A stretch of DNA of 44,637 nucleotides from contig CAZLGC010000003.1 of assembly GCA_964559275.1 (NCBI GenBank), positions 1 through 44,637 on the forward strand, given 5' to 3'. The stretch comes from an uncultured Candidatus Saccharibacteria bacterium. GTDB taxonomy: Bacteria; Patescibacteriota; CALEFQ01. Below the pieces are notes generated by a model. That model saw only the letters and a list, made by a program, of their open reading frames with translations, was not told the DNA's origin and made no database searches. How positions within the stretch are numbered: position 1 is the stretch's first letter; every line of letters starts with the position of its first letter. The position numbers and the translations under genes were made by a program. Of the stretch, positions 1 through 44,637 are shown one piece after another.

Positions 1-482
1 ATGCTTTCTACAAAATCCAGGAAGCCTGGGAGTCGCAGAACCTGAACATTGGCCGGCCGTACATGTCTGATCAAATCATGCAGCGATATGCTAACCAAAT
101 CAGTGATATTCAATCGCGAGGGGAGCGTAATGTGATTGAAAATATGGTGATCGGCCACCAAACCATCACCCAGGTCAAGAGTGACGAAAAATACGATTAC
201 ATCACCGTCCGGATCGATGCCAGTGCCACCGATTATACAGTTGATAAGAACAACAAGATTATCCGCGGGGACCAGAAAATTAAGCCGTTTACCGAGTACT
301 GGACTTTCATGCGCAAGGGTGATGTCAAGTCCGATCCCAAAAAAGGCGCTCAGGCCAATACTTGTCCTAACTGCGGGGCGCCACTGCAGCTGAATGCCAC
401 CGGGCAGTGTGAGTACTGTAATACGATTGTGACCAGTGGTGATTACGACTGGGTGCTTTCTGAAATAACACAGGCGCGCTAG
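1..482 (+). CDS. Tim44-like domain protein, C-terminal part with Cys4 zinc ribbon (5' end lies outside the window)
   Basis: The frame of ORF 63..482 stays open back to nt 3 (AFYKIQEAWESQNLNIGRPY...), so the gene starts upstream of the window. The FxKIQEAW and YWTF patterns are typical of Tim44-like domains. A CPNC...CEYC ribbon sits near the C-terminus. Confidence 0.55.
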   Translation, partial: AFYKIQEAWESQNLNIGRPYMSDQIMQRYANQISDIQSRGERNVIENMVIGHQTITQVKSDEKYDYITVRIDASATDYTVDKNNKIIRGDQKIKPFTEYWTFMRKGDVKSDPKKGAQANTCPNCGAPLQLNATGQCEYCNTIVTSGDYDWVLSEITQAR

Positions 483-486
483 TAGA

Positions 487-524
487 TAAAACAAAACGAC
501 CCGAAAAAGGGCCGTTTTGTTTTG
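487..524. terminator. Bidirectional intrinsic terminator between convergent genes
   Basis: aaaacaaaacgaccc-gaaaaa-gggccgttttgtttt forms a stem of about 15 bp with one mismatch. A/T tracts lie on both sides. It sits between the stop codons of the Tim44-like gene (+) and cdd (-). Confidence 0.6.
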
Positions 525-529
525 TAGTT

Positions 530-946
530 TTACTTATCGAATGCCTTGGGGAGTAGTTCTTGCGCATTTGCAGTAACAACCGAATCGTCAGTGGTGTTAT
601 AATCGATAACTTCTATATCATGACCTTGCCGCTTCACAGCTTCCAGCAGAAATTGCCGGCATTGGCCACAGGGGGTGATTGAATCGGCAGAGGCGACGGC
701 AATTGCCTTGAGGTCGGTCTCGTCGGCGGCATTGGCGGCAGCCAGTGCGGCCTGTTCAGCGCAGATGGAGTCGTGGGCAACGCTCTCAAAATTTGCACCA
801 GTTATGATCTTGCCGGTACTGGTCAGCACCGCCGCTCCCACCGGGAATTTGGAATAGGGGCTGTAGGAGTGCGCCATCGCTTTCTTGGCATCGGCAACGA
901 GTGATTGGTATTCGATCGGGATATCCGCTAGCTTGGTATCTTCCAT
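530..946 (-). CDS. cdd: Cytidine deaminase
   Basis: 138 aa. Zinc-binding motifs CAEQAA and PCGQCRQ are present. The SPYSKFPVGAA N-terminal motif is typical of homotetrameric Cdd. Confidence 0.9.
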   Translation of the reverse strand: MEDTKLADIPIEYQSLVADAKKAMAHSYSPYSKFPVGAAVLTSTGKIITGANFESVAHDSICAEQAALAAANAADETDLKAIAVASADSITPCGQCRQFLLEAVKRQGHDIEVIDYNTTDDSVVTANAQELLPKAFDK

Positions 947-1006
947 GTTTTTGGGTTTACTTGTTCTCTAATCTAGGTTACCATAAAAAGAAGCTAAACA
1001 GAAATT

Positions 1007-2011
1007 ATGTCTACAGATCTAATCATAATTTTGGTTGTCGTAATGGCCGCTTTTGCCGTCATTTTGATATGGCAGCAGCGGTCTTTTCGCAAGCTGCAAA
1101 AAGGGGGAGATGTTGACGAAAATCTGAAAGGCTGGATAGAATCGACTAAGCAGGATATGGAAGAGATGAAACGGGAAGTTCGGGGTGGATTAGACAAGAA
1201 TTCGGAGGTTTTGCAATCACAGCTGGGAGCGACTAACAAGGCCATTAACGAGCGCCTGGACAAAGCGGCCGCTTTTATGAAAACGATTGGCGACGAAGTT
1301 GGGCAAATGCGGGAACTGGGTAAAAGCATGAAAGATCTGCAGGACTTCTTGCAGTCGCCCAAGCTGCGTGGCAATGTTGGTGAGCAAATTCTCAGGGATT
1401 TGCTCGATCAGGTTCTGCCGGCGGCAAATTTTACCACCCAGTACAAGTTCAAGGAAGGCCAGGTGGTAGATGCAATTATCAAGACAGACAACGGACTGAT
1501 TCCGATTGACTCCAAATTCCCGATGGAAAATGCCAAAAAGCTTTTTCAGGTTGAAACTGAAGAAGAGAAAACTGCCATTCGGCGTGAATTTGCCAAGGAT
1601 GTCCGTAAGCACGTGAATGATATTTCCAAAAAGTATATTTTGCCCAGCGAAGGCACGGTTGATTTCGCGATTATGTATATACCTTCCGAGGCCGTCTACT
1701 ATGAAGCGGTGGCCAACATTCCCGAGCTGATTGATTTTGGGCAGGAGAAAAAGGTCTTCATGGTGGCGCCCAATAGCTTTTACTATTTTCTACAGACTGT
1801 CATGCTGGGGCTCAAAGGCAAGAAAATCGGCGAGAAGGCCAAGCACATCATGGAAATGCTCGGCACTATCCAGCAGGAGTCGCAGAAATTTGGCGAGCAG
1901 CTGGGAGTGCTCAATCGCCATGTCACTAATGCGAAGAATTCGATGGATAATGTGTCGGGGGAATACGGGAAGCTGTCTGGTAAAATTGATCAGGTGAAGC
2001 TCTTGGAATAA
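1007..2011 (+). CDS. rmuC: DNA recombination protein RmuC
   Basis: 334 aa with an N-terminal TM helix and a coiled coil. The LQSPKLRGNVGEQILRDLL motif and a C-terminal nuclease-like region (FAIMYIPSEAVY) are characteristic of the RmuC family. Confidence 0.85.
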   Translation: MSTDLIIILVVVMAAFAVILIWQQRSFRKLQKGGDVDENLKGWIESTKQDMEEMKREVRGGLDKNSEVLQSQLGATNKAINERLDKAAAFMKTIGDEVGQMRELGKSMKDLQDFLQSPKLRGNVGEQILRDLLDQVLPAANFTTQYKFKEGQVVDAIIKTDNGLIPIDSKFPMENAKKLFQVETEEEKTAIRREFAKDVRKHVNDISKKYILPSEGTVDFAIMYIPSEAVYYEAVANIPELIDFGQEKKVFMVAPNSFYYFLQTVMLGLKGKKIGEKAKHIMEMLGTIQQESQKFGEQLGVLNRHVTNAKNSMDNVSGEYGKLSGKIDQVKLLE

Positions 2012-2141
2012 ATCAAACCCAAAATCCAAAAAGCAAACCCAAAGCAACTCCAAGTTTAAAGACAACTCCAAATGATTAGAGTTTTAATTTGAGCTTGGAG
2101 TTGCTTTGCTTTTGAACTTTGAACTTTGAGTTTGGGTTTTA
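2012..2141. repeat. About 130 nt imperfect palindrome of A/C-rich (CCAAA/CTCAAA) units
   Basis: There is a perfect 15-bp inverted repeat, caaagcaactccaag (2040..2054) against cttggagttgctttg (2094..2108). The outer arms also pair (aaacccaaa... against ...tttgggttt). It fills the rmuC-alr spacer. Confidence 0.7.
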
Positions 2142-2177
2142 TTGTCCTCTTTGAGGAAATTGTCTATAATATTATCC

Positions 2178-3311
2178 ATGCGTACCTCAATTGAAATCAA
2201 CCGTTCAGCGCTGACAAACAATATCAAGGTTTTTCGGAAACTCGTTGGTAAAAAGCGAGTTTTAAGCGTCGCTGTAAAGGCCAATTCCTACGGTCACGGT
2301 TTAGTGGAGGCTTCAGGAATTTTCGTCAAAGCCGGGGCGGACTGGCTGATTGTTGATTCGGTGGAGGAGGGGATTGAGTTACGGGAAGCCGGTATTGATG
2401 TCCCGATTCTGATTGTGGGCTACGTGCCCCTCAAACAATTAGGGAAGCTTTTTGACTACGATTTCCGGGCGGTAGTCTATAACAAGCAGACGGCAAAGAA
2501 ACTGTCGACTTTAGCCAACTCACGCAGAAAAAAAATCGGAGTCCATGTCAAAATCGAAACCGGCACCACCCGTCAGGGAGTCACCCCCAAAGAAATAATT
2601 CCGTTTATCAAGACAATAAAGTCCGATTATATCGATATCGAAGGGGCGCTGACTCATTTTGCCAATATTGAAGATGTCCTGGAGCATGATTTTGCGGATA
2701 AGCAGCTGGATATTTTTAAATCGACAGTTGAACTCTTGAAAGCTCATAAGCTGCCGCTCAAATATGTGCATTGTGCTAATTCCGGGGCGGCTATTCTTTT
2801 CCCGAAAACTCATTTCAACATGGTTCGGGTCGGAATCGGCGCTTACGGGATGTGGCCCTCCCAGGAAACTAAGCTGACGGCGATGAGAATGCACCGCAAT
2901 CAACTCGGCTTGCAGCCGGCGATGACGGTGAAATCGATGATTGCCCAGATAAAAGATGTCCCGGCCGGTAGTTATGTTGGCTACGGTTGTACTTACAAGA
3001 CGACTAAAAAATCAAAGATTGCCATTGTCCCGATTGGATACTTCGATGGTTATGACCGCAAGCTTTCTAATACTGGCTATGTTCTCATTCATGGGAAACG
3101 GGCGCCGGTGCGGGGGCGGGTGTGCATGAATATGATAATGGTTGATATTTCCGATATTTCCAACGTGCGGCTGGAAGACCCGGTGGTGATAATGGGTAAA
3201 CAGAAGAGTGAAAGCATTACAGCGGAACAACTGGGTGAGTGGATTGGCACGATAAATTATGAGGTGACGACGAGATTTAGAGAAGGCTTGCCGCGGGTTA
3301 TTAAGAAATAG
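2178..3311 (+). CDS. alr: Alanine racemase
   Basis: The PLP-lysine motif VKANSYGHG is present. The N-terminus MRTSIEINRSALTNNI aligns with Alr N-termini. I prefer the ATG at 2178 over the TTG at 2142 used by the ORF track. A TATAAT at 2163..2168 lies just upstream. Confidence 0.9.
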   Translation: MRTSIEINRSALTNNIKVFRKLVGKKRVLSVAVKANSYGHGLVEASGIFVKAGADWLIVDSVEEGIELREAGIDVPILIVGYVPLKQLGKLFDYDFRAVVYNKQTAKKLSTLANSRRKKIGVHVKIETGTTRQGVTPKEIIPFIKTIKSDYIDIEGALTHFANIEDVLEHDFADKQLDIFKSTVELLKAHKLPLKYVHCANSGAAILFPKTHFNMVRVGIGAYGMWPSQETKLTAMRMHRNQLGLQPAMTVKSMIAQIKDVPAGSYVGYGCTYKTTKKSKIAIVPIGYFDGYDRKLSNTGYVLIHGKRAPVRGRVCMNMIMVDISDISNVRLEDPVVIMGKQKSESITAEQLGEWIGTINYEVTTRFREGLPRVIKK

Positions 3312-3344
3312 GAACCCAAAAATCTAAAATAAATTAAAATTTTG

Positions 3345-3372
3345 AACTCCGCCGAGGCTGGGAGTTTTTTTG
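3345..3372 (+). terminator. Intrinsic terminator after alr
   Basis: aactcc-gccgaggctg-ggagtt is followed by ttttttt. Confidence 0.55.
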
Positions 3373-3410
3373 TTGAATTTTTATCTTGGGGTTTAAGCAC
3401 CAGGGTTGGA

Positions 3411-3455
3411 ACAAAAGAAAACGGGCGGCGAAAGCGTGTTGCTTTCGTCGCCCGT
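3411..3455 (-). terminator. Intrinsic terminator closing the GC-rich minus-strand block
   Basis: On the minus strand, acgggcgacgaaagc-aacac-gctttcgccgcccgt forms a stem of about 15 bp with one G-U pair, followed by tttcttttgt. It lies 8 nt past the AAA+ stop codon. Confidence 0.6.
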
Positions 3456-3462
3456 AGATTCA

Positions 3463-5241
3463 CTAGCGGATACCCAGGATCTCCAGTTCCTGAATTCGCG
3501 CCTCCCAGGCCAGTCTTTTCTCCGGAGTACTCGGCTCCGGCAGCAGGCTCTGGCGGGTGCAAGCTAGCATGGCCTGCAGACTCTGGTATTCTCTGGTCAA
3601 ACCGACGTTTGGCAGGATCTGATCCTCAATGGCAGCCAGGATCTCGTCGACAGTCAGTGTGCCGTCACGTCCGGCCTTGGCAACCAGTTCGTCCCGGAGT
3701 CCGGCGTAGGCAGCGGCGTAGTAACCGGTGGTAGCAGCTTCGATTCGGTCCATTTCCTCCGGCGAGAATTTCTCTCCGGAAGGCAGCACCGGCTTCAGCA
3801 TCCAGTTCAGGAAGTCCTTACGGTCAGCTTCACTCGGATCCAGAATGGGCAGAATCAGGCTGCCGGCCCGGCCAACGCGTCTGAGGTCCGGAGAGAGCTG
3901 ATGAATCCGGGCAGTGTCCAGCATCCAGAAGATGCGTCCTCGCCACTTGGGATCGGACATCATTTTCTGGAAAGCGGCTGTTGCCCGGCGCTCGGTAGGA
4001 TGAACATCCTTGCCGACGCCACCGAACTGTAGATCCGCTTCCTCGATGTAGACGACCGCTGCATGCAAGGCATCCAGTACTCGGCGCAGACGCTCGATCA
4101 GGATGTCGGTACCCCCGAATTTGCTGGAACGGAAGTTCTTCAGGATCAGTACCGGCAGGTGGCATTCGGCCGCGATGGCCTGGGCCAGAAACGACTTGCC
4201 GCTACCGATCGGGCCGCAAAGCACAGCTCCGGTTAGAGCTCCCGTGCCAGTTCGCTGGATACGAGGGATGAACTCTTTCGAAACGTACTTCTTCAGCTGG
4301 CTGGTTCCGATGACGTCTTTGAGGGTATGCTCCGGACGGAGAAACCCAACGACGTCTTCGGCGCCCAGTGAGGCCTGAATGAACTCCTCAACCTTATCGG
4401 AAACATCCTTGGCTCGAAGCTTTTGTCCGCTGTGAACGGATTCGCGTAGTAGCTGCAGAGTGGCAGCGGTCGAAAGACCGGCGCAGTGCTCGGCCAGCTT
4501 GGTCTGTGAGCTCCAGAGGCGCAGCTCCATAGCGTCAGGTAGTCCGCGGTTGAACCAGGAAATGACATGGCGGTGACTGGAGATGTCAGGGGTGGGAATG
4601 GCGACGTTCATAATCGTCGGGATCCGGAGCACATCGGCATTGATCTTGCTTCTGAGCTCCGAAATCATGACAACCGTGTCGCCACCGTTCGTGAAGGCGG
4701 GATCTGCGAACCAATCGCGACAGGTGATAACCCGTCGCCGGTCCGGCTCGAACAGTCGGGACATCTCGGTGGCAGGCAACAGGAAGTGCGCGTCTTCGAT
4801 GAGAATGAGCAGGGCTTTCGGCAGCACCAGCTGGCCTTGCTCGTTGCACCCGCGGGAGCAGGTGCACATTGCCCGCAGGAGCTCCAAAGCATCTTCGGGA
4901 TTTTTCGCGGCTTTGGCCAGTCTGACGGAGAACTCCTGTGAGCCTTTGGCCCGTCCGCCGGCCCATTGTAGCCACGCTTTTTCGAAAAGTGTACGGTCTT
5001 CCTTGGAGACGAATCGAATCGGTTGGTACGGCTTGTAGGTGATGATAATCCTGCCTTCGGCCCGATCCCAGCGCTCCACCAGGTACTTGTCCAAAGGGAC
5101 GTATTCCCCGATGGAATCGCCTTCGTCAGGCACGAAGAAGAGGTCATCGATGTTGCCGGTGAGCAACACGGCGTTGGCTTGGTGGGAGTTGATGATCTGT
5201 CCCAACCTGGCCATGAATGGATAGGTATAGGAGCGTTTCAT
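3463..5241 (-). CDS. AAA+ ATPase, classic-clade-like C-terminal module preceded by a degenerate ATPase-like N-terminal half
   Basis: 592 aa. Walker A is GPIGSGKS and Walker B is VVYIEEAD. The arginine-rich RRVGRAGSLILPILDP resembles the RPGRFD second region of homology. The N-terminal half shows LLTGNIDD and LILIEDAH at the positions expected for P-loop and Walker B. There is no signal peptide or TM segment. The start codon overlaps the upstream stop as ATGA. Confidence 0.8.
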   Translation of the reverse strand: MKRSYTYPFMARLGQIINSHQANAVLLTGNIDDLFFVPDEGDSIGEYVPLDKYLVERWDRAEGRIIITYKPYQPIRFVSKEDRTLFEKAWLQWAGGRAKGSQEFSVRLAKAAKNPEDALELLRAMCTCSRGCNEQGQLVLPKALLILIEDAHFLLPATEMSRLFEPDRRRVITCRDWFADPAFTNGGDTVVMISELRSKINADVLRIPTIMNVAIPTPDISSHRHVISWFNRGLPDAMELRLWSSQTKLAEHCAGLSTAATLQLLRESVHSGQKLRAKDVSDKVEEFIQASLGAEDVVGFLRPEHTLKDVIGTSQLKKYVSKEFIPRIQRTGTGALTGAVLCGPIGSGKSFLAQAIAAECHLPVLILKNFRSSKFGGTDILIERLRRVLDALHAAVVYIEEADLQFGGVGKDVHPTERRATAAFQKMMSDPKWRGRIFWMLDTARIHQLSPDLRRVGRAGSLILPILDPSEADRKDFLNWMLKPVLPSGEKFSPEEMDRIEAATTGYYAAAYAGLRDELVAKAGRDGTLTVDEILAAIEDQILPNVGLTREYQSLQAMLACTRQSLLPEPSTPEKRLAWEARIQELEILGIR

Positions 5242-6221
5242 CGTAGAGCCTTTTTGGTTCCGTGCTTGTCCCTGACCTCTTGCCAGAAAGTCCGAAAGTA
5301 ATCGGCTGTCTGCAGGATGTCGGGATCATACACGGCCCGAAAGATCTCTTCTCGTTGCTGGGCGAAATCGTGGTAGTCGATCTTCATGTCTGGGGCGTAG
5401 ACGGGAGCTGAGCGATCGTAAACGATGGTGGCGCCAGGAAAGGTCTCGAAAACCTGTTCCCAGTCCCAGTACTGCGAGATGCCGACTACGCGGTCGGCAA
5501 CCGCAATGCCGGAGTTGAGCTCGTGGGTGACCAGCACGATGCTGGTACCGGAGAAAGGCCCGCCTGCTTCCTTGACGGTGACATTGATCTTGAGGAGCAG
5601 CTGGATCAACACCTCGATCGAGCGTTCATCGAGCCCGGTAAAAGGCTCGTCCAGCAGCAGAATGTCCGGGCGCATGATCATTGCTTGCGCAATGGCGACC
5701 CGTCTTTTCATACCGCCGGAAAGCTGATAGGGGTACTTGCTGGCTGCTTTCTCCAGGCCGAAGTCGGCCAGAAGATCACGAGCCTGCTCGAGCTGCTGGC
5801 GTCTGACCCGAAACCATTTCTGCCAGCGGAAGAATTGATCCGGCAGGCTTAGGTCACGCAGCATCAGTCCGTAGGCGACGTTCTTGACCGTCGTCATATA
5901 CGGGAAAAGCGAGTTTTCCTGAAAGACGATGCCGCGATCTAGTCCGGGTCGGGTCACTTCTGCCGGGTCCCCATTATGGGGGCTGTCCGGCGGGGGGTGA
6001 ATGATCACCTTCCCGTTTTTGGCCAGCTGGGTTCCCAGAATGGCCTTCAGTAGCGTGGTTTTGCCACAACCGCTGGGGCCGACACAGGCTACTGCCTGGC
6101 CGCGCACCAGCTGGCAGTTGATCTCGTGCAAAACGTTGTGCGGATTTGCCGGGTCCCCGAACCACTGGGAGACGTGCTGGCATTCCAGAGCAATGTTTTG
6201 CTGCATGGTGTCTGCCGACAT
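5238..6221 (-). CDS. ABC transporter ATP-binding protein (NitT/TauT-like) with C-terminal extension
   Basis: Walker A GPSGCGKTT, Q-loop VFQENSLFP, signature LSGGMKRRV, Walker B LLLDEPFTGLD and H-loop VTHE are all present. I place the start at the ATG at 6221 (MSADTMQQ...), which overlaps the permease stop as TAATG and follows GGAGGAG. The ORF-track start at 6272 is less likely. Confidence 0.9.
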   Translation of the reverse strand: MSADTMQQNIALECQHVSQWFGDPANPHNVLHEINCQLVRGQAVACVGPSGCGKTTLLKAILGTQLAKNGKVIIHPPPDSPHNGDPAEVTRPGLDRGIVFQENSLFPYMTTVKNVAYGLMLRDLSLPDQFFRWQKWFRVRRQQLEQARDLLADFGLEKAASKYPYQLSGGMKRRVAIAQAMIMRPDILLLDEPFTGLDERSIEVLIQLLLKINVTVKEAGGPFSGTSIVLVTHELNSGIAVADRVVGISQYWDWEQVFETFPGATIVYDRSAPVYAPDMKIDYHDFAQQREEIFRAVYDPDILQTADYFRTFWQEVRDKHGTKKALR

Positions 6222-7030
6222 TATTCTCCTCCTTGTGGTAGGTACCACGGGCACAGCTTGCGGCGCAGCCACAGCAGTCCGCGGTTCAAGAGATAGGTTA
6301 CAAGCCCCAGTTCCGCCAGGTAGATGAAGATGACATTCATGTGCATCTGCCTCATCATGATGCGGAGCCGGAACCCGATGCCGACGTCAGCGATGATCCA
6401 CTCAGCTGCGATGATGGCGATAAACGCCAAGGCCATTTGGATCCTCACGCCGTCGATGATCTTGGGCAACACCGTGGGCACGATTGTGTCCATGATGTTT
6501 TCTGCACTGGTAGCACCGTAGGTGTACGTGCGGTCAATGTATTCATCCGGGATGTCCTTGACGGCCAAGCTGATTGAAAGAGCCAGCATGGGAATCACCA
6601 CGAAGGCAATCATGGCCACGAACATTGTTTCACCTGGGCTGAAAACAACGAAGAACGGCGCAATCAACGCCGTTACCGGTAGTGAACTGATCGGCACCAA
6701 CAAGGTTTCGCAAAAGGCTGATACTCGGGGATAACTCCCCATTAGTACTCCCAGCACCACTGCGATCACGCAGCCGATCAGCATGCCGAGTAGGACCCGG
6801 CGTCCGGTGGCGACTGAATCCATGATGATCCAGCGTTCGCCCTCGAACTCATCTTCCTGAAAGGCTTTCTTGAAGCCCTCGGCAAACTGCGTGGCATTGG
6901 GCATGGTGGTGTCGTTCGGGAAACGATGCTTTTGTCTGAGCATCAGTCCCGTATAGACGGCTACCACCAGCACAATTGCCAGCAAACCGATAGCGGTGCG
7001 CTGTCGGCTGGTAATTGGCTGACGAATCAT
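6221..7030 (-). CDS. ABC transporter permease (BPD_transp_1 type, NitT/TauT-like)
   Basis: 269 aa with about 6 hydrophobic helices. An EAA-like loop reads GATSAENIMDTIVPTVLPKIIDG. It lies between SBP and ATPase genes. Confidence 0.85.
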   Translation of the reverse strand: MIRQPITSRQRTAIGLLAIVLVVAVYTGLMLRQKHRFPNDTTMPNATQFAEGFKKAFQEDEFEGERWIIMDSVATGRRVLLGMLIGCVIAVVLGVLMGSYPRVSAFCETLLVPISSLPVTALIAPFFVVFSPGETMFVAMIAFVVIPMLALSISLAVKDIPDEYIDRTYTYGATSAENIMDTIVPTVLPKIIDGVRIQMALAFIAIIAAEWIIADVGIGFRLRIMMRQMHMNVIFIYLAELGLVTYLLNRGLLWLRRKLCPWYLPQGGE

Positions 7031-7144
7031 CCTTCACCTTCCTTTCTGTATCTTTCTCTAAGACATTTCCAGTTTTGATTTCTAGCATTGTCAAAGAACA
7101 ATGCGTTTTTCCTCCTTTCTTCAGACTGTGATAATTCCCAGTTT

Positions 7145-7191
7145 GAAGAAAAGAGGGATTGGCGCGAAGCTGGAAGCTTGCGCCAATCCCT
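7145..7191 (-). terminator. Strong hairpin plus T-tract after the SBP gene (internal attenuator/terminator)
   Basis: On the minus strand, agggattggcgcaagct-tcc-agcttcgcgccaatccct forms about 17 bp with one bulge, followed by cttttcttc. Confidence 0.65.
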
Positions 7192-7208
7192 AAGTTGTCA
7201 ACGAAAGG

Positions 7209-8264
7209 CTACTTGTCGTAGCCCTTGACCCAGGTGGGGTCGAAGCGGAGGTCGCAACGGCCGACTTCATCGGCGGTGCCATAGGCTACCGTCGGCGTTC
7301 GGTCGGTGGCGCCTCGAACCTTGATGAATCCCTGCTGATGGATCATGACCGGAGCCATGTGCTGCTCACTGAGGATCTTCAGGCCATCGGCCCGAGTTCC
7401 GTAGAACTTGCAGCGGGTCCGGATGTCCTTGATCTGCTCGGCAGTGAAGGAGCCGAACTTGGCTCCGACGGCTCGGTGCGCTCGGTCGCTCGTCGAGGCA
7501 TCGGGAGAATCCAGCAACTTGTTCAGCTCGTAGTAGACCTCCACGATCAGGCCGGCGAACCTGGCGCCTTCCGGTTTCTGGAAGACGTCCTGGCCCATCA
7601 CGACCATGTCGACGATTTCGCCCTCGATGGCCTTGGAATCGGCCACGACGTGATAGTCGGGACGCTTGGCCAAGGTTTCGGAGCGCATCGGTTCCCACAG
7701 GGCTCCGTACAGATTCTTGCCCTGTTGGATGGCGGCAGCGACCGCGTCCGGATCCATGGAGGCGAACGGGTATTCCTTCAGATCGAGCCCGGCCTCTTCC
7801 AGATTCCGAACGTAGTTGTACTCGGCCACGCTGACATCCAGGCCGTTGACGGGTTTCCCCTTCAGGTCGGTGAGAGCCTTGATGCTCTTGGGAACACAGA
7901 TGGCGTCCGCACCGTAGCTGGTCGAAGTTGGTAGAATCGCGACGGCGGCTCGCTGCGGCGACAAGATCAGGATATCCAGGTTGGTAAGGCAGGCAGCCTC
8001 ACATTCCCGGGCCCCGTACTTGCCGATGGTACCATCGTAGCTGTCCCACATGATCTGCATATCGACGCCCCACTTCTCTTCGAGTGGGCCGACCTTGCCG
8101 GCATCCTGGTGGATGAGGCGGGCGGCGTGGGCGACGAAGAAGGCGGACCAGCTGGGATACTCGGAAACGGAGATGCGGTAGACCGGCAGCTTGCCGGCCA
8201 TGGTGGTGACCGGAACGATGAGCAGGCCCAGCGCCACGATCAGAATGGTCAAACGGTACTTCAT
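7209..8264 (-). CDS. ABC transporter substrate-binding protein (NMT1/SsuA/TauA-like), secreted
   Basis: The signal peptide is MKYRLTILIVALGLLIVPVTTMAG. The protein has a type-II periplasmic-binding-fold pattern (LWEP...). I place the start at the ATG at 8264, which is 9 nt downstream of AAGGAGG. Confidence 0.8.
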   Translation of the reverse strand: MKYRLTILIVALGLLIVPVTTMAGKLPVYRISVSEYPSWSAFFVAHAARLIHQDAGKVGPLEEKWGVDMQIMWDSYDGTIGKYGARECEAACLTNLDILILSPQRAAVAILPTSTSYGADAICVPKSIKALTDLKGKPVNGLDVSVAEYNYVRNLEEAGLDLKEYPFASMDPDAVAAAIQQGKNLYGALWEPMRSETLAKRPDYHVVADSKAIEGEIVDMVVMGQDVFQKPEGARFAGLIVEVYYELNKLLDSPDASTSDRAHRAVGAKFGSFTAEQIKDIRTRCKFYGTRADGLKILSEQHMAPVMIHQQGFIKVRGATDRTPTVAYGTADEVGRCDLRFDPTWVKGYDK

Positions 8265-8294
8265 TTTTCTTTCCTCCTTCACGATTGATGAACG

Positions 8295-8337
8295 AAAAAG
8301 GTAGCCCGTGGTCAGGTAGTGTCACCGGACCACGGGC
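8295..8337 (-). terminator. Intrinsic terminator after the PspA-like gene
   Basis: A perfect 10-bp stem forms between gcccgtggtc (8304..8313) and gaccacgggc (8328..8337). On the minus strand it is followed by tacctttttcg. Confidence 0.6.
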
Positions 8338-8357
8338 GAATTTACGGTGCTGAGGCG

Positions 8358-9194
8358 CTAGTCCTCGGGAACGGAGATGTCCACCTCGGCGGCGAGCTGC
8401 TGCTCGGCCTCGCTTGGCTTCTTCTCCTCATCCTCGCCCCAGAGCTCGGCGTCGAGATCATCCAGGTGCTCGGAGCCTTCGACAGCCTCCAGCAGTTCGT
8501 CGAGCTGGCGGTCGCCGGCAGTTCCGGCCATAGCTTCGGCCGAATCGGCCCGGGCCACAGCCTCGCGTCGCTGTCGCTCGAGTGTCGAGAGACGCTCGCC
8601 GGTGCGGTCTTCGGAGATCCCAGCTTCCATGTCGGCGAGTCGCTGTCGTTCCTGGGCGGACAGAACGTCGGCGATGGCCTCGTGCTTGTCCTGAGCGACC
8701 TTCTCCATGCGGCGCTGCTGTTCTCGGAGGCGACGGACGTTGCGGTCGATCCGCTCGGTATACTGCTTGATGTTGGTCTGCAGCTCTTCCTCGCGCTGCT
8801 TCTTCTCGGCCAGAGTGGTCGAGTAGTCCTTGAAGGCATCGCGGAATTTGATGAAATCCGGATCCTTCTCGATGGCGGCGCGATCCAGGCCTTCACCTTC
8901 GAGCCTGGCCTTGATCTGCGCCAGCTTCTGCTTGGCGGCGATCACGGCGCGCTCGAACTTGGTGATGTCGCCGGTCAGGGCTTCGAGCTGTGCGAGACGT
9001 CGCTCGCGCTCGGCCCGGATGCTGGCATCGACATCCATGTACTCGCGGATGTTCGTCTTCAGCTCTCGGATGACGGCGTCGTACTCAGCCCTCATGGCGT
9101 CGGGATCCTTGGCGATTCGGTCCGCAGCCCGATCGGCGCGACCCGTGAAGATCGCGATGAACGAGCGCAAGACCCTTCCCAGTGCTCTGAACAT
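8358..9194 (-). CDS. PspA/IM30 family (ESCRT-III superfamily) protein
   Basis: 278 aa, almost entirely heptad-like helices. The N-terminal amphipathic segment MFRALGRVLRSFIAIF is followed by KDPDAMRAEYDAVIRELKTNI, matching the PspA pattern (A)EDPxK..L.Q.I.dm. The C-terminal tail is acidic. AAAGGAG lies upstream. Confidence 0.7.
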   Translation of the reverse strand: MFRALGRVLRSFIAIFTGRADRAADRIAKDPDAMRAEYDAVIRELKTNIREYMDVDASIRAERERRLAQLEALTGDITKFERAVIAAKQKLAQIKARLEGEGLDRAAIEKDPDFIKFRDAFKDYSTTLAEKKQREEELQTNIKQYTERIDRNVRRLREQQRRMEKVAQDKHEAIADVLSAQERQRLADMEAGISEDRTGERLSTLERQRREAVARADSAEAMAGTAGDRQLDELLEAVEGSEHLDDLDAELWGEDEEKKPSEAEQQLAAEVDISVPED

Positions 9195-9220
9195 TCTGTG
9201 CTCCTTTCTGTTGTTGCAAG

Positions 9221-9982
9221 TTATTCTTCTTCAAGAAGTTCCTCGCAAACCTCAGGGTTTAGCATGTCACGTTGCTGCTGGCGGACTTTCTTGTCAATCC
9301 GCAAGCGTTCTTCCAGTTCGTGCCTGATGGAAGATAGAGTGGTGTCAGTGGCTGGTGCCGCTACCGGCTCCAGATCCTGGATACCACTCACAATTCCGGT
9401 AAGAGACTGGACACTGGCTTCGACCTCGGTAATGAGATCTCGCCGTCTAGCCTCTAGGGCCTCACGGGCCGGTCCGTGGTTTAGATCATCCACCTTGCGA
9501 TAAAGAGCCAGCGATTGTTCCAACTGGTCAACGCAGGAGTAGAAGAGTTTATTCACCAACGACATGACGTCGTGGGTAAGGCGACCACTAAGGGCCCTGG
9601 CCCAGGGTTCGTTTTGCTCAAACCCAGCTCTGAGCACTTTTGTGATCTCACGGAGTTCTTGTAGTAGCTGTTCGGTACGGGGATCGTCATCGTAGTGCAA
9701 GTCTGTGTAGAGCTTGTCCAATCTGGCGGTTCGCTTTTCCTGCTCTTTGCTCTGAACACGGATGCGCGTTTCTTCCGCCAGCTTGTCAGACTCCAGTGTG
9801 AAGCGAGTGATGGCGATACCAGGTCCCAGAACAATGCCGACCAGGCCACCCAGAGCAGCCAGCGGCATACTCAGAGCGACACCGGCACCCAGGGCTGTTA
9901 CTCCGGCCAGAAAGGGGCCGATGGTAACCGGACTGGTAATGAGATTCAAGAGGTATTCCTTACGGAATGCCTTTCTGTCCAT
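9221..9982 (-). CDS. Membrane protein: N-terminal TM hairpin plus long helical domain, family unknown
   Basis: 253 aa. Two hydrophobic helices are present (ITSPVTIGPFLAGVTALGAGVAL and LAALGGLVGIVLGPGIAI). The rest is helical and charged. A strong AAAGGAGG SD lies upstream. The gene ends 27 nt before the PspA-like start. Confidence 0.6.
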   Translation of the reverse strand: MDRKAFRKEYLLNLITSPVTIGPFLAGVTALGAGVALSMPLAALGGLVGIVLGPGIAITRFTLESDKLAEETRIRVQSKEQEKRTARLDKLYTDLHYDDDPRTEQLLQELREITKVLRAGFEQNEPWARALSGRLTHDVMSLVNKLFYSCVDQLEQSLALYRKVDDLNHGPAREALEARRRDLITEVEASVQSLTGIVSGIQDLEPVAAPATDTTLSSIRHELEERLRIDKKVRQQQRDMLNPEVCEELLEEE

Positions 9983-10009
9983 AGCGGCCTCCTTTCTGAG
10001 GCAAGGGGA

Positions 10010-11572
10010 TCAGTAGGGTGCCTGTGCCAGTTCCAGCACGACACACGCCTGATCCGTTTTCGATTTCTTGGCGGTTTCCGCTCGCAGGCGGTTCGCCGGG
10101 ATTCCGTAGTTCTTGAGATAGGTAACGACAGCGTCAGCTCGGCGCTTGGCCAAGAGCTTGTTGGCATCGCTGTCACCGTCGCCCAGGGTGTGTCCCTTGA
10201 CCTTGATGTAAAAGTCGGACAACACCTTGAGCTCCTCGGCAGCGGTTTCGATGTCAGTTTCCGAAAAGGCACTGATATCGGCACTGCCGCGCCTGAATTC
10301 GATCGGTGCAATGCGCTTGCTGCCGGACGGCACCAGTGCTTGCCACTGCGCTTCAGTAAGTGCGGGAAGCACCGTAGTGCCCCTCACTCCGGCGAGATCA
10401 TTCGCCGAGGGGCCGGCACCATCGATGAGATTGACTCGCTTGGCGGGGTGGAAACCCTCGCCGTGCAGCGCGCGCAGAATCCCGTCGTAGTAGAGCGTAT
10501 GCTCCTTTCCCGGCAGGGGATGGTGAGCCAGAGCGTTGGTTGGCAGGAGAACTTTCTCGATCAGGAACGAAATCACGTCCTCGAGAGGACGGATTCCGGG
10601 GTTCTGCTCGATGTTGAAATAAGCGTAGTTCTCCTTGCAGTTTGTCCACCTGATGCCAGCGGCGATCTGTTCGGCTTGCTGGCGGCTGACACTTTCGCCC
10701 TGAGCCTTGGCGTCGGCTACAATCAACTCAACCATGCGGTCTTGCTGAGAGTAGTAGTAAAGGGCTTTGAGATAAGCCTCGACGATGGTTTTGACCAAGT
10801 CCGGGTTTTCGCCCAGAAAAGACCTTTCTGCGTAGAGACCATCCAAGATACAGCCCTTACACTGGGACGAATCCAGGAGCACGATCACATCGGGATCTTT
10901 GCGCGCCAGCGACACGTACGGCTCCCACAGGACATAAGCCCGGGGAAGTGCACGGTTGGCGCTCATCATCTCCCGATAGACGGCTTCGGCGTCATCTCGG
11001 TGGATAGCCCAGTCGGTCGGCATCATATCCAGAGCCCACTGAGCAACCATTACTTGCGCAATGGTTTCAGACGGCGAGCTAGGCGGCAAAACGATCCGGC
11101 CTTCGGCGCAGTTGAGGGCGTCGATGTTGGGAACGGCGCTCTTGAATGCCACGATAGCATCCGCGCCGACCGTCTCATCAATTCCCACGATCTGCGAGGC
11201 CGGGTACAAGTTGCCGGCTTTCACGCCCGCCTTGATGTAGCTTCCGATCGGGAAGACTGCGAACGGGACTTTGCCAGCCGCGAGCATCTCGACTCGCTTC
11301 TGGTAGTCCAGAACCGGTTTGTAAGCCCAGCGAATGCCTTGCTTGGCCAGAGCGTTTTCGAAGCTCTGGGAGCGCAAGATGGCATAACCGCTGAACCCGT
11401 CGCCCAGCCATTCCAGCTCGGTGTGATACTGGGACTGCGAACTGGTCGACTTGACCAGCCGCCCTTTCATCATCGGCTTGACGATGAAACGATATCCCAG
11501 CGCCAGTGCGGCGATGAGGACAATCCAGGCAACCACCATGATAAGGATGCCCTTACGTGAACGTTCGGCCAT
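10010..11572 (-). CDS. Membrane-anchored SBP-like (NMT1-type) domain fused to a C-terminal OmpA-like domain
   Basis: 520 aa. The N-terminal TM helix is ILIMVVAWIVLIAALALGY. The central region resembles sulfonate/nitrate-type binding proteins (VLWEPYVSLA). The C-terminus VKGHTLGDGDSDANKLLAKRRADAVVTYL matches the OmpA/MotB peptidoglycan-binding motif (GHTD..G...N..LS..RA.AV..YL), but the canonical Asp is replaced. Confidence 0.7.
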   Translation of the reverse strand: MAERSRKGILIMVVAWIVLIAALALGYRFIVKPMMKGRLVKSTSSQSQYHTELEWLGDGFSGYAILRSQSFENALAKQGIRWAYKPVLDYQKRVEMLAAGKVPFAVFPIGSYIKAGVKAGNLYPASQIVGIDETVGADAIVAFKSAVPNIDALNCAEGRIVLPPSSPSETIAQVMVAQWALDMMPTDWAIHRDDAEAVYREMMSANRALPRAYVLWEPYVSLARKDPDVIVLLDSSQCKGCILDGLYAERSFLGENPDLVKTIVEAYLKALYYYSQQDRMVELIVADAKAQGESVSRQQAEQIAAGIRWTNCKENYAYFNIEQNPGIRPLEDVISFLIEKVLLPTNALAHHPLPGKEHTLYYDGILRALHGEGFHPAKRVNLIDGAGPSANDLAGVRGTTVLPALTEAQWQALVPSGSKRIAPIEFRRGSADISAFSETDIETAAEELKVLSDFYIKVKGHTLGDGDSDANKLLAKRRADAVVTYLKNYGIPANRLRAETAKKSKTDQACVVLELAQAPY

Positions 11573-11646
11573 GACGGCTCCTCCTTCCTTCTGTTTTCAT
11601 CTGAAAACCTGAGGTTGTTGTTTCGTTGACAAGTTGTAAATGTTCC

Positions 11647-11745
11647 GAAGAGGCACAGGCCTCTTCTTTCCCAAAAAACCAAGTGTTTGGTTATTCATGG
11701 AAAGGAGAGGTGGGAGGGGCTGCCACTTGCGTGACAACCCCTCCC
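11647..11745 (-). terminator. Cluster of three hairpins in the 200-nt spacer between the vWA gene and the next gene (candidate internal terminator/processing site)
   Basis: The hairpins are gggagggg...cccctccc (11712..11745, about 15 bp including G-U pairs, GCAA loop), aaccaa-acac-ttggtt followed by tttttt on the minus strand (11673..11692), and gaagaggc-acag-gcctcttc (11647..11666, perfect 8 bp). Confidence 0.45.
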
Positions 11746-11772
11746 TACCAGCTGTGTGTGTTTGTGCCGTTG

Positions 11773-12711
11773 CTACAGACTGCCGAACATGGCTGCCAGC
11801 AGGCAAATGACGATCACCACCGCTATGATGATCAGGAGGATCATCAGAAAGCCGGATCCGTCACCGGTCCCAGGCGGAACGGTGGTGCCGGGCTGCTGGC
11901 TGGTATTGGCGCTTGTCTGTGAGCTGCTGTTGGTCTGGTTGGCAGCGTGGGCTGCCTGTGATTGAGGCGATTCGCCGATCGGGTGGTTGCCGGAACTGGC
12001 GAGCGCGTTGATGGCAGCGCTGGCAAGTTCCAACGGAACGGAAGCCAGGAGGTCGTAGGGATCCTCGCCGCCGTAGTCATCGCTGCCGCCGTCGCCGACT
12101 TCAGCCAGTACATCGGAGATGGCTCCCTTCAGTACGGCCGAGTCTTTGACGTTGCTGTAGCTGTGGACTTTGGTGGCCAAGATGTGGTCACTGTCCATCT
12201 CAACACCGATGCAGTCAACACGGATACCTCGGGACAGGATGTCCGGGGTATAGCGATTGACCAGGTTGGTGTCCTGGGCCTGGCCGTCCGTGATTACCAG
12301 CAGGCGGTAGGTCCCGTACCCATGCTGCTTCTGTCGTGAGGCAAGCAGGGCGTCGGCGGCGACCTTCATGTAGGCCCCCAAAGGGGTGCCCCCACCGGCT
12401 TTGACCCGGCTCACCGCATTCTTGAATGCGGGCTTGCGCAGGGGTCCCAGCGGATACGTCCAACGTGTCTTGTCCTCGGGAAAAACCAGGAGGCCGACAT
12501 TGGTTGCATCCGGAATGGAATCGATGGCCGTCTTGACCGCCTCGCGGGCATCCCTGATCTTCTTGCCCTTCATCGATCCCGAAGAATCGAGGAGGATGAC
12601 CAGGTTGTCCGTGAACTCGGCGGCGCTGGCCAGACTCGCCGACAGTAGCCAGACGGCTACCAAGGCGAGGCTGATCCAGGGGAGAGCGTGAATCTTCTTC
12701 ATGCTACTCAC
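11773..12711 (-). CDS. Secreted von Willebrand factor A (vWA) domain protein with C-terminal TM anchor
   Basis: The signal peptide is MKKIHALPWISLALVAVWLLSASLASA. MIDAS motifs are DSSGSMKG, GGTPLG and ITDGQAQD. A Ser/Thr/Gln/Asn-rich linker precedes the hydrophobic tail FLMILLIIIAVVIVICLLAAMF. Confidence 0.85.
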   Translation of the reverse strand: MSSMKKIHALPWISLALVAVWLLSASLASAAEFTDNLVILLDSSGSMKGKKIRDAREAVKTAIDSIPDATNVGLLVFPEDKTRWTYPLGPLRKPAFKNAVSRVKAGGGTPLGAYMKVAADALLASRQKQHGYGTYRLLVITDGQAQDTNLVNRYTPDILSRGIRVDCIGVEMDSDHILATKVHSYSNVKDSAVLKGAISDVLAEVGDGGSDDYGGEDPYDLLASVPLELASAAINALASSGNHPIGESPQSQAAHAANQTNSSSQTSANTSQQPGTTVPPGTGDGSGFLMILLIIIAVVIVICLLAAMFGSL

Positions 12712-12714
12712 CCC

Positions 12715-14550
12715 CTAAAAGTCGAAGTCAGCCGGCTGCATTGCCTCCGCTGACACCGACACCAGCGCGCACTCGACACGCATGTTGGCAGCCGCTTCCT
12801 GCTTGTTCCGCGGCTTGGCGTTGAACGGTTCCCGGATACCGACTCCCTGGACGGTGATCTGGCTGGCATCCAGCCGGATTCCCTTGGACTTGGCATAAGC
12901 CAGGAGTTCATCCCGGAAAGCCTCAGCCCGGTCGGCAGAGAGTCTTAGTGCCACCGTCATCACTTCCCGTGGGTCCCACTGGGCGTGACCGTCGAACTGG
13001 CCACTTTCCACCAGGCGGACCATCTCCTTGGTTGCAGTCAGATTCAGGGGTCTGCCGTTGAGAGAATAGCTCCAGTTACCTCGGGATCCGCTTCGTTTGA
13101 TCATCTCCTTGGCCATGCCGGCGTTGATCAGGTGTAATAGCGTCTTGGTTGGATCGGTGTGTCCCCGAACAGCGACGGTAGCACCGGAGTACTGGCTGGC
13201 CAGCTTGATGACCTCGTCGAAATCACGGCCGTACTTGGACCGGTCGAAGGTGCGCTGATTGGGTTCGAAGTAGGTGCAGAAGCTGTACTTGGTCTTCTCA
13301 TCCAGCTGTCCGCCGGCGGCCAGGGCTTCGATCTCGTCGGCTACGGCTTCCGGCTTGAAACGGGCGGTCTGGACCACGGAGGTGTTTCGGAGGTTGTTCT
13401 TGAAGGTGGGGGAGTTCCAATCGAGGGCGGACGGGAGCAGATCGATGCGGCGAGTGGCGTAGCCCAGCGTCGTGGCCATGTCTAGCGACTTGGCGTTGAA
13501 GGCGTCAAAGCCGGTGACGTTGTTCTCCTCAGTGAAGAAAACGACATTGCCAGGGTGACCAACCGGCTGACAGTCCAGGAAAAGGCCGTGGGCTTCATCC
13601 ATGTTCGGGACCACGTCTTTGCCGAAGAAGTTGATGGCGGTCTGCAGCGTGGCGCGGTAGTTGCGATCGCGCGGGTTCTTGCGCAGCTGCACCATCTTCT
13701 CGGCTTCCTGGAGATACGCAACTGTCAGCTTTTCGCACCAGGCGGAGTGGCTCTGGTAGAAATCGCTGCGCACAGCGACGACGTCCGCGATGGAACGTCC
13801 CAGCTCCGAAGTCGAAATCAGACGGTGTGCATCGGCGACCGTACCCTCGGCTCCCGGATTCTCCGGGTCGCCAAGCAAACCGAACATATCGGGTGTGACG
13901 ACGAAGCAGGCATCGATGGATCGATCCTTGGCGAATTTCACCGCCGGCCCCTTGGGACCGCTGATGTCATCCACCCAGACGACCTTGATGTCTGACCAGG
14001 TCAGGCCGGCCGTTTTCAGCATGTCATCGAGCATGCCCACGTGTGGTCCGCCCTTCTGCAGACATACTGTTGCTCCCTTCAACTGGGAGAGCTGCTTGAT
14101 GTGCTTGCGGGCGATACAGTGGTCACCGCGCGACCAGGTCATCTGGAACAGAATGATCGGCTTGGTGCGCGAATCGTTGCCGACGGCTTCGCTCGCCATG
14201 GCAATCATGCGGTAGGTGCCGCGCAAGAACGGAGTCTTGCCGGACATGTAGTTGCGGACCTGCCCGTAGAAGTCATCGCCGGGAATCAGCTTGATGCTGA
14301 CTCCGAACTTGTTGAGCGTCGATCCCCGCTGAGTGATGACGTTGTTCCCGTTGCCGGAGAACCACATGTATTCACCACCCCACAGAATCGCGGGCATGTC
14401 GTAGGTCTGGGCCTCACGGACGGTTCCGATTGTGACCCGGCCGAGATCCTGGCTGAAGCTCGAGACGAGCTTACCGGCATTCGCCGGCACGGTCAGGGTG
14501 GCGATCACCAGGATCGCCAGGAACAGAGTGTAACTTCGCATCTTCATCAT
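12715..14550 (-). CDS. Secreted SBP-like domain fused to a C-terminal OmpA-like domain carrying an insertion
   Basis: 611 aa. The signal peptide is MRSYTLFLAILVIATLTVPANA. The central region has a type-II binding-protein-like fold. The C-terminus has VAVRGHTDPTK and, about 75 aa later, LSADRAEAFRDELLAY, which is a split OmpA-like motif. AAAGGAGG lies 5 nt upstream of the ATG. Confidence 0.7.
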   Translation of the reverse strand: MMKMRSYTLFLAILVIATLTVPANAGKLVSSFSQDLGRVTIGTVREAQTYDMPAILWGGEYMWFSGNGNNVITQRGSTLNKFGVSIKLIPGDDFYGQVRNYMSGKTPFLRGTYRMIAMASEAVGNDSRTKPIILFQMTWSRGDHCIARKHIKQLSQLKGATVCLQKGGPHVGMLDDMLKTAGLTWSDIKVVWVDDISGPKGPAVKFAKDRSIDACFVVTPDMFGLLGDPENPGAEGTVADAHRLISTSELGRSIADVVAVRSDFYQSHSAWCEKLTVAYLQEAEKMVQLRKNPRDRNYRATLQTAINFFGKDVVPNMDEAHGLFLDCQPVGHPGNVVFFTEENNVTGFDAFNAKSLDMATTLGYATRRIDLLPSALDWNSPTFKNNLRNTSVVQTARFKPEAVADEIEALAAGGQLDEKTKYSFCTYFEPNQRTFDRSKYGRDFDEVIKLASQYSGATVAVRGHTDPTKTLLHLINAGMAKEMIKRSGSRGNWSYSLNGRPLNLTATKEMVRLVESGQFDGHAQWDPREVMTVALRLSADRAEAFRDELLAYAKSKGIRLDASQITVQGVGIREPFNAKPRNKQEAAANMRVECALVSVSAEAMQPADFDF

Positions 14551-14597
14551 TGGTTCCTCCTTTATATGAAGATGGGCCTCGCGGCCAGTTTCAGTTT

Positions 14598-14626
14598 ACA
14601 AAAACAAAGAAGGCTCCCGCCTTCCT
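14598..14626 (-). promoter_or_regulatory. Terminator-like hairpin inside the 5' leader of the GC-rich block (possible attenuator)
   Basis: On the minus strand, aggaaggc-ggga-gccttctt forms 8 bp with one G-U pair, followed by tgtttttgt. It lies about 50 nt upstream of the first start codon. Confidence 0.35.
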
Positions 14627-14731
14627 TAGGTTTGGCACAAACTTTGAATGTACAAAGTGTTTTTCGCTACGACAGAATTTTACCTCCTTGTCAAGTTAAA
14701 TCGTCGTGGCAAAATTGAAACACAGCTATTC

Positions 14732-14760
14732 TTAATAGCAGAAGAATATGTTTTTGTCAA
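14732..14760 (-). promoter_or_regulatory. Sigma70-like promoter for the GC-rich block
   Basis: On the minus strand, TTGACA (14755..14760) is separated by 17 nt from TATTAA (14732..14737). The implied leader is about 175 nt. Confidence 0.45.
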
Positions 14761-14805
14761 ATATTTGCGGCCATTGCTATGCGACAAATTGCATTTATTG
14801 GCAAG

Positions 14806-14839
14806 CAAAAAAAGAGAGCAACGACTAGTGTTGCTCTCT
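14806..14839 (-). terminator. Intrinsic terminator after the 138-aa hypothetical gene
   Basis: A perfect 10-bp stem, agagagcaac-gactagt-gttgctctct, is followed on the minus strand by ttttttt. Confidence 0.65.
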
Positions 14840-14855
14840 TTGTATAATCTGCTTT

Positions 14856-15272
14856 CTATTTAGTGTAAGCTTTCTTGATATCGCTAATTTCAGGAGGAAC
14901 TTCTGTTTCCATTGTCACTAGCTCTTCGCCCGGGGCCTGAACTTCGATCACCAGCTTCCACGGTTCGCCTTTGACAATGTAGACAGCGGCCCAGTGATCT
15001 TTGTCTCCCGGCTTGTAGGCGCCGCAGAGATTGCGGACCATCGTTTTTTCCTCGCCGGACTTGATAGCGGCGTCGAAATCTTTGGGCCAGATATCTTCAA
15101 TATTCTGGGTGCTGGCAAAGTCAGCATAGACTTTGAGCAGCGGTACCCCTTCAAGGCCCATCTGGCGGCTCATGTCGTCTGAGCCCATTTCTTTTTTGAC
15201 TGTTATCTTTTTGGGGACGCCGTCAGCCATAGTGACGATATCCTGTTCCAAAAGAACTTCACCTTCTGCCAT
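14856..15272 (-). CDS. Hypothetical protein (138 aa)
   Basis: This is an uninterrupted ORF with backbone-like composition and its own terminator. I recognise no family motif. Confidence 0.55.
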   Translation of the reverse strand: MAEGEVLLEQDIVTMADGVPKKITVKKEMGSDDMSRQMGLEGVPLLKVYADFASTQNIEDIWPKDFDAAIKSGEEKTMVRNLCGAYKPGDKDHWAAVYIVKGEPWKLVIEVQAPGEELVTMETEVPPEISDIKKAYTK

Positions 15273-15382
15273 AAGTTTTGTTTTAAGATTCTTACTTGCT
15301 TGTTTTCATTATAGCATTTTTTTGTTGCAAACTCAACCAAAATTGCTTTATCTGAGGCGGTTTTTTTGTTAAAATAGGTTTA

Positions 15383-18307
15383 ATGGAAATCCTGGAATCC
15401 TTAAATCCTAACCAAAAAAAAGCCGTTATCCACGGTGCCGGCCCGCTTTTGATAGTGGCCGGGGCAGGTACGGGAAAAACAACCGTTATCACTCGGCGGA
15501 TTGCCTGGCTTTTGCTTGAAAAAGAACTTCAAGCAGACCAAATTTTGGCGATGACTTTTACGGAAAAAGCGGCTGAGGAAATGGAAACACGTGTGGATCA
15601 ACTGCTACCGCTTGGCTATGAAGATCTTTGGATCAATACTTTCCATGAGTTTGGTAAAAAGGTGCTGCAGGATAACGCTCTGGAGATCGGCCTGGATCCC
15701 GATTTCAAAGTGCTTACCGAAGCTGACCAGTATATGTTCATCCGGCAGCGGTTGTTTGAGTTTGACCTGAATTATTATCGGCCGCTGGGGAACCCGGCTA
15801 AGTTTATTCAGGCCTTACTTAAATTATTTTCGAGAGCCAAAGATGAGGAGATAGATGAGGTGGAGTTTTTGGCTTACGCTAAAAAACTCAAAATCAAAGC
15901 TCAAAATCCAAAACCAAAGCAACTCCAATCCAAAACCAAACTCCAAGAAGGGGCTGACGTTGAGGAAGCGGAAAAGTTGATGGAGCTGGCGAAGGCGTAT
16001 CAGAAATACCAAGAGATGATGCGGGCGGAGGGGTATATGGATTTCGGGGATCTGATTATGTACACCCTGAAACTTTTTCGGAAGCGGAAAAGTGTGCTGG
16101 AAAAATATCGGCGCCAGTTCAAATATATTCTGGTTGATGAATTTCAGGATACAAATTTTGCCCAGTATCAAATCCTTAAACTCCTGGCAGACCCTGATAA
16201 TAATTTGACTGTTGTCGGTGATGATGACCAGTCAATCTATCGCTTCCGGGGAGCGGCTCTTAATAACATTCTAAATTTTAAAAAACATTATCCCAAAGCC
16301 AAAGAGGTGGTGCTAAAAACAAACTATCGCTCCGGGCCGGGGGTTTTGGGAATGGCATACGAATCAATTCAGGGGAATAATCCGGACCGACTGGAGCGCA
16401 AGTTGGGAATCAAAAAAGATCTGGAGATCGGGCGGGATCTCAAGCTGCCGGGCAAGAAAACTGTGCAGACTCAACCGGAACTTATTTGGTTTGATACGGT
16501 GGAGCGCCAAGCCAATGGTGTCATCAAAAAGATAGTTGATATCAAGACGGCCGAGAAGCGGGAATGGCGTGATTTTGCCATTTTGGTGCGGGCAAATTCG
16601 CAGGCCGATCCCTTTATAAAGATACTTGATCGCAACAACATTCCGTACCAGTTTGTAGCTTCCAAAGGTCTTTACACCCAGCCGGAGGTGATGGATCTGC
16701 TGTCTTACCTAACGGTGCTTGATAGTTTTCTGGACAGCACCAGTCTGTATCGGGTGACACGGATCCCGGTTTTTCAGTTTGACCCGCAGGACGTAATTCG
16801 CCTGATGGCGTACGCCCGGCGCAAAAATCTTTCGTTATACGAGGCGATGGATGAGGTTGAGAGCGTCGCCGGCATTAAGGCGGCAACCAAGAAATCTATC
16901 GTTAAGCTGTTTGATCTTTTGAAGAAACACGCTGCCCTGGCTCGTGACAAAAAAGTAAGTGAAGTGCTGGTAGAATTTTTGCGCGATTCCGGATATATGA
17001 AGATTTTGGAAAAAAGAGATACTCTGGAAACGGAGCAGCGGTTCCAGAATATTGTTGAGCTTTTCAAACGGATCCAGCAGTTTGAACAAACGGGGGAGAC
17101 TCAGAGCGTCAGCGATTTCATTGCCGAACTGGCAGTGGCCACCGAGGGCGGCGAGGATCCGGCTCCGGCCGAGATCGAAGAAGGGCCGGATACTATTAAG
17201 GTGATGACGATTCATAAGGCCAAGGGGTTGGAATTTCCAGTGGTTTTCCTGGTCAGTCTGATTGAAGGACACTTTCCGGTCAGAAACCGTCGCGATCCTC
17301 TGACTTTGCCGGACGAAATGCTGGAGGAAACGCTGCCGGAGGAATCACACGTCCAAGAAGAGCGCCGACTCTTTTATGTGGCTGCCACCCGGGCGATGGA
17401 CCAGCTGTATCTGGCTGGTGCGGCCGATTACGGTGGCAAGCGTCAGCGCAAACTATCCCGCTTTGTCAAAGAAATTGAAGATAAGGTGAAGGTAAGCAGA
17501 CCGAAGTCCGGCACTGAGATTGCTCAGCAGCAGCTATTTGTCGGTGAGGCAGCCCAAGCAGAGATAAAGGATAAACTGCCGGCTAAGTTCAGCTACACGC
17601 AGATGGAAGCTTTTAAGAGCTGTCCGCTGCAATACAAGTTTGCTCACATTCTGCGCGTTCCCACCGCCGGCTCACACTCTTTCAGCTATGGTCGCAGCGT
17701 CCACGAAACATTGAGCGACTTTTTCGCCGAACGAGCGAAGGGGAAAGAGCCAACCCAGAAAGATCTGCTGGCGATGCTGGAGAATAATTGGATCGATGAG
17801 TTTTACGACAGCAAAGCCCACGAGCAGAAAAGATACAAAACCGCCCAGGCTGCGCTCAAAGATTTTTACAAAAAACATAAGGACAAGTGGCCAAAAACTA
17901 CTGCAATCGAAAAAGGCTTCAACCTAAAAATAGGTAAATATGTTCTCAAAGGCGCAATTGATCGGGTGGATAAACTGGACGGAAAGAAGGTTGAGATTGT
18001 TGACTACAAAACGGGGGACAGCAAGAAAGGGGAAAAGGAAATAAAAAAACCGACTCAGCTTTTGCTCTACGCCTTGGCGGCGGAACAGGTTCTAGGCCTG
18101 ACACCGGAGAAACTGACCCTGTATTACACCGATGACAATAAACCGTATTCAATTGAGCGGGAGAAATTTGAACCGCTGCTGGCAAAAACCAAAGAGGAAA
18201 CGATAAAAATACTGGATGATCTTTGTGCCAGCGATTTTTTGGCAACACCCTCGAGTCATGTCTGCAAACACTGTGATTTCAAGATGATTTGTCCGAACCG
18301 GAAATAA
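15383..18307 (+). CDS. UvrD/PcrA-type superfamily-1 helicase fused to a PD-(D/E)XK nuclease domain with iron-staple cysteines
   Basis: Helicase motifs are AGAGTGKT, VDEFQDTN, GDDDQSIYRFRGA, TIHKAKGLEF and FYVAATRA. The C-terminal nuclease has IDRVD and EIVDYKTG. Cysteines SC(PLQY) plus CKHCDFKMIC give the Cx2Cx5C pattern seen in AddB/Cas4. Confidence 0.85.
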   Translation: MEILESLNPNQKKAVIHGAGPLLIVAGAGTGKTTVITRRIAWLLLEKELQADQILAMTFTEKAAEEMETRVDQLLPLGYEDLWINTFHEFGKKVLQDNALEIGLDPDFKVLTEADQYMFIRQRLFEFDLNYYRPLGNPAKFIQALLKLFSRAKDEEIDEVEFLAYAKKLKIKAQNPKPKQLQSKTKLQEGADVEEAEKLMELAKAYQKYQEMMRAEGYMDFGDLIMYTLKLFRKRKSVLEKYRRQFKYILVDEFQDTNFAQYQILKLLADPDNNLTVVGDDDQSIYRFRGAALNNILNFKKHYPKAKEVVLKTNYRSGPGVLGMAYESIQGNNPDRLERKLGIKKDLEIGRDLKLPGKKTVQTQPELIWFDTVERQANGVIKKIVDIKTAEKREWRDFAILVRANSQADPFIKILDRNNIPYQFVASKGLYTQPEVMDLLSYLTVLDSFLDSTSLYRVTRIPVFQFDPQDVIRLMAYARRKNLSLYEAMDEVESVAGIKAATKKSIVKLFDLLKKHAALARDKKVSEVLVEFLRDSGYMKILEKRDTLETEQRFQNIVELFKRIQQFEQTGETQSVSDFIAELAVATEGGEDPAPAEIEEGPDTIKVMTIHKAKGLEFPVVFLVSLIEGHFPVRNRRDPLTLPDEMLEETLPEESHVQEERRLFYVAATRAMDQLYLAGAADYGGKRQRKLSRFVKEIEDKVKVSRPKSGTEIAQQQLFVGEAAQAEIKDKLPAKFSYTQMEAFKSCPLQYKFAHILRVPTAGSHSFSYGRSVHETLSDFFAERAKGKEPTQKDLLAMLENNWIDEFYDSKAHEQKRYKTAQAALKDFYKKHKDKWPKTTAIEKGFNLKIGKYVLKGAIDRVDKLDGKKVEIVDYKTGDSKKGEKEIKKPTQLLLYALAAEQVLGLTPEKLTLYYTDDNKPYSIEREKFEPLLAKTKEETIKILDDLCASDFLATPSSHVCKHCDFKMICPNRK

Positions 18308-18401
18308 AAAATCAAAAATTAGAAATGCAAACTTTTAATCTAAATTTCTTTTGAGCTTTAGATTTTGAGCTTTTTAGTTTTTGGGTTATAATAGGATAGA
18401 T

Positions 18402-18770
18402 ATGTCCCTCAAAGCCTATGTTATCGGAATGTTGTTTGCAACGATTGTGTGCTGGGGAGCGTTTGGCTTCGTAGTGCTTTTTGTTGATCCGGATCGGGGC
18501 TGGCTGGCGGTACTGGCTTTTTATCTTACGTTGGGCCTGGCCCTAATGGGAACAATAACACTGATTGGATACAAGATTCGGGTAGCAGTCAGCCACGGGG
18601 AAGAGCTGTACGCTAATCTAGGGGTGTCGCTGCGTCAGGGGATCCTGCTTGCGATTGCCCTGGTAGGAGTCCTGTTTCTGCAGTCGCTTAGAATGCTAAA
18701 TTGGTGGGATGGGGGACTATTAGTCGGTTTCTTGATTCTATTGGAATTCTTTTTCCTCTCCCGGAAATAA
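18402..18770 (+). CDS. Small integral membrane protein (about 4 TM)
   Basis: I place the start at the ATG at 18402. The ORF-track TTG at 18381 overlaps a TATAAT box. The protein has four hydrophobic helices and no recognisable family. Confidence 0.55.
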   Translation: MSLKAYVIGMLFATIVCWGAFGFVVLFVDPDRGWLAVLAFYLTLGLALMGTITLIGYKIRVAVSHGEELYANLGVSLRQGILLAIALVGVLFLQSLRMLNWWDGGLLVGFLILLEFFFLSRK

Positions 18771-18794
18771 CGGGAATACAAAACGCAAAATTAC

Positions 18795-19814
18795 ATGGAA
18801 GATGAACTAAAAAAGTTCCGAGATGAAGCCTTGGAAGCAATTGCCGCGGCTGACTCCAACGAAGCCCTGGAAAAACTCCGGGTGGCTTATCTTGGCCGCA
18901 AGGGCAAGGTAAGTTTGGCGTTGCGCCAGATTAAGGATTTGAATGCAGAACAAAAAAAGGCTGTCGGGAAACTGGGCAATGAAATCCGTCGAGATATAGA
19001 AGAAGCGCTCAACAAAAAACTACAGGGGATTTCCGACAATAGATATGAAAACTTGGCTACTGAGGAATGGATAGACGTGTCCGCACCTGGAATTGCTCCG
19101 AATATCGGAACCCTTCACCCGATATCACAAGTCATATACAGCTTGGCGGATTTGTTTACATCAATGGGCTACGAAATTGTCAGTGGTCCGGAAATTGAAA
19201 CTGACTACTACTGTTTTGAAGCTCTGAACATGCCGCCCGATCACCCGGCTCGCGACATGCAGGACACATTTTATCTGAAAAACGGGCTGGTGCCGCGCAC
19301 ACATACCTCGTCAATGCAGATTCGCTATATGGAAAAACACAAACCGCCGGTGCGAATAATTGTGCCTGGTCGGGTTTATCGGAATGAGAAAGAGGACGCC
19401 ACACACACCGCGATTTTCACCCAGCTGGAAGGTTTGTTGGTTGACGAGAAAGCAAACTTTGCCAATCTCAAGGCTACGTTGGTGGCGGCCGTCCAAAAAG
19501 TAGCCGGTAAGGACAAAGAAGTTCGTTTCCGTCCCAGTTTTTTCCCTTACACCGAACCTTCGGCGGAAATTGACATGACCTGCATGAAATGCGGAGGCAA
19601 GGGTTGCAATGTCTGTGGCGGTGACGGTTGGGTAGAGCTCGGTGGTGCGGGTATGGTCCACCCGCAGGTTTTCGAAAACGTCGGCTATGATACTAGTAAA
19701 ATCCAGGGTTTCGCTTTTGGGTTCGGACCGGACCGGATTATGTCGATGAAACGCAATATCAATGACGCCCGTTTGTATTACCAAAACGATCTAAGGTTTT
19801 TGCGCCAATTCTAA
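18795..19814 (+). CDS. pheS: Phenylalanine--tRNA ligase alpha subunit
   Basis: The HPARDMQDTFY motif and class II motifs are present (FRPSFFPYTEPSAE, GGAGMVHP). The stop overlaps the pheT start as TAATG. Confidence 0.95.
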   Translation: MEDELKKFRDEALEAIAAADSNEALEKLRVAYLGRKGKVSLALRQIKDLNAEQKKAVGKLGNEIRRDIEEALNKKLQGISDNRYENLATEEWIDVSAPGIAPNIGTLHPISQVIYSLADLFTSMGYEIVSGPEIETDYYCFEALNMPPDHPARDMQDTFYLKNGLVPRTHTSSMQIRYMEKHKPPVRIIVPGRVYRNEKEDATHTAIFTQLEGLLVDEKANFANLKATLVAAVQKVAGKDKEVRFRPSFFPYTEPSAEIDMTCMKCGGKGCNVCGGDGWVELGGAGMVHPQVFENVGYDTSKIQGFAFGFGPDRIMSMKRNINDARLYYQNDLRFLRQF

Positions 19815-22249
19815 TGAAGATAGCTTACTCCTGGCTCCAGGATTACGTCAAAACGAATAAAACTCCGAAAGAACTTCAGGAGATTTTAACGTTCCATACT
19901 GCCGAAGTTGAAAATTTAGATAAAGCAGGGCAGATCGCCGATGTGGTGGTCGGCAAAGTTCTGGAAGTTTCAGATCATCCCAACGCTGACAAACTTAGAT
20001 TGGCCAAAGTGGCTGTCGGCAAAGAGAAGCCTCTCAACATAGTCTGCGGCGCTCCCAACCTGGAAGTCGGCCAGCTGGTGCCGGTGGCGCTTTGCGGAGC
20101 GGTACTGCCGGGTGACTTTAAGATTGAGCGGCGCGAAGTCCGGGGCGAGATGTCGGAAGGCATGATTTGCGCCGAAGATGAACTAGGGCTGGGTGACAAA
20201 CACGAAGGTGTCATAGTTTTAGACCCGGGGTCTTATGAAATCGGTGAACCGTTTGCTCCCAAGGGGGGTGATACTATTTTGGACGTGTCGGTGCCGGCCA
20301 ACCGAGCTGATTTGATGTCGCACTTGGGCATCGGTCGCGAGATAGCCGCGGTCGAAAAATTGGATTTCGGCTACCAGCCGTTTGAATTACCCCAGTTTGA
20401 ATCCCAGGAAGCTTTAAAAGTAGAAGTTGATAGCAAAATCTGCCCGCGTTATACGGCTTTGGTTATTTCCGGCATCAAAATCGGGCCGTCACCAGACTGG
20501 ATGCAGGCTCGTTTGCAGGCGGTAGGGCTCAGGCCGATTAATAATATTGTTGATCTGACTAATTATCTGATGCTGGACATGGGCCAGCCGATGCATGCGT
20601 TTGATTTTGACAAAATTGAAGGGGCTGCTATGTCAGTCCGAGCCGCTCAGGACGGCGAGAGTGTGGAAACACTGGATGACCAGACCTGGGAGCTCAAAGC
20701 CGGCATGCCCGTGATTGCCGACTCAAAGAAGCTGATCGACCTGGCCGGCATAATGGGCGGGAAAAACAGTGAAGTAAGCGAAGCTACCCAGACAATCGTT
20801 TTGCAAGCGGCGACTTTTGATGCCATCACTGTGCGCAAGGCTTCTCGTCAGCTGGGGCAGCGCACCGACGCCGTTAGTGTCTACGAAAAGGGGGTTGATT
20901 CGGAGCTGCCTATTCCCACCCTGGCCAAAGCCTGGGCGCTGCTTAGCGAAATGATTCCGGGCGTGCAAGCTAAGCAATTTATTGATATTAAACAAAGTGA
21001 TTTTCAACCTACTACGATTGAGTTTGATCCCGCTCAGGTCAAGAAACTGATCGGCATGGAAGTCAGTCCAGAACAAGCCGCGGAGATTTTTGCTCGCTTG
21101 GGTATGAGAACCAGCCAGGACAAAACCATGGTCGTTGAAACGCCGAGTTGGCGCTCCGATATCACCGGTGCCCATGATTTGGTTGAAGAAATTGTCCGGA
21201 TTATCGGATATGACGCCGTCCCGTCAGAGCTGCCAGTAGGTAAACTGCAGCCGCCTGATTCCAACGAGTTGTTGTATTGGGAGCGGCGGGCCAAAGAAGT
21301 CTTGGTGGCCGCGGGTTTCAACGAAGTCGTCAATTATGCCTTCACAAGCAAAGAAGCTTTGGAACAAATGGGTGTCCAAGATCTCAAAGGGCATCTCCCG
21401 GTGGCCAATCCGATTTCTCCAGAACATGCTTTTATGCGGGCCAGTCTGGTACCGGGATTACTGAAGAATACCAAAGAGAATTTAAAAAATTTCCCGGAGT
21501 TCAGCATTTTTGAACTGGGGAATGTTTTCTACGGTCATGATGCCACCCGCGAACTTAAATACGAAGAGGGCGTGCATGAAGAACCAAAGCTGACCGGTGC
21601 AATGGTGAACTCCCGCCCGCGTAAATCTAAAGGCAAGGTCAGCTCCCGGTCTTTCCTGGAAGCGAAAGGTGTGATTGAAGAATTGCTGAAGAAACTTGGT
21701 ATTGAGGACGCTCGGGTGTCGTATGAGCAGATAGGCATCCCTAGCAGCACTTTCCATCCTGGCCGGACGGCGGTAATTCGTGTCAAGGTCAAGGGCCAGG
21801 CTGAGCTGGAAGGGGAGTATAATGAGGAGATCGGTATGCTGGGAGAGGTGCATCCGGCGATGCTCGAGGCCTATGATATCGGGGCGGTTGTTATGTTGTT
21901 TGATATTGATTTTGATAAGTTGTTTGATCTGGCGACCGACAAGAAACAGATAACTTCAGTCGGTAGATTTCCTGGTGTGATCCGAGATGTTTCTTTTATC
22001 GTTGATCGGAATGTTCTGGTCGGGGAGCTGAAAGCCGTCATGGGTTACGCCGGCGGAGTTCTGATTGAGCAAGTCGATCTTTTTGACACTTACGAAGGCG
22101 ACCAGATCCCTCAGGGTAAAAAGAGTTTGGCTTTCCACGTTCTATATCAATTACCAGATCGGACGCTGACGGACAAAGAAGTGGATGAGCAGCATAAAAA
22201 GGTTATTGACGCAGTTAAAGAAAGATATCAAGCCGAGGTCCGAGAATAA
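19814..22249 (+). CDS. pheT: Phenylalanine--tRNA ligase beta subunit
   Basis: 811 aa. The N-terminal tRNA-binding domain reads HPNADKLRLAKV. B3/4, B5 and FDX-ACB-like regions follow. The gene is adjacent to pheS. Confidence 0.95.
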   Translation: MKIAYSWLQDYVKTNKTPKELQEILTFHTAEVENLDKAGQIADVVVGKVLEVSDHPNADKLRLAKVAVGKEKPLNIVCGAPNLEVGQLVPVALCGAVLPGDFKIERREVRGEMSEGMICAEDELGLGDKHEGVIVLDPGSYEIGEPFAPKGGDTILDVSVPANRADLMSHLGIGREIAAVEKLDFGYQPFELPQFESQEALKVEVDSKICPRYTALVISGIKIGPSPDWMQARLQAVGLRPINNIVDLTNYLMLDMGQPMHAFDFDKIEGAAMSVRAAQDGESVETLDDQTWELKAGMPVIADSKKLIDLAGIMGGKNSEVSEATQTIVLQAATFDAITVRKASRQLGQRTDAVSVYEKGVDSELPIPTLAKAWALLSEMIPGVQAKQFIDIKQSDFQPTTIEFDPAQVKKLIGMEVSPEQAAEIFARLGMRTSQDKTMVVETPSWRSDITGAHDLVEEIVRIIGYDAVPSELPVGKLQPPDSNELLYWERRAKEVLVAAGFNEVVNYAFTSKEALEQMGVQDLKGHLPVANPISPEHAFMRASLVPGLLKNTKENLKNFPEFSIFELGNVFYGHDATRELKYEEGVHEEPKLTGAMVNSRPRKSKGKVSSRSFLEAKGVIEELLKKLGIEDARVSYEQIGIPSSTFHPGRTAVIRVKVKGQAELEGEYNEEIGMLGEVHPAMLEAYDIGAVVMLFDIDFDKLFDLATDKKQITSVGRFPGVIRDVSFIVDRNVLVGELKAVMGYAGGVLIEQVDLFDTYEGDQIPQGKKSLAFHVLYQLPDRTLTDKEVDEQHKKVIDAVKERYQAEVRE

Positions 22250-22270
22250 TAGTCTAGTCATAATATTAAG

Positions 22271-22296
22271 AGGCCGTTCCCTGATGGGAACGGCCT
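22271..22296. terminator. Bidirectional terminator between pheT and the GC-rich islet
   Basis: aggccgttccc-tgat-gggaacggcct forms a perfect 11-bp stem. Confidence 0.65.
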
Positions 22297-22307
22297 TATG
22301 CTTTGGT

Positions 22308-22565
22308 TTACTTCGTCAGAACCGTGATCACGATGGCATCGGTGCATTTTCCACCGTCCTTGCCGCGGCGCTGCAGAGCTTCATGCTGGATGCCAGCGGC
22401 GATGCATCGCTGTTCGAGCTCCTGGACTTTCTGCAGGGCTGCGCCAACGCCGGGCTCGTCGTTTTCCCCGACAGCGCGAACGCTGAGTACATGGTGTTCA
22501 ATGTCCAGGCGAATCAGGAGATTACCTTGGTCCGCAAGCAGGACCGCATCGAAGTTTACCTCCAT
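22308..22565 (-). CDS. Hypothetical protein (85 aa), GC-rich islet
   Basis: The ATG at 22565 lies 8 nt downstream of AGGAGG. I shortened the 105-aa track ORF accordingly. I recognise no family. The antisense plus-strand ORFs translate to Cys/Arg/Ser-rich junk. Confidence 0.5.
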   Translation of the reverse strand: MEVNFDAVLLADQGNLLIRLDIEHHVLSVRAVGENDEPGVGAALQKVQELEQRCIAAGIQHEALQRRGKDGGKCTDAIVITVLTK

Positions 22566-22729
22566 TTGTTGTTTCCTCCTTTCAAGTAAGTTTGATCCAC
22601 TATGAAAATCATAGAAATTTACCATTTTTGTCTGCGGATGTCAATTCATTGAAGTAGCTAAAAAAAGCAGCCCCCGAACGCGGTCGAGGGTGCCAAGAGA
22701 GCCGATTGTTGTCGTCGCCGGCTCTAGGA

Positions 22730-23131
22730 TCAATACCCGTTCTTGGGTGCCCACATCTTGACATCGTCATGATGCAGAGCAGCCAAATGATACAGGTATC
22801 TGGCTGGTAAGGCAATGAGAATAGTTGCTATCAGCAGGCCAGCAGCCCGCCACAGCGCGTAATTGATCATTGTAGCAGCATCGAACAGGCGCAGCCACAA
22901 AGGATCCTCATCGTCTTGCCAAATGTCCGTGACTGAGCTCCTGAGGCAGCTCAGGAGGCTCTGCCAGTATCGCTTCGTGGTCATGTCCATGAGATTGTCG
23001 GCTGAAAGGCCGCCTAACGTGACGGCTTCAAAGATCAGCGAGACAAATAACTCACAGAACCAGCAGATCAGGAAAAGTCCGGCAGAACCGAGGAGCAACA
23101 AGGCTCCCAGGGAAAGCAATAAGTACAACAT
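22730..23131 (-). CDS. Hypothetical membrane protein (133 aa), GC-rich islet
   Basis: The ATG at 23131 (MLYLLLSLG...) lies 8 nt downstream of GGAGG. There are hydrophobic helices at the N-terminus and at AAGLLIATILIAL. Confidence 0.5.
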   Translation of the reverse strand: MLYLLLSLGALLLLGSAGLFLICWFCELFVSLIFEAVTLGGLSADNLMDMTTKRYWQSLLSCLRSSVTDIWQDDEDPLWLRLFDAATMINYALWRAAGLLIATILIALPARYLYHLAALHHDDVKMWAPKNGY

Positions 23132-23308
23132 GATAAATACCTCCATATCTGATAAACCAAGATTAACATAAAAAGCCAATTATGTCAAGTTATTATCACT
23201 TTTTTGCCTTTAAATAAGCCAAAAAATATCCCCAAAAAACTCTTTACAATTCCCGTAGTATTTGCTAGATTTATAGTAGTAAGAAAACCAACTTTACGCT
23301 TTATATAA

Positions 23309-25429
<2,121 letters not shown>

Positions 25430-25465
25430 ATAAAAGTGCTTATTTTAAAGCAATTGGGGACGGTA

Positions 25466-25493
25466 TTGCCAAATTTCCAGGAGTATGTATAAT
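25466..25493 (+). promoter_or_regulatory. Sigma70-like promoter upstream of secE-nusG
   Basis: TTGCCA is separated by 16 nt from TATAAT. Confidence 0.45.
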
Positions 25494-25561
25494 AGGAATA
25501 GAGCTGCCCCCCGGGCGCTTTTTAAAAACTCGCAATTGCGGGGTTAAAGAATTGTAAACAT

Positions 25562-25756
25562 ATGGCCTGGGAAACAGGTAAAATAATCGATTTTTTCAAA
25601 GATGCCAGAAAAGAGCTGAAGAAAGTTGTCTGGCCCTCGCGGCGTGACATTATCAAGCACACTATTATTGTGATTGCCGTCAGCTTGGCTCTCGCTGGTA
25701 TTTTCGGCGTGCTCGATTTACTCTTCTCATTTGGTATCAAAGAACTTATCTCTTAG
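25562..25756 (+). CDS. secE: Preprotein translocase subunit SecE
   Basis: 64 aa. KELKKVVWPSRRD is followed by a single TM helix. It occupies the conserved position upstream of nusG. Confidence 0.85.
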   Translation: MAWETGKIIDFFKDARKELKKVVWPSRRDIIKHTIIVIAVSLALAGIFGVLDLLFSFGIKELIS

Positions 25757-25759
25757 ATT

Positions 25760-26305
25760 ATGCCAAAACAATTAGGTAAAAAAGAAAAGCTCTGGTACGT
25801 TCTCCATACCTATTCTGGCTACGAGGAGAACGTTGCCCGTAATCTCCGGCAACGTATTGAATCTTTGGATATGGAGGATAAGATTTTTCAGGTATTGGTA
25901 CCAAAGGAGAAGAAAATTAAGATCAAGAACGGTAAACGTCGAGTTGTTGAAGAGAAGATATTTCCGGGGTATGTCCTAGTGGAAATGATCGTGACTGACG
26001 ATTCCTGGTACGTGGTCAGAAACACCCCACAGGTAACGGGATTTGTCGGTTCGGGAACAACTCCGACACCTATTTCTATCGATGAAATTCAGACTCTGCA
26101 AAAAAGAATGGGTGTCAAAGAGCCTAAGTACAAGATTGACGTTGAAGTCGGTGATAGTGTCAAAATTGTTGACGGCCCGTTCAAGGATTTCGAGGGCAAG
26201 ATCAATGCTCTGGATGAAGAAAAGGGCAAGGTCAAAGTCTTAGTCAATATGTTTGGCCGGGAAACCCCGGTCGAGCTCGATTTCTTGCAGATTAAGAAAC
26301 TTTAG
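25760..26305 (+). CDS. nusG: Transcription termination/antitermination factor NusG
   Basis: The NGN domain shows WYVLHTYSGYEENV. The KOW motif shows GDSVKIVDGPFKDFEG. Confidence 0.95.
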   Translation: MPKQLGKKEKLWYVLHTYSGYEENVARNLRQRIESLDMEDKIFQVLVPKEKKIKIKNGKRRVVEEKIFPGYVLVEMIVTDDSWYVVRNTPQVTGFVGSGTTPTPISIDEIQTLQKRMGVKEPKYKIDVEVGDSVKIVDGPFKDFEGKINALDEEKGKVKVLVNMFGRETPVELDFLQIKKL

Positions 26306-26316
26306 GCAATACTATC

Positions 26317-26769
26317 ATGTTAGGAGAAAGATCTCCTGAAGGATCGCAGGAGGCGGCGGAATCCGCGTTGTCATTTGAGATTGACCGCGGGCTGGATCAG
26401 ATGCTGGAAGAAATAGGCGGTCCGCAAGACATTACTGAGGTTCAGGATATTCAGGCAGCCAGTTTGCAGTCTGAATCAGGTGAATCCTTCGAGCTCAATT
26501 TTCACCGTGAAGGTGGAGAGAGAGTCGAGCAGGCAGCGAAATCAGTCGAAATAAGTTTGCGTGGCCCGGATGTCAGAGGACGTTTCCGGATGGAGTCCGG
26601 CAAGATTGTTTCAGCCATCGGCCGTTACCGCGACAGCGCCGGAGAAAATGCTCAGGATAAGGCCGGGCTGGTAAAAACAATTTGGACGAAATCTAAACCT
26701 TTAATAAAGAAAGAACTAACGCGGCAGGAAAAAGAGTATCAAGCGGAGTGGGGTAAGAAAGCTGCGTAA
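26317..26769 (+). CDS. Hypothetical acidic protein (150 aa) inserted between nusG and rplK
   Basis: This is an uninterrupted ORF with tight spacing (11 nt on each side). I recognise no family. Confidence 0.5.
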
Positions 26770-26780
26770 TCAATAAAACC

Positions 26781-27206
26781 ATGGCGAAGCAAGTTAAAAC
26801 AGTTGTGAAGCTACAGATACCTGCAGGCAAAGCGACACCGGCACCGCCGGTGGGGCCGGCTTTGGGTCAGCACGGGCTGAACATCAAGGAATTTGTCGAT
26901 CAATTCAACGAGAAGACAAAAGATCAAGGTGGTGACATCCTTCCGGTTGAAATTTCTATCTATGAAGATCGCTCGTTTGATTTCATTATAAAAACTCCGC
27001 CGGCGGCTGAGCTGTTAAAAAAGGCGGCCGGAATCAAGAAGGGTTCAGGGGAGCCGCACAAGAACAAGGTCGCCACAGTGACTATGGCACAGGTCAAGGA
27101 GATTGCGGAGAAGAAGATGGTAGACTTGAACGCACATGACATTGATCAGGCAGCTAAGGTTGTTGCCGGTACCGCCCGTAGTATGGGAATCCAGGTCAAG
27201 GGTTAG
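26781..27206 (+). CDS. rplK: 50S ribosomal protein L11
   Basis: The sequence [26 protein letters not shown] is diagnostic. Confidence 0.95.
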
Positions 27207-27307
27207 GGGTTGGGCAGCAGCAGCTTAAATTTTTTAAGTAATTAGAAATTCGATAAAAGTGGGACCTCCGGTTGTCACCAGAGGGTTAGTACCACGAGGT
27301 AAAAATT

Positions 27308-27985
27308 ATGCCTAGAGGCAAGCGTTATCAGGAGGAAAAGAAACAGGTAGCCGGCAAGAATTTTTCGCCGGCAGAAGCGGTGACGCTTCTCAAAAAGATT
27401 TCCAAGGTCAAGTTTGATCCCTCAGTTGAGCTTCATATTCGCCTCAACGTTGATCCAGGTCAGGGTTCACAAATGGTCCGGGGCACAGTTGTGCTTCCGG
27501 CCGGAACCGGCAAGGAAAAACGAGTGGCGGTTTTTTGTACCCCAGCCAAGGAAGCCGAGGCTAAGGAAGCCGGAGCTGATATTATCGGCGGTGAAGAGCT
27601 GGTGAAGGAAATTAAGCAAAAGAAAAAGATCGAATTTGATGTAGCGGTGGCGGAACCGGCTATGATGAAAGTTATCAGTCAAATTGCCCCGATCCTCGGT
27701 CCTAAAGGACTGATGCCAAACCCGAAAACAGAAACGGTAACTCCCAATATTGGCAAAGCCGTCAAGGAGCTGAAAGGCGGTAAAATCGATTTCAGAATGG
27801 ACAACGGCGCCAATATTCATCAGGTTCTGGGGAAACTGTCATTCCCGGAAAAGGACATCGTTGCCAATATAGAGGCTTTCACTGAAGCTGTGAAAAAAGC
27901 CAAGCCGGAAAAGCTCAAGGGTGAGCTGATCAAGAAAATCGTGCTGACGTCAGCGATGGGCCCGGCGGTTAGACTTAAGCTGTAG
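27308..27985 (+). CDS. rplA: 50S ribosomal protein L1
   Basis: Family hallmarks are present (FDPSVELHIRLNVDP, GTVVLP, LGPKGLMPNPKTETVT). Confidence 0.95.
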   Translation: MPRGKRYQEEKKQVAGKNFSPAEAVTLLKKISKVKFDPSVELHIRLNVDPGQGSQMVRGTVVLPAGTGKEKRVAVFCTPAKEAEAKEAGADIIGGEELVKEIKQKKKIEFDVAVAEPAMMKVISQIAPILGPKGLMPNPKTETVTPNIGKAVKELKGGKIDFRMDNGANIHQVLGKLSFPEKDIVANIEAFTEAVKKAKPEKLKGELIKKIVLTSAMGPAVRLKL

Positions 27986-28001
27986 AATTAAATAAACTGT
28001 C

Positions 28002-28622
28002 ATGATTCTTTCCGACCGCGATATCAAGAAATATATCAAAGAGGGCAAACTTAGTTTTGACCCGATGCCTGATCTGGAGACTCAATTGTCTGGGGCTTCG
28101 CTTGATATGACGCTGTCAAACGAATTTCGGGTTTTTCAACACACCTCTATTCCTTATATTGATGTTTCCCGTCCCAAAACATTCAAGGGGCTAACCAAAA
28201 AAGTTGTAGTTGAAGACGGTTGTCCGTTTGTGCTACACCCCAATGAGTTTGTCTTGGGTATCATGCGGGAATCAATTAAGCTTCCGAAAAATCTATCGGT
28301 CAGGATTGACGGCAAAAGTAGCTTGGGAAGAATTGGCATCGTGGTTCATTCAACGGCCGGTCATGTCAATCCCGGGCACGAGGGAGCTCTGACTTTGGAA
28401 ATCTCCAACATCGGGATGATGCCGGTAGCACTCTATCCGGGTATGAATATATGCCAGTTAGTTTTCCAGCAACTGAGTTCGCCTGCACAAGTGGGTTATA
28501 CCGAGCGTAAAACGTCTAAGTATGCTCACCAGAAATCGCCCGGTGAGAGTAAGATTTTTACTGAGCCGACGGCAAAAGAGTCCAAACAAGAATGTTTCAA
28601 TCTCAAAAACCCCAAAAAATAA
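28002..28622 (+). CDS. dcd: dCTP deaminase (possibly dUMP-forming; not decidable here)
   Basis: The protein aligns along its length with Dcd by eye (MILSDRDIKKYI, IDGKSSLGRIGIVVH, VNPGHEGALTLEISN). Confidence 0.9.
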   Translation: MILSDRDIKKYIKEGKLSFDPMPDLETQLSGASLDMTLSNEFRVFQHTSIPYIDVSRPKTFKGLTKKVVVEDGCPFVLHPNEFVLGIMRESIKLPKNLSVRIDGKSSLGRIGIVVHSTAGHVNPGHEGALTLEISNIGMMPVALYPGMNICQLVFQQLSSPAQVGYTERKTSKYAHQKSPGESKIFTEPTAKESKQECFNLKNPKK

Positions 28623-28636
28623 AAAAATCAACATAC

Positions 28637-30310
28637 ATGGCTACCGCTTCAAACCTTCTCAAAAAAATCAACACCCTCATCGGTTCCAATAAAAAACCGG
28701 GTTGGCCGGTGGCAGTGGCGGATAGGGTAGCCTACCCGCGCAATCAGAAAGTCAGAGAGGCAAATGTCGCTGTGACTTTTTTGTGGACAATGCGGGACGC
28801 GATTTTGCCCAAGTTGGGAAAGGAAAATCTGGCAATTGCGACTAATTTCTATACCCCGGCCGGTCTGGCGGGCATGGTCAGAAATATTTTGGCGAATCCT
28901 TACATTCGCTATATTGTCTTGATTGGCGAGGAGTATTCTTCCAAGGCCAAAGATGATCAGATATCTGATCGCACCAGTGCCAATGCTCTGCGGGCCTTTT
29001 TCAAACAGGGAGTGAATAAAGACCGGGAACTTGAAGGCTTTGAGGAATCAATCCATTTCGATGAAAATATACCGGCCGCGGCGATCAATGATGTGGCCAA
29101 AAATGTCGAGCTGATAGACATCAATTCCAAAATGCCCAAAGCCGGCCTGGATGAAAAAATCAAAGAAGTTAACCGGTTGCTCCAGGAACTGCCGCGCAAA
29201 AAACCGTTGTCGCCGGAACCGCGTACGTATCCGTACGAAAAGCAGGCTAAATCTTTTCCTTACCCTGGTGGTCCTATGCTGGTTAGGGGAAACACCATTC
29301 CGCAGACCTGGCTGGAAATAATGCACACAATTTACCGCTACGGCACAGAAAACCTGATGGATGCAGGTACCGACCGGTGGGTGAAAGAAATCAACAACTT
29401 CGTGGCGGTCATACATGACCCCCAGAACCTTGATTTGTCTTTTAATCCTTTCTTAGTCCCTCTTAGTGCGGAAAAGATCGAAGCTTATCAAAAGGAAATT
29501 CTGTCACCCGAGCTGCCGGAAGGCAAGGCTTACACATATGGTAACAAGCTTCGAGCCTATCTTTATGAAAAACCGGCTTTCATTGACTATCTAAAAACCA
29601 CTGATGAACTAACTGACTTTGAGTTCGGCCAGGGAGATGATCTCGATAAAAACATCAAGAAAAAGAATGGGGTTTGCGAGATTGACCAGCTGGAGGATTT
29701 GATTGACGCGCTCCGACGTAATCGTTATTCCAAATCAGGGGTTGCCATCACTTGGCATGTTCAGGATGAGCTGATGCGTAAACACAAGAGCAGCCCTTGC
29801 TTAATCCTGATTCAGCCTATGGTTGTTAACGAAAAACTCAACTTGGCGGCCTATTTCCGTAGCCATGACATGGCGCAGGGGTGGCCCGAGAATGCCTACG
29901 GACTGGCAGCAATCCAAAAGAAGATCGCCGAGGGACTGGATGTTGACACCGGTATCCTCACTATAATTTCCAGCAGTGCCCAAATCTATAATAATTACTA
30001 CGCCCAGGTGGAAAAGGCGCTACAAAAATATCGACAGTGGGAACCGGACTTTGCTGACCCCTTCGGTTTCTATGTAATAAAAGTTGAGGATAAGAAAATT
30101 ATTGTTACTCATCACCATCCTGAAAATAAACAAGAGCTGGCCAAGTTCAGCGGAGAAAATGCTCGCCAGCTCCGTCGTGAAATAGCTTCTCAAAACCGCC
30201 TAGATATTCATCACGCTATGTACCTCGGCGAGGAATTAGCCCGGGCCGAGGCTTGCCTTAAAAACGGGCAAGAATATATTCAGGATAAAACAGCCGATGA
30301 AGAAGATTAG
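28637..30310 (+). CDS. Thymidylate synthase (ThyA)-like domain fused to an N-terminal MtrA-like domain
   Basis: The C-terminal half has SPCLILIQP (catalytic Cys as in PPCH), YFRSHDMAQGWPENAYGLAAI (compare [21 protein letters not shown]) and SSAQIYNNY (compare GDTHLYSNH). The N-terminal region (VAVTFLWT..., LAGMVRNILANPYIRYIVLIGEE) resembles MtrA-family sequences as I remember them. I prefer the ATG at 28637 over the track start at 28592, which overlaps dcd. Confidence 0.7.
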   Translation: MATASNLLKKINTLIGSNKKPGWPVAVADRVAYPRNQKVREANVAVTFLWTMRDAILPKLGKENLAIATNFYTPAGLAGMVRNILANPYIRYIVLIGEEYSSKAKDDQISDRTSANALRAFFKQGVNKDRELEGFEESIHFDENIPAAAINDVAKNVELIDINSKMPKAGLDEKIKEVNRLLQELPRKKPLSPEPRTYPYEKQAKSFPYPGGPMLVRGNTIPQTWLEIMHTIYRYGTENLMDAGTDRWVKEINNFVAVIHDPQNLDLSFNPFLVPLSAEKIEAYQKEILSPELPEGKAYTYGNKLRAYLYEKPAFIDYLKTTDELTDFEFGQGDDLDKNIKKKNGVCEIDQLEDLIDALRRNRYSKSGVAITWHVQDELMRKHKSSPCLILIQPMVVNEKLNLAAYFRSHDMAQGWPENAYGLAAIQKKIAEGLDVDTGILTIISSSAQIYNNYYAQVEKALQKYRQWEPDFADPFGFYVIKVEDKKIIVTHHHPENKQELAKFSGENARQLRREIASQNRLDIHHAMYLGEELARAEACLKNGQEYIQDKTADEED

Positions 30311-30734
30311 AGTTCACATTTCTGGTCCGGTTTCCTGCCTCACCAAAAGTGAGCGACAAAAGTATTACAAGTTTTACGAGGAGATAGCCAAGGCTTGCCG
30401 ACAGAAAGGTTGGCATTCATTCCTTCCGCATCGGGTGATTGACCCGGCTCTGTATCCGGAGCTTACCCCGCGGGAAGTCTACGAAACGGAGTCGAGAGAT
30501 ATCAAAAAAGCTGACATCGTTATTGCCTATGTCGGTCAGCCGGCCCTAGGGGTTGGCACCGAGCTCGAAATTGCCCGGGCCAACAATGCTATTGCCATTC
30601 TCTTGTATGAAAAAGATGCCGCGGTTTCTAAAATTGCGCTTGGGAACAAGGCGGTGGTCCACGAAATAGTTTTCACCGATTTTGAAGAGGCGCTGCAAAA
30701 ACTACGTGCCGCTCTGGACAAAATTGATATTTAA
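30297..30734 (+). CDS. Nucleoside 2-deoxyribosyltransferase-like (NDT/DNPH1-fold) protein
   Basis: 145 aa. It begins IRVHISGP, and GVGTELEIARA matches the G(T/S)xxExGxA motif of the NDT superfamily. It overlaps the upstream gene by 14 nt. Confidence 0.5.
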   Translation: MKKIRVHISGPVSCLTKSERQKYYKFYEEIAKACRQKGWHSFLPHRVIDPALYPELTPREVYETESRDIKKADIVIAYVGQPALGVGTELEIARANNAIAILLYEKDAAVSKIALGNKAVVHEIVFTDFEEALQKLRAALDKIDI

Positions 30735-30756
30735 CACCGGGAATCAAAACAAACAT

Positions 30757-32247
30757 ATGCAAACAATTATCGGCTTGGAAATTCACAGCCAGCTCAAAAC
30801 AAAGACAAAGATGTTTTGTAGTTGTGACAATGATTCGTTGGAATCTTCGCCAAACACCAACACCTGTCCGATTTGCATGGGTTATCCGGGAACCTTGCCG
30901 GTTATCAATGAACAGGCGGTGCGCTGGGCGATTTTGACCGGGCTAGCGCTTGATTGCAAAATTGCCAAGTTCTCCAAATTTGATCGTAAAAACTATTTCT
31001 ACCCGGATCTTCCCAAAGGCTATCAGATATCGCAATACGACAAACCGATTTGCGAGGGCGGCAAAGTGGAAATTTCTGACCCGGAAGGAAAAAAAGATAT
31101 CAAGATCAGACTGCGTCGCATTCACCTTGAGGATGACGCGGGCAAGCTGACTCATCCGCCGAAAGTCAATTACAGTCTGGTGGACTACAATCGAGCCGGC
31201 ACCCCCTTGATTGAGATGGTGACCGAGCCCGATCTGAAATCACCGGCTGAAGCCAAGCTGTTTTTACAGGAAATGCAAAAGGTTTTGCGCGGTCTGGGTG
31301 TTTCTGACGCGGATATGGAAAAGGGGCAGATGCGTTGTGATGCCAATATCAGTGTTCGCGATGGTGACAGAACTACCGCGATCGTGGAAATTAAGAATAT
31401 GAACTCATTTCGGGCGGTGGAAAGAGCTCTGGCTTTCGAGCAGAAACGTCTACAGGATTTGATGTCCGAGGGACGCGAAGCGGAAACCAAGAAAGAAACT
31501 CGTGGTTGGGATGATATAAAGGGCGTAACTCAGCCCCAGCGTTCCAAGGAAGAAGCGCATGATTACAGGTATTTCCCGGAACCTGATTTGCCGCCGATGG
31601 AAATCGAAGAAGCCATGGTTGAGGAAATCAAAACAGAACTTCCGGAAATGCCGCGGGACCGGGAAAAGAGATTTGTTAAACAAATGGGTGTTAAACCAGA
31701 GGATGCCAGGGTGCTTGCCGGAGAGCCCCATTTATCTGAGTTTTTCGAGAATACAGTCTCCGAGCTTAAAGCCTGGGCGGAATCCAGCGGCGATGTCAAA
31801 CCGGGTGACGTTGACAAGGACACCTCAGCTTTCTCGCAGGCGGCAGCAAATTGGATTCTGAGCGAGCTGATGAAATATGTTAAGCGAGACGGCGTTTCCT
31901 TTACCGAACTGAAGATAACCCCCGAGAATATGGCTGAGTTTATAAATATCGTTCATAGGGGTGAAATAAACAGTTCGGCAGCCCAAGAAGTCCTGGCTGA
32001 AATGTACAAAACCGGCAAGGACCCCTCGCAAATTGTGGAAGACAGGAACCTTAAGCAGGTCGGCGACGAATCAGAAATGATCAAGGTTGTTGAAAAAGTC
32101 ATTGCTGCTAATCCAGGCCCAGCCCAGGATTACCAGAACGGCAAGGAAAACGCCCTTCAGTTCCTGATGGGACAGGTTATGAAAGAAACCCAGGGCAGAG
32201 CGGATCCCAAAAAGGCCCAAGAAATCCTTAAAGATAAACTTAGCTAA
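30757..32247 (+). CDS. gatB: Asp-tRNA(Asn)/Glu-tRNA(Gln) amidotransferase subunit B
   Basis: IIGLEIHSQL, CPICMGYPGTLPV, NYFYPDLPKGYQISQ and a C-terminal GatB/YqeY domain are present. I place the start at the ATG at 30757. Confidence 0.95.
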   Translation: MQTIIGLEIHSQLKTKTKMFCSCDNDSLESSPNTNTCPICMGYPGTLPVINEQAVRWAILTGLALDCKIAKFSKFDRKNYFYPDLPKGYQISQYDKPICEGGKVEISDPEGKKDIKIRLRRIHLEDDAGKLTHPPKVNYSLVDYNRAGTPLIEMVTEPDLKSPAEAKLFLQEMQKVLRGLGVSDADMEKGQMRCDANISVRDGDRTTAIVEIKNMNSFRAVERALAFEQKRLQDLMSEGREAETKKETRGWDDIKGVTQPQRSKEEAHDYRYFPEPDLPPMEIEEAMVEEIKTELPEMPRDREKRFVKQMGVKPEDARVLAGEPHLSEFFENTVSELKAWAESSGDVKPGDVDKDTSAFSQAAANWILSELMKYVKRDGVSFTELKITPENMAEFINIVHRGEINSSAAQEVLAEMYKTGKDPSQIVEDRNLKQVGDESEMIKVVEKVIAANPGPAQDYQNGKENALQFLMGQVMKETQGRADPKKAQEILKDKLS

Positions 32248-32690
32248 TGAAGACACTCGCTAAGGAGATTAAGTTCAAAACGAAGAAGAAGTACGATTTC
32301 CGGGACATCACCGAAAAGATAGAAGAGATGGTAGCAGCATCAAAGGTCAAAAATGGTATTGTTAATGTTCAATCACTGCATACTTCCTCAGCTGTGTATG
32401 TTAACGAAAATGAGCCCCTGTTACTCAAGGATCTGCAGGAGAACTGGCGCACGCTTTTTTCACCGACCCAGCGCTATCACCACGACAATATGCACATTCG
32501 CACCGTCAATGTTTGCAAAGATGAATGCAAGAACGGCCATTCGCACTGCAACGCGGTTGTTCTGGGAACCAGCGTCTCGTTGAATATCGTCAAAGGTAAA
32601 ATCAAACTTGGTAAGTGGCAGCGAATGTTCTTTGTGGAGTTAGACCGCTCGCGTGACCGCGGAGTCTCGGTCATGATAGTAGGGGAGTGA
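32247..32690 (+). CDS. YjbQ/UPF0047 family protein (secondary thiamine-phosphate synthase-like)
   Basis: Motifs VQSLHTSSAVYVNENEP and NGHSHC are present, and the length is typical of the family. Confidence 0.75.
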   Translation: MKTLAKEIKFKTKKKYDFRDITEKIEEMVAASKVKNGIVNVQSLHTSSAVYVNENEPLLLKDLQENWRTLFSPTQRYHHDNMHIRTVNVCKDECKNGHSHCNAVVLGTSVSLNIVKGKIKLGKWQRMFFVELDRSRDRGVSVMIVGE

Positions 32691-32704
32691 CCAGTATAAA
32701 AAAT

Positions 32705-33223
32705 ATGAATCTAAAACAATACATCCGCGAAATCCCGGATTTTCCTAAACGCGGGATAAATTTTTACGATATCACCACTTTGCTTCAGGATCCGGAAGCA
32801 ATGAGTTATGCGCTGGATAGATTGGCTAAGCTTCATTCACCTGAGGGGGTCGATGTCGTTGTCGGCACCGAGTCGCGTGGGTTTATTTTTGGAACACCGG
32901 TAGCCAGGCAGCTACGGGCAGGGTTCGTACCAGTTCGTAAAAAAGGTAAACTGCCCTCAAAAACAACCGCGGCCAGCTACGAAAAAGAATACGGTCCGGA
33001 TGTCATAGAAATCCACGAAGATGCTATTAAGCCTGGCCAAAAAGTCTTGATCGTAGATGATCTACTGGCGACCGGTGGTACGATTGAAGCCACCAAAAAA
33101 TTGGTTGAAAAACTAGGCGGGGAAATTGTCGGTTTTGCTTTCGTAATTGAATTAACTGAACTAGCTGGTCGGGCAAAACTCGAAGGTTACCGGGTTGATT
33201 CTTTGATGAAATATGACAGCTGA
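32705..33223 (+). CDS. apt: Adenine phosphoribosyltransferase
   Basis: MNLKQYIREIPDFPKRGINFYDIT aligns with Apt N-termini. The PRPP loop is VLIVDDLLATGGT. An alternative GTG start at 32687 overlaps the upstream stop as GTGA. Confidence 0.9.
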   Translation: MNLKQYIREIPDFPKRGINFYDITTLLQDPEAMSYALDRLAKLHSPEGVDVVVGTESRGFIFGTPVARQLRAGFVPVRKKGKLPSKTTAASYEKEYGPDVIEIHEDAIKPGQKVLIVDDLLATGGTIEATKKLVEKLGGEIVGFAFVIELTELAGRAKLEGYRVDSLMKYDS

Positions 33224-33225
33224 TT

Positions 33226-34017
33226 ATGAATGCCAAAGCTACAATCGGTATTATCGGAGGTTCCGGTATACATGAGATCCTCAGTGATTCAGAAGTAATA
33301 ACTGTCAAAAATCCCTACGGAAAAACCAGTAGTCCGGTCAGGATTGGAAAAATCGGCGGCAAGTCCGTCGTTTTTATTTCTCGACACGGAAAAGATCATT
33401 CGATCCCGCCGCATCTGGTGAACTACCGAGCTAATGTTTACGCGCTGCACAAACTCGGAGTTACCAACCTAATTGCTTCCGGGGCGGTAGGTAGCCTGCG
33501 TCGGAAAATGAAACCGGGAGACATTGTTATAACTGATCAATTTATAGATAGGACCAAGGGAAGACAGGATACCTACATACAAGGTCCGGCAGTTGAGCAC
33601 CTGGCAGCGGCCGATCTCTACTGCGACCGGCTGCGAGAACTTGCTATCCAAACTTGCCGAAAGCTTGGTTATACCTGCCATCAAAGCGGAACTGTCGTGG
33701 TCATTAATGGCCCACGGTTTTCTTCCCGGGCGGAGAGTGAGTGGTTCAAAAAGATGGGCTGGGATATTCTCAGTATGACTCAGTACCCGGAAAATGTCCT
33801 GGCTGCGGAACTGGGGATGTGTTATTGCAATATCGGTTTAGTGACCGATTATGATGCCGGCCTGGAAGGTGAGCCGGGCGTGAAACCAGTCACCTGGGAG
33901 CAGATAAAGAAAATTCTAGAAAGCAACGCGGGCAAATTCAAAGAAATCGTGGCAACCCTGGTTAAAAAACTACCGGAAACAAAAAGCACACCTTGTCCGG
34001 CGTGCTCTCGGGACTAG
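33226..34017 (+). CDS. mtnP: S-methyl-5'-thioadenosine phosphorylase
   Basis: The pattern GIIGGSG, FISRHGKDHSIPPHLVNYRANVYAL, SMTQYPE is typical of MTAP. Confidence 0.85.
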   Translation: MNAKATIGIIGGSGIHEILSDSEVITVKNPYGKTSSPVRIGKIGGKSVVFISRHGKDHSIPPHLVNYRANVYALHKLGVTNLIASGAVGSLRRKMKPGDIVITDQFIDRTKGRQDTYIQGPAVEHLAAADLYCDRLRELAIQTCRKLGYTCHQSGTVVVINGPRFSSRAESEWFKKMGWDILSMTQYPENVLAAELGMCYCNIGLVTDYDAGLEGEPGVKPVTWEQIKKILESNAGKFKEIVATLVKKLPETKSTPCPACSRD

Positions 34018-34018
34018 C

Positions 34019-34933
34019 TTATCTTTGTAAAAACTTTTGCAAGAGTCCACTAGCTTCGGGCACAGCCTGTGCCGGATCCAGCCAGTGGATTTTTTTATTA
34101 CGACGAAACCAGGTAAGCTGTCGTTTGGCAAACTGGTGGGAGGCATATTTCAGCTGCTGGATTCCGTCTGCCTCAGCCAGGTCACCGGTGACAATTTTGG
34201 TAAGGTAACGGTATTCCAGACCGATGCTAAGTAGCCAATCAGCGGAGACACCGCTGTCAATCAATCCCGATACCTCCTTCTTAAGGCCAGCGGCCATCAT
34301 TTTGTCTACGGTTTGGTCAATTCGCTGATAGAGTTCAGCTCGGGGCCAGTCCAGGGCGAGATAAACAACATCGTAGGGTGGCTTGGTCTTCTTTCTCTGA
34401 TCAGAAAAACGGCGACCAGTTTTCTGGCAGACTTCGATAGCTCGGATGAGACGACGCTTATTTTTACGATCAACCCGAGTGGCGAAAAGCGGATCTAGCT
34501 CCTTAATCTCTGAGTAAAGTTGCTCCAATGACTTCTTTTCCAATTCTGATCGCAGTTTCGAGTCCGGGGAGACAGCCGGAATCTCGTATCCCTGGGTCAG
34601 AGCGTCAATATAGAGACCGGTGCCGCCGACTAAAAACGGAAGGTTGCCGCTACGGTGCACGACAGCGATTGCTTTAGTAGCGATTTTTTTGTATTTACCA
34701 ACAGAAAAATCATCGCCCGGCTCACAGATATCTACTAAATGATGGGGGACAGTCTTTTGCTCAGCCGGTGTTGGCTTGGCAGTCCCAATATCTAATTGCT
34801 TGTAAACCTGGCGGGAATCAGCAATCACAATTTCACCGTTGAACTTCGGAGCCAATTTCATAGCCAAGCCAGACTTCCCGCTGGAAGTAGGTCCGCAGAT
34901 TACGACCAGTTTTTTGGGATCAGGGATTTCCAT
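34019..34933 (-). CDS. miaA: tRNA dimethylallyltransferase
   Basis: The P-loop is ICGPTSSGKS. DSRQVYKQLDIGTAKP and FAKRQLTWFR are also present. Confidence 0.9.
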   Translation of the reverse strand: MEIPDPKKLVVICGPTSSGKSGLAMKLAPKFNGEIVIADSRQVYKQLDIGTAKPTPAEQKTVPHHLVDICEPGDDFSVGKYKKIATKAIAVVHRSGNLPFLVGGTGLYIDALTQGYEIPAVSPDSKLRSELEKKSLEQLYSEIKELDPLFATRVDRKNKRRLIRAIEVCQKTGRRFSDQRKKTKPPYDVVYLALDWPRAELYQRIDQTVDKMMAAGLKKEVSGLIDSGVSADWLLSIGLEYRYLTKIVTGDLAEADGIQQLKYASHQFAKRQLTWFRRNKKIHWLDPAQAVPEASGLLQKFLQR

Positions 34934-36176
34934 AAAGTCCCCAGGCTAGCGCCCGGGTTATTTTTACTGGGACAATATTATTCTTTAAGTCTTGGTCACT
35001 GGCAAACTTAACTGTCTTGAAATATTCATTCTTTCCGTAGTTTTCATACCCAGCTCCTTTCTGACGGCTGGTTTCAACCAGGACATTAGTAGTTTTGCCA
35101 ACCAGTTTTTTATTTCTTTGCAAAGCCGTCTTATTTACTATCTCGGTCAGGATTTTTTCACGTTCTTTCTTGGTAGCTGGGGAAATGTCGTCTTTGATTT
35201 TAGCGGCAGCAGTGCCAGGCCGAGGGGAAAAACGAGCGATATAGGCGAGATCGTATTTCACCTCTTCACAAATACTGACGGTCTCGTGAAAATCATCTTC
35301 GTTTTCACCTGGATAGCCAACGATGATGTCGGTTGTGATTGCGGCCGCGGGTATTTGGCGGCGGATTTCCTTGATTATCTCCAAATATCGCTGGCGGTCA
35401 TATTTACGGTTCATCATTTTCAGGATTCGGTCACTGCCAGATTGGATGGGCAGGTGAAAATAAGGGCAGAGCTTGTCATACGTAGCGACCAATTTGATTA
35501 TAGAGAAATCCAGATCCTTAGGATGGGAGGTGACAAAAAACATCCTATAGTCACCAGCCAGTTTGGCGATCTGTTCTAATAAGTCAGGAAAACTAGTTTG
35601 TTGGTATTCATAGCTGTTCACGTTTTGACCCAGTAAAGTTATCTGCAGACAACCGCCTGCTATTAATCCTTTGATTTCCTCTATAATTTCTTGAGGCGGA
35701 CGTGATTGCTCTTCACCGCGCACGTGCGGGACAATGCAATACGAGCAGAAATTGTTGCAGCCGGTCATGATCGGGACATAGGCCTGGGCGGGAGAGGTGA
35801 GGGTAGGCTTGATGTGGAAATAATTATTATCTAAAGTCGGCGTCTCCTGTCCGAGTTTGTTTGGTAGATCAGCAATGTCGTGAATGTCGATGAACAAATC
35901 AACTTCAGGATGGGCGGGGATAAACTGCTGCTGGTTTTTGAGGCAACCGGTAACAACAATTTTTTGGTCGCGCTTTTTGGCTTCTCTGATTTGTCCCACT
36001 GCCCGGTCTTCGGCCATCTGGCGGACCGAACAGGTGTTAAACACGACCAAATCAGCCTCCTTAAGGGGGGCTGATTCGTATCCAGCTGCCAGCATGACAG
36101 TTGCAATTCGCTCGGAATCCGACTTGTTCATCTGGCAGCCGAAAGTTTTGAGATGGTAAGTAGTGGGTTTAGGCAC
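34920..36176 (-). CDS. miaB: tRNA-2-methylthio-N6-dimethylallyladenosine synthase (radical SAM methylthiotransferase)
   Basis: TFGCQMNKSDSE, NTCSVR, the radical-SAM motif GCNNFCSYCIVP and a C-terminal TRAM-like region are present. The gene overlaps miaA by 14 nt and has an apparent GTG start. Confidence 0.85.
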   Translation of the reverse strand: MPKPTTYHLKTFGCQMNKSDSERIATVMLAAGYESAPLKEADLVVFNTCSVRQMAEDRAVGQIREAKKRDQKIVVTGCLKNQQQFIPAHPEVDLFIDIHDIADLPNKLGQETPTLDNNYFHIKPTLTSPAQAYVPIMTGCNNFCSYCIVPHVRGEEQSRPPQEIIEEIKGLIAGGCLQITLLGQNVNSYEYQQTSFPDLLEQIAKLAGDYRMFFVTSHPKDLDFSIIKLVATYDKLCPYFHLPIQSGSDRILKMMNRKYDRQRYLEIIKEIRRQIPAAAITTDIIVGYPGENEDDFHETVSICEEVKYDLAYIARFSPRPGTAAAKIKDDISPATKKEREKILTEIVNKTALQRNKKLVGKTTNVLVETSRQKGAGYENYGKNEYFKTVKFASDQDLKNNIVPVKITRALAWGLYGNP

Positions 36177-36179
36177 GGG

Positions 36180-37955
36180 CTAAAATAGCTTCAGTTCACG
36201 GTCATTAACATTGGTGACAAGTTTGTCGGCAAATTCTTTGGCAGCAAATTGTCGTTGTTCCTTAAGATCACGAGTGCGAACGGTCAAATTGCCGGAATCC
36301 TTTTCCTTGTCGCCGACCACCAGCATGTAGGGATACTTTTTCTTTTCGGCAGTACGAATTTTTTTACCGACACTTTCATTGGATTCGTCTACGTCTATTC
36401 GTATCTGCAAATTCTTTTCCCAGCCAGCGGCAGCCAGCTGCTCTTGGATTTTCCGAGCGTACTCATTGAATTTTTCCGAGACGGGAATGATTATAGCGTG
36501 CTTGGGCGAAATCCAGAGCGGGAACTTGCCGGCAAAGTTTTCTATCAGGAATCCGATGAAACGCTCGTCTGATCCGAGCGGCGCTCGGTGCTGAACGATA
36601 ACCAGTTTATCCTGGCCATCTTTGTCTTTGTAAGTCAGGTTGAAGCGCTCCGGCATGTAGAGATCAATCTGATTGGTGGAGATTCCGTATTCGGTACCAA
36701 TCACTGACTTAATCTTGAAATCCATCTTGGGGCCGTAGTGTGCCGCTCCCTCGTGAACAACCTCATAGTCAATTTTGGCCTTCTTCATGGCGGCAATGGA
36801 AAGCTCTTCCGATTTCTTCCACATCTCCTCTTTGCCGTGGTATTTGTCCTTCTTTTTTGGATCCCGCAGCTCCAGGACAATCCGGTAGTTCTTGAGTCCG
36901 AGCTTATCGTAGTAGTACCGGTGCAGGTCAATTATTTCCACAAAAATATCAATTGCTTGTTCCTCGGTGCAATAAATGTGGGCGTCATTTTGGGTGAATT
37001 CTCGCGGTCGCAGGATTCCGTTAAGGGCACCAGCCTGTTCGTAACGAGCAACAGTGCCATATTCAGCCATGCGTAAGGGCAAATCCTTATAACTTCTGAT
37101 TTTGGATTTGTAAATCAGGTGATTGAATGGACAATTCATTGGTTTGACGAAGTATTCCTCTTTATCATCTCCTGGCACCTGGACGCGGTACATCTCGTCT
37201 TCGAAGTAGGGGACATGTCCGGAGATTTCGAACAATTTGCGCTTGGTCATAAACGGGGTGGAGACGCGTTCATAACCCCATTTAGCTTCTGTCTCCTTGC
37301 CCCAGCGCTCCAGCTCTTCTTTCATAGCGGCGCCATTTGGCAGCCACAGCGGCAGGCCGGCGCCGACGTCATCAGAGAACATGAATATTTCGAGTTCCCT
37401 GCCGAGCTTGCGATGATCGCGCTGTTTGCTTTCCTCGCGCATCTTCAGGTATTCATCAAGGCCTCTTTGGTCAGCGAAAGCCAGGCCGTAGACGCGCTGC
37501 AGCATCTTGTTTTTCTCGTTACCACGCCAGTAAGCGCCAGCGATACGATCCAGTTTAAAAACTTTCATCTCGCCGGTAGATTCCAGGTGGGGGCCACGGC
37601 AGAGATCAACAAAGTCGCCGCTGCGGTAGATGGAGACTTCTTCTCCGTCGTCCATTTCTTCCAGAAGTTCAACTTTGTAATCCTGGCCGGCTTTTTTGAA
37701 AAGTTCAATGGCGTCAGTTTTCGGAATCACTTCTTTTTCGAACGGCAAGTTAGCTTTGACAATATCGTTCATTTCTTTTTCGATGTTGTCCAGATCCTCC
37801 GGGATCAGGGTGCGGGGGAGTTCAATGTCATAGTAAAAACCATCGGCAATGGCCGGACCGATGCCAAACTTGGCGTCCGGAAAAAGTTTGTAAACGGCAG
37901 CAGCCATAATGTGGGCGCCGGAATGGCGCATGATTTCTAGTTGTTCGTCTTTCAT
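36180..37955 (-). CDS. thrS: Threonine--tRNA ligase lacking the N-terminal TGS domain
   Basis: The protein begins at the editing domain (RHSGAHIMAAA, CRGPH). Class II catalytic and anticodon-binding domains follow. It aligns from about residue 64 of E. coli ThrRS. Confidence 0.95.
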   Translation of the reverse strand: MKDEQLEIMRHSGAHIMAAAVYKLFPDAKFGIGPAIADGFYYDIELPRTLIPEDLDNIEKEMNDIVKANLPFEKEVIPKTDAIELFKKAGQDYKVELLEEMDDGEEVSIYRSGDFVDLCRGPHLESTGEMKVFKLDRIAGAYWRGNEKNKMLQRVYGLAFADQRGLDEYLKMREESKQRDHRKLGRELEIFMFSDDVGAGLPLWLPNGAAMKEELERWGKETEAKWGYERVSTPFMTKRKLFEISGHVPYFEDEMYRVQVPGDDKEEYFVKPMNCPFNHLIYKSKIRSYKDLPLRMAEYGTVARYEQAGALNGILRPREFTQNDAHIYCTEEQAIDIFVEIIDLHRYYYDKLGLKNYRIVLELRDPKKKDKYHGKEEMWKKSEELSIAAMKKAKIDYEVVHEGAAHYGPKMDFKIKSVIGTEYGISTNQIDLYMPERFNLTYKDKDGQDKLVIVQHRAPLGSDERFIGFLIENFAGKFPLWISPKHAIIIPVSEKFNEYARKIQEQLAAAGWEKNLQIRIDVDESNESVGKKIRTAEKKKYPYMLVVGDKEKDSGNLTVRTRDLKEQRQFAAKEFADKLVTNVNDRELKLF

Positions 37956-37973
37956 GAAGATAAATTAAGTTTG

Positions 37974-38171
37974 AAAAAAGCCTTTTCACTAAAAGCTGGG
38001 GGTGAGCTTGGAGTGAAAAAGCTTGTTTCACGGTTCCATCCAAAATGTACTTACTTTCCCGCTAACACGCGGGTAGTGCCTGATTTCCACCTTTTGTAAA
38101 CTCAGGGCTGATCAGGAGGCTTCCTGGGGACCAGGAGGGCAATTGGTATTTGCCACGACCTTGATAATTGT
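37974..38171 (-). promoter_or_regulatory. T-box riboswitch leader of thrS
   Basis: On the minus strand, UUGGA-[UGGAACC]-GUGAAA-caagcuu-UUUCAC-UCCAA (38008..38043) is a canonical antiterminator with helix A1, a 7-nt bulge and helix A2. GGAUGGAACCGUG matches the T-box consensus GGGUGGNACCGCG at all but two positions. A mutually exclusive terminator (GCUUUUUCAC...GUGAAAAGGC plus UUUUUU, 37974..38024) overlaps it. Thr codons ACU/ACC occur in ggcACUACCcgcg, just 3' of a CCUGAU/AUCAGG stem. Confidence 0.65.
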
Positions 38172-38177
38172 AGTGAA

Positions 38178-38205
38178 ATTATAGCAGTAAACACCAGAAA
38201 GTCAA
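38178..38205 (-). promoter_or_regulatory. Sigma70-like promoter of the thrS leader
   Basis: On the minus strand, TTGACT is separated by 16 nt from TATAAT. Confidence 0.5.
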
Positions 38206-38229
38206 ATATCTCTAAAACAGCAAGGAATG

Positions 38230-39366
38230 CTAGTTTTTGACTTCCAGTTCAATTCGCTTTTCGTCGGAGGGGACTGTTTTCAGCCAGGCCGGGGAAAAGC
38301 TAACCTCGATTTCACCGACATCCTGTTCCCGTTCCAGGTAATCCTTGATTTCTGTCTCCGTGCGGCCAACCAGTTTGCTTTTATCGAAAACATCGGCGCT
38401 GACCTTGGAAATGGTATCCGCTTCTAGGTGGGTTATCAGGGTGGCAGTCTTTTTGTCGAGGTCATATACCTCCAGACTGTAGGAAAGGCGGTCCGGGCTC
38501 AGGTTTTGAATTTCCAAATCTTCAGGAATTGATTCCCTTAGTCTCTCCTCGGCCAGGTGATAAAGGCTGTCTTCGTCAAAGACGACGGCGGTCAACCGAA
38601 TTTCGGCATTGACACTGAATTCTGATTCGTATGATTCGGGCTCGACGCTGACATTTTCGGAGAGGATATCTATCTTGATAGCATCGTCTAAAACCTTCTC
38701 ACCGCTGTTCACCTGCTGTTGCAGTTTTCTTTTACCTTCTTCTTTAAGAGCGTTGAGAGCCTGTTCCTTGCCACGGTTAATTGTATCTTCCGAAATGAAA
38801 TCAGTTTCGCCAAAACCGCCGGTCATCGGCTCACTGCTGCTGGCGTATATTTTGCCTTGCCATTCCTGCCATAGTCCCGGCAAAGTGAAGCGAGTCGGTT
38901 CAATTTCACCGGCTGGCCCAGGTTCATCCGCATAGACCTCAACCTCAACCGTGCTGTGAGCCTTGGCGTTGACGCGATCCTTGGTTCGAAACAAGACACC
39001 GTTTTCCGCCAGCAATCTCGTGGTTGAAACCAATGGTTGGTCGTGATCCAGCTCATTGTGGATTACTACCTTGCCTGTGGCCGGTTTTTCCGCTTCGGTT
39101 CTGTCTACTTCGGTTATTGTCTCGTTGCCGCGTACTACCGTAGTAAGTACGCGCCCGGGGATTTTGTTTGAGCTATCCTCATCGCTGCGAACAATCTCGG
39201 CGTTAAAATCGACAGATTTGGTTTCGTATTTGGGATTGACCGCAATGGTAACTTTGCCGACTGACAAGAAGACGATGAAAATTATAACCACTATAATCAC
39301 CGCCATTATGATTAGGAATGGCTTACGGTACGAAGGTCGGCGTTGACGGAGGTGGGTATTGTACAT
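38230..39366 (-). CDS. Hypothetical N-terminally membrane-anchored protein (378 aa)
   Basis: It has a single TM helix (FLIIMAVIIVVIIFIVFL) followed by a beta-rich-looking extracytoplasmic region. I recognise no family motif. Confidence 0.55.
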   Translation of the reverse strand: MYNTHLRQRRPSYRKPFLIIMAVIIVVIIFIVFLSVGKVTIAVNPKYETKSVDFNAEIVRSDEDSSNKIPGRVLTTVVRGNETITEVDRTEAEKPATGKVVIHNELDHDQPLVSTTRLLAENGVLFRTKDRVNAKAHSTVEVEVYADEPGPAGEIEPTRFTLPGLWQEWQGKIYASSSEPMTGGFGETDFISEDTINRGKEQALNALKEEGKRKLQQQVNSGEKVLDDAIKIDILSENVSVEPESYESEFSVNAEIRLTAVVFDEDSLYHLAEERLRESIPEDLEIQNLSPDRLSYSLEVYDLDKKTATLITHLEADTISKVSADVFDKSKLVGRTETEIKDYLEREQDVGEIEVSFSPAWLKTVPSDEKRIELEVKN

Positions 39367-39378
39367 CAGTTTGGTTGA

Positions 39379-40527
39379 CTATTTACTAGCGGTTATTTCC
39401 GAGAAAGGAATGTAGCGACGGTTATTGTCGCGATTGTTCTCATCTCGGCTACCAACGGCCATTCCGGTATAAGGTTCGGTTTCGCGCTGCCGTCTCTTGC
39501 CCAGCTTCTTGGCTAGATATGAGGCGTCATCGGCTCGAAAGTGAGCGCACTGCCAACTTTTCTCTGTTTTATCAGTATCCTCGGGTACGATTTCCGAAAT
39601 CCCGATGGCGACTTCCAGAGTAACGGTTTCCTTGCTGCCGTCTTCGTGGACGAGTTCTACGGTATAATCGGACATTTCCTCTATCATTTTCTGAAGGTTA
39701 GCCATAATTTTTTCCAATGATGAAGAACGAGCTATGACGGCAAATTCATCGCCGCCCAGTCTGCCGATGATATCGGATTCACGCTTGAAATATTTTCTGA
39801 ACATTTTGGCAGCGTGCCGAATAAATTTATCACCTTCCATATGTCCACCGGGAGTCTTGTCGTTAACCTGTTTTAGTCCGTTAATGTCCATACAGATAGC
39901 AAAAGATCGACGGCGGGTCTCGGGGATGTCTTTTAGTCGTTCTGAGTTCTCGGCTTTCCAGCGAGCGATGTTTTTGGCGCGTTTGATCTCATGATCAAAG
40001 TTATCGAGGTAAACGTGGCGCCGGTAAATTCGCTCCGTCACACACATCGGATCGTAAGGAGCTTTTTCGAAGAATTCCTCCTCGTTGATATCGCGGTGAC
40101 ATTCTAGGTAGTCGCTGAGTCCACGTTCTTCGACTTCGTCAAGTGCGCCTATCAGTTCCTGATTGGCAGGATAGTCACGCAGATGTCGCCAGGCCAGAAC
40201 TTTAGTTTTACGGCCGGTAAGTTCAGCTACCAATTTTTCGGCAGTGTCGCCATAATCGCTGGGCCGAAAGCGCAGGGCAAACCACATGTCTATCTTGTGG
40301 AGCAGTTTCTCAGCTGGGGTGGCTTCTTCATCTTCCTTTCCCTCTGCACTCTTTTTCTGCTGAATGTGTTCAAGAAGGTTTTCTTTGATCTGGGCGGCTT
40401 CCTCTTGCAGGTCGGCAATTCTTTTATCCACTTCAAGTACAGATTCCTCTTCTAGTTCTTCTGTCGGTTCAGTCTGCTCCGTTTCAGGCAGGTTGCCGCC
40501 AGGCTCTCTTGATTCTGGGTTCATCAT
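39379..40527 (-). CDS. Diguanylate cyclase (GGDEF domain) with acidic helical N-terminal region
   Basis: The C-terminal domain reads FAICMDINGLKQVNDKTPGGHMEGDKFI...RESDIIGRLGGDEFAV. The GGDEF active site is intact. An RxxD I-site (RESD) lies five residues upstream of it. Confidence 0.85.
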   Translation of the reverse strand: MMNPESREPGGNLPETEQTEPTEELEEESVLEVDKRIADLQEEAAQIKENLLEHIQQKKSAEGKEDEEATPAEKLLHKIDMWFALRFRPSDYGDTAEKLVAELTGRKTKVLAWRHLRDYPANQELIGALDEVEERGLSDYLECHRDINEEEFFEKAPYDPMCVTERIYRRHVYLDNFDHEIKRAKNIARWKAENSERLKDIPETRRRSFAICMDINGLKQVNDKTPGGHMEGDKFIRHAAKMFRKYFKRESDIIGRLGGDEFAVIARSSSLEKIMANLQKMIEEMSDYTVELVHEDGSKETVTLEVAIGISEIVPEDTDKTEKSWQCAHFRADDASYLAKKLGKRRQRETEPYTGMAVGSRDENNRDNNRRYIPFSEITASK

Positions 40528-40740
40528 TTATTTATCCTCCTGCAGCCAGCCCAGGGCGTTCTGGGCTAACTCGTTAGTTACCTTTGATTTCGTCTTAGTC
40601 TGCGATTCCAGATATGTCCTGAGATCTTTTTCGTTGTCTGTCAGGGCCACTAAGCTGTCTAAGACTTTGAGGCGGACCTGGTTTTCAATTTCTTCATTGG
40701 TTACGACGCTGTCAATGATTGTTTTCAAATGTTCATTCAT
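40528..40740 (-). CDS. Small helical hypothetical protein (70 aa)
   Basis: I place the start at the ATG at 40740 (MNEHLKT...), 4 nt after the dnaE stop. Its TAA stop abuts the GGDEF start codon. The longer track ORF would overlap dnaE. Confidence 0.4.
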   Translation of the reverse strand: MNEHLKTIIDSVVTNEEIENQVRLKVLDSLVALTDNEKDLRTYLESQTKTKSKVTNELAQNALGWLQEDK

Positions 40741-40744
40741 ATGT

Positions 40745-43700
40745 TTATTTACTGATGCTGCCCGGACCCAAGACTTTTTCCAGCTTGGTTCTGAGCACGT
40801 CATCTTTTTTTACTAAAAATTCAGTTTCTAGTTTTTGGAAACGATTCCCTGATTTTGGAAGAAGCAACGCCACGCGATGTAGGCCACGGTCCGCTTCGGA
40901 AAGAGCCTGTTTTACCTGATTAAATGTATCCGGAGTGCTGTTGTTAGGGACTTTTATGAAAAGGTAATCCTTGTTGTCGGTTGTGGTGGCTTTGTTACTT
41001 TTGTCATTACTCCGCTGGGCCAGACCTATATTGTTCAATCTTTGTACATCTATATCATTAGTCAAAGGCTGGGCTGAATCAGCCAGAACTTTTAATTCTT
41101 CGTCTCGGTTGTCGACCTTGCCAGTCAATAGAATCGGTTGGTCTTCCTGCCAGAGTGAGACAGTGGAGCTGAAAAGAGCCGGAAAGACGACAACCTCCAT
41201 TGCTTTAGCCTCATCTTCGATGCGAACGAAAGCCATCGGTTTATTTTTCTTGGTGGTGATGCGCCTGACGTCGCTGATAATTGCGCCCACCCGGACTTTT
41301 TTACCGACATGGGACGGCTGAAGCTCATTTATCCGGAAGGCACACTTATCTAAAAAATCTCGATACTCTGAGAGCGGGTGCTCGGAAACATACAACCCCA
41401 GCAGCTCTTTTTCCCAGGTTAGAAGTTCCTTCTTCTCGGCCGGCGGTACCTCGGCCAGCTTCAGGCGCGGGCAGCTAAGTTCGTCGCCGCCAAACAGATC
41501 CTCTTGTCCGGTAGCCGTAGCTTGATATTGGCATTTGCCGAAGTTGAGCAGAGTTTCAACGTTAGCTAGTAGTTGTTTGCGCTCGCCCAGTTCGTCCATA
41601 GCACCTGATTTGATCAGGCTTTCTAGTGACTTGCGGTTCATGGCGGGGGAGTAAGCGCGTTTAATGAAATCTTCGATGCTGACAAATTTTTTCTGTTTGC
41701 GAGCTTTGATAACATCGCGAATGACATTGCTACCTAGATTTTTTATTGCGCCCAGGCCGAAGCGGATGGTTTTTGATGTTGCCAGGTTCTCGCCTTCGCC
41801 GGCGACAACGGTGAATATTTTCAGGCTTTCATTCACAGACGGTGGCAGAACAGTTATTCCCATCCGTTCACACTCGCTGACTTCCAGGACAACACGGTCA
41901 GTATTGCCAAGATCCGAAGTCAGTAAGGCGGCCATGAATTCAGTGGGATGGTGCGCCTTGAGGTAGCCGGTCTGGTAAGAAACCAGGGCGTAGGCGGCCG
42001 CATGCGCCTTGTTGAAACCGTAACCGGCAAAGGGCTCCATTAGCTTGAAAAGCCGAGTAGCATCTTCCTTAGAAAGGCCGTTTTCAACAGCGCCATTTAT
42101 AAATTTATCATGTTGCTCAGCCATCAGTTCCGGTATCTTTTTTCCCATGGCTTTACGGAATTTGTCGGCAGTTTCCCAGTTATAGCCGCCGAGCTCAATG
42201 GCTATAAGAAGTACGTCGTCCTGGTATGTAATAACGCCATGTGATTTGCTCAGAATTGGCGCCATTCGCCGGTCAATCAAGGTAATCTTGTTGGGATTAT
42301 TCTTATTCTCAATATAATTCTGAATATGTTCCATCGGTCCCGGGCGGTACAGGGCCAGCATTGCCGCAATGTCAAAGATCTTTTCCGGTTTCAGCTGCTT
42401 CAGATTCTTGCGCATACCGGCGGATTCAACCTGGAATAGTCCTAGCGTATCGCCGCGGCTAAAAAGATTATAAGTGGGCTTATCATCCAGTGGCAGTTTT
42501 TTCATATCAATATTGGTTTCCTTGGTAAACTTCAGAATTTCCACCGAGCGCTGAATAGTGCTCAGGTTGGAAAGTCCGAGAAAGTCCATCTTAACCAAAC
42601 CAAGGTCTTCCAGGTCTGTCATTTCGTATTGGGTCAGAATCATTTCACTTTGGGTATCATATTGGATCGGAACGTATTCAGTCATCGGGCGGGGAGTGAT
42701 AACTACTCCGGCGGCATGAACAGAGGCATGGCGGGCAATACCCTCAAGTTTGGTGGCGAGGTCAATCATTCGCTTAACCGCCGGATCGCCATCATAGGCC
42801 TGCTTAAACTCGGCTACCTCCTTCATTGTGTCCGCCAAAGTTGCTTTCGGTCCCTCGGGAACGAGCTTGGCGATTTTGTCGACGAAATCGTAAGGATATC
42901 CGAGGACGCGTCCGACGTCACGAATTGCCGCTTTCGCCTTCATTTTTCCGAAGGTTACGATCTGAGCGACATTGTCCTGACCGTATTTATTAATAGCGTA
43001 CTTGATTACCTTGTCTCTTTCGACGTCAGCAATATCCAGATCTATATCAGGCGGTTTAGGTCGCAGTGGATTGAGGAAGCGCTCAAATGGCAGTTCGAAA
43101 AAGAGGGGATTGGCGGTAGTGATTCCCAGGGCATAGGAAACGAAACTACCAGCCGCTGAGCCACGCGTTGTCGTGGGTATATTTTCCTTATGCATAAAAT
43201 CGGTAAAGTCCTGTACCATCAAAAAATAAGGTTCCAGTTTCTTTTCCGCGATGACTTTGAGTTCATAATCGAGACGCCGCTTTTCTTCTTCATTAGGTTC
43301 CCTTGACAGTCGCTGCTTGATTCCGGCATAGGCTTTTTTTCTCAGGTGAGAGGTGTTGGTCTCGTTTTCCGGAACGAGGATTTCAGGCAAGATCAGTTTT
43401 GACTGTTCAATTTCGGCATTGCACATCTCGGCAACCTTGAGAGTATTGGTAAGAGCCTCGGGGACAGAGGCAAATTGTTTACTCATTTCTTCCGGTGTCC
43501 GGAAAGAGAAATCCTCTCCGATCATCTTTAAGCCGCGTTTCTCGTCATCCAGGGTGTGTTTCGTCTGAATGCAAAGTAGAGCGTCGTGGGCCTCGGCGTC
43601 ATCTTTGTTAAGGTAATGAATGTCATTGGTAGCGACTATATCCACCCCTAGTTTTTTCCCTAGCTCAACTAAGTTGCGATTAGCGGTTTCCTGGCGCTCA

Positions 43701-44242
43701 ATACTGGGGTGATGCTGCAGCTCGAAAAACAGGTTTTCGGTACCGAATATTTCTAGGTACTTGCGGGCAGCTGTTTCCGCTTGTTTCATCTTATTAAGGG
43801 CGGCGTAGTAAGTTACCTCTCCTTTGAGGCAGGAAGTTAGTGCCACTAAACCGTTGGCATGTTCGCGCAGAAAATCTATGTCGACTCTCGGTTTATAGTA
43901 AAATCCCTGCGTATGGGCAGCGGAAGTTATCTTGATGAGATTCTTGTAGCCCTGGTTGTTCTTAGCTAACAGGACCAGGTGGTAAGGTCGGCGATCTTCT
44001 TGACTTCCGCGCCGGGTCATTCCATTGGGGGCAATATATGTCTCTAGTCCGATGACCGGCTTGATTCCTGCTTCCTGAGCCAGCTGTTGGAATTTAAAAG
44101 CCCCGTAGAGCGAACCGTGGTCGGTCAGCGCTACCGCGGGCATTTTTAAGCTCTTGGCCTTGGCGACAATATCTTCCAGCCGAGTCAGGCCGTCCAGCAG
44201 AGAATATTCGGAATGGGTATGCAGGTGAACGAAATTGGACAT
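40745..44242 (-). CDS. dnaE: DNA polymerase III alpha subunit
   Basis: 1165 aa. The PHP domain shows FVHLHTHSEYSLLDG. The polymerase core shows PDIDLDI, GLVKMDFLGL and NKAHAAAYA. An OB-fold C-terminus follows. Confidence 0.95.
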   Translation of the reverse strand: MSNFVHLHTHSEYSLLDGLTRLEDIVAKAKSLKMPAVALTDHGSLYGAFKFQQLAQEAGIKPVIGLETYIAPNGMTRRGSQEDRRPYHLVLLAKNNQGYKNLIKITSAAHTQGFYYKPRVDIDFLREHANGLVALTSCLKGEVTYYAALNKMKQAETAARKYLEIFGTENLFFELQHHPSIERQETANRNLVELGKKLGVDIVATNDIHYLNKDDAEAHDALLCIQTKHTLDDEKRGLKMIGEDFSFRTPEEMSKQFASVPEALTNTLKVAEMCNAEIEQSKLILPEILVPENETNTSHLRKKAYAGIKQRLSREPNEEEKRRLDYELKVIAEKKLEPYFLMVQDFTDFMHKENIPTTTRGSAAGSFVSYALGITTANPLFFELPFERFLNPLRPKPPDIDLDIADVERDKVIKYAINKYGQDNVAQIVTFGKMKAKAAIRDVGRVLGYPYDFVDKIAKLVPEGPKATLADTMKEVAEFKQAYDGDPAVKRMIDLATKLEGIARHASVHAAGVVITPRPMTEYVPIQYDTQSEMILTQYEMTDLEDLGLVKMDFLGLSNLSTIQRSVEILKFTKETNIDMKKLPLDDKPTYNLFSRGDTLGLFQVESAGMRKNLKQLKPEKIFDIAAMLALYRPGPMEHIQNYIENKNNPNKITLIDRRMAPILSKSHGVITYQDDVLLIAIELGGYNWETADKFRKAMGKKIPELMAEQHDKFINGAVENGLSKEDATRLFKLMEPFAGYGFNKAHAAAYALVSYQTGYLKAHHPTEFMAALLTSDLGNTDRVVLEVSECERMGITVLPPSVNESLKIFTVVAGEGENLATSKTIRFGLGAIKNLGSNVIRDVIKARKQKKFVSIEDFIKRAYSPAMNRKSLESLIKSGAMDELGERKQLLANVETLLNFGKCQYQATATGQEDLFGGDELSCPRLKLAEVPPAEKKELLTWEKELLGLYVSEHPLSEYRDFLDKCAFRINELQPSHVGKKVRVGAIISDVRRITTKKNKPMAFVRIEDEAKAMEVVVFPALFSSTVSLWQEDQPILLTGKVDNRDEELKVLADSAQPLTNDIDVQRLNNIGLAQRSNDKSNKATTTDNKDYLFIKVPNNSTPDTFNQVKQALSEADRGLHRVALLLPKSGNRFQKLETEFLVKKDDVLRTKLEKVLGPGSISK

Positions 44243-44329
44243 ACTAAAATAGGAGAATTTCTTTATTTCGTCTTCTTATTCTAGCGGAAATGGGAAGTTA
44301 GAGCAAGAAATCTCAGGCCCATTTTTAAC

Positions 44330-44357
44330 AAAAAACCGCCCCCGTTGCGGAGGGCGG
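44330..44357 (-). terminator. Intrinsic terminator after the YtxH gene
   Basis: On the minus strand, ccgccctccgcaacgggggcgg is followed by tttttt. Confidence 0.65.
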
Positions 44358-44368
44358 CTTATCTCTGT

Positions 44369-44626
44369 TTAGCTCTTTTTGAATTCTTTTTCCGCGGCTT
44401 TGACGGCTTTTTCGGCTTTGTCTCGTAATTCAACGGCTTCATCTCGGACATCCTCGAATTTGTCTACGGCGAAATCTTTTGCTTCCAGAGCTTTCTTCTT
44501 TATAAATTCGCGGTTTTCCTTACCTGATTTCGGTGAGTATAGAAGCGCTACTGCTCCCCCGACAACTACACCGATTGCCAGCCCGGTCAGAAAAGAGCTA
44601 CCACAATCGCATGAATTATTGCTCAT
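44369..44626 (-). CDS. YtxH domain-containing protein
   Basis: 85 aa. GLAIGVVVGGAVALLYSPKSGKENRE is followed by a Lys/Glu-rich helix, which is the typical YtxH layout. Confidence 0.7.
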   Translation of the reverse strand: MSNNSCDCGSSFLTGLAIGVVVGGAVALLYSPKSGKENREFIKKKALEAKDFAVDKFEDVRDEAVELRDKAEKAVKAAEKEFKKS

Positions 44627-44637
44627 ATTTTTCTATT

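Follow-up and report, generated by a model that had tools for sequence, protein, structure and literature searches.

A dyad of a PspA-like protein and an AAA ATPase, for which an analogy with ESCRT-III and Vps4 was drawn, was described by Ravi et al. (mSystems 2024, PMC11237479), together with an extension that comprises an ABC transporter, an SBP-OmpA protein and a membrane-anchored helical protein. The operon type was left unnamed in that study and no experiments were reported (PMC11237479). Here we analyze a nine-gene block in a 44,637-nt stretch of contig CAZLGC010000003.1 (hereafter the window) from an uncultured Candidatus Saccharibacteria bacterium (assembly GCA_964559275.1). Compared with the operons of Ravi et al. 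(PMC11237479), the nine-gene form adds a von Willebrand A (vWA) protein; this form is new, as is its occurrence in a CPR genome. A sequence-only reading of the window had stated that the gene content matches no named operon, which is partly supported: no name has been given, but the operon type itself is described (PMC11237479) and the nine-gene order recurs in at least 24 other species. We hold it to be probable that the segment from ~3373 to 14810 (~11.4 kb) was acquired horizontally as a complete nine-gene envelope cassette in which, we infer, the PspA-like protein is turned over by the AAA ATPase.

Composition and insertion site of the block

The block (3411-14760) has a GC content of 0.579, compared with 0.467 in the left flank and 0.478 in the right flank. 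GC3 is 0.70-0.80 in eight block genes and 0.41-0.60 in all 28 backbone genes, with gene 4 (9221-9982; 0.575) being the sole block gene in the backbone range. The tetranucleotide correlation to the backbone, calculated for 3.7-kb segments, is 0.22-0.41 inside the block versus 0.87-0.94 outside. Translation signals differ as well. The anti-Shine-Dalgarno (anti-SD) duplex energy, computed on the 20 nt preceding each start codon, averages -10.5 kcal/mol in the block, where eight of nine genes are at or below -7.9, and -1.7 kcal/mol in the backbone, where just two of 28 reach -7 or lower (Mann-Whitney p = 1.4e-5); the starts used (among them 8264, 6221 and 12702) are those called in public assemblies rather than those of the longest ORFs. 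These statistics confirm the foreign signature of the block, and both the compositional step and the SD-rich block in an SD-poor backbone that had been noticed by eye are borne out.

On the left, the block is flanked by the alanine racemase gene alr (2178-3311, plus strand; Pfam Ala_racemase_N/C in public gene calls). The terminator hairpin of alr (3345-3372, plus strand), read from the sequence against the intergenic regions of two relatives (L015 and L016) and kept in position in relatives, is the last backbone sequence on this side. On the right, the block is followed by a backbone gene of 138 aa (14856-15272, minus strand; GC3 0.576, no SD site) with its terminator at 14811-14841 (terminator scan), and then by a backbone helicase-nuclease gene (15383-18307, plus strand), assigned as UvrD-type with a PD-(D/E)XK domain from blastn collinearity and the domains of the syntenic genes, which in L016 and L017 contain UvrD-helicase and PDDEXK_1. 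The block had been placed between alr and the helicase gene; alr is indeed its neighbor, but the 138-aa gene lies between the block and the helicase. This small gene is 36.5% identical (E = 1e-18) to a 118-aa gene beside alr in L017.

Identity to the closest Alr homologues is 87%, 85% and 70%; the 85% homologue carries the source label 'Patescibacteria group bacterium', and the backbone homologues are named Patescibacteria. At exactly its site, the block is absent in all three syntenic relatives (L015, L016 and L017; 70-87% Alr identity), in which alr and the helicase gene are neighbors; the record for L017 is a chromosome of 1.14 Mb. The empty site in L015 consists of alr, ~200 bp and the helicase gene, and the spacer in relatives holds 0, 1 or 2 small genes. 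The empty sites together with the Patescibacteria backbone indicate that the block was inserted, and we regard its horizontal transfer from distant bacteria into the chromosome of a tiny-genome Patescibacteria (CPR) bacterium as confirmed.

Layout and regulatory elements

All nine genes lie on the minus strand as intact ORFs over 11 kb without a frameshift or stop. The single-strand layout read earlier holds; genes 8 and 9 overlap in an ATGA, and genes 7 and 8 share 1 nt. Upstream of gene 1, a promoter-like element (14732-14760, minus strand) with TTGACA, a 17-nt spacing, TATTAA and a TGn just upstream was read from the sequence; it is a consensus match only and is missing from the list of the scan tool. 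It is followed by a 5' leader of ~180 nt (14551-14731, minus strand; -51.4 kcal/mol, z = -2.9), in which the terminator scan found a terminator-like hairpin (14605-14628) and an Rfam search matched no family. At the other end, the proposed intrinsic terminator (3411-3455, minus strand) is well founded, combining a stable fold (-25.2 kcal/mol, z = -6.07) with a U tract after it (UUUUCUUUUGUU). Two further strong hairpins on the minus strand lie within the block, one that separates the SBP and permease genes and has a U-rich tail (7140-7208; -29.5 kcal/mol, z = -7.2) and one 3' of the vWA gene (11700-11772; -36.7 kcal/mol, z = -6.0), which suggests that the block may be transcribed as three units rather than as a single operon. 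The reported lack of mobility genes was also reproduced: no tRNA was found, the block boundaries have no direct or inverted repeats, and no block protein contains an integrase or transposase domain (Pfam, NCBIfam).

Proteins encoded by the block

Genes 1 and 3 (both minus strand, as are all genes below) encode fusions of an SBP-like and an OmpA-like domain. The gene 1 protein (12715-14550, 611 aa) has a signal peptide and an insertion in its OmpA-like domain (Pfam OmpA 6e-5, NMT1 0.009), carries the motifs GHTD and LSADRA, and has homologues that match NMT1 at 1e-5 or better. In the gene 3 protein (10010-11572, 520 aa), an N-terminal membrane anchor precedes an NMT1/SsuA-type SBP-like domain and an OmpA-like peptidoglycan-binding domain with the motifs GHTL and LAKRRA (Pfam OmpA 6e-13, NMT1 0.004; NCBIfam TIGR03427 1e-8), and its homologues match NMT1 or NMT1_2. 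Gene 2 (11773-12702, 309 aa) encodes a secreted vWA protein (Pfam VWA 1e-15) with hydrophobic segments at both ends, a Ser/Thr/Gln-rich linker, a C-terminal membrane anchor and the MIDAS signature DSSGS at residue 39 (residue 42 of the 312-aa ORF translation).

Gene 4 (9221-9982, 253 aa) encodes an all-helical protein, membrane-anchored as judged from its hydrophobic segments: a hydrophobic stretch (residues ~19-61) is compatible with two transmembrane helices, and the helical domain after it is cytoplasmic. Its family is present in 42 loci; Pfam, PDB and fold searches returned no match and no ESCRT-III-like signal. The analogous protein of a related operon was labeled 'SIG+TM+Snf7' by Ravi et al. 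(PMC11237479). Gene 5 (8358-9194, 278 aa) encodes a divergent PspA/IM30 protein of the ESCRT-III superfamily. This assignment, previously worded as 'PspA-like', is valid at the level of the family profile (46 members), which matches the Vipp1/PspA structures 8qbv and 6zvr collinearly (E = 1.6e-4), while the window copy alone has no significant Pfam or PDB match; Pfam PspA_IM30 is matched by 30 of the 46 members (best 2.4e-9). Its N-terminal helix is amphipathic, and its conserved tail (...LPE) at the C terminus is invariant across the family.

Genes 6-8 make up an ABC importer. The secreted substrate-binding protein of gene 6 (7209-8264, 351 aa; TauA/SsuA-like, NCBIfam TIGR03427 5e-25) starts with a hydrophobic signal segment, the permease is encoded by gene 7 (6221-7030, 269 aa; Pfam BPD_transp_1 1e-13; NCBIfam SaoP, NtrB, TauC-like), and gene 8 (5238-6221, 327 aa) encodes a NitT/TauT-type ATPase with a C-terminal extension (Pfam ABC_tran 3e-29), whose top NCBIfam matches, PhnT2 (3.7e-40), SaoA (1.7e-38) and taurine ATPase (1e-37), are all under the family cut-offs.

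Gene 9 (3463-5241, 592 aa) encodes a classical AAA ATPase of type II, with two modules (Pfam AAA at residues 340-462), with sequence matches to Cdc48, VAT and p97 in the PDB. An AF2 model (pLDDT 89.9) matched Rix7, p97, Cdc48 and Msm0858 over the full length in Foldseek (E ~1e-17). The N-terminal module is degenerate, with TGNIDD where the P-loop is expected, and the C-terminal module has the Walker A sequence GPIGSGKS at residues 343-350; the first module is thus predicted to be dead and the second active. Among 83 AAA sequences, this copy is the most divergent and deviates at 46 of 217 positions conserved at 90% or more, including D400E in Walker B and W374K in the pore loop, so its activity could be altered or lost. 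The AAA of a metagenomic cassette, L099, has 40 deviations, 19 of them at positions also deviant in the window copy, and the shared deviations indicate that the divergence largely predates the transfer.

Distribution of the cassette

All homologues of the block proteins recovered are at most 50% identical, and none of them provides a closer donor. Those with organism names come from Verrucomicrobiota, Kiritimatiellia, Lentisphaerae, Poribacteria, Hydrogenedentota and similar groups, with no CPR member among them. AAA relatives occur in at least 524 species-representative genomes, and no CPR genome is among the best 80 (43-49% identity). The nine-gene order might have been taken for a one-off, but it is not: of 78 loci examined, the full gene 1-9 order is found in at least 24 species besides this one (Verrucomicrobiota, Kiritimatiellia, Sumerlaeota, Desulfobacterales and others; at most 50% identity), and 13 more loci are collinear up to a contig edge. 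The nine-gene operon is a widespread family. The PspA-like gene lies directly upstream of the AAA gene, or of intervening ABC genes, in most of the 78 loci; 27 have PspA-like and AAA genes only, without the transporter, and 11 combine gene 4, two to four PspA paralogues and the AAA gene. The usual core of the cassette is a divergent PspA/Vipp1 protein with a double-AAA ATPase whose first module is predicted to be dead. In three loci, permease, ABC and AAA genes are kept together without an adjacent PspA gene, raising the possibility that the AAA has a target other than PspA. In an NJ tree of the AAA proteins, the window copy groups with L099 (84/100) and the pair with Kiritimatiellia and Lentisphaerae (80/100), a placement that rests on two long branches and may be affected by long-branch attraction.

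Origin and function of the cassette

The sharp compositional steps at both ends and the metagenomic source could be explained by an assembly chimera, in which a CPR contig was fused with a high-GC contig of a different organism. This is effectively refuted: ten independently assembled contigs (L001-L010), from different samples and three separate collections (ENA, JGI and Logan), agree at 99.94-100% identity over the left junction, and five of them over the right as well. A look-up with the backbone alr gives the same junction (eight of eight contigs with identical alr are reported with a common neighborhood, and in the three places shown the AAA gene adjoins alr), and the junctions fall in ordinary intergenic DNA with terminators on either side. 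Ancestry of the cassette in the CPR lineage, with loss from the relatives and a composition that is atypical for functional reasons, is very unlikely. The great divergence of the block proteins from all known homologues would fit it, as would the variable alr-helicase spacer, which shows that deletions do occur there, but at least two losses would be needed for the three relatives without the block, the GC3, tetranucleotide and SD signatures differ from those of 28 backbone genes, CPR genomes are missing from the named homologues and the best 80 AAA-carrying genomes, and the AAA nests within PVC diversity in the NJ tree. The proposal of a foreign island without mobility genes is accordingly supported. 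Entry by a huge phage or another mobile element, with the vehicle genes since lost or never integrated, has somewhat more in its favor and is still improbable. AAA homologues were found on five IMG/VR contigs (50-298 kb), four with versions of the cassette, among phage-type genes (a gp32-like single-strand DNA-binding protein, a phrog_16 helicase, a T4 Pnk-like kinase and an RF-1 fragment), and one of these contigs shares a metagenome with the window species. However, these copies, at 32-41% identity, are more remote than those of bacteria, and the NJ tree places them apart from the window copy; no capsid or terminase gene lies within their 10-kb flanks, the contigs being only putatively viral; neither phage, integrase or transposase genes nor att-like repeats were found in the window itself; and searches of GenBank phages and plasmids gave no matches.

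As for function, the block could instead be a solute-uptake and wall-tethering system, in which the AAA serves the transporter or secreted components and PspA is a passive membrane-stress buffer rather than an AAA substrate. Quality control and extraction of membrane proteins are examples of such an AAA role. Cdc48-type ATPases pull membrane proteins out in other systems, most of the coding capacity goes to three SBP-type domains and a complete importer, and the three loci without an adjacent PspA gene point the same way. The usual position of the PspA-like gene upstream of the AAA or ABC genes, the 27 loci without a transporter, the 11 with several PspA paralogues beside the AAA and the invariant C-terminal tail, which suits recognition, speak against it, and we consider this function a minority possibility, though the strongest of the competing ones. 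That the block is dead cargo, a recent, neutral or decaying acquisition that is unexpressed or non-functional in the CPR host, seems improbable, slightly more so than the phage route. Its dependence on SD sites that host genes do without, its unameliorated composition and the AAA deviations, with D400E and W374K among 46, would agree with decay. Against this stand the nine intact ORFs, the presence of the block in every contig of the species found via the backbone-gene look-up, the pre-transfer origin of much of the AAA divergence shared with L099, and the retention of all motifs checked (DSSGS, GHTD/GHTL of the OmpA domains, the LSxxRA-type motif and Walker A).

In the reading we prefer, a cassette otherwise found mainly in large-genome bacteria, namely the PVC group (Planctomycetota-Verrucomicrobiota-Chlamydiota and relatives), Sumerlaeota and Desulfobacterales, entered the convergent intergenic region between alr and the small backbone gene and has retained the high GC, codon bias and Shine-Dalgarno sites of its donor. 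The PspA/Vipp1-type protein of gene 5 would use its N-terminal amphipathic helix to polymerize at the cytoplasmic side of the membrane, and the two-TM protein of gene 4 may nucleate or anchor the polymer. A Cdc48-like hexameric AAA, in which the second ring is active and the first is not, would then extract subunits in an ATP-driven disassembly, possibly by engaging the ...LPE tail, resulting in polymer turnover; the AAA would be a functional counterpart of Vps4 acting on ESCRT-III. Outside the membrane, the two SBP-OmpA fusions would tie a ligand-binding domain to peptidoglycan, the membrane-anchored vWA protein with its MIDAS signature would bind a partner, and the third SBP would supply the NitT/TauT-type importer. 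The insertion, the foreign composition, the domain identities and the conserved gene order are observed directly; polymerization, ATP-driven disassembly, the ligand and any activity in the CPR host are inferred. If the model is correct, polymer turnover would be coupled to import and to ligand binding at the wall, and the state of the envelope or of solutes would thereby be tied to the upkeep of the membrane.

Insertion of the block in a Patescibacteria backbone

The block at 3411-14760 stands apart from the rest of the window in composition. Sliding-window GC rises from approximately 0.45-0.49 to 0.55-0.62 over positions ~3500-14500 and then drops again, and the block as a whole has a GC of 0.579, compared with 0.467 and 0.478 for the left and right flanks, respectively. 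GC3 lies between 0.70 and 0.80 for eight of the block genes and at 0.575 for the remaining one at 9221-9982, against 0.41-0.60 over all 28 backbone genes, and the tetranucleotide correlation to the backbone, determined in 3.7-kb segments, is 0.22-0.41 in the three block segments and 0.87-0.94 in the nine others. These measures agree with one another and confirm the compositional step noticed in the sequence-only reading. The contrast in Shine-Dalgarno (SD) signals, which had been seen by eye, was also borne out when anti-SD duplex energies were calculated for the 20 nt upstream of the start codons as called in public assemblies. The mean energy is -10.5 kcal/mol in the block, where eight of nine genes are at or below -7.9 kcal/mol, and -1.7 kcal/mol in the backbone, where two of 28 are at or below -7 kcal/mol (Mann-Whitney p = 1.4e-5). 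In the otherwise SD-poor backbone, the gene of a GGDEF-domain protein (39379-40527, minus strand) is the only one with a full AGGAGG Shine-Dalgarno sequence (-10.3 kcal/mol).

A compositional step of this kind could also arise from a chimeric assembly, for which a coverage break or a lack of spanning reads at either junction had been named as a sign. The AAA protein encoded by the block is present on 13 public contigs, ten of which were compared with the window. Their assemblies were made from different samples and come from ENA, JGI, and Logan. Identity to the window is 99.94-100%, and the left junction is spanned by all ten and the right junction by five, so that independent contigs are continuous across both. 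A look-up with the backbone gene alr, which is unbiased with respect to the block, returned eight contigs, all reported with the same neighbourhood, and the AAA gene adjoins alr in the three places shown. The block is not an assembly artefact. Variation within the species amounts to nine distinct differences in total, too few for an assessment of selection.

The nearest homologues of the Alr protein have 87%, 85%, and 70% identity; the 85% one is named in its source as 'Patescibacteria group bacterium' and the 70% one comes from a chromosome record of 1.14 Mb. Collinearity between their contigs and the window extends through the genes for a Tim44-like protein, cdd, rmuC, alr, the helicase-nuclease, pheS, pheT, and gyrB. 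The spacer between alr (2178-3311, plus strand) and the helicase-nuclease gene (15383-18307, plus strand) differs in each of them. It is about 200 bp without a gene in L015, the closest relative contig (L015:11177-11412), contains one gene of 72 aa in the second relative (L016:9102-9568) and two small genes of 118 and 169 aa in the third (L017:11177-12593), and in the window (3312-15382) it holds a 138-aa gene and the 11-kb block. The alr-helicase spacer is thus a variable spot in this CPR lineage. In a blastn comparison, window positions 2014-3346 and 15413-15849 align to neighbouring stretches of L015. L015 also encodes a bacteriorhodopsin-family protein (PF01036, L015:3053-3700) a few kilobases from the syntenic region.

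The 138-aa gene (14856-15272, minus strand) has backbone composition and 36.5% identity (E = 1e-18) to the 118-aa gene beside alr in L017, and it is therefore resident. Given this resident gene and the relatives' spacers without the block, the foreign segment lies between the terminator of alr (3345-3372) and that of the 138-aa gene (14811-14841), in an intergenic region between convergent genes, so that no promoter is disrupted by an insertion there. The backbone is of Patescibacteria and the block is an insertion. The foreign-island reading is correct, as the composition is foreign and the block is missing from three syntenic relatives; we consider horizontal transfer very probable, and the block a real, well-delimited acquisition. 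Like classical genomic islands, it combines an atypical composition with absence from close relatives and a variable intergenic site. Unlike them, it carries no integrase or transposase domain in its proteins, no tRNA, and no direct or inverted repeats at its boundaries; the domain, tRNA, and repeat searches were all empty, in line with what had been noticed from the sequence. Elsewhere in the backbone, a 572-aa protein (28592-30310, plus strand) joins MtrA-like, thymidylate-synthase-like, and PterinBD-DUF4346 regions in an unusual fusion beside dCTP deaminase.

Transcription signals of the block

All nine block genes are on the minus strand, with successive gaps of 12, 200, 27, 26, 93, 178, -1, and -4 nt, and the signals described here are on the same strand. 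At the upstream end, a promoter-like element (14732-14760; TTGACA, 17 nt, TGn-TATTAA) is recognized as a consensus match only. It is followed by a leader of about 175-180 nt before gene 1 (14551-14731) with a terminator-like hairpin at 14605-14628 and then a T run, which could be an attenuator. No Rfam family was matched anywhere in the window, the leader included, and a riboswitch or other known RNA in the leader was therefore rejected. At the downstream end, the block closes with a strong terminator at 3411-3455 (-25.2 kcal/mol, z = -6.1), which has a U tract behind it. Two further strong hairpins, after gene 2 (11700-11772; -36.7 kcal/mol, z = -6.0) and after gene 6 (7140-7208; -29.5 kcal/mol, z = -7.2, with a U-rich tail), occupy the only two large intergenic gaps. 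With these hairpins, genes 1-2, 3-6, and 7-9 may be separate units of transcription or processing, in which case the block would not be a single plain operon; alternatively, the two internal hairpins may stabilise the upstream mRNA. A 15-nt inverted match (7192-7206 and 11621-11635) is found in the same two gaps. On the opposite strand, the open reading frames at 8319-9503 (394 aa) and 9695-11560 (621 aa) were rejected as genes, having no domain evidence and being a by-product of high GC3.

Gene 9 encodes a double AAA ATPase

The protein encoded by gene 9 (3463-5241) has one clear Pfam AAA module at residues 340-462, and its nearest solved relatives are Cdc48, VAT, and p97. The AF2 model of the protein (pLDDT 89.9) was matched by Foldseek over approximately 600-670 columns to the tandem AAA modules of Rix7, p97, Cdc48, Pex1/6, and mycobacterial Msm0858 with E values around 1e-17. 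The N-terminal 320 residues form a degenerate first AAA module with TGNIDD in the P-loop position. The second module has a Walker A motif (GPIGSGKS, 343-350), a Walker B region (IEEAD, 399-403) with the family-invariant catalytic glutamate E401, and the family-invariant arginine fingers R454 and R455. Two tandem modules, Walker A and B motifs, and arginine fingers place the protein among the classical-clade type II AAA ATPases. The window copy departs from the family at D400 of Walker B, which is replaced by E, and at the near-invariant W374 of the pore loop, which is replaced by K.

These replacements belong to a wider pattern. Of 217 columns with a conservation of at least 90%, the window protein deviates at 46, which makes it the most divergent of 83 members; among the others, the median is three deviations and the highest number is 29. 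One explanation for this pattern would be decay in the CPR host. However, in a separate count, the homologue in L099, a cassette from a JGI metagenome, deviates at 40 of 218 such columns, 19 of which are common with the window. Because of these shared deviations, much of the divergence seems older than the transfer, a property of a donor lineage outside the present sampling and not a product of decay in the host.

Gene 5 encodes a PspA-like protein

Gene 5 (8358-9194) is hard to recognize on its own. The window copy alone has no Pfam match, PF04012 included, at E <= 10 and none in the PDB, and a k-mer-based homologue search returned only two proteins. Since these single-sequence searches were nearly empty, we built the family from the neighbour genes of AAA homologues. 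The resulting profile of 46 sequences matches the Vipp1/PspA structures 8qbv, 8qbw, and 6zvr with E values of 1.6e-4 to 2.7e-4, and the match is collinear, with profile positions 39-95 corresponding to chain positions 30-86 and 135-233 to 101-199. In addition, 30 of the 46 members match PF04012 (PspA_IM30) at E <= 1, the best at 2.4e-9. The N-terminus is conserved as MF(R/G)A(I/L)GRW.KA.GYLLTG, with MFRALGRVLRSFIAIFTG in the window copy, and is predicted to form an amphipathic membrane-binding helix (alpha0). At the other end, a conserved EF-D-L motif and a variable acidic linker precede an extreme C-terminus with an invariant LPE, which appears as ELPL in Poribacteria; the window copy ends in SVPED. 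This tail is a candidate recognition tag for the partner ATPase. We regard the identification of genes 5 and 9 as a PspA-like protein with a double AAA ATPase as likely, at a confidence close to that for the transfer itself.

Envelope and transport proteins

Near its N-terminus, the protein encoded by gene 4 (9221-9982) is hydrophobic over approximately residues 19-61, a stretch compatible with two transmembrane helices; after it comes a helical domain on the cytoplasmic side. None of the 34 family members has a Pfam match to Snf7, no ESCRT-III chain was found in a PDB search with the family profile, and hhalign gave a probability of 3.8% against the PspA-like profile. The single-sequence AF2 model (pLDDT 66.8) has no Foldseek match at E <= 0.001 and is too weak to exclude an ESCRT-III fold.

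In the proteins of genes 1 and 3, an NMT1/SsuA-type binding domain is joined to an OmpA-like domain, in which the GHT(D/L) and LSxxRA-type motifs typical of such domains are retained. In gene 3, the OmpA-like match (5.7e-13) is above the Pfam cut-off, with GHTL at 460 and LAKRRA at 474. In gene 1, the match (6.2e-5) is below the cut-off, with GHTD at 463, LSADRA at 537, and an insertion in between. Pfam and the motifs together assign both to the OmpA-like peptidoglycan-binding domains. Gene 2 encodes a secreted, C-terminally anchored von Willebrand factor A (vWA) protein, with a PF00092 match at 9.8e-16 and the DxSxS motif of the MIDAS site as DSSGS at residue 42 of the 312-aa translation. A MoxR-vWA (BatA-type) pairing of this protein with the ATPase was rejected, because the ATPase is a classical-clade double AAA protein and is cytoplasmic whereas the vWA protein is secreted.

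Genes 6-8, for a substrate-binding protein (SBP), a permease, and an ABC ATPase, have their best matches in importers of the NitT/TauT type (SsuABC, TauABC, NrtABC, and the TIGR03427 'urea carboxylase-associated' SBP), all far below the family cut-offs and too weak for a substrate call. The block differs from these importers in having two more SBP-like domains, which are fused to OmpA-like domains and have no partner permease. No BLASTP similarity was found among the SBP-like domains of genes 1, 3, and 6, and a recent duplication was therefore rejected. An anti-phage defence system was considered as well and rejected, since PADLOC gave only generic matches (the ABC ATPase to mad3/AriA, the coiled coil to LmuB at 1.4e-4, and the AAA protein to TRIP13 at 9.5e-4).

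Distribution and gene order of the cassette

Among 5.8 billion protein clusters, the best homologues of the AAA protein have 47-49% identity, and those with a name belong to Verrucomicrobiota, Planctomycetota, or Hydrogenedentes; no homologue between 49% and 100% identity was found in this search. When one genome per species was scanned, at least 524 proved to encode a relative of the AAA protein. The best 80 of these are from Verrucomicrobiota, Kiritimatiellia, Lentisphaerae, Poribacteria, Hydrogenedentota, Sumerlaeota, Desulfobacterales, Acidobacteriota, and others, with no CPR carrier among these 80. The closest whole cassette is L099, at 36-50% identity protein by protein. In the neighbour-joining tree of the AAA protein, the window copy pairs with that of L099 (84/100), and the pair groups with Kiritimatiellia and Lentisphaerae (80/100), a placement that is provisional because both branches are long.

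We then compared the order of the genes by searching the open reading frames of 78 loci with the nine window proteins and HMMs built from them. The full order of genes 1-9 recurs in 24 loci of Verrucomicrobiota, Kiritimatiellia, Sumerlaeota, Desulfobacterales, and CSSED10-310, and 13 further loci in the same taxa are collinear as far as a contig end. Genes 5 and 9 alone are present in 27 loci (Poribacteria, Hydrogenedentota, Acidobacteriota, and contigs labelled Nitrospiraceae), and gene 4 with two to four copies of gene 5 and gene 9 in 11 loci of Poribacteria. In three loci of Verrucomicrobiota, genes 7-8-9 occur without an adjacent gene 5. From these counts, the usual core of the cassette is gene 5 plus gene 9.

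AAA homologues with 32-41% identity are also encoded on five IMG/VR contigs of 50-298 kb that are classed as viral (IMGVR_UViG_3300029267_003325, 3300017989_005036, 3300015263_000599, 3300037467_003067, and 3300014205_002439), one of them from the metagenome of the window species. Four of the five carry versions of the cassette at the local GC content, with two or three extra genes before the AAA gene, including a T4 Pnk-like kinase. Phage-type neighbours on the contigs include genes for a gp32-like single-strand DNA-binding protein, a phrog_16 helicase, an ADP-ribosylglycohydrolase, and an RF-1 fragment. These contigs may be huge phages bearing a PspA/AAA/ABC envelope module. Their AAA copies do not group with the window copy in the neighbour-joining tree, and they are not the direct donor of the block. 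The AAA gene was not found in plasmids or GenBank phages.

Discussion

The sequence-only reading had found no named operon that matches the gene content of the block. The class is indeed without a name, but its component set has already been described, and the nine-gene order of the block is found again at 24 loci. Ravi et al. (mSystems 2024, PMC11237479) reported that bacterial PspA co-occurs with a two-AAA protein in which the N-terminal AAA is inactive, that longer operons add an ABC ATPase, a permease, a PBPB+OmpA protein, and a membrane-anchored divergent Snf7, and proposed an ATP-dependent remodelling like that by Snf7/Vps4, tied to solute transport. The block shares with this class the PspA family, the double AAA with a dead N-terminal module, the ABC ATPase, the permease, the SBP-OmpA fusion, and a membrane-anchored helical protein, and all five components that define the class lie on one strand within 11 kb. 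The logic proposed for the two also agrees, with remodelling of the ESCRT-III/Vps4 kind coupled to transport. Their example, OGG56892.1 from Candidatus Handelsmanbacteria, has six cassette genes starting with PspA (PspA, SIG+PBPB+OmpA, TM permease, ABC ATPase, SIG+TM+Snf7, AAA-AAA). The window has nine in a different order (SBP-OmpA, vWA, SBP-OmpA, TM protein, PspA, SBP, permease, ABC, AAA), the two being likened by the published description. The second SBP-OmpA protein, the separate SBP, the vWA protein, and a CPR host reached by transfer are extra in the window form, and no match for gene 4 reproduces the Snf7 assignment of the TM protein. The main text and one supplementary file of PMC11237479 do not mention vWA, and the same supplementary file does not include Patescibacteria. 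The block therefore belongs to a class that has been described computationally but neither named nor characterised. The nine-gene variant is the common form in PVC bacteria, and with CPR it has a host of a new kind. The literature search gave no paper with experiments on the PspA and double-AAA dyad, and a 2025 review (PMC7619361) states that a Vps4-like ATPase 'appears absent in bacteria' and leaves the control of PspA/Vipp1 polymer dynamics open.

Several known systems were weighed as models for the cassette. The stress systems Psp and Lia (E. coli PspF-ABC and B. subtilis LiaIH) likewise have a PspA-family effector with an N-terminal amphipathic helix and a small membrane-anchored partner, but the block has no PspF-type enhancer-binding AAA+ and no PspB/PspC or LiaI/LiaF domains, and its ATPase is a classical unfoldase-type AAA rather than a transcription factor. 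Gene 9 resembles Cdc48/p97/VAT, Rix7, and Msm0858 (PDB 5e7p) over the full length of the predicted structure and in the Walker A motif, Walker B glutamate, and arginine fingers of the second module; it differs from these type II unfoldases in lacking an N-terminal substrate or adaptor domain, in the lost P-loop of the first module, and in the D-to-E and W-to-K replacements in Walker B and the pore loop. ESCRT-III/Vps4 systems (CdvB/CdvC and Snf7/Vps4) share the placement of an ESCRT-III-superfamily gene, sometimes as several paralogues, beside a classical-clade AAA gene. In contrast to Vps4, which is single-module, the cassette ATPase is two-module and Cdc48-like without MIT, the polymer protein is of the PspA/Vipp1 branch and not Snf7, and an extracytoplasmic layer of SBP-OmpA, vWA, and ABC proteins is added. 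Membership of gene 9 in the Vps4/CdvC family was thus rejected, as MIT with a single AAA is absent and the N-terminus is a degenerate AAA module. By analogy, gene 9 may nevertheless work like Vps4.

A working model for the cassette would be as follows. Transcription would start near position 14725 and pass through the leader with its terminator-like hairpin. On its cytoplasmic face, the membrane would carry a polymer of the PspA-like protein, perhaps organised by the gene 4 protein, and the AAA hexamer would thread and release PspA-like subunits, perhaps beginning at the conserved tail. On the outside, the SBP-OmpA proteins would form a link between ligand binding and the cell wall. A partner would bind at the MIDAS site of the vWA protein, and the importer would receive its solute from the free SBP of gene 6. 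We hold this disassembly model tentatively, at somewhat under an even chance. The stronger reading, in which the cassette is a true bacterial counterpart of ESCRT-III/Vps4, with a tail-recognised PspA polymer and Cdc48-like disassembly wired to peptidoglycan-anchored sensors and an importer, mobile on huge-phage-like contigs and captured by CPR, appears unlikely to us as a whole. If it is true, the system could serve envelope maintenance or the host-cell contact zone in CPR.

For the PspA/Vipp1 field, the cassette family provides a concrete, testable candidate for ATP-driven PspA turnover, with hundreds of species encoding a PspA-type protein together with a classical AAA unfoldase of its own, and the expansions of gene 5 paralogues beside the AAA gene in Poribacteria are reminiscent of ESCRT-III. 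We see in the cassette family a good candidate for a bacterial ESCRT-III/AAA machine, one that has been largely overlooked, and it is unusual that a CPR bacterium has captured it. Should the IMG/VR contigs prove to be viral, huge phages would be a further vehicle of the cassette, which would be interesting in its own right. For CPR, an 11-kb nine-gene envelope system has been taken up and kept without a visible mobility gene, at about 1% of a genome of ~1.1 Mb (the size of the relative L017), and its donor-type SD signals in a host that hardly uses them are a natural test of foreign operon expression in CPR.

Follow-up and report, generated by a model that had tools for sequence, protein, structure and literature searches.

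Gene content and boundaries of the block

The window, a stretch of 44,637 nucleotides from an uncultured Candidatus Saccharibacteria bacterium, contains a block of nine genes on the minus strand (3463-14550; all features described below are on this strand), arranged in the order O1-V-O2-T-P-S-M-B-A. The first gene, O1 (12715..14550), encodes a secreted protein of 611 aa that is similar to substrate-binding proteins (SBP; SsuA_fam, E 9e-5) and weakly to OmpA (23.7 bits, which is under the cut-off), and it is kept in first position in 28 loci. It is followed by V (11773..12711), a secreted vWA-domain protein of 312 aa (PF00092, E 1e-15) with a signal peptide and a C-terminal TM helix, both read from the sequence, and by O2 (10010..11572), a membrane-anchored protein of 520 aa in which an SBP-like part with weak NMT1 and TIGR03427 matches is combined with an OmpA peptidoglycan-binding domain (PF00691, E 6e-13, residues 426-500). 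T (9221..9982), a 253-aa membrane protein with two TM helices and a cytoplasmic helical bundle, lies 26 bp upstream of P (8358..9194), which encodes a 278-aa protein that appears to be a diverged member of PspA/IM30 (ESCRT-III superfamily). The next three genes encode the components of an ABC transporter: the periplasmic SBP S (7209..8282), which is of the NitT/TauT type and NMT1/SsuA-like (TIGR03427, E 5e-25, besides taurine and SsuA family matches), the permease M (6221..7030; PF00528, E 1e-13, with SaoP, NtrB and TauC-type matches) and the ATPase B (5238..6272; PF00005, E 3e-29). The start of B is probably at 6221, giving 327 aa, as in the gene call of locus L002. The last gene of the operon, A (3463..5241), encodes a 592-aa tandem AAA+ ATPase (PF00004), and its start overlaps the stop of B (ATGA).

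The first-pass annotation had described only the part from T to A (3463-9982) as the block. Its open reading frames, including the 278 aa of P, the 2-TM gene directly upstream, the three transporter genes between P and A and the 592-aa AAA+ protein in last position, were all confirmed with their coordinates on the minus strand, but the true unit reaches to 14550, which adds two SBP-OmpA proteins and the vWA protein. With a GC content of 58.3% between flanks of 46.8% and 47.7%, the block is a compositional island. Several hairpin terminators had been placed between P and A, which is not borne out: the number of terminator-like hairpins (12) is at chance level (11.3 +/- 3.7 in shuffles), the minus-strand hairpins within the block (6674-6654 and 10591-10576) sit inside coding sequence, and a mismatch-free scan found none in the intergenic gaps between P and A. 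A likely operon terminator is located directly past the A stop (3421..3455), where a GC-rich hairpin (13/14 bp) is followed by TTTTCTTTT; this hairpin was read by eye from the sequence and was not reported by the mismatch-free scan.

The AAA+ ATPase and the PspA-like protein

The PF00004 domain of A occupies residues 340-462 (47.5 bits, cut-off 21.2), and the best PDB matches of the protein are Cdc48, VAT, p97, AFG2, NSF and spastin, in agreement with the classic clade that had been suggested for it; its second domain (D2) is nearest to D1 of Cdc48/p97. The N-terminal half aligns to the C-terminal half (hhalign; probability 91%, E 1e-6), and residues ~1-300 (4342..5241) are best read as a degenerate AAA+ domain (D1) without a P-loop, with LTGNIDDLF at the Walker A site and LILIEDAH at the Walker B site. 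Both replacements are conserved: 25 homologues have LTGNIxDLF and LIlIExAD at these sites. D2 contains the Walker A motif GPIGSGKS (residues 343-350; 4192..4215), pore loop 1 RSSKFGG (residues 371-377; 4111..4131; family consensus RSxWFGQ), the Walker B motif VVYIEEAD (residues 396-403; 4033..4056) and the second region of homology (SRH) SPDLRRVGRAG with its arginine fingers (residues 450-460; 3862..3894), in which R454, R455, G457 and R458 do not vary among 26 sequences. All three motifs quoted in the first-pass annotation (Walker A, Walker B, RRVGRAG) are thus present, and together these features support A as a tandem classic-clade ATPase with a degenerate D1 and a D2 that is predicted to be active. 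The family as a whole keeps the W-F pore loop, DEAD and RRPGR. Walker B is DEAD in 80/83 relatives and EEAD in the window lineage, while the SKF pore loop is, among the 83 loci, limited to L002 and L003, which are near-identical metagenome copies of the window block. Because of the EE in Walker B and the KFG in the pore loop, the window copy of A may be impaired or altered.

A motif and domain scan of A detected no GAFTGA, Sigma54 or HTH domain, which agrees with the earlier view that A is not a sigma54 activator of the PspF type; assignments to the MoxR, CbxX or PspF types were rejected on this ground and on its PF00004-type domain. An MIT-like domain was likewise not detected in A, and with its tandem architecture, dead D1 and Cdc48-like sequence A was rejected as a Vps4 orthologue.

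For P, the proposal of a PspA-like protein held at the level of the family. The window protein alone has no PF04012, other Pfam or PDB match, whereas PF04012 is matched by 26/43 members of its family, being by far the most frequent and best family, and three orthologues exceed its gathering score with colinear alignments over profile positions 3-206 of 220. The best PDB matches of the family profile are Vipp1/PspA, colinear and with an E of 1.7e-5 for Vipp1; the best match scores 27.7 bits for the whole sequence, with a bias of 21 bits, and 14.0 bits for the single aligned domain (domain E 0.23). Against the single E. coli PspA sequence the family profile gave nothing in hhalign (1.4%). The AlphaFold (AF2) model of P (pLDDT 80) has an alpha0 / hairpin / alpha4-5 layout with helix order and lengths that agree with ESCRT-III, and its top five Foldseek matches are all Vipp1 (including 6zvr, 8qbs, 8qbw and 7o3x), at modest TM-scores of 0.39-0.61. 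Profile and model together support P as a very diverged protein of the PspA/IM30 branch, not of the Snf7 branch. Many coiled-coil families also match the P family weakly, and coiled-coil composition inflates the scores of profile matches of this type. One source labels a P homologue 'chromosome segregation ATPase'.

Residues 2-29 of P (9108..9191) form a conserved predicted helix (H2-29) that is a candidate alpha0 membrane helix, with R7 and G18 invariant in 43 orthologues. The amphipathic character ascribed to this helix is only suggestive, since its hydrophobic moment of 0.52 is matched by 12% of shuffles. Residues 31-190 (8625..9104) form a long helical hairpin (alpha1 / alpha2-3; H31-100 and H112-190 in the AF2 model, pLDDT > 90), and this stretch is what aligns with the hairpin of Vipp1. 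The acidic C-terminal tail (residues 228-278; 8361..8513) contains a conserved short helix and a terminal (L/V)P(E/L). An ending of the (L/V)P[E/L/V] type is found in 71/71 full-length orthologues (LPE 37, LPL 29, LPV 2, PED 2, PEE 1), PED being the ending of the window lineage (VPED), and an EFDALxG-like motif lies within the last 60 residues in 55/71. Short Poribacteria paralogues of P are without the tail. The tail is a candidate element for recruitment of the ATPase.

Conservation of the pair and related systems

Among the 83 related loci that made up the linkage survey, P adjoins A in 74. It is present in 60/63 loci (~95%) where the upstream sequence extends over 7 kb or more and in 67/70 where it extends over 3 kb or more, and is kept with A across more than eight phyla, often adjacent. 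Bare P-A dyads with gaps of ~15-100 bp occur in Poribacteria, Nitrospiraceae, Hydrogenedentota and Acidobacteriota, and at these loci the ABC, vWA and OmpA genes are absent; one further locus (L070) holds O1-V-O2-T-P-A without the transporter genes. The vWA, ABC and OmpA genes are therefore accessory, whereas the pairing of P with A does not vary. The association is far above chance, and much stronger than the merely suggestive linkage that had been read from the window. All nine genes recur at the locus of a homologue with 49% identity, between other flanking sequences. Three loci have M-B-A with no P nearby, and a distant member of the P family is solitary, without the ATPase.

The idea of such a pairing is not new. 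Operons of PspA with an 'inactive-classical-AAA + classical-AAA' have been described computationally, with exemplars in Clostridium (AEY64320/AEY64321) and in the neighbourhood of OGG56892.1 of Ca. Handelsmanbacteria, and an ESCRT-III/Vps4-like ATP-dependent membrane remodelling system was predicted for this operon class (Ravi et al., 2024, mSystems 9:e00847-23; PMC11237479). By component list, these operons have in common with the window a PspA-type protein, a tandem AAA+ with an inactive N-terminal copy, an ABC ATPase, a permease, a PBPB(SBP)+OmpA protein and a TM helical protein. They differ in gene order, and the window block has in addition the vWA protein, a second SBP-OmpA protein and a separate SBP, while its TM protein is without detectable Snf7 similarity. 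To this description the present work contributes the bare-dyad core, the co-occurrence of ~95%, the conservation of the tail and the paralogues that lack it. In the literature we found no experimental report on any member of the operon class, and reviews still describe a Vps4-like ATPase as absent from bacteria.

As with ESCRT-III and Vps4 (CdvB/CdvC) in archaea and eukaryotes, an ESCRT-III-superfamily gene lies here next to a classic-clade AAA+ gene with pore loop and SRH, the ESCRT-III-like partner carries a conserved C-terminal peptide after a flexible linker, and there are paralogue arrays with tailed and tail-less members. However, A has neither the MIT domain nor the beta-domain of Vps4 and is by sequence nearer to D1 of Cdc48/p97 than to Vps4, and P has a tail motif unlike known MIMs. 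In haloarchaeal 'Halo_adaptin' loci a weakly PspA-like gene immediately precedes that of a Cdc48-related ATPase without an MIT domain, and related loci contain ABC substrate-binding proteins, but these systems are archaeal, their ATPase has a Cdc48/VAT N-domain in place of a degenerate AAA D1, and they contain wH/ESCRT-II-like genes that are absent from the window block (Makarova et al., 2024, mBio e00335-24). A resembles Cdc48/p97/VAT in its tandem AAA domains, SRH arginine fingers and GYSxA lid motif, and the W-F pore loop of its family is as in p97 D2. It differs in a D1 predicted to be unable to bind nucleotide, in the lack of a double-psi-barrel N domain and in its length of ~600 aa, compared to ~720-840 residues for Cdc48/VAT/p97 chains in the PDB.

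Proposed remodelling of P by A and alternative explanations

We lean towards the reading that P and A form a module in which A remodels or recycles a polymer of P, and that the block is a horizontally acquired envelope operon with these two genes as its conserved core. P would form polymers at the inner membrane, on its cytoplasmic side, and hexamers of A would engage P, most plausibly via the conserved flexible C-terminal tail, in which the short EFDALxG helix, the acidic linker and the terminal LPE are the parts proposed for recognition. Subunits of P would then be threaded or extracted through the D2 pore, and this ATP-driven disassembly would remodel or recycle the polymer, so that the job of Vps4 on ESCRT-III would here be done by a Cdc48-like enzyme. 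The proposal of a Vps4-like remodelling pair has gained support in that both the PspA identity and the classic-clade ATPase survived their tests, and bacteria may have in this pair a counterpart to ESCRT-III/Vps4. An unrelated ATPase family without co-occurrence, which would have spoken against the pair, is not what was found.

P could also be a regulator or adaptor of A and not its substrate, gating A under membrane stress while A acts on other clients, such as damaged membrane proteins or transporter subunits. The sole established relationship between PspA and an AAA+ protein is that of PspA and PspF in E. coli, in which a genetically coupled PspA-family protein binds and inhibits its AAA+ partner (PMC7619361). 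A conserved dyad suits regulator and enzyme equally with substrate and enzyme, and translation of A in the window is coupled to that of the ABC ATPase gene. We nevertheless consider such a role rather unlikely, as A belongs to another AAA+ clade than PspF, a sigma54 enhancer-binding protein that has GAFTGA and an HTH; moreover, a conserved flexible tail along with tail-less paralogues is typical of a threaded substrate, and the bare dyad loci offer no further conserved gene as a candidate client. Pairs of AAA+ and vWA proteins are common in bacteria, and with a vWA gene inside the block and A right after the ABC ATPase gene in 41/83 loci, A might act on the envelope proteins that the long operon encodes, either in a chaperone pair of the MoxR-vWA kind or by helping the ABC / SBP-OmpA complex to assemble, with P as a passive membrane scaffold. 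This is improbable, because the vWA protein is secreted and A cytoplasmic, A is not of the MoxR type, and the genes concerned are missing from many dyad loci, the ABC genes also from L070.

Similarly low is the probability that P is a generic long coiled coil whose likeness to PspA/Vipp1 is compositional, so that the pair would be some other machine. The failure of window P to match directly, the negative alignment with E. coli PspA, the naming of the homologue and the weak coiled-coil matches all fit such a view, while the prominence and full-length colinearity of PF04012, the three orthologues above its cut-off, the Vipp1 matches in both sequence and structure and the ESCRT-III-like helix layout argue against it. 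A fortuitous arrangement of functionally unrelated genes, as three genes parting P from A in the window might suggest, is effectively refuted by the locus survey and by the movement of the block between genomes as one unit, and is barely conceivable.

In the long operon form seen in the window, the remodelling module would be joined by T, the NitT/TauT-type ABC importer, two SBP-OmpA proteins that are probably tethered to the peptidoglycan, and the periplasmic vWA protein; these accessory genes suggest a link between membrane remodelling and a complex for sensing or transport across the envelope. Neither Pfam nor PDB nor Foldseek gave a match for T, and it resembles neither Snf7 nor PspA (hhalign against P, 2%). 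Its TM helices lie at residues 18-63 (hydropathy; AF2 model pLDDT 83). With its gene directly upstream of P in 44/83 loci, T is a possible accessory partner of P, perhaps as a membrane anchor or nucleator.

The nine-gene block and its surroundings

The genes for the PspA-like protein P and the AAA+ ATPase A belong to a block of nine co-directional genes on the minus strand (3463-14550), which are transcribed in the order O1-V-O2-T-P-S-M-B-A. O1 (12715-14550, 611 aa) has a signal peptide, an NMT1/SsuA-like substrate-binding protein (SBP) region and a weak OmpA-like end, V (11773-12711, 312 aa) is a secreted vWA-domain protein with a C-terminal transmembrane (TM) segment, and O2 (10010-11572, 520 aa) combines an N-terminal anchor with an SBP-like region and an OmpA domain (E 6e-13). 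These are followed by T (9221-9982, 253 aa), which has two TM helices and a helical bundle, by P itself (8358-9194, 278 aa), by the SBP (S, 7209-8282, 357 aa), permease (M, 6221-7030, 269 aa) and ATPase (B, 5238-6272, 344 aa) of an ABC transporter, and finally by A (3463-5241, 592 aa). The intergenic gaps in that order are 3, 200, 27, 26, 75, and 178 bp, while the genes overlap at the last two junctions; the stop codon of B overlaps the start codon of A in the sequence ATGA. This map bears out the first-pass annotation where it placed a 2-TM helical protein directly upstream of the PspA-like gene (T, with its 26 bp gap) and three ABC-transporter genes (S, M, and B) between P and the ATPase. 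The hairpin terminators that it had proposed between P and A are not borne out: terminator-like sites numbered 12 compared to 11.3 +/- 3.7 in shuffled sequences, and a mismatch-free scan found none on the minus strand in the intergenic gaps between the two genes. A likely operon terminator that escaped this mismatch-free scan lies directly after the stop codon of A (3421-3455, minus strand) and consists of an imperfect 14-bp GC-rich inverted repeat (13/14 bp) followed by the T-run TTTTCTTTT.

The GC content of the block is 58.3%, compared to 46.8% and 47.7% in the flanks, which carry housekeeping genes (alanine racemase, RmuC, an AddA-type helicase-nuclease, PheST, GyrB, GatB, ThrRS, and DnaE). 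Because of this compositional contrast and these flanks, the block looks like a foreign island in a bacterial chromosome that was recently acquired by horizontal transfer; in most other genomes, the GC content of the block resembles that of its flanks. The window as a whole was rejected as a phage or mobile element in view of the housekeeping flanks and the absence of tRNAs, the foreign composition of the block notwithstanding, and no integrase was seen among the window ORFs scanned. A role in anti-phage defence was also rejected, since PADLOC returned only marginal or generic matches (TRIP13 at 16.7 bits, the LmuB coiled coil at 18.2 bits, and ABC-type matches for the ABC ATPase). Elsewhere in the window, a 572-aa ORF (28592-30310, plus strand) joins MtrA-like, partial thymidylate-synthase-like, and PterinBD-DUF4346 regions in an unusual fusion.

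The ATPase A and its linkage to P

PF00004 matches A at residues 340-462 with 47.5 bits (gathering score 21.2), and its PDB matches are headed by Cdc48, VAT, and the D1 domain of p97, followed by AFG2, NSF, NVL, and spastin. No Vps4 appears among the first 60 PDB matches, and with the CdvC model A reaches 19.6 bits where 650 are required. The family has more than 160 full-length homologues, which are about 605 aa long and conserved from end to end. The N-terminal 300 residues could be aligned over 149 columns with the C-terminal AAA+ half (hhalign probability 91%, E 1e-6). In the N-terminal domain (D1), LTGNIxDLF stands in the place of the P-loop and LILIExAD in that of Walker B; judged by these motifs, A is a tandem AAA+ protein with a predicted nucleotide-dead D1. 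The C-terminal domain (D2) of the family has a Walker A motif, DEAD, an SRH with RRPGR, a GYSAA lid without sensor 2 and a p97-D2-like pore loop RSxWFGQ, and the classic-clade features of A comprise GPIGSGKS, (D/E)EAD, RRxGR, and the lid GYYAAA/YSAAS. Neither Pfam and NCBIfam profiles nor motif inspection revealed an MIT domain, GAFTGA, a Sigma54 domain, an HTH or a MoxR signature in A.

These features set A apart from several known systems. Vps4 and CdvC consist of a single AAA cassette with an N-terminal MIT domain that binds the MIM tails of ESCRT-III proteins, whereas A is a tandem protein with a degenerate AAA+ domain in its N-terminal 300 residues; what A shares with them is that it is encoded beside one or more genes of the ESCRT-III superfamily. 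By its sequence, A is best described as Cdc48-like, without orthology to Vps4. Sigma54 activators of the PspF type are recognized by the GAFTGA loop, Sigma54_activat and a C-terminal HTH, none of which was found in A, so that the initial placement in the classic clade and outside the PspF type holds. Likewise, A does not fall into a family with an unrelated role such as MoxR: the MoxR-vWA chaperone pair combines a MoxR-type AAA protein (AAA_3/AAA_5) with an obligate vWA protein, while A is of the PF00004 type and more than 40 loci retain P and A but lack the vWA gene.

With each species represented by one genome, relatives of A were found in 569 genomes; the 80 best loci were analysed together with three metagenome loci, giving 83 in all. 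The P gene precedes that of A on the same strand in 74 of the 83, in 60 of the 63 with at least 7 kb of upstream sequence and in 67 of the 70 with at least 3 kb, and adjacency by chance is excluded. In nine loci P is missing, but six of these are on contigs that end within about 2 kb of A. The other three (L004, L020, and L047) keep M-B-A with unrelated genes upstream, where neither P nor T appears over 8-10 kb, and here P may be encoded elsewhere or lost; the upstream genes of L020 include a DUF7133/cytochrome-c protein and a 2-hydroxyacid dehydrogenase. The full nine-gene order is found in Verrucomicrobiota, Sumerlaeota, Kiritimatiellae, Lentisphaerae, Desulfobacterales, and CSSED10-310, one locus (L070) has O1-V-O2-T-P-A and lacks the transporter, and in Poribacteria, Nitrospiraceae, Hydrogenedentota, and Acidobacteriota P and A form a bare dyad, separated by about 15-100 bp. 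The bare dyads and varied architectures indicate that P-A is the invariant core and that the remaining genes are accessory. A block with 49% identity (L001) sits among different flanking genes, which fits movement as a unit. In a reverse check of distant P-family members, one was in a block, one was solitary without AAA+ within 8 kb and a third was uninformative. Distant members without an ATPase nearby occur at L084:3531-4403 and on the contig of P0269; one of these adjoins an HNH nuclease and LPS or sugar genes, and the other lies in phage-like surroundings with many small ORFs, an ADP-ribosylglycohydrolase, and PTH2.

The PspA-like protein P and its neighbor T

Window P has no match to PF04012 even at E<=10, and searches with this sequence alone gave nothing relevant in Pfam, NCBIfam or PDB, with no PspA or Vipp1 among the PDB sequences. 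As these direct searches were negative, the PspA signal was detected only via the orthologue family. A word-seeded homologue search with P found two relatives only, and an exhaustive HMMER search yielded a compact family of 324 representatives, nearly all of about 270 aa. The full-length orthologues from 80 genomic loci (n = 71) are 25-33% identical to window P, which is among the most diverged members of the family. PF04012 is matched by 26 of 43 orthologues, making it the Pfam family with the most members matched, and in Poribacteria orthologues of the loci L014, L035, and L019 the matches reach 37.3, 36.8, and 34.1 bits (gathering score 33.9) and span profile positions 3-206 of 220. The four best PDB matches of the family profile are Vipp1 or PspA chains (E about 2e-5, and 1.7e-5 for Vipp1), with a colinear alignment of query positions 39-94 to Vipp1 30-85 and 135-237 to Vipp1 101-200, in a search with a high coiled-coil bias. 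Comparison of the profile with a single verified E. coli PspA sequence gave no alignment (hhalign 1.4%), which counts against the assignment, although the test is weak given the template Neff of 1.

An AlphaFold2 model of P, built from an alignment of 106 family sequences, has a pLDDT of 80 overall and above 90 through a long hairpin (residues 31-100 and 112-190), which is preceded by a helix at 2-29 and followed by helices at 198-226, 228-239, and 244-251. This predicted fold fits the ESCRT-III layout of alpha1, an alpha2-3 hairpin, alpha4, and alpha5. In a Foldseek search of PDB, Vipp1 structures took the first five places (E 3e-4 to 5e-3) and aligned over about 240 columns, with modest TM-scores of 0.39-0.61. 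The predicted N-terminal helix (2-29), a candidate for the membrane-binding alpha0, is conserved, and its hydrophobic moment of 0.52 is matched by 12% of shuffles and therefore not distinctive. The modest TM-scores, the coiled-coil bias, the negative comparison with E. coli PspA and the undistinctive helix speak against a PspA identity; on balance, P very probably belongs, as a distant relative, to the PspA/IM30 branch within the ESCRT-III superfamily. The original identification of the 278-aa protein as a PspA thus stands by virtue of its orthologues, family profile and predicted fold, but not by a PF04012 match of the window sequence.

In all 71 full-length P orthologues the C terminus is formed by a motif of the LPE, LPL or LPV type (VPED in window P), which comes after a short conserved EFDALxG helix and a variable acidic linker. 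By analogy with the MIM-bearing tails of ESCRT-III proteins, we infer that this tail is a candidate site for engagement by A. In some Poribacteria (L014, L019, L022, L026, L028, L049, L052, L054, L058, L075, and L083), arrays at about 3-10 kb of the locus contain T, then two to four P paralogues, then a 602-aa ORF and then A. The upstream P copies in these arrays are short (175-258 aa) and stop ahead of the conserved tail, so that the arrays resemble composite ESCRT-III polymers with and without Vps4-binding motifs. The 602-aa ORF between the last P and A (L022:8133-9941 and its equivalents in other Poribacteria) has no Pfam match.

T is found immediately 5' of P in 44 of the 83 loci. It is predicted to have two TM helices at residues 18-63 and a five-helix cytoplasmic bundle (model pLDDT 83), and is plausible as a membrane anchor or nucleator for P. 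T as a TM-anchored paralogue of Snf7 or PspA was rejected at the available sensitivity: Pfam gave nothing relevant for 32 members (Snf7/PspA 0/32), the T profile had no significant PDB match, hhalign of T against P gave 2%, and the best Foldseek match (E 0.055) was to designed helical proteins. T may be too diverged for such detection; the label 'divergent Snf7', used in the literature for a TM protein of related operons, is unsupported for T by these tests.

Proposed remodelling of a P polymer in the light of earlier predictions

The linkage of a bacterial PspA to a protein with two AAA+ domains, the N-terminal one inactive, has occasionally been seen before, and ATP-dependent membrane remodelling comparable to that of Snf7/Vps4 was proposed for it (Ravi et al., 2024, PMC11237479). 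The window block shares with this operon class the tandem classical AAA protein with an inactive N-terminal copy beside PspA, as well as an ABC ATPase, a permease and an SBP(PBPB)-OmpA protein in one operon, but differs in that their operons encode a membrane-anchored divergent Snf7, where T has two TM helices and no Snf7 signal. This likeness to the published exemplars (AEY64320.1, AEY64321.1, and the neighbors of OGG56892.1) is by gene and domain description. The block is thus a new, divergent member of a previously predicted operon class and not a new discovery, and the idea behind the first-pass annotation is already in print as a genomic prediction. We found no experimental study of the PspA/tandem-AAA pair in the literature. 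In the view of a 2025 review (PMC7619361), an ATPase of the Vps4 type "appears absent in bacteria", and a haloarchaeal parallel exists in which a PspA-like gene lies upstream of an MIT-less, Cdc48-related ATPase (Makarova et al., 2024, mBio e00335-24). Since the idea had been published as a prediction, the value of the present analysis lies in confirming and sharpening it, through the definition of the dyad as the core, of the tail motif and of the paralogue arrays, and through the finding that the window copy is ill suited to experiments. The subject it touches is how bacterial ESCRT-III-like polymers of PspA and Vipp1 are disassembled or remodelled.

The observation itself is confirmed, and its interpretation is supported as a candidate: what remains of the proposed Vps4-like pair is a linked PspA-like protein and classic AAA+ ATPase, the latter being Cdc48-like and not a Vps4 orthologue. 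In the best supported reading, towards which we lean with some reserve, hexamers of A would extract or thread P subunits and so remodel a membrane-bound P polymer, and in the long form of the operon this would be coupled to a trans-envelope ABC/SBP-OmpA/vWA assembly. The main rival, which we think unlikely, is that P regulates A as PspA does PspF, with A acting on other clients. Weaker still is a role of A in serving the vWA and ABC proteins encoded around it, which is contradicted by the bare P-A dyads, and the same holds for P as a mere coiled coil, given the Vipp1/PspA matches of the family profile in PDB, Vipp1 as the top Foldseek match and the orthologues above the PF04012 gathering score.

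A further-reaching version of this reading is a more tentative proposal, possible but one we would not yet favor: at least eight bacterial phyla would possess a genuine ESCRT-III and unfoldase machine with an origin independent of Vps4, in which a Cdc48-like tandem AAA+ protein disassembles or constricts a polymer of the PspA clade after recognizing the conserved LPE tail at the C terminus of its subunits. The polymers of Poribacteria would be composites of tailed and tail-less paralogues, and the long operon would couple the machine mechanically to a peptidoglycan-tethered ABC/SBP-OmpA/vWA trans-envelope complex. Through P-A, an ESCRT-III homologue of bacteria might prove to be remodelled at the expense of ATP, and the pair might prove a convergent, Cdc48-derived answer to the Vps4 problem; this prediction runs counter to textbook statements. 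As a compact two-protein system, present as a bare dyad in many genomes and with A in 569 species-level genomes, it is directly testable.

The window copy is a poor choice for such experiments. Its Walker B region (4033-4056, A residues 396-403) reads IEEAD, compared to DEAD in 80 of the 83 relatives, and its pore loop (4111-4131, A residues 371-377) reads RSSKFGG. Elsewhere pore loop 1 has the pattern [M/Q/K]-W-[F/Y]-G (76 of 83 loci) or KYY (4 loci), while the window K-F-G has an aromatic residue at the second position only. The variant Walker B and pore loop, together with the atypical tail of P and the foreign GC content, suggest that the window copy is fast-evolving and possibly functionally altered, and in this organism A may have a changed or reduced activity. 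Among the 83 loci, the EE of Walker B and the S-K-F of the pore loop are confined to the window lineage, and both loci that carry them (L002 and L003) come from metagenomes and are nearly identical to the window block.

Follow-up and report, generated by a model that had tools for sequence, protein, structure and literature searches.

Two forms of thymidylate synthesis are generally recognised. One relies on ThyA, whose dihydrofolate has to be recycled by FolA, and the other on ThyX, which uses flavin and NADPH. In ThyA, a motif Asn selects dUMP rather than dCMP. A methanogen/archaeal-type thymidylate synthase (TIGR03283), which we take to be the MJ0757 type, is found in methanogens, and its ThyA core is short, at roughly 200 residues. 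Little biochemistry is available for this type, and the use of a non-folate pterin is presumed (PMC9012536, PMC9931769). MtrA, the corrinoid subunit of the methyl-H4MPT:CoM methyltransferase (PDB 5LAA), binds cobalt through the lower-axial ligand His84, with Glu54 as its hydrogen-bond partner (PMC4915002). We describe here a bacterial protein in which an archaeal-type ThyA core sits between an MtrA-like domain and a DUF4346 domain. This fusion is found in Patescibacteria, DPANN, Chloroflexota and Thermoproteota and, unlike the methanogen-type synthase, not in methanogens.

The locus lies in a window (the whole stretch of DNA analysed) of 44,637 nucleotides, from the genome (G000; 91% complete, 93 contigs) of an ultra-small Patescibacteria bacterium, and shows the following features:

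27308–27985, + strand: rplA, upstream border (in G051, a genome of the same family, the NDT-like gene and gatB come directly after rplA)
28002–28622, + strand: dcd, dCTP deaminase (TIGR02274, 188.9 bits, cut-off 92.8; PF22769, 149 bits)
28637–30310, + strand: putative three-domain thymidylate synthase fusion, 557 aa (MtrA-like domain, archaeal-type ThyA core, PF14251)
28697–29170, + strand: MtrA-like Rossmann-type domain, residues about 36–193 (PF04208, 5LAA match, fold)
29258–30040, + strand: archaeal/methanogen-type ThyA catalytic core, residues 223–483 (TIGR03283, PF00303, fold)
29798–29800, + strand: catalytic Cys403 (residue mapping)
29858–29869, + strand: Arg423-Ser424-x-Asp426 (residue mapping)
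29891–29893, + strand: dUMP selector Asn434 (residue mapping)
29987–29989, + strand: Tyr466 (residue mapping)
30056–30286, + strand: PF14251 PterinBD-DUF4346 domain (74 bits, same coordinates in a separate profile search)
30297–30734, + strand: NDT-fold gene, 145 aa (PF05014; solved matches 4JEN, MilB and DNPH1)
30757–32247, + strand: gatB, downstream border (ATG at 30757, ORF open from the TTG at 30682)

The ORFs agree with a preliminary description of this DNA, which had reported dcd, a 557-aa fusion and an NDT-like gene overlapping the fusion stop by 14 nt, and the motifs named there, SPCL (residue 401), RSHD (423), WPENAYG (431) and SSAQIY (461), are all present. The fusion ORF is open from nt 28592 to 30310; its start was set at Met16 (nt 28637), giving 557 aa, since the homologues and the 99%-identical protein P0005 start there.

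The presence of a ThyA-like core, as first read from the motifs, was confirmed by profile, fold and residues. The Thymidylat_synt profile PF00303 scored 68.5 bits (cut-off 24.3), and the best family match of the core was the methanogen-type equivalog TIGR03283, with 144.4 bits over residues 230–470, a score under the curated cut-off of 174.55. A profile of the fusion family matched solved ThyA structures with an E-value of 4e-25, with the motifs aligned. The AlphaFold2 model of the full fusion has a pLDDT of 91.2 and a pTM of 0.89, and fold matches of the core ranged from Z 19.6 to 23.5, including the Brucella ThyA 3ix6_B (Z 19.6, 201 residues, rmsd 2.6); the classical enzymes of E. coli and L. 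casei share the same fold with Z 18–20. Cys403, Arg423/Ser424/Asp426, Asn434, Tyr466 and Tyr316-Gly317 are kept and are either invariant or conserved in at least 90% of 61 family members. Arg423, Ser424, Asp426, Asn434 and Tyr466 correspond to Arg166, Ser167, Asp169, Asn177 and Tyr209 of E. coli ThyA, and the catalytic Cys, RSxD, the dUMP-selecting Asn, Tyr209, Tyr94-Gly95 and the IDQ motif are common to the classical enzymes and the fusion.

Compared with classical ThyA, the fusion has a divergent N-terminal half and a new C-terminal lid region, DUF4346 replacing the classical tail that closes over folate. The phosphate arginines contributed by the partner subunit (R126/R127 in E. coli) are changed to Lys381/Ser382, H147 to Leu and His207 to Gln464, whereas the consensus of the 61 members retains one of the two arginines and the His207 equivalent. 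Folate-contact positions are also altered, with F176 changed to Glu433 (in WPEN), G173 to Ala, and the Trp pair (W80/W83 region) absent before YTYG. SSAQIY, where the classical motif is GDxH(L/I)Y, is confined to the clade of the window protein, most of the family having SAHIY. Two ThyA-fold proteins that are not thymidylate synthases slightly outscored true ThyA in the fold search, i.e. 9iqc_A, titled a riboflavin-dependent monooxygenase with dCMP and FAD (top match, Z 23.5, rmsd 2.2, 205 residues; no paper on 9IQC was found in the literature searched), and the CMP hydroxymethylase MilA (5JNH; Z 22.3, rmsd 1.8, 207 residues). The likeness of both to the core is at the level of fold only, with 17–18% identity, and the base-selecting residue of the fusion is Asn, not Asp, which points to dUMP rather than (d)CMP as substrate.

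The N-terminal domain had been likened to MtrA, and this resemblance is significant with the Pfam profile PF04208 (41.2 bits, cut-off 25, residues 66–193), by sequence comparison with 5LAA (E 1.2e-8) and in the fold comparison (5laa_B, Z 14.6, rmsd 3.0, 156 aligned residues); the domain thus shares both Pfam family and Rossmann-type fold with MtrA. The corrinoid link suggested along with it was, on the contrary, weakened. Unlike MtrA, the domain is without a membrane helix and has a disordered loop inserted, and in the 5LAA alignment the position of His84 is occupied by Arg and a 9-residue insertion, that of Glu54 by Pro or a gap. Equivalents of both residues are missing here and in nearly all of the 61 aligned members, a His being absent from the His84 loop in 59 of them, and the family alignment shows not a single conserved His or Cys in the domain. 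The loop itself is shorter in most members and holds a disordered Ser/Lys/Asp-rich insertion in the clade of the window protein. Of the MtrA meander motif GAIPF/Y-x-EN, the fusion (ESIHFDEN) keeps Ile, Phe, Glu and Asn and loses Gly, Ala and Pro, in a region weakly conserved in the family. A search for stand-alone relatives of the domain gave only fusion fragments on short contigs.

The C-terminal extension proved to be a PF14251 PterinBD-DUF4346 domain (cut-off 29.6; 78.2 bits in a second profile search), modelled with a pLDDT of 85.7; pterin binding is implied only by the family name. No sequence match was found among solved structures, and the fold search returned nothing clear, the best hits (PSRP-3/Ycf65 and eL22, Z 6.8) being within its stated noise range. 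Searches of the literature for DUF4346 or PterinBD, for MJ0757 and for a thymidylate-synthase-like flavoenzyme found nothing, a search for a fusion of thymidylate synthase with MtrA gave nothing useful, and no characterisation of the fusion family, as an ordinary archaeal-type ThyA or otherwise, was found.

The distribution of the fusion was followed in a sample of 251 Patescibacteria genomes, counts from which include related genomes and are thus not independent. The fusion occurs in 20 of them, and the PF14251 profile independently found the same 20 and matched nothing else, split MtrA-DUF4346 forms being absent from the sample. No ThyX and no second ThyA were found in G000, where the fusion is the only ThyA/ThyX homologue. 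ThyX is present in 95/251 genomes, yet in only 2 of the 20 with the fusion (18/20 lack it), and a separate canonical ThyA in none (0/20). In operation the fusion resembles ThyX, being found without DHFR and distributed as an alternative to it, but the two have no kinship in sequence or fold. DHFR_1 accompanies canonical ThyA in 50 of 52 genomes, as against one fusion genome, by a weak RibD_C-type match, so that 19/20 lack a FolA-type DHFR. RibD_C was found in 3/20, one copy lying 1.6 kb from the synthase gene, and any DHFR-fold protein is absent from 17/20; of the two canonical-ThyA genomes lacking DHFR_1, one has an adjacent RibD_C protein. SHMT, present in 201/251 genomes overall, was found in 7 of the 20 fusion genomes and not in the other 13. 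In G000 itself SHMT, FolD, Formyl_trans_N, FTHFS, DHFR and RibD_C were all not found, and the search for thyX, dut and folA returned nothing beyond the PF00692-superfamily gene that is dcd. From this genome context, the fusion enzyme appears to bypass the standard folate cycle of FolA and SHMT. Searches for thymidylate kinase (PF02223) came up empty in G000 and in the complete genome of its relative G051, which leaves the onward route of dTMP incomplete.

The surrounding genes support the placing of a non-canonical ThyA-family enzyme within a pyrimidine deoxynucleotide cluster. The best solved match of Dcd is 2QXX (156 bits), which we take to be the bifunctional M. tuberculosis enzyme, as against 139.6 bits to 1XS1, presumably the monofunctional E. 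coli one, scores too close to rank the type. As G000 yielded no further PF00692 match, Dcd may be of the bifunctional, dUMP-forming type. The dcd gene adjoins the fusion here and in a 77%-identical relative; a dCMP deaminase adjoins the synthase gene in G051 and is fused to the synthase in four proteins (P0042, P0080, P0131 and P0098), of which P0098 joins synthase, NDT-like protein and dCMP deaminase in one chain. NrdD, the anaerobic ribonucleotide reductase, is encoded in the same genome.

The gene downstream of the fusion had been called NDT-like. The NDT fold stood, PF05014 just passing its threshold (29.0 against 28.8 bits), and the protein is nearer to nucleotide N-glycosidases than to deoxyribosyltransferases. 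Its best solved relatives, 4JEN, MilB and DNPH1 (E 9e-5 to 1e-3), are all nucleotide N-glycosidases, with no NDT among those listed; MilB and BcmB act on CMP/hydroxymethyl-CMP and DNPH1 is a 5-hydroxymethyl-dUMP N-hydrolase, identity to the neighbour being low. The motif QPALGVGTELE corresponds to QPSLGVGYELG of DNPH1, catalytic Glu included, and Ser111 aligns with a Ser of DNPH1 which we take to be its 5'-phosphate-binding residue, while the N-terminal Tyr of DNPH1 appears as His7. The catalytic Glu89 is invariant in 11 relatives and the phosphate-site Ser111 is likewise invariant. By these residues and matches the neighbour is putatively assigned to the nucleotide 5'-monophosphate N-glycosidase branch rather than to the classical deoxyribosyltransferases. 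When related loci were sought with this protein, a single one came back. The NDT-like gene of G051 stands next after rplA, some 2.6 kb away from the synthase gene, and in other Patescibacteria homologues of the neighbour also adjoin ordinary ThyA, ThyX, DHFR and SHMT genes; the partner is thus not specific to the fusion enzyme.

The dcd-synthase pair of the window is, from its sequence relationships, a predicted xenologue. In a quick FastTree run, not a careful tree search, the window fusion and DPANN sequences share a clade with 99% support, and four genomes of the same family form a separate clade. Identity is 57–63% to DPANN archaeal sequences and 34% to the short type of the same-family genomes. 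The pair would have come into the lineage as a cassette, displacing the family's own dCMP deaminase and short-type synthase. In DPANN archaea the synthase gene lies in a housekeeping aIF5B-[TS]-ndk-rpl24e cluster.

We consider it probable that the 557-aa fusion is the cell's thymidylate synthase and that it works without FolA, according to the following scheme. NrdD would produce dCTP, which the adjacent Dcd would deaminate and probably also strip of pyrophosphate, thus yielding dUMP. Cys403 of the ThyA-type core would then attack C6 of dUMP, and a one-carbon unit would be added at C5 to give, presumably, dTMP; that the fusion catalyses this conversion is suggested by its status as sole candidate and by its phyletic pattern. 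The MtrA-derived Rossmann domain, free of cobalt ligands, and the C-terminal DUF4346 are predicted to pack onto the stripped-down archaeal-type core and to substitute for the folate-contacting parts of classical ThyA, which would let the enzyme work without a FolA-type DHFR and often without SHMT. The cofactor may be a reduced pterin, either bound or recycled locally, or some other pteridine-like carrier, and the one-carbon source would probably not be serine through SHMT. The NDT-fold dNMP N-glycosidase-like enzyme most likely would clear an aberrant pyrimidine nucleotide, e.g. 5-hydroxymethyl-dUMP, or rebalance dNMPs. Against this explanation we count the TIGR03283 score under its cut-off, the changed phosphate arginines and His207, the non-synthase top fold matches, the failure to find a thymidylate kinase, the two genomes with both fusion and ThyX, the incompleteness of G000 (91%, in 93 contigs), the relatedness of genomes in the sample, the resemblance of the neighbour to hydroxymethyl-pyrimidine nucleotide hydrolases, and the fact that a hydroxymethylase likewise needs no DHFR.

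The preliminary description had left open a non-canonical synthase with a different one-carbon carrier or reductant and a base-hypermodifying enzyme. Of the former, the ThyA-family assignment and, from genome context, independence of the FolA/SHMT cycle found support and a corrinoid-binding N-terminal domain did not. A corrinoid-dependent synthase, in which the cobamide of the MtrA-like domain would be methylated by a methyl-pterin bound to DUF4346 and hand the methyl group on to the C5 carbanion of Cys-activated dUMP, appears unlikely. Such a route is redox-neutral and would need no DHFR, in agreement with the genomes; the MtrA homology is real, the pocket for the nucleotide tail is partly kept (Asp, Thr, Gly and Asn equivalents; SIHFDEN against GAIPYIEN), and the lineage encodes B12-binding-domain proteins, so that cobamides are probably available. 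The family-wide loss of the His84 and Glu54 equivalents, the shortened or disordered His84 loop and the missing conserved His or Cys nevertheless speak against it, as does the conservation of Asp426 and other ThyA residues for methylene-pterin chemistry. We are equally doubtful about an ordinary folate-dependent ThyA with structural or regulatory extra domains, which would rely on an unrecognised reductase for its dihydrofolate, or on exchange of it with the host cell. The intact chemistry residues, the SHMT and RibD_C genes of some fusion genomes (7/20 and 3/20) and the expectation that episymbionts import cofactors fit it; yet 17/20 fusion genomes lack any DHFR-fold protein as against 2/52 canonical-ThyA genomes lacking DHFR_1, the folate contacts are remodelled (F176 to Glu, G173 to Ala, the lid to DUF4346), and the accessory domains, both conserved down to 27% identity in the family, are modelled with the core as a single compact body, unlike a loose add-on.

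Base hypermodification lost ground because the fusion is the sole synthase candidate, hardly ever co-occurs with ThyX or ThyA in the 251 genomes and stands, in DPANN, in a housekeeping ribosomal/ndk cluster. Its most concrete form would be a MilA/MilB-like pair, with the ThyA-fold enzyme adding a hydroxymethyl group or some other modification to dUMP and the N-glycosidase freeing the modified base or clearing the nucleotide, the product being a modified pyrimidine and not dTMP; we hold this to be very improbable. MilA is the second-best fold match and the top match is also a non-synthase, the neighbour's best solved relatives act on CMP/hydroxymethyl-CMP and 5-hydroxymethyl-dUMP, synthase and NDT-like protein are joined in P0098, and, as hydroxymethylases release tetrahydro-pterin, the missing DHFR would be accounted for as well. 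The genomes, however, would then have no thymidylate synthase, though the fusion replaces ThyX/ThyA almost one for one, and no thymidine kinase was found for salvage; moreover, the DPANN homologues lie beside ndk with no glycosidase neighbour, and the two genes are apart in G051.

Returning to the fusion as a FolA-independent thymidylate synthase, it may, as a tentative and rather less likely extension, represent a third operational class, namely a ThyA-core enzyme complete in itself, in which loading and recycling of the one-carbon carrier would take place on the protein by means of its MtrA-derived and DUF4346 modules (the carrier being a bound pterin, flavin or cobamide, with formaldehyde or another non-serine one-carbon source). 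In Patescibacteria, thymidylate genes recurrently have a DNPH1-like partner, which may serve to sanitise the nucleotide pool. A sole-candidate ThyA-derived enzyme in genomes without FolA, and often without SHMT, FolD and formyltransferases, makes the source of carbon and electrons a concrete question. Its answer would give a function to DUF4346 and to cobalt-ligand-free MtrA-like domains, and would fill a gap in the reconstructed metabolism of Patescibacteria and DPANN, in which the gene carries no other label than 'thymidylate synthase'. If the proposed class is real, ultra-small bacteria and archaea could form dTMP without any folate cycle.

The cluster placed by the preliminary description at 28002–30734, consisting of dcd, an MtrA-like/thymidylate-synthase-like fusion and a gene resembling nucleoside 2-deoxyribosyltransferase (NDT), proved real: the genes are found at these positions, with the overlap described for the last two, and every motif quoted for the fusion is present in the protein.

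28002–28622, plus strand: dcd, dCTP deaminase (TIGR02274, 188.9 bits)
28637–30310, plus strand: three-domain fusion, putative thymidylate synthase (TS), 557 aa; ORF open from 28592, homologues starting at Met16
30297–30734, plus strand: NDT-fold gene, overlapping the fusion by 14 nt

The fusion gene was delimited as 28637–30310 because Met16 is where its relatives begin, among them a 557-aa protein of 99% identity; this start lies 14 nt past the dcd stop. The cluster is part of a compact plus-strand series (gyrB, nusG, a 150-aa ORF, rplK, rplA, dcd, fusion, NDT-fold gene, gatB, yjbQ, apt and an MTAP-like phosphorylase gene) in G000, the window's own genome (1.08 Mb in 93 contigs, 91.4% complete), whose nearest relatives are Patescibacteria. 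The 150-aa ORF (26317–26769), with no Pfam match, separates nusG from rplK, two genes that are normally adjacent; in a 77%-identical relative (L014) no gene was called between them. Nucleotide-salvage genes near the cluster include a tetrameric-type cytidine deaminase (530–946, minus strand; NF004064, 100 bits) and, at 32687–34017 on the plus strand, adenine phosphoribosyltransferase and the MTAP-like phosphorylase. A compositional island (3463–14550; 57–60% GC versus 46–52% elsewhere in the window), lying mostly on the minus strand and encoding an AAA ATPase, the ATPase and permease components of an ABC transporter, two proteins of unknown function, two with OmpA domains and a VWA protein, could be either a horizontal acquisition or a binning/assembly chimera.

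Three Pfam families matched the fusion above threshold, namely MtrA (PF04208, 41.2 bits), Thymidylat_synt (PF00303, 68.5 bits) and PterinBD-DUF4346 (PF14251, 74 bits), thus bearing out the MtrA resemblance of the N-terminal domain and the ThyA-like core, and identifying the extra C-terminal extension as DUF4346, for which the family name implies pterin binding. The catalytic core was nearest to the methanogen-type TS of NCBIfam (TIGR03283), at 144.4 bits, under the 174.55 cut-off. An AlphaFold2 model (61 relatives in the alignment) was compact and confident (pLDDT 91.2, pTM 0.89) and, by exhaustive structural comparison, recovered the MtrA fold in residues 3–193 (5LAA, Z 14.6) and that of ThyA enzymes in residues 211–468 (Z 18–23.5), but gave no clear fold match for DUF4346, whether as part of the full-length model or as a separately modelled domain (best Z 6.8).

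A core profile built from 61 family members matched solved ThyA with an E-value of 4e-25. Tyr-Gly (E. coli Y94-G95), IDQ, the catalytic Pro-Cys, Arg-Ser-x-Asp, Pro-x-Asn and Ala-His-Ile-Tyr were in register with ThyA in the profile alignment, and the corresponding residues of the fusion (Tyr316, Cys403, Arg423/Ser424/Asp426, Asn434 and Tyr466) are all conserved in at least 90% of family members, or invariant. The presence of Asn434 at the base-selecting position argues for dUMP as the probable substrate. The fusion departs from classical ThyA at His147 (Leu), at the partner-subunit arginines (Lys381/Ser382), at His207 (Gln464; most family members retain His) and at the folate-stacking Phe176 (Glu433), with DUF4346 taking the place of the C-terminal lid. 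Because the dUMP residues of ThyA are kept and the folate-side elements changed, the predicted active site is classical in its nucleotide half and rebuilt in its cofactor half.

In MtrA, the cobalt is coordinated by His84, which Glu54 keeps in place, and conservation is highest in the meander motif GAIPF/YxEN (PMC4915002). In the alignment with MtrA 5LAA, the fusion has instead an Arg behind a 9-residue insertion at the His84 position and a Pro or a gap at the Glu54 position, and the meander motif reads ESIHFDEN. Across the 61 family members the His84 loop is 5 residues shorter than in MtrA, with His present in only two of them, and in the window's clade it carries an extra Ser/Lys/Asp-rich insertion of low model confidence. 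No conserved His or Cys was found in this domain among the 61 members; the positions that are conserved there hold Trp-Pro, Leu-Trp, Tyr, Gly, Arg-Asn, Gly and Asp, with Trp65 and Arg97-Asn98 of the fusion among them. Membership of the MtrA family is real at the fold level, but the defining cofactor site is lost, so that His-on cobamide binding by the N-terminal domain is unlikely; a cobamide could conceivably be bound in some other mode. Proteins of 435–627 aa with a B12-binding domain (PF02310) were found in each of the five genomes belonging to the window's family, with as many as nine in G122 (match in G000 at C42:30–221), suggesting that this lineage uses cobamides, despite a TS N-terminal domain without the MtrA cobalt ligand.

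The fusion is the sole PF00303 match in G000, and a search for thyX, dut and folA found no ThyX, separate dUTPase or DHFR in this 91.4%-complete draft. In a comparison sample of 251 Patescibacteria genomes, the full fusion was found with a protein query in 20, the identical 20 being obtained independently with PF14251; a ThyA of canonical length occurs in 52 others and ThyX in 95, while fusion and ThyX occur together in only two of the 20, both of one genus. As to dUMP supply, a dCMP deaminase is fused to three fusion homologues (P0042, P0080, P0131), another TS homologue (P0098) is fused to both an NDT-fold domain and a dCMP deaminase, and a dCMP deaminase gene lies upstream of TS in G051, a complete genome of the same family. 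In DPANN archaea, the TS gene is located between aIF5B and ndk-rpl24e-rps28e-rpl7ae. A class III ribonucleotide reductase (RNR) was found in all five family genomes, where no class I/II RNR was found; together with the dUMP-supply links, it would provide a coherent route CTP → dCTP → dUMP → dTMP. Taken together, sole-candidate status, phyletic pattern, deaminase links, housekeeping context and RNR make thymidylate synthase the best reading of the fusion.

In G000 (C33:1123–2909, outside the window) and G076, the final ~40 positions of the Pfam NRDD model, corresponding to the glycyl-radical end of NrdD, match a separate 66–71-aa frame past the main ORF, and in G051 and G100 a TAA falls inside the NRDD match; the interruption may reflect a split gene or recoding. 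The fusion TS of G179 (C8:15289–16554) is interrupted in frame by TAG and TGA stops, with a 135-aa open frame covering DUF4346; it may be a pseudogene, carry a frameshift or be read in an alternative code.

The assignment of the third gene as NDT-like was only partly sustained: PF05014 is barely above threshold, and the nearest solved relatives are N-glycosidases, namely CMP N-glycosidase 4JEN, MilB (which hydrolyses CMP and hydroxymethyl-CMP) and DNPH1 (its current title being 5-hydroxymethyl-dUMP N-hydrolase), with no deoxyribosyltransferase among the solved-structure matches listed. Its QPALGVGTELE matches QPSLGVGYELG of DNPH1, and Glu89 and Ser111 are invariant in 11 relatives, Ser111 aligning to a DNPH1 Ser that is presumably phosphate-binding. 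Orthologues (53–57% identity) occur in three of the four other family genomes. Because distant homologues adjoin ordinary ThyA, ThyX, DHFR or SHMT genes in other Patescibacteria, the NDT-like gene is a general companion of thymidylate genes, and its product plausibly clears an aberrant pyrimidine dNMP or rebalances dNMPs. Canonical thymidylate kinase (PF02223) was found in G100 and in G122, where tmk (C8:9271–9840) lies directly 3' of the NDT-like gene; none was found in G000, G076 or the single-contig G051.

The TS of the same-family genomes is a short type of 473–474 aa, only about 34% identical to the window's protein, which shares 57–63% identity with proteins that carry the labels Woesearchaeota, Aenigmarchaeota, Nanoarchaeota, Diapherotrites and Micrarchaeota. 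In a quick tree, the latter and the window's TS formed a 12-row clade (99% support), and the four same-family sequences a separate one (100% support). In G051, no other gene separates rplA, the NDT-like gene and gatB, and dCMP deaminase and the short-type TS lie 2 kb off; in the window, rplA and the NDT-like gene are separated by dcd and the long-type TS. This is most simply read as the insertion of a two-gene cassette (dcd and long-type TS) that displaced the native pair, no direction of transfer between domains being implied. The short-type TS of G051 is preceded (positions 73–3420 of L018, which is G051:C1:238000–248000) by genes for an APH-type phosphotransferase, a cytidylyltransferase-like protein, a HIT protein and a 311-aa dCMP-deaminase-domain protein, possibly a nucleotide-handling operon. 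Overall, the family comprises 187 clusters at E < 1e-30, retains its three-domain architecture at identities as low as 27% and occurs in Patescibacteria, DPANN, Chloroflexota, Thermoproteota and Abditibacteriota. Its database labels are 'thymidylate synthase' or 'DUF4346 domain-containing protein'; no paper was found on the fusion, DUF4346 or a corrinoid-linked thymidylate synthase, and archaeal/methanogen ThyA biochemistry is largely unexplored (PMC9931769, PMC9012536).

DHFR_1 was found in 50 of the 52 canonical-ThyA genomes, usually adjoining, and in one of the 20 fusion genomes, there as a weak RibD_C-type protein; RibD_C-type proteins occur in three of the 20, and SHMT in seven, versus 201/251 genomes overall. 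None of ThyX, DHFR, RibD_C and SHMT was found in the five genomes of the window's family, nor FolD, Formyl_trans_N, FTHFS, thymidine kinase or a separate dUTPase in G000, absences that, coming from mostly draft, mutually related genomes, are patterns and not proofs. The unpublished genome G153 was counted only in the canonical-ThyA, DHFR and SHMT tallies. In G001, a RibD_C/DHFR-fold protein (L020 on contig C3, 7063–7587) is encoded 1.6 kb from the short-type fusion TS; counting related proteins in G197 and G212, three of four genomes sampled from that family have one, and it may be a lineage-specific pterin reductase partner.

The proposal of a non-canonical thymidylate synthase with a different C1 carrier or reductant is supported in part: the fusion genomes mostly lack the usual FolA partner, and the MtrA cobalt site (His84/Glu54) is lost. 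The cofactor-gene pattern of the fusion genomes resembles that of ThyX, unlike that of ThyA, and would imply that the fusion either releases no dihydropterin, or recycles its own, or uses another carrier.
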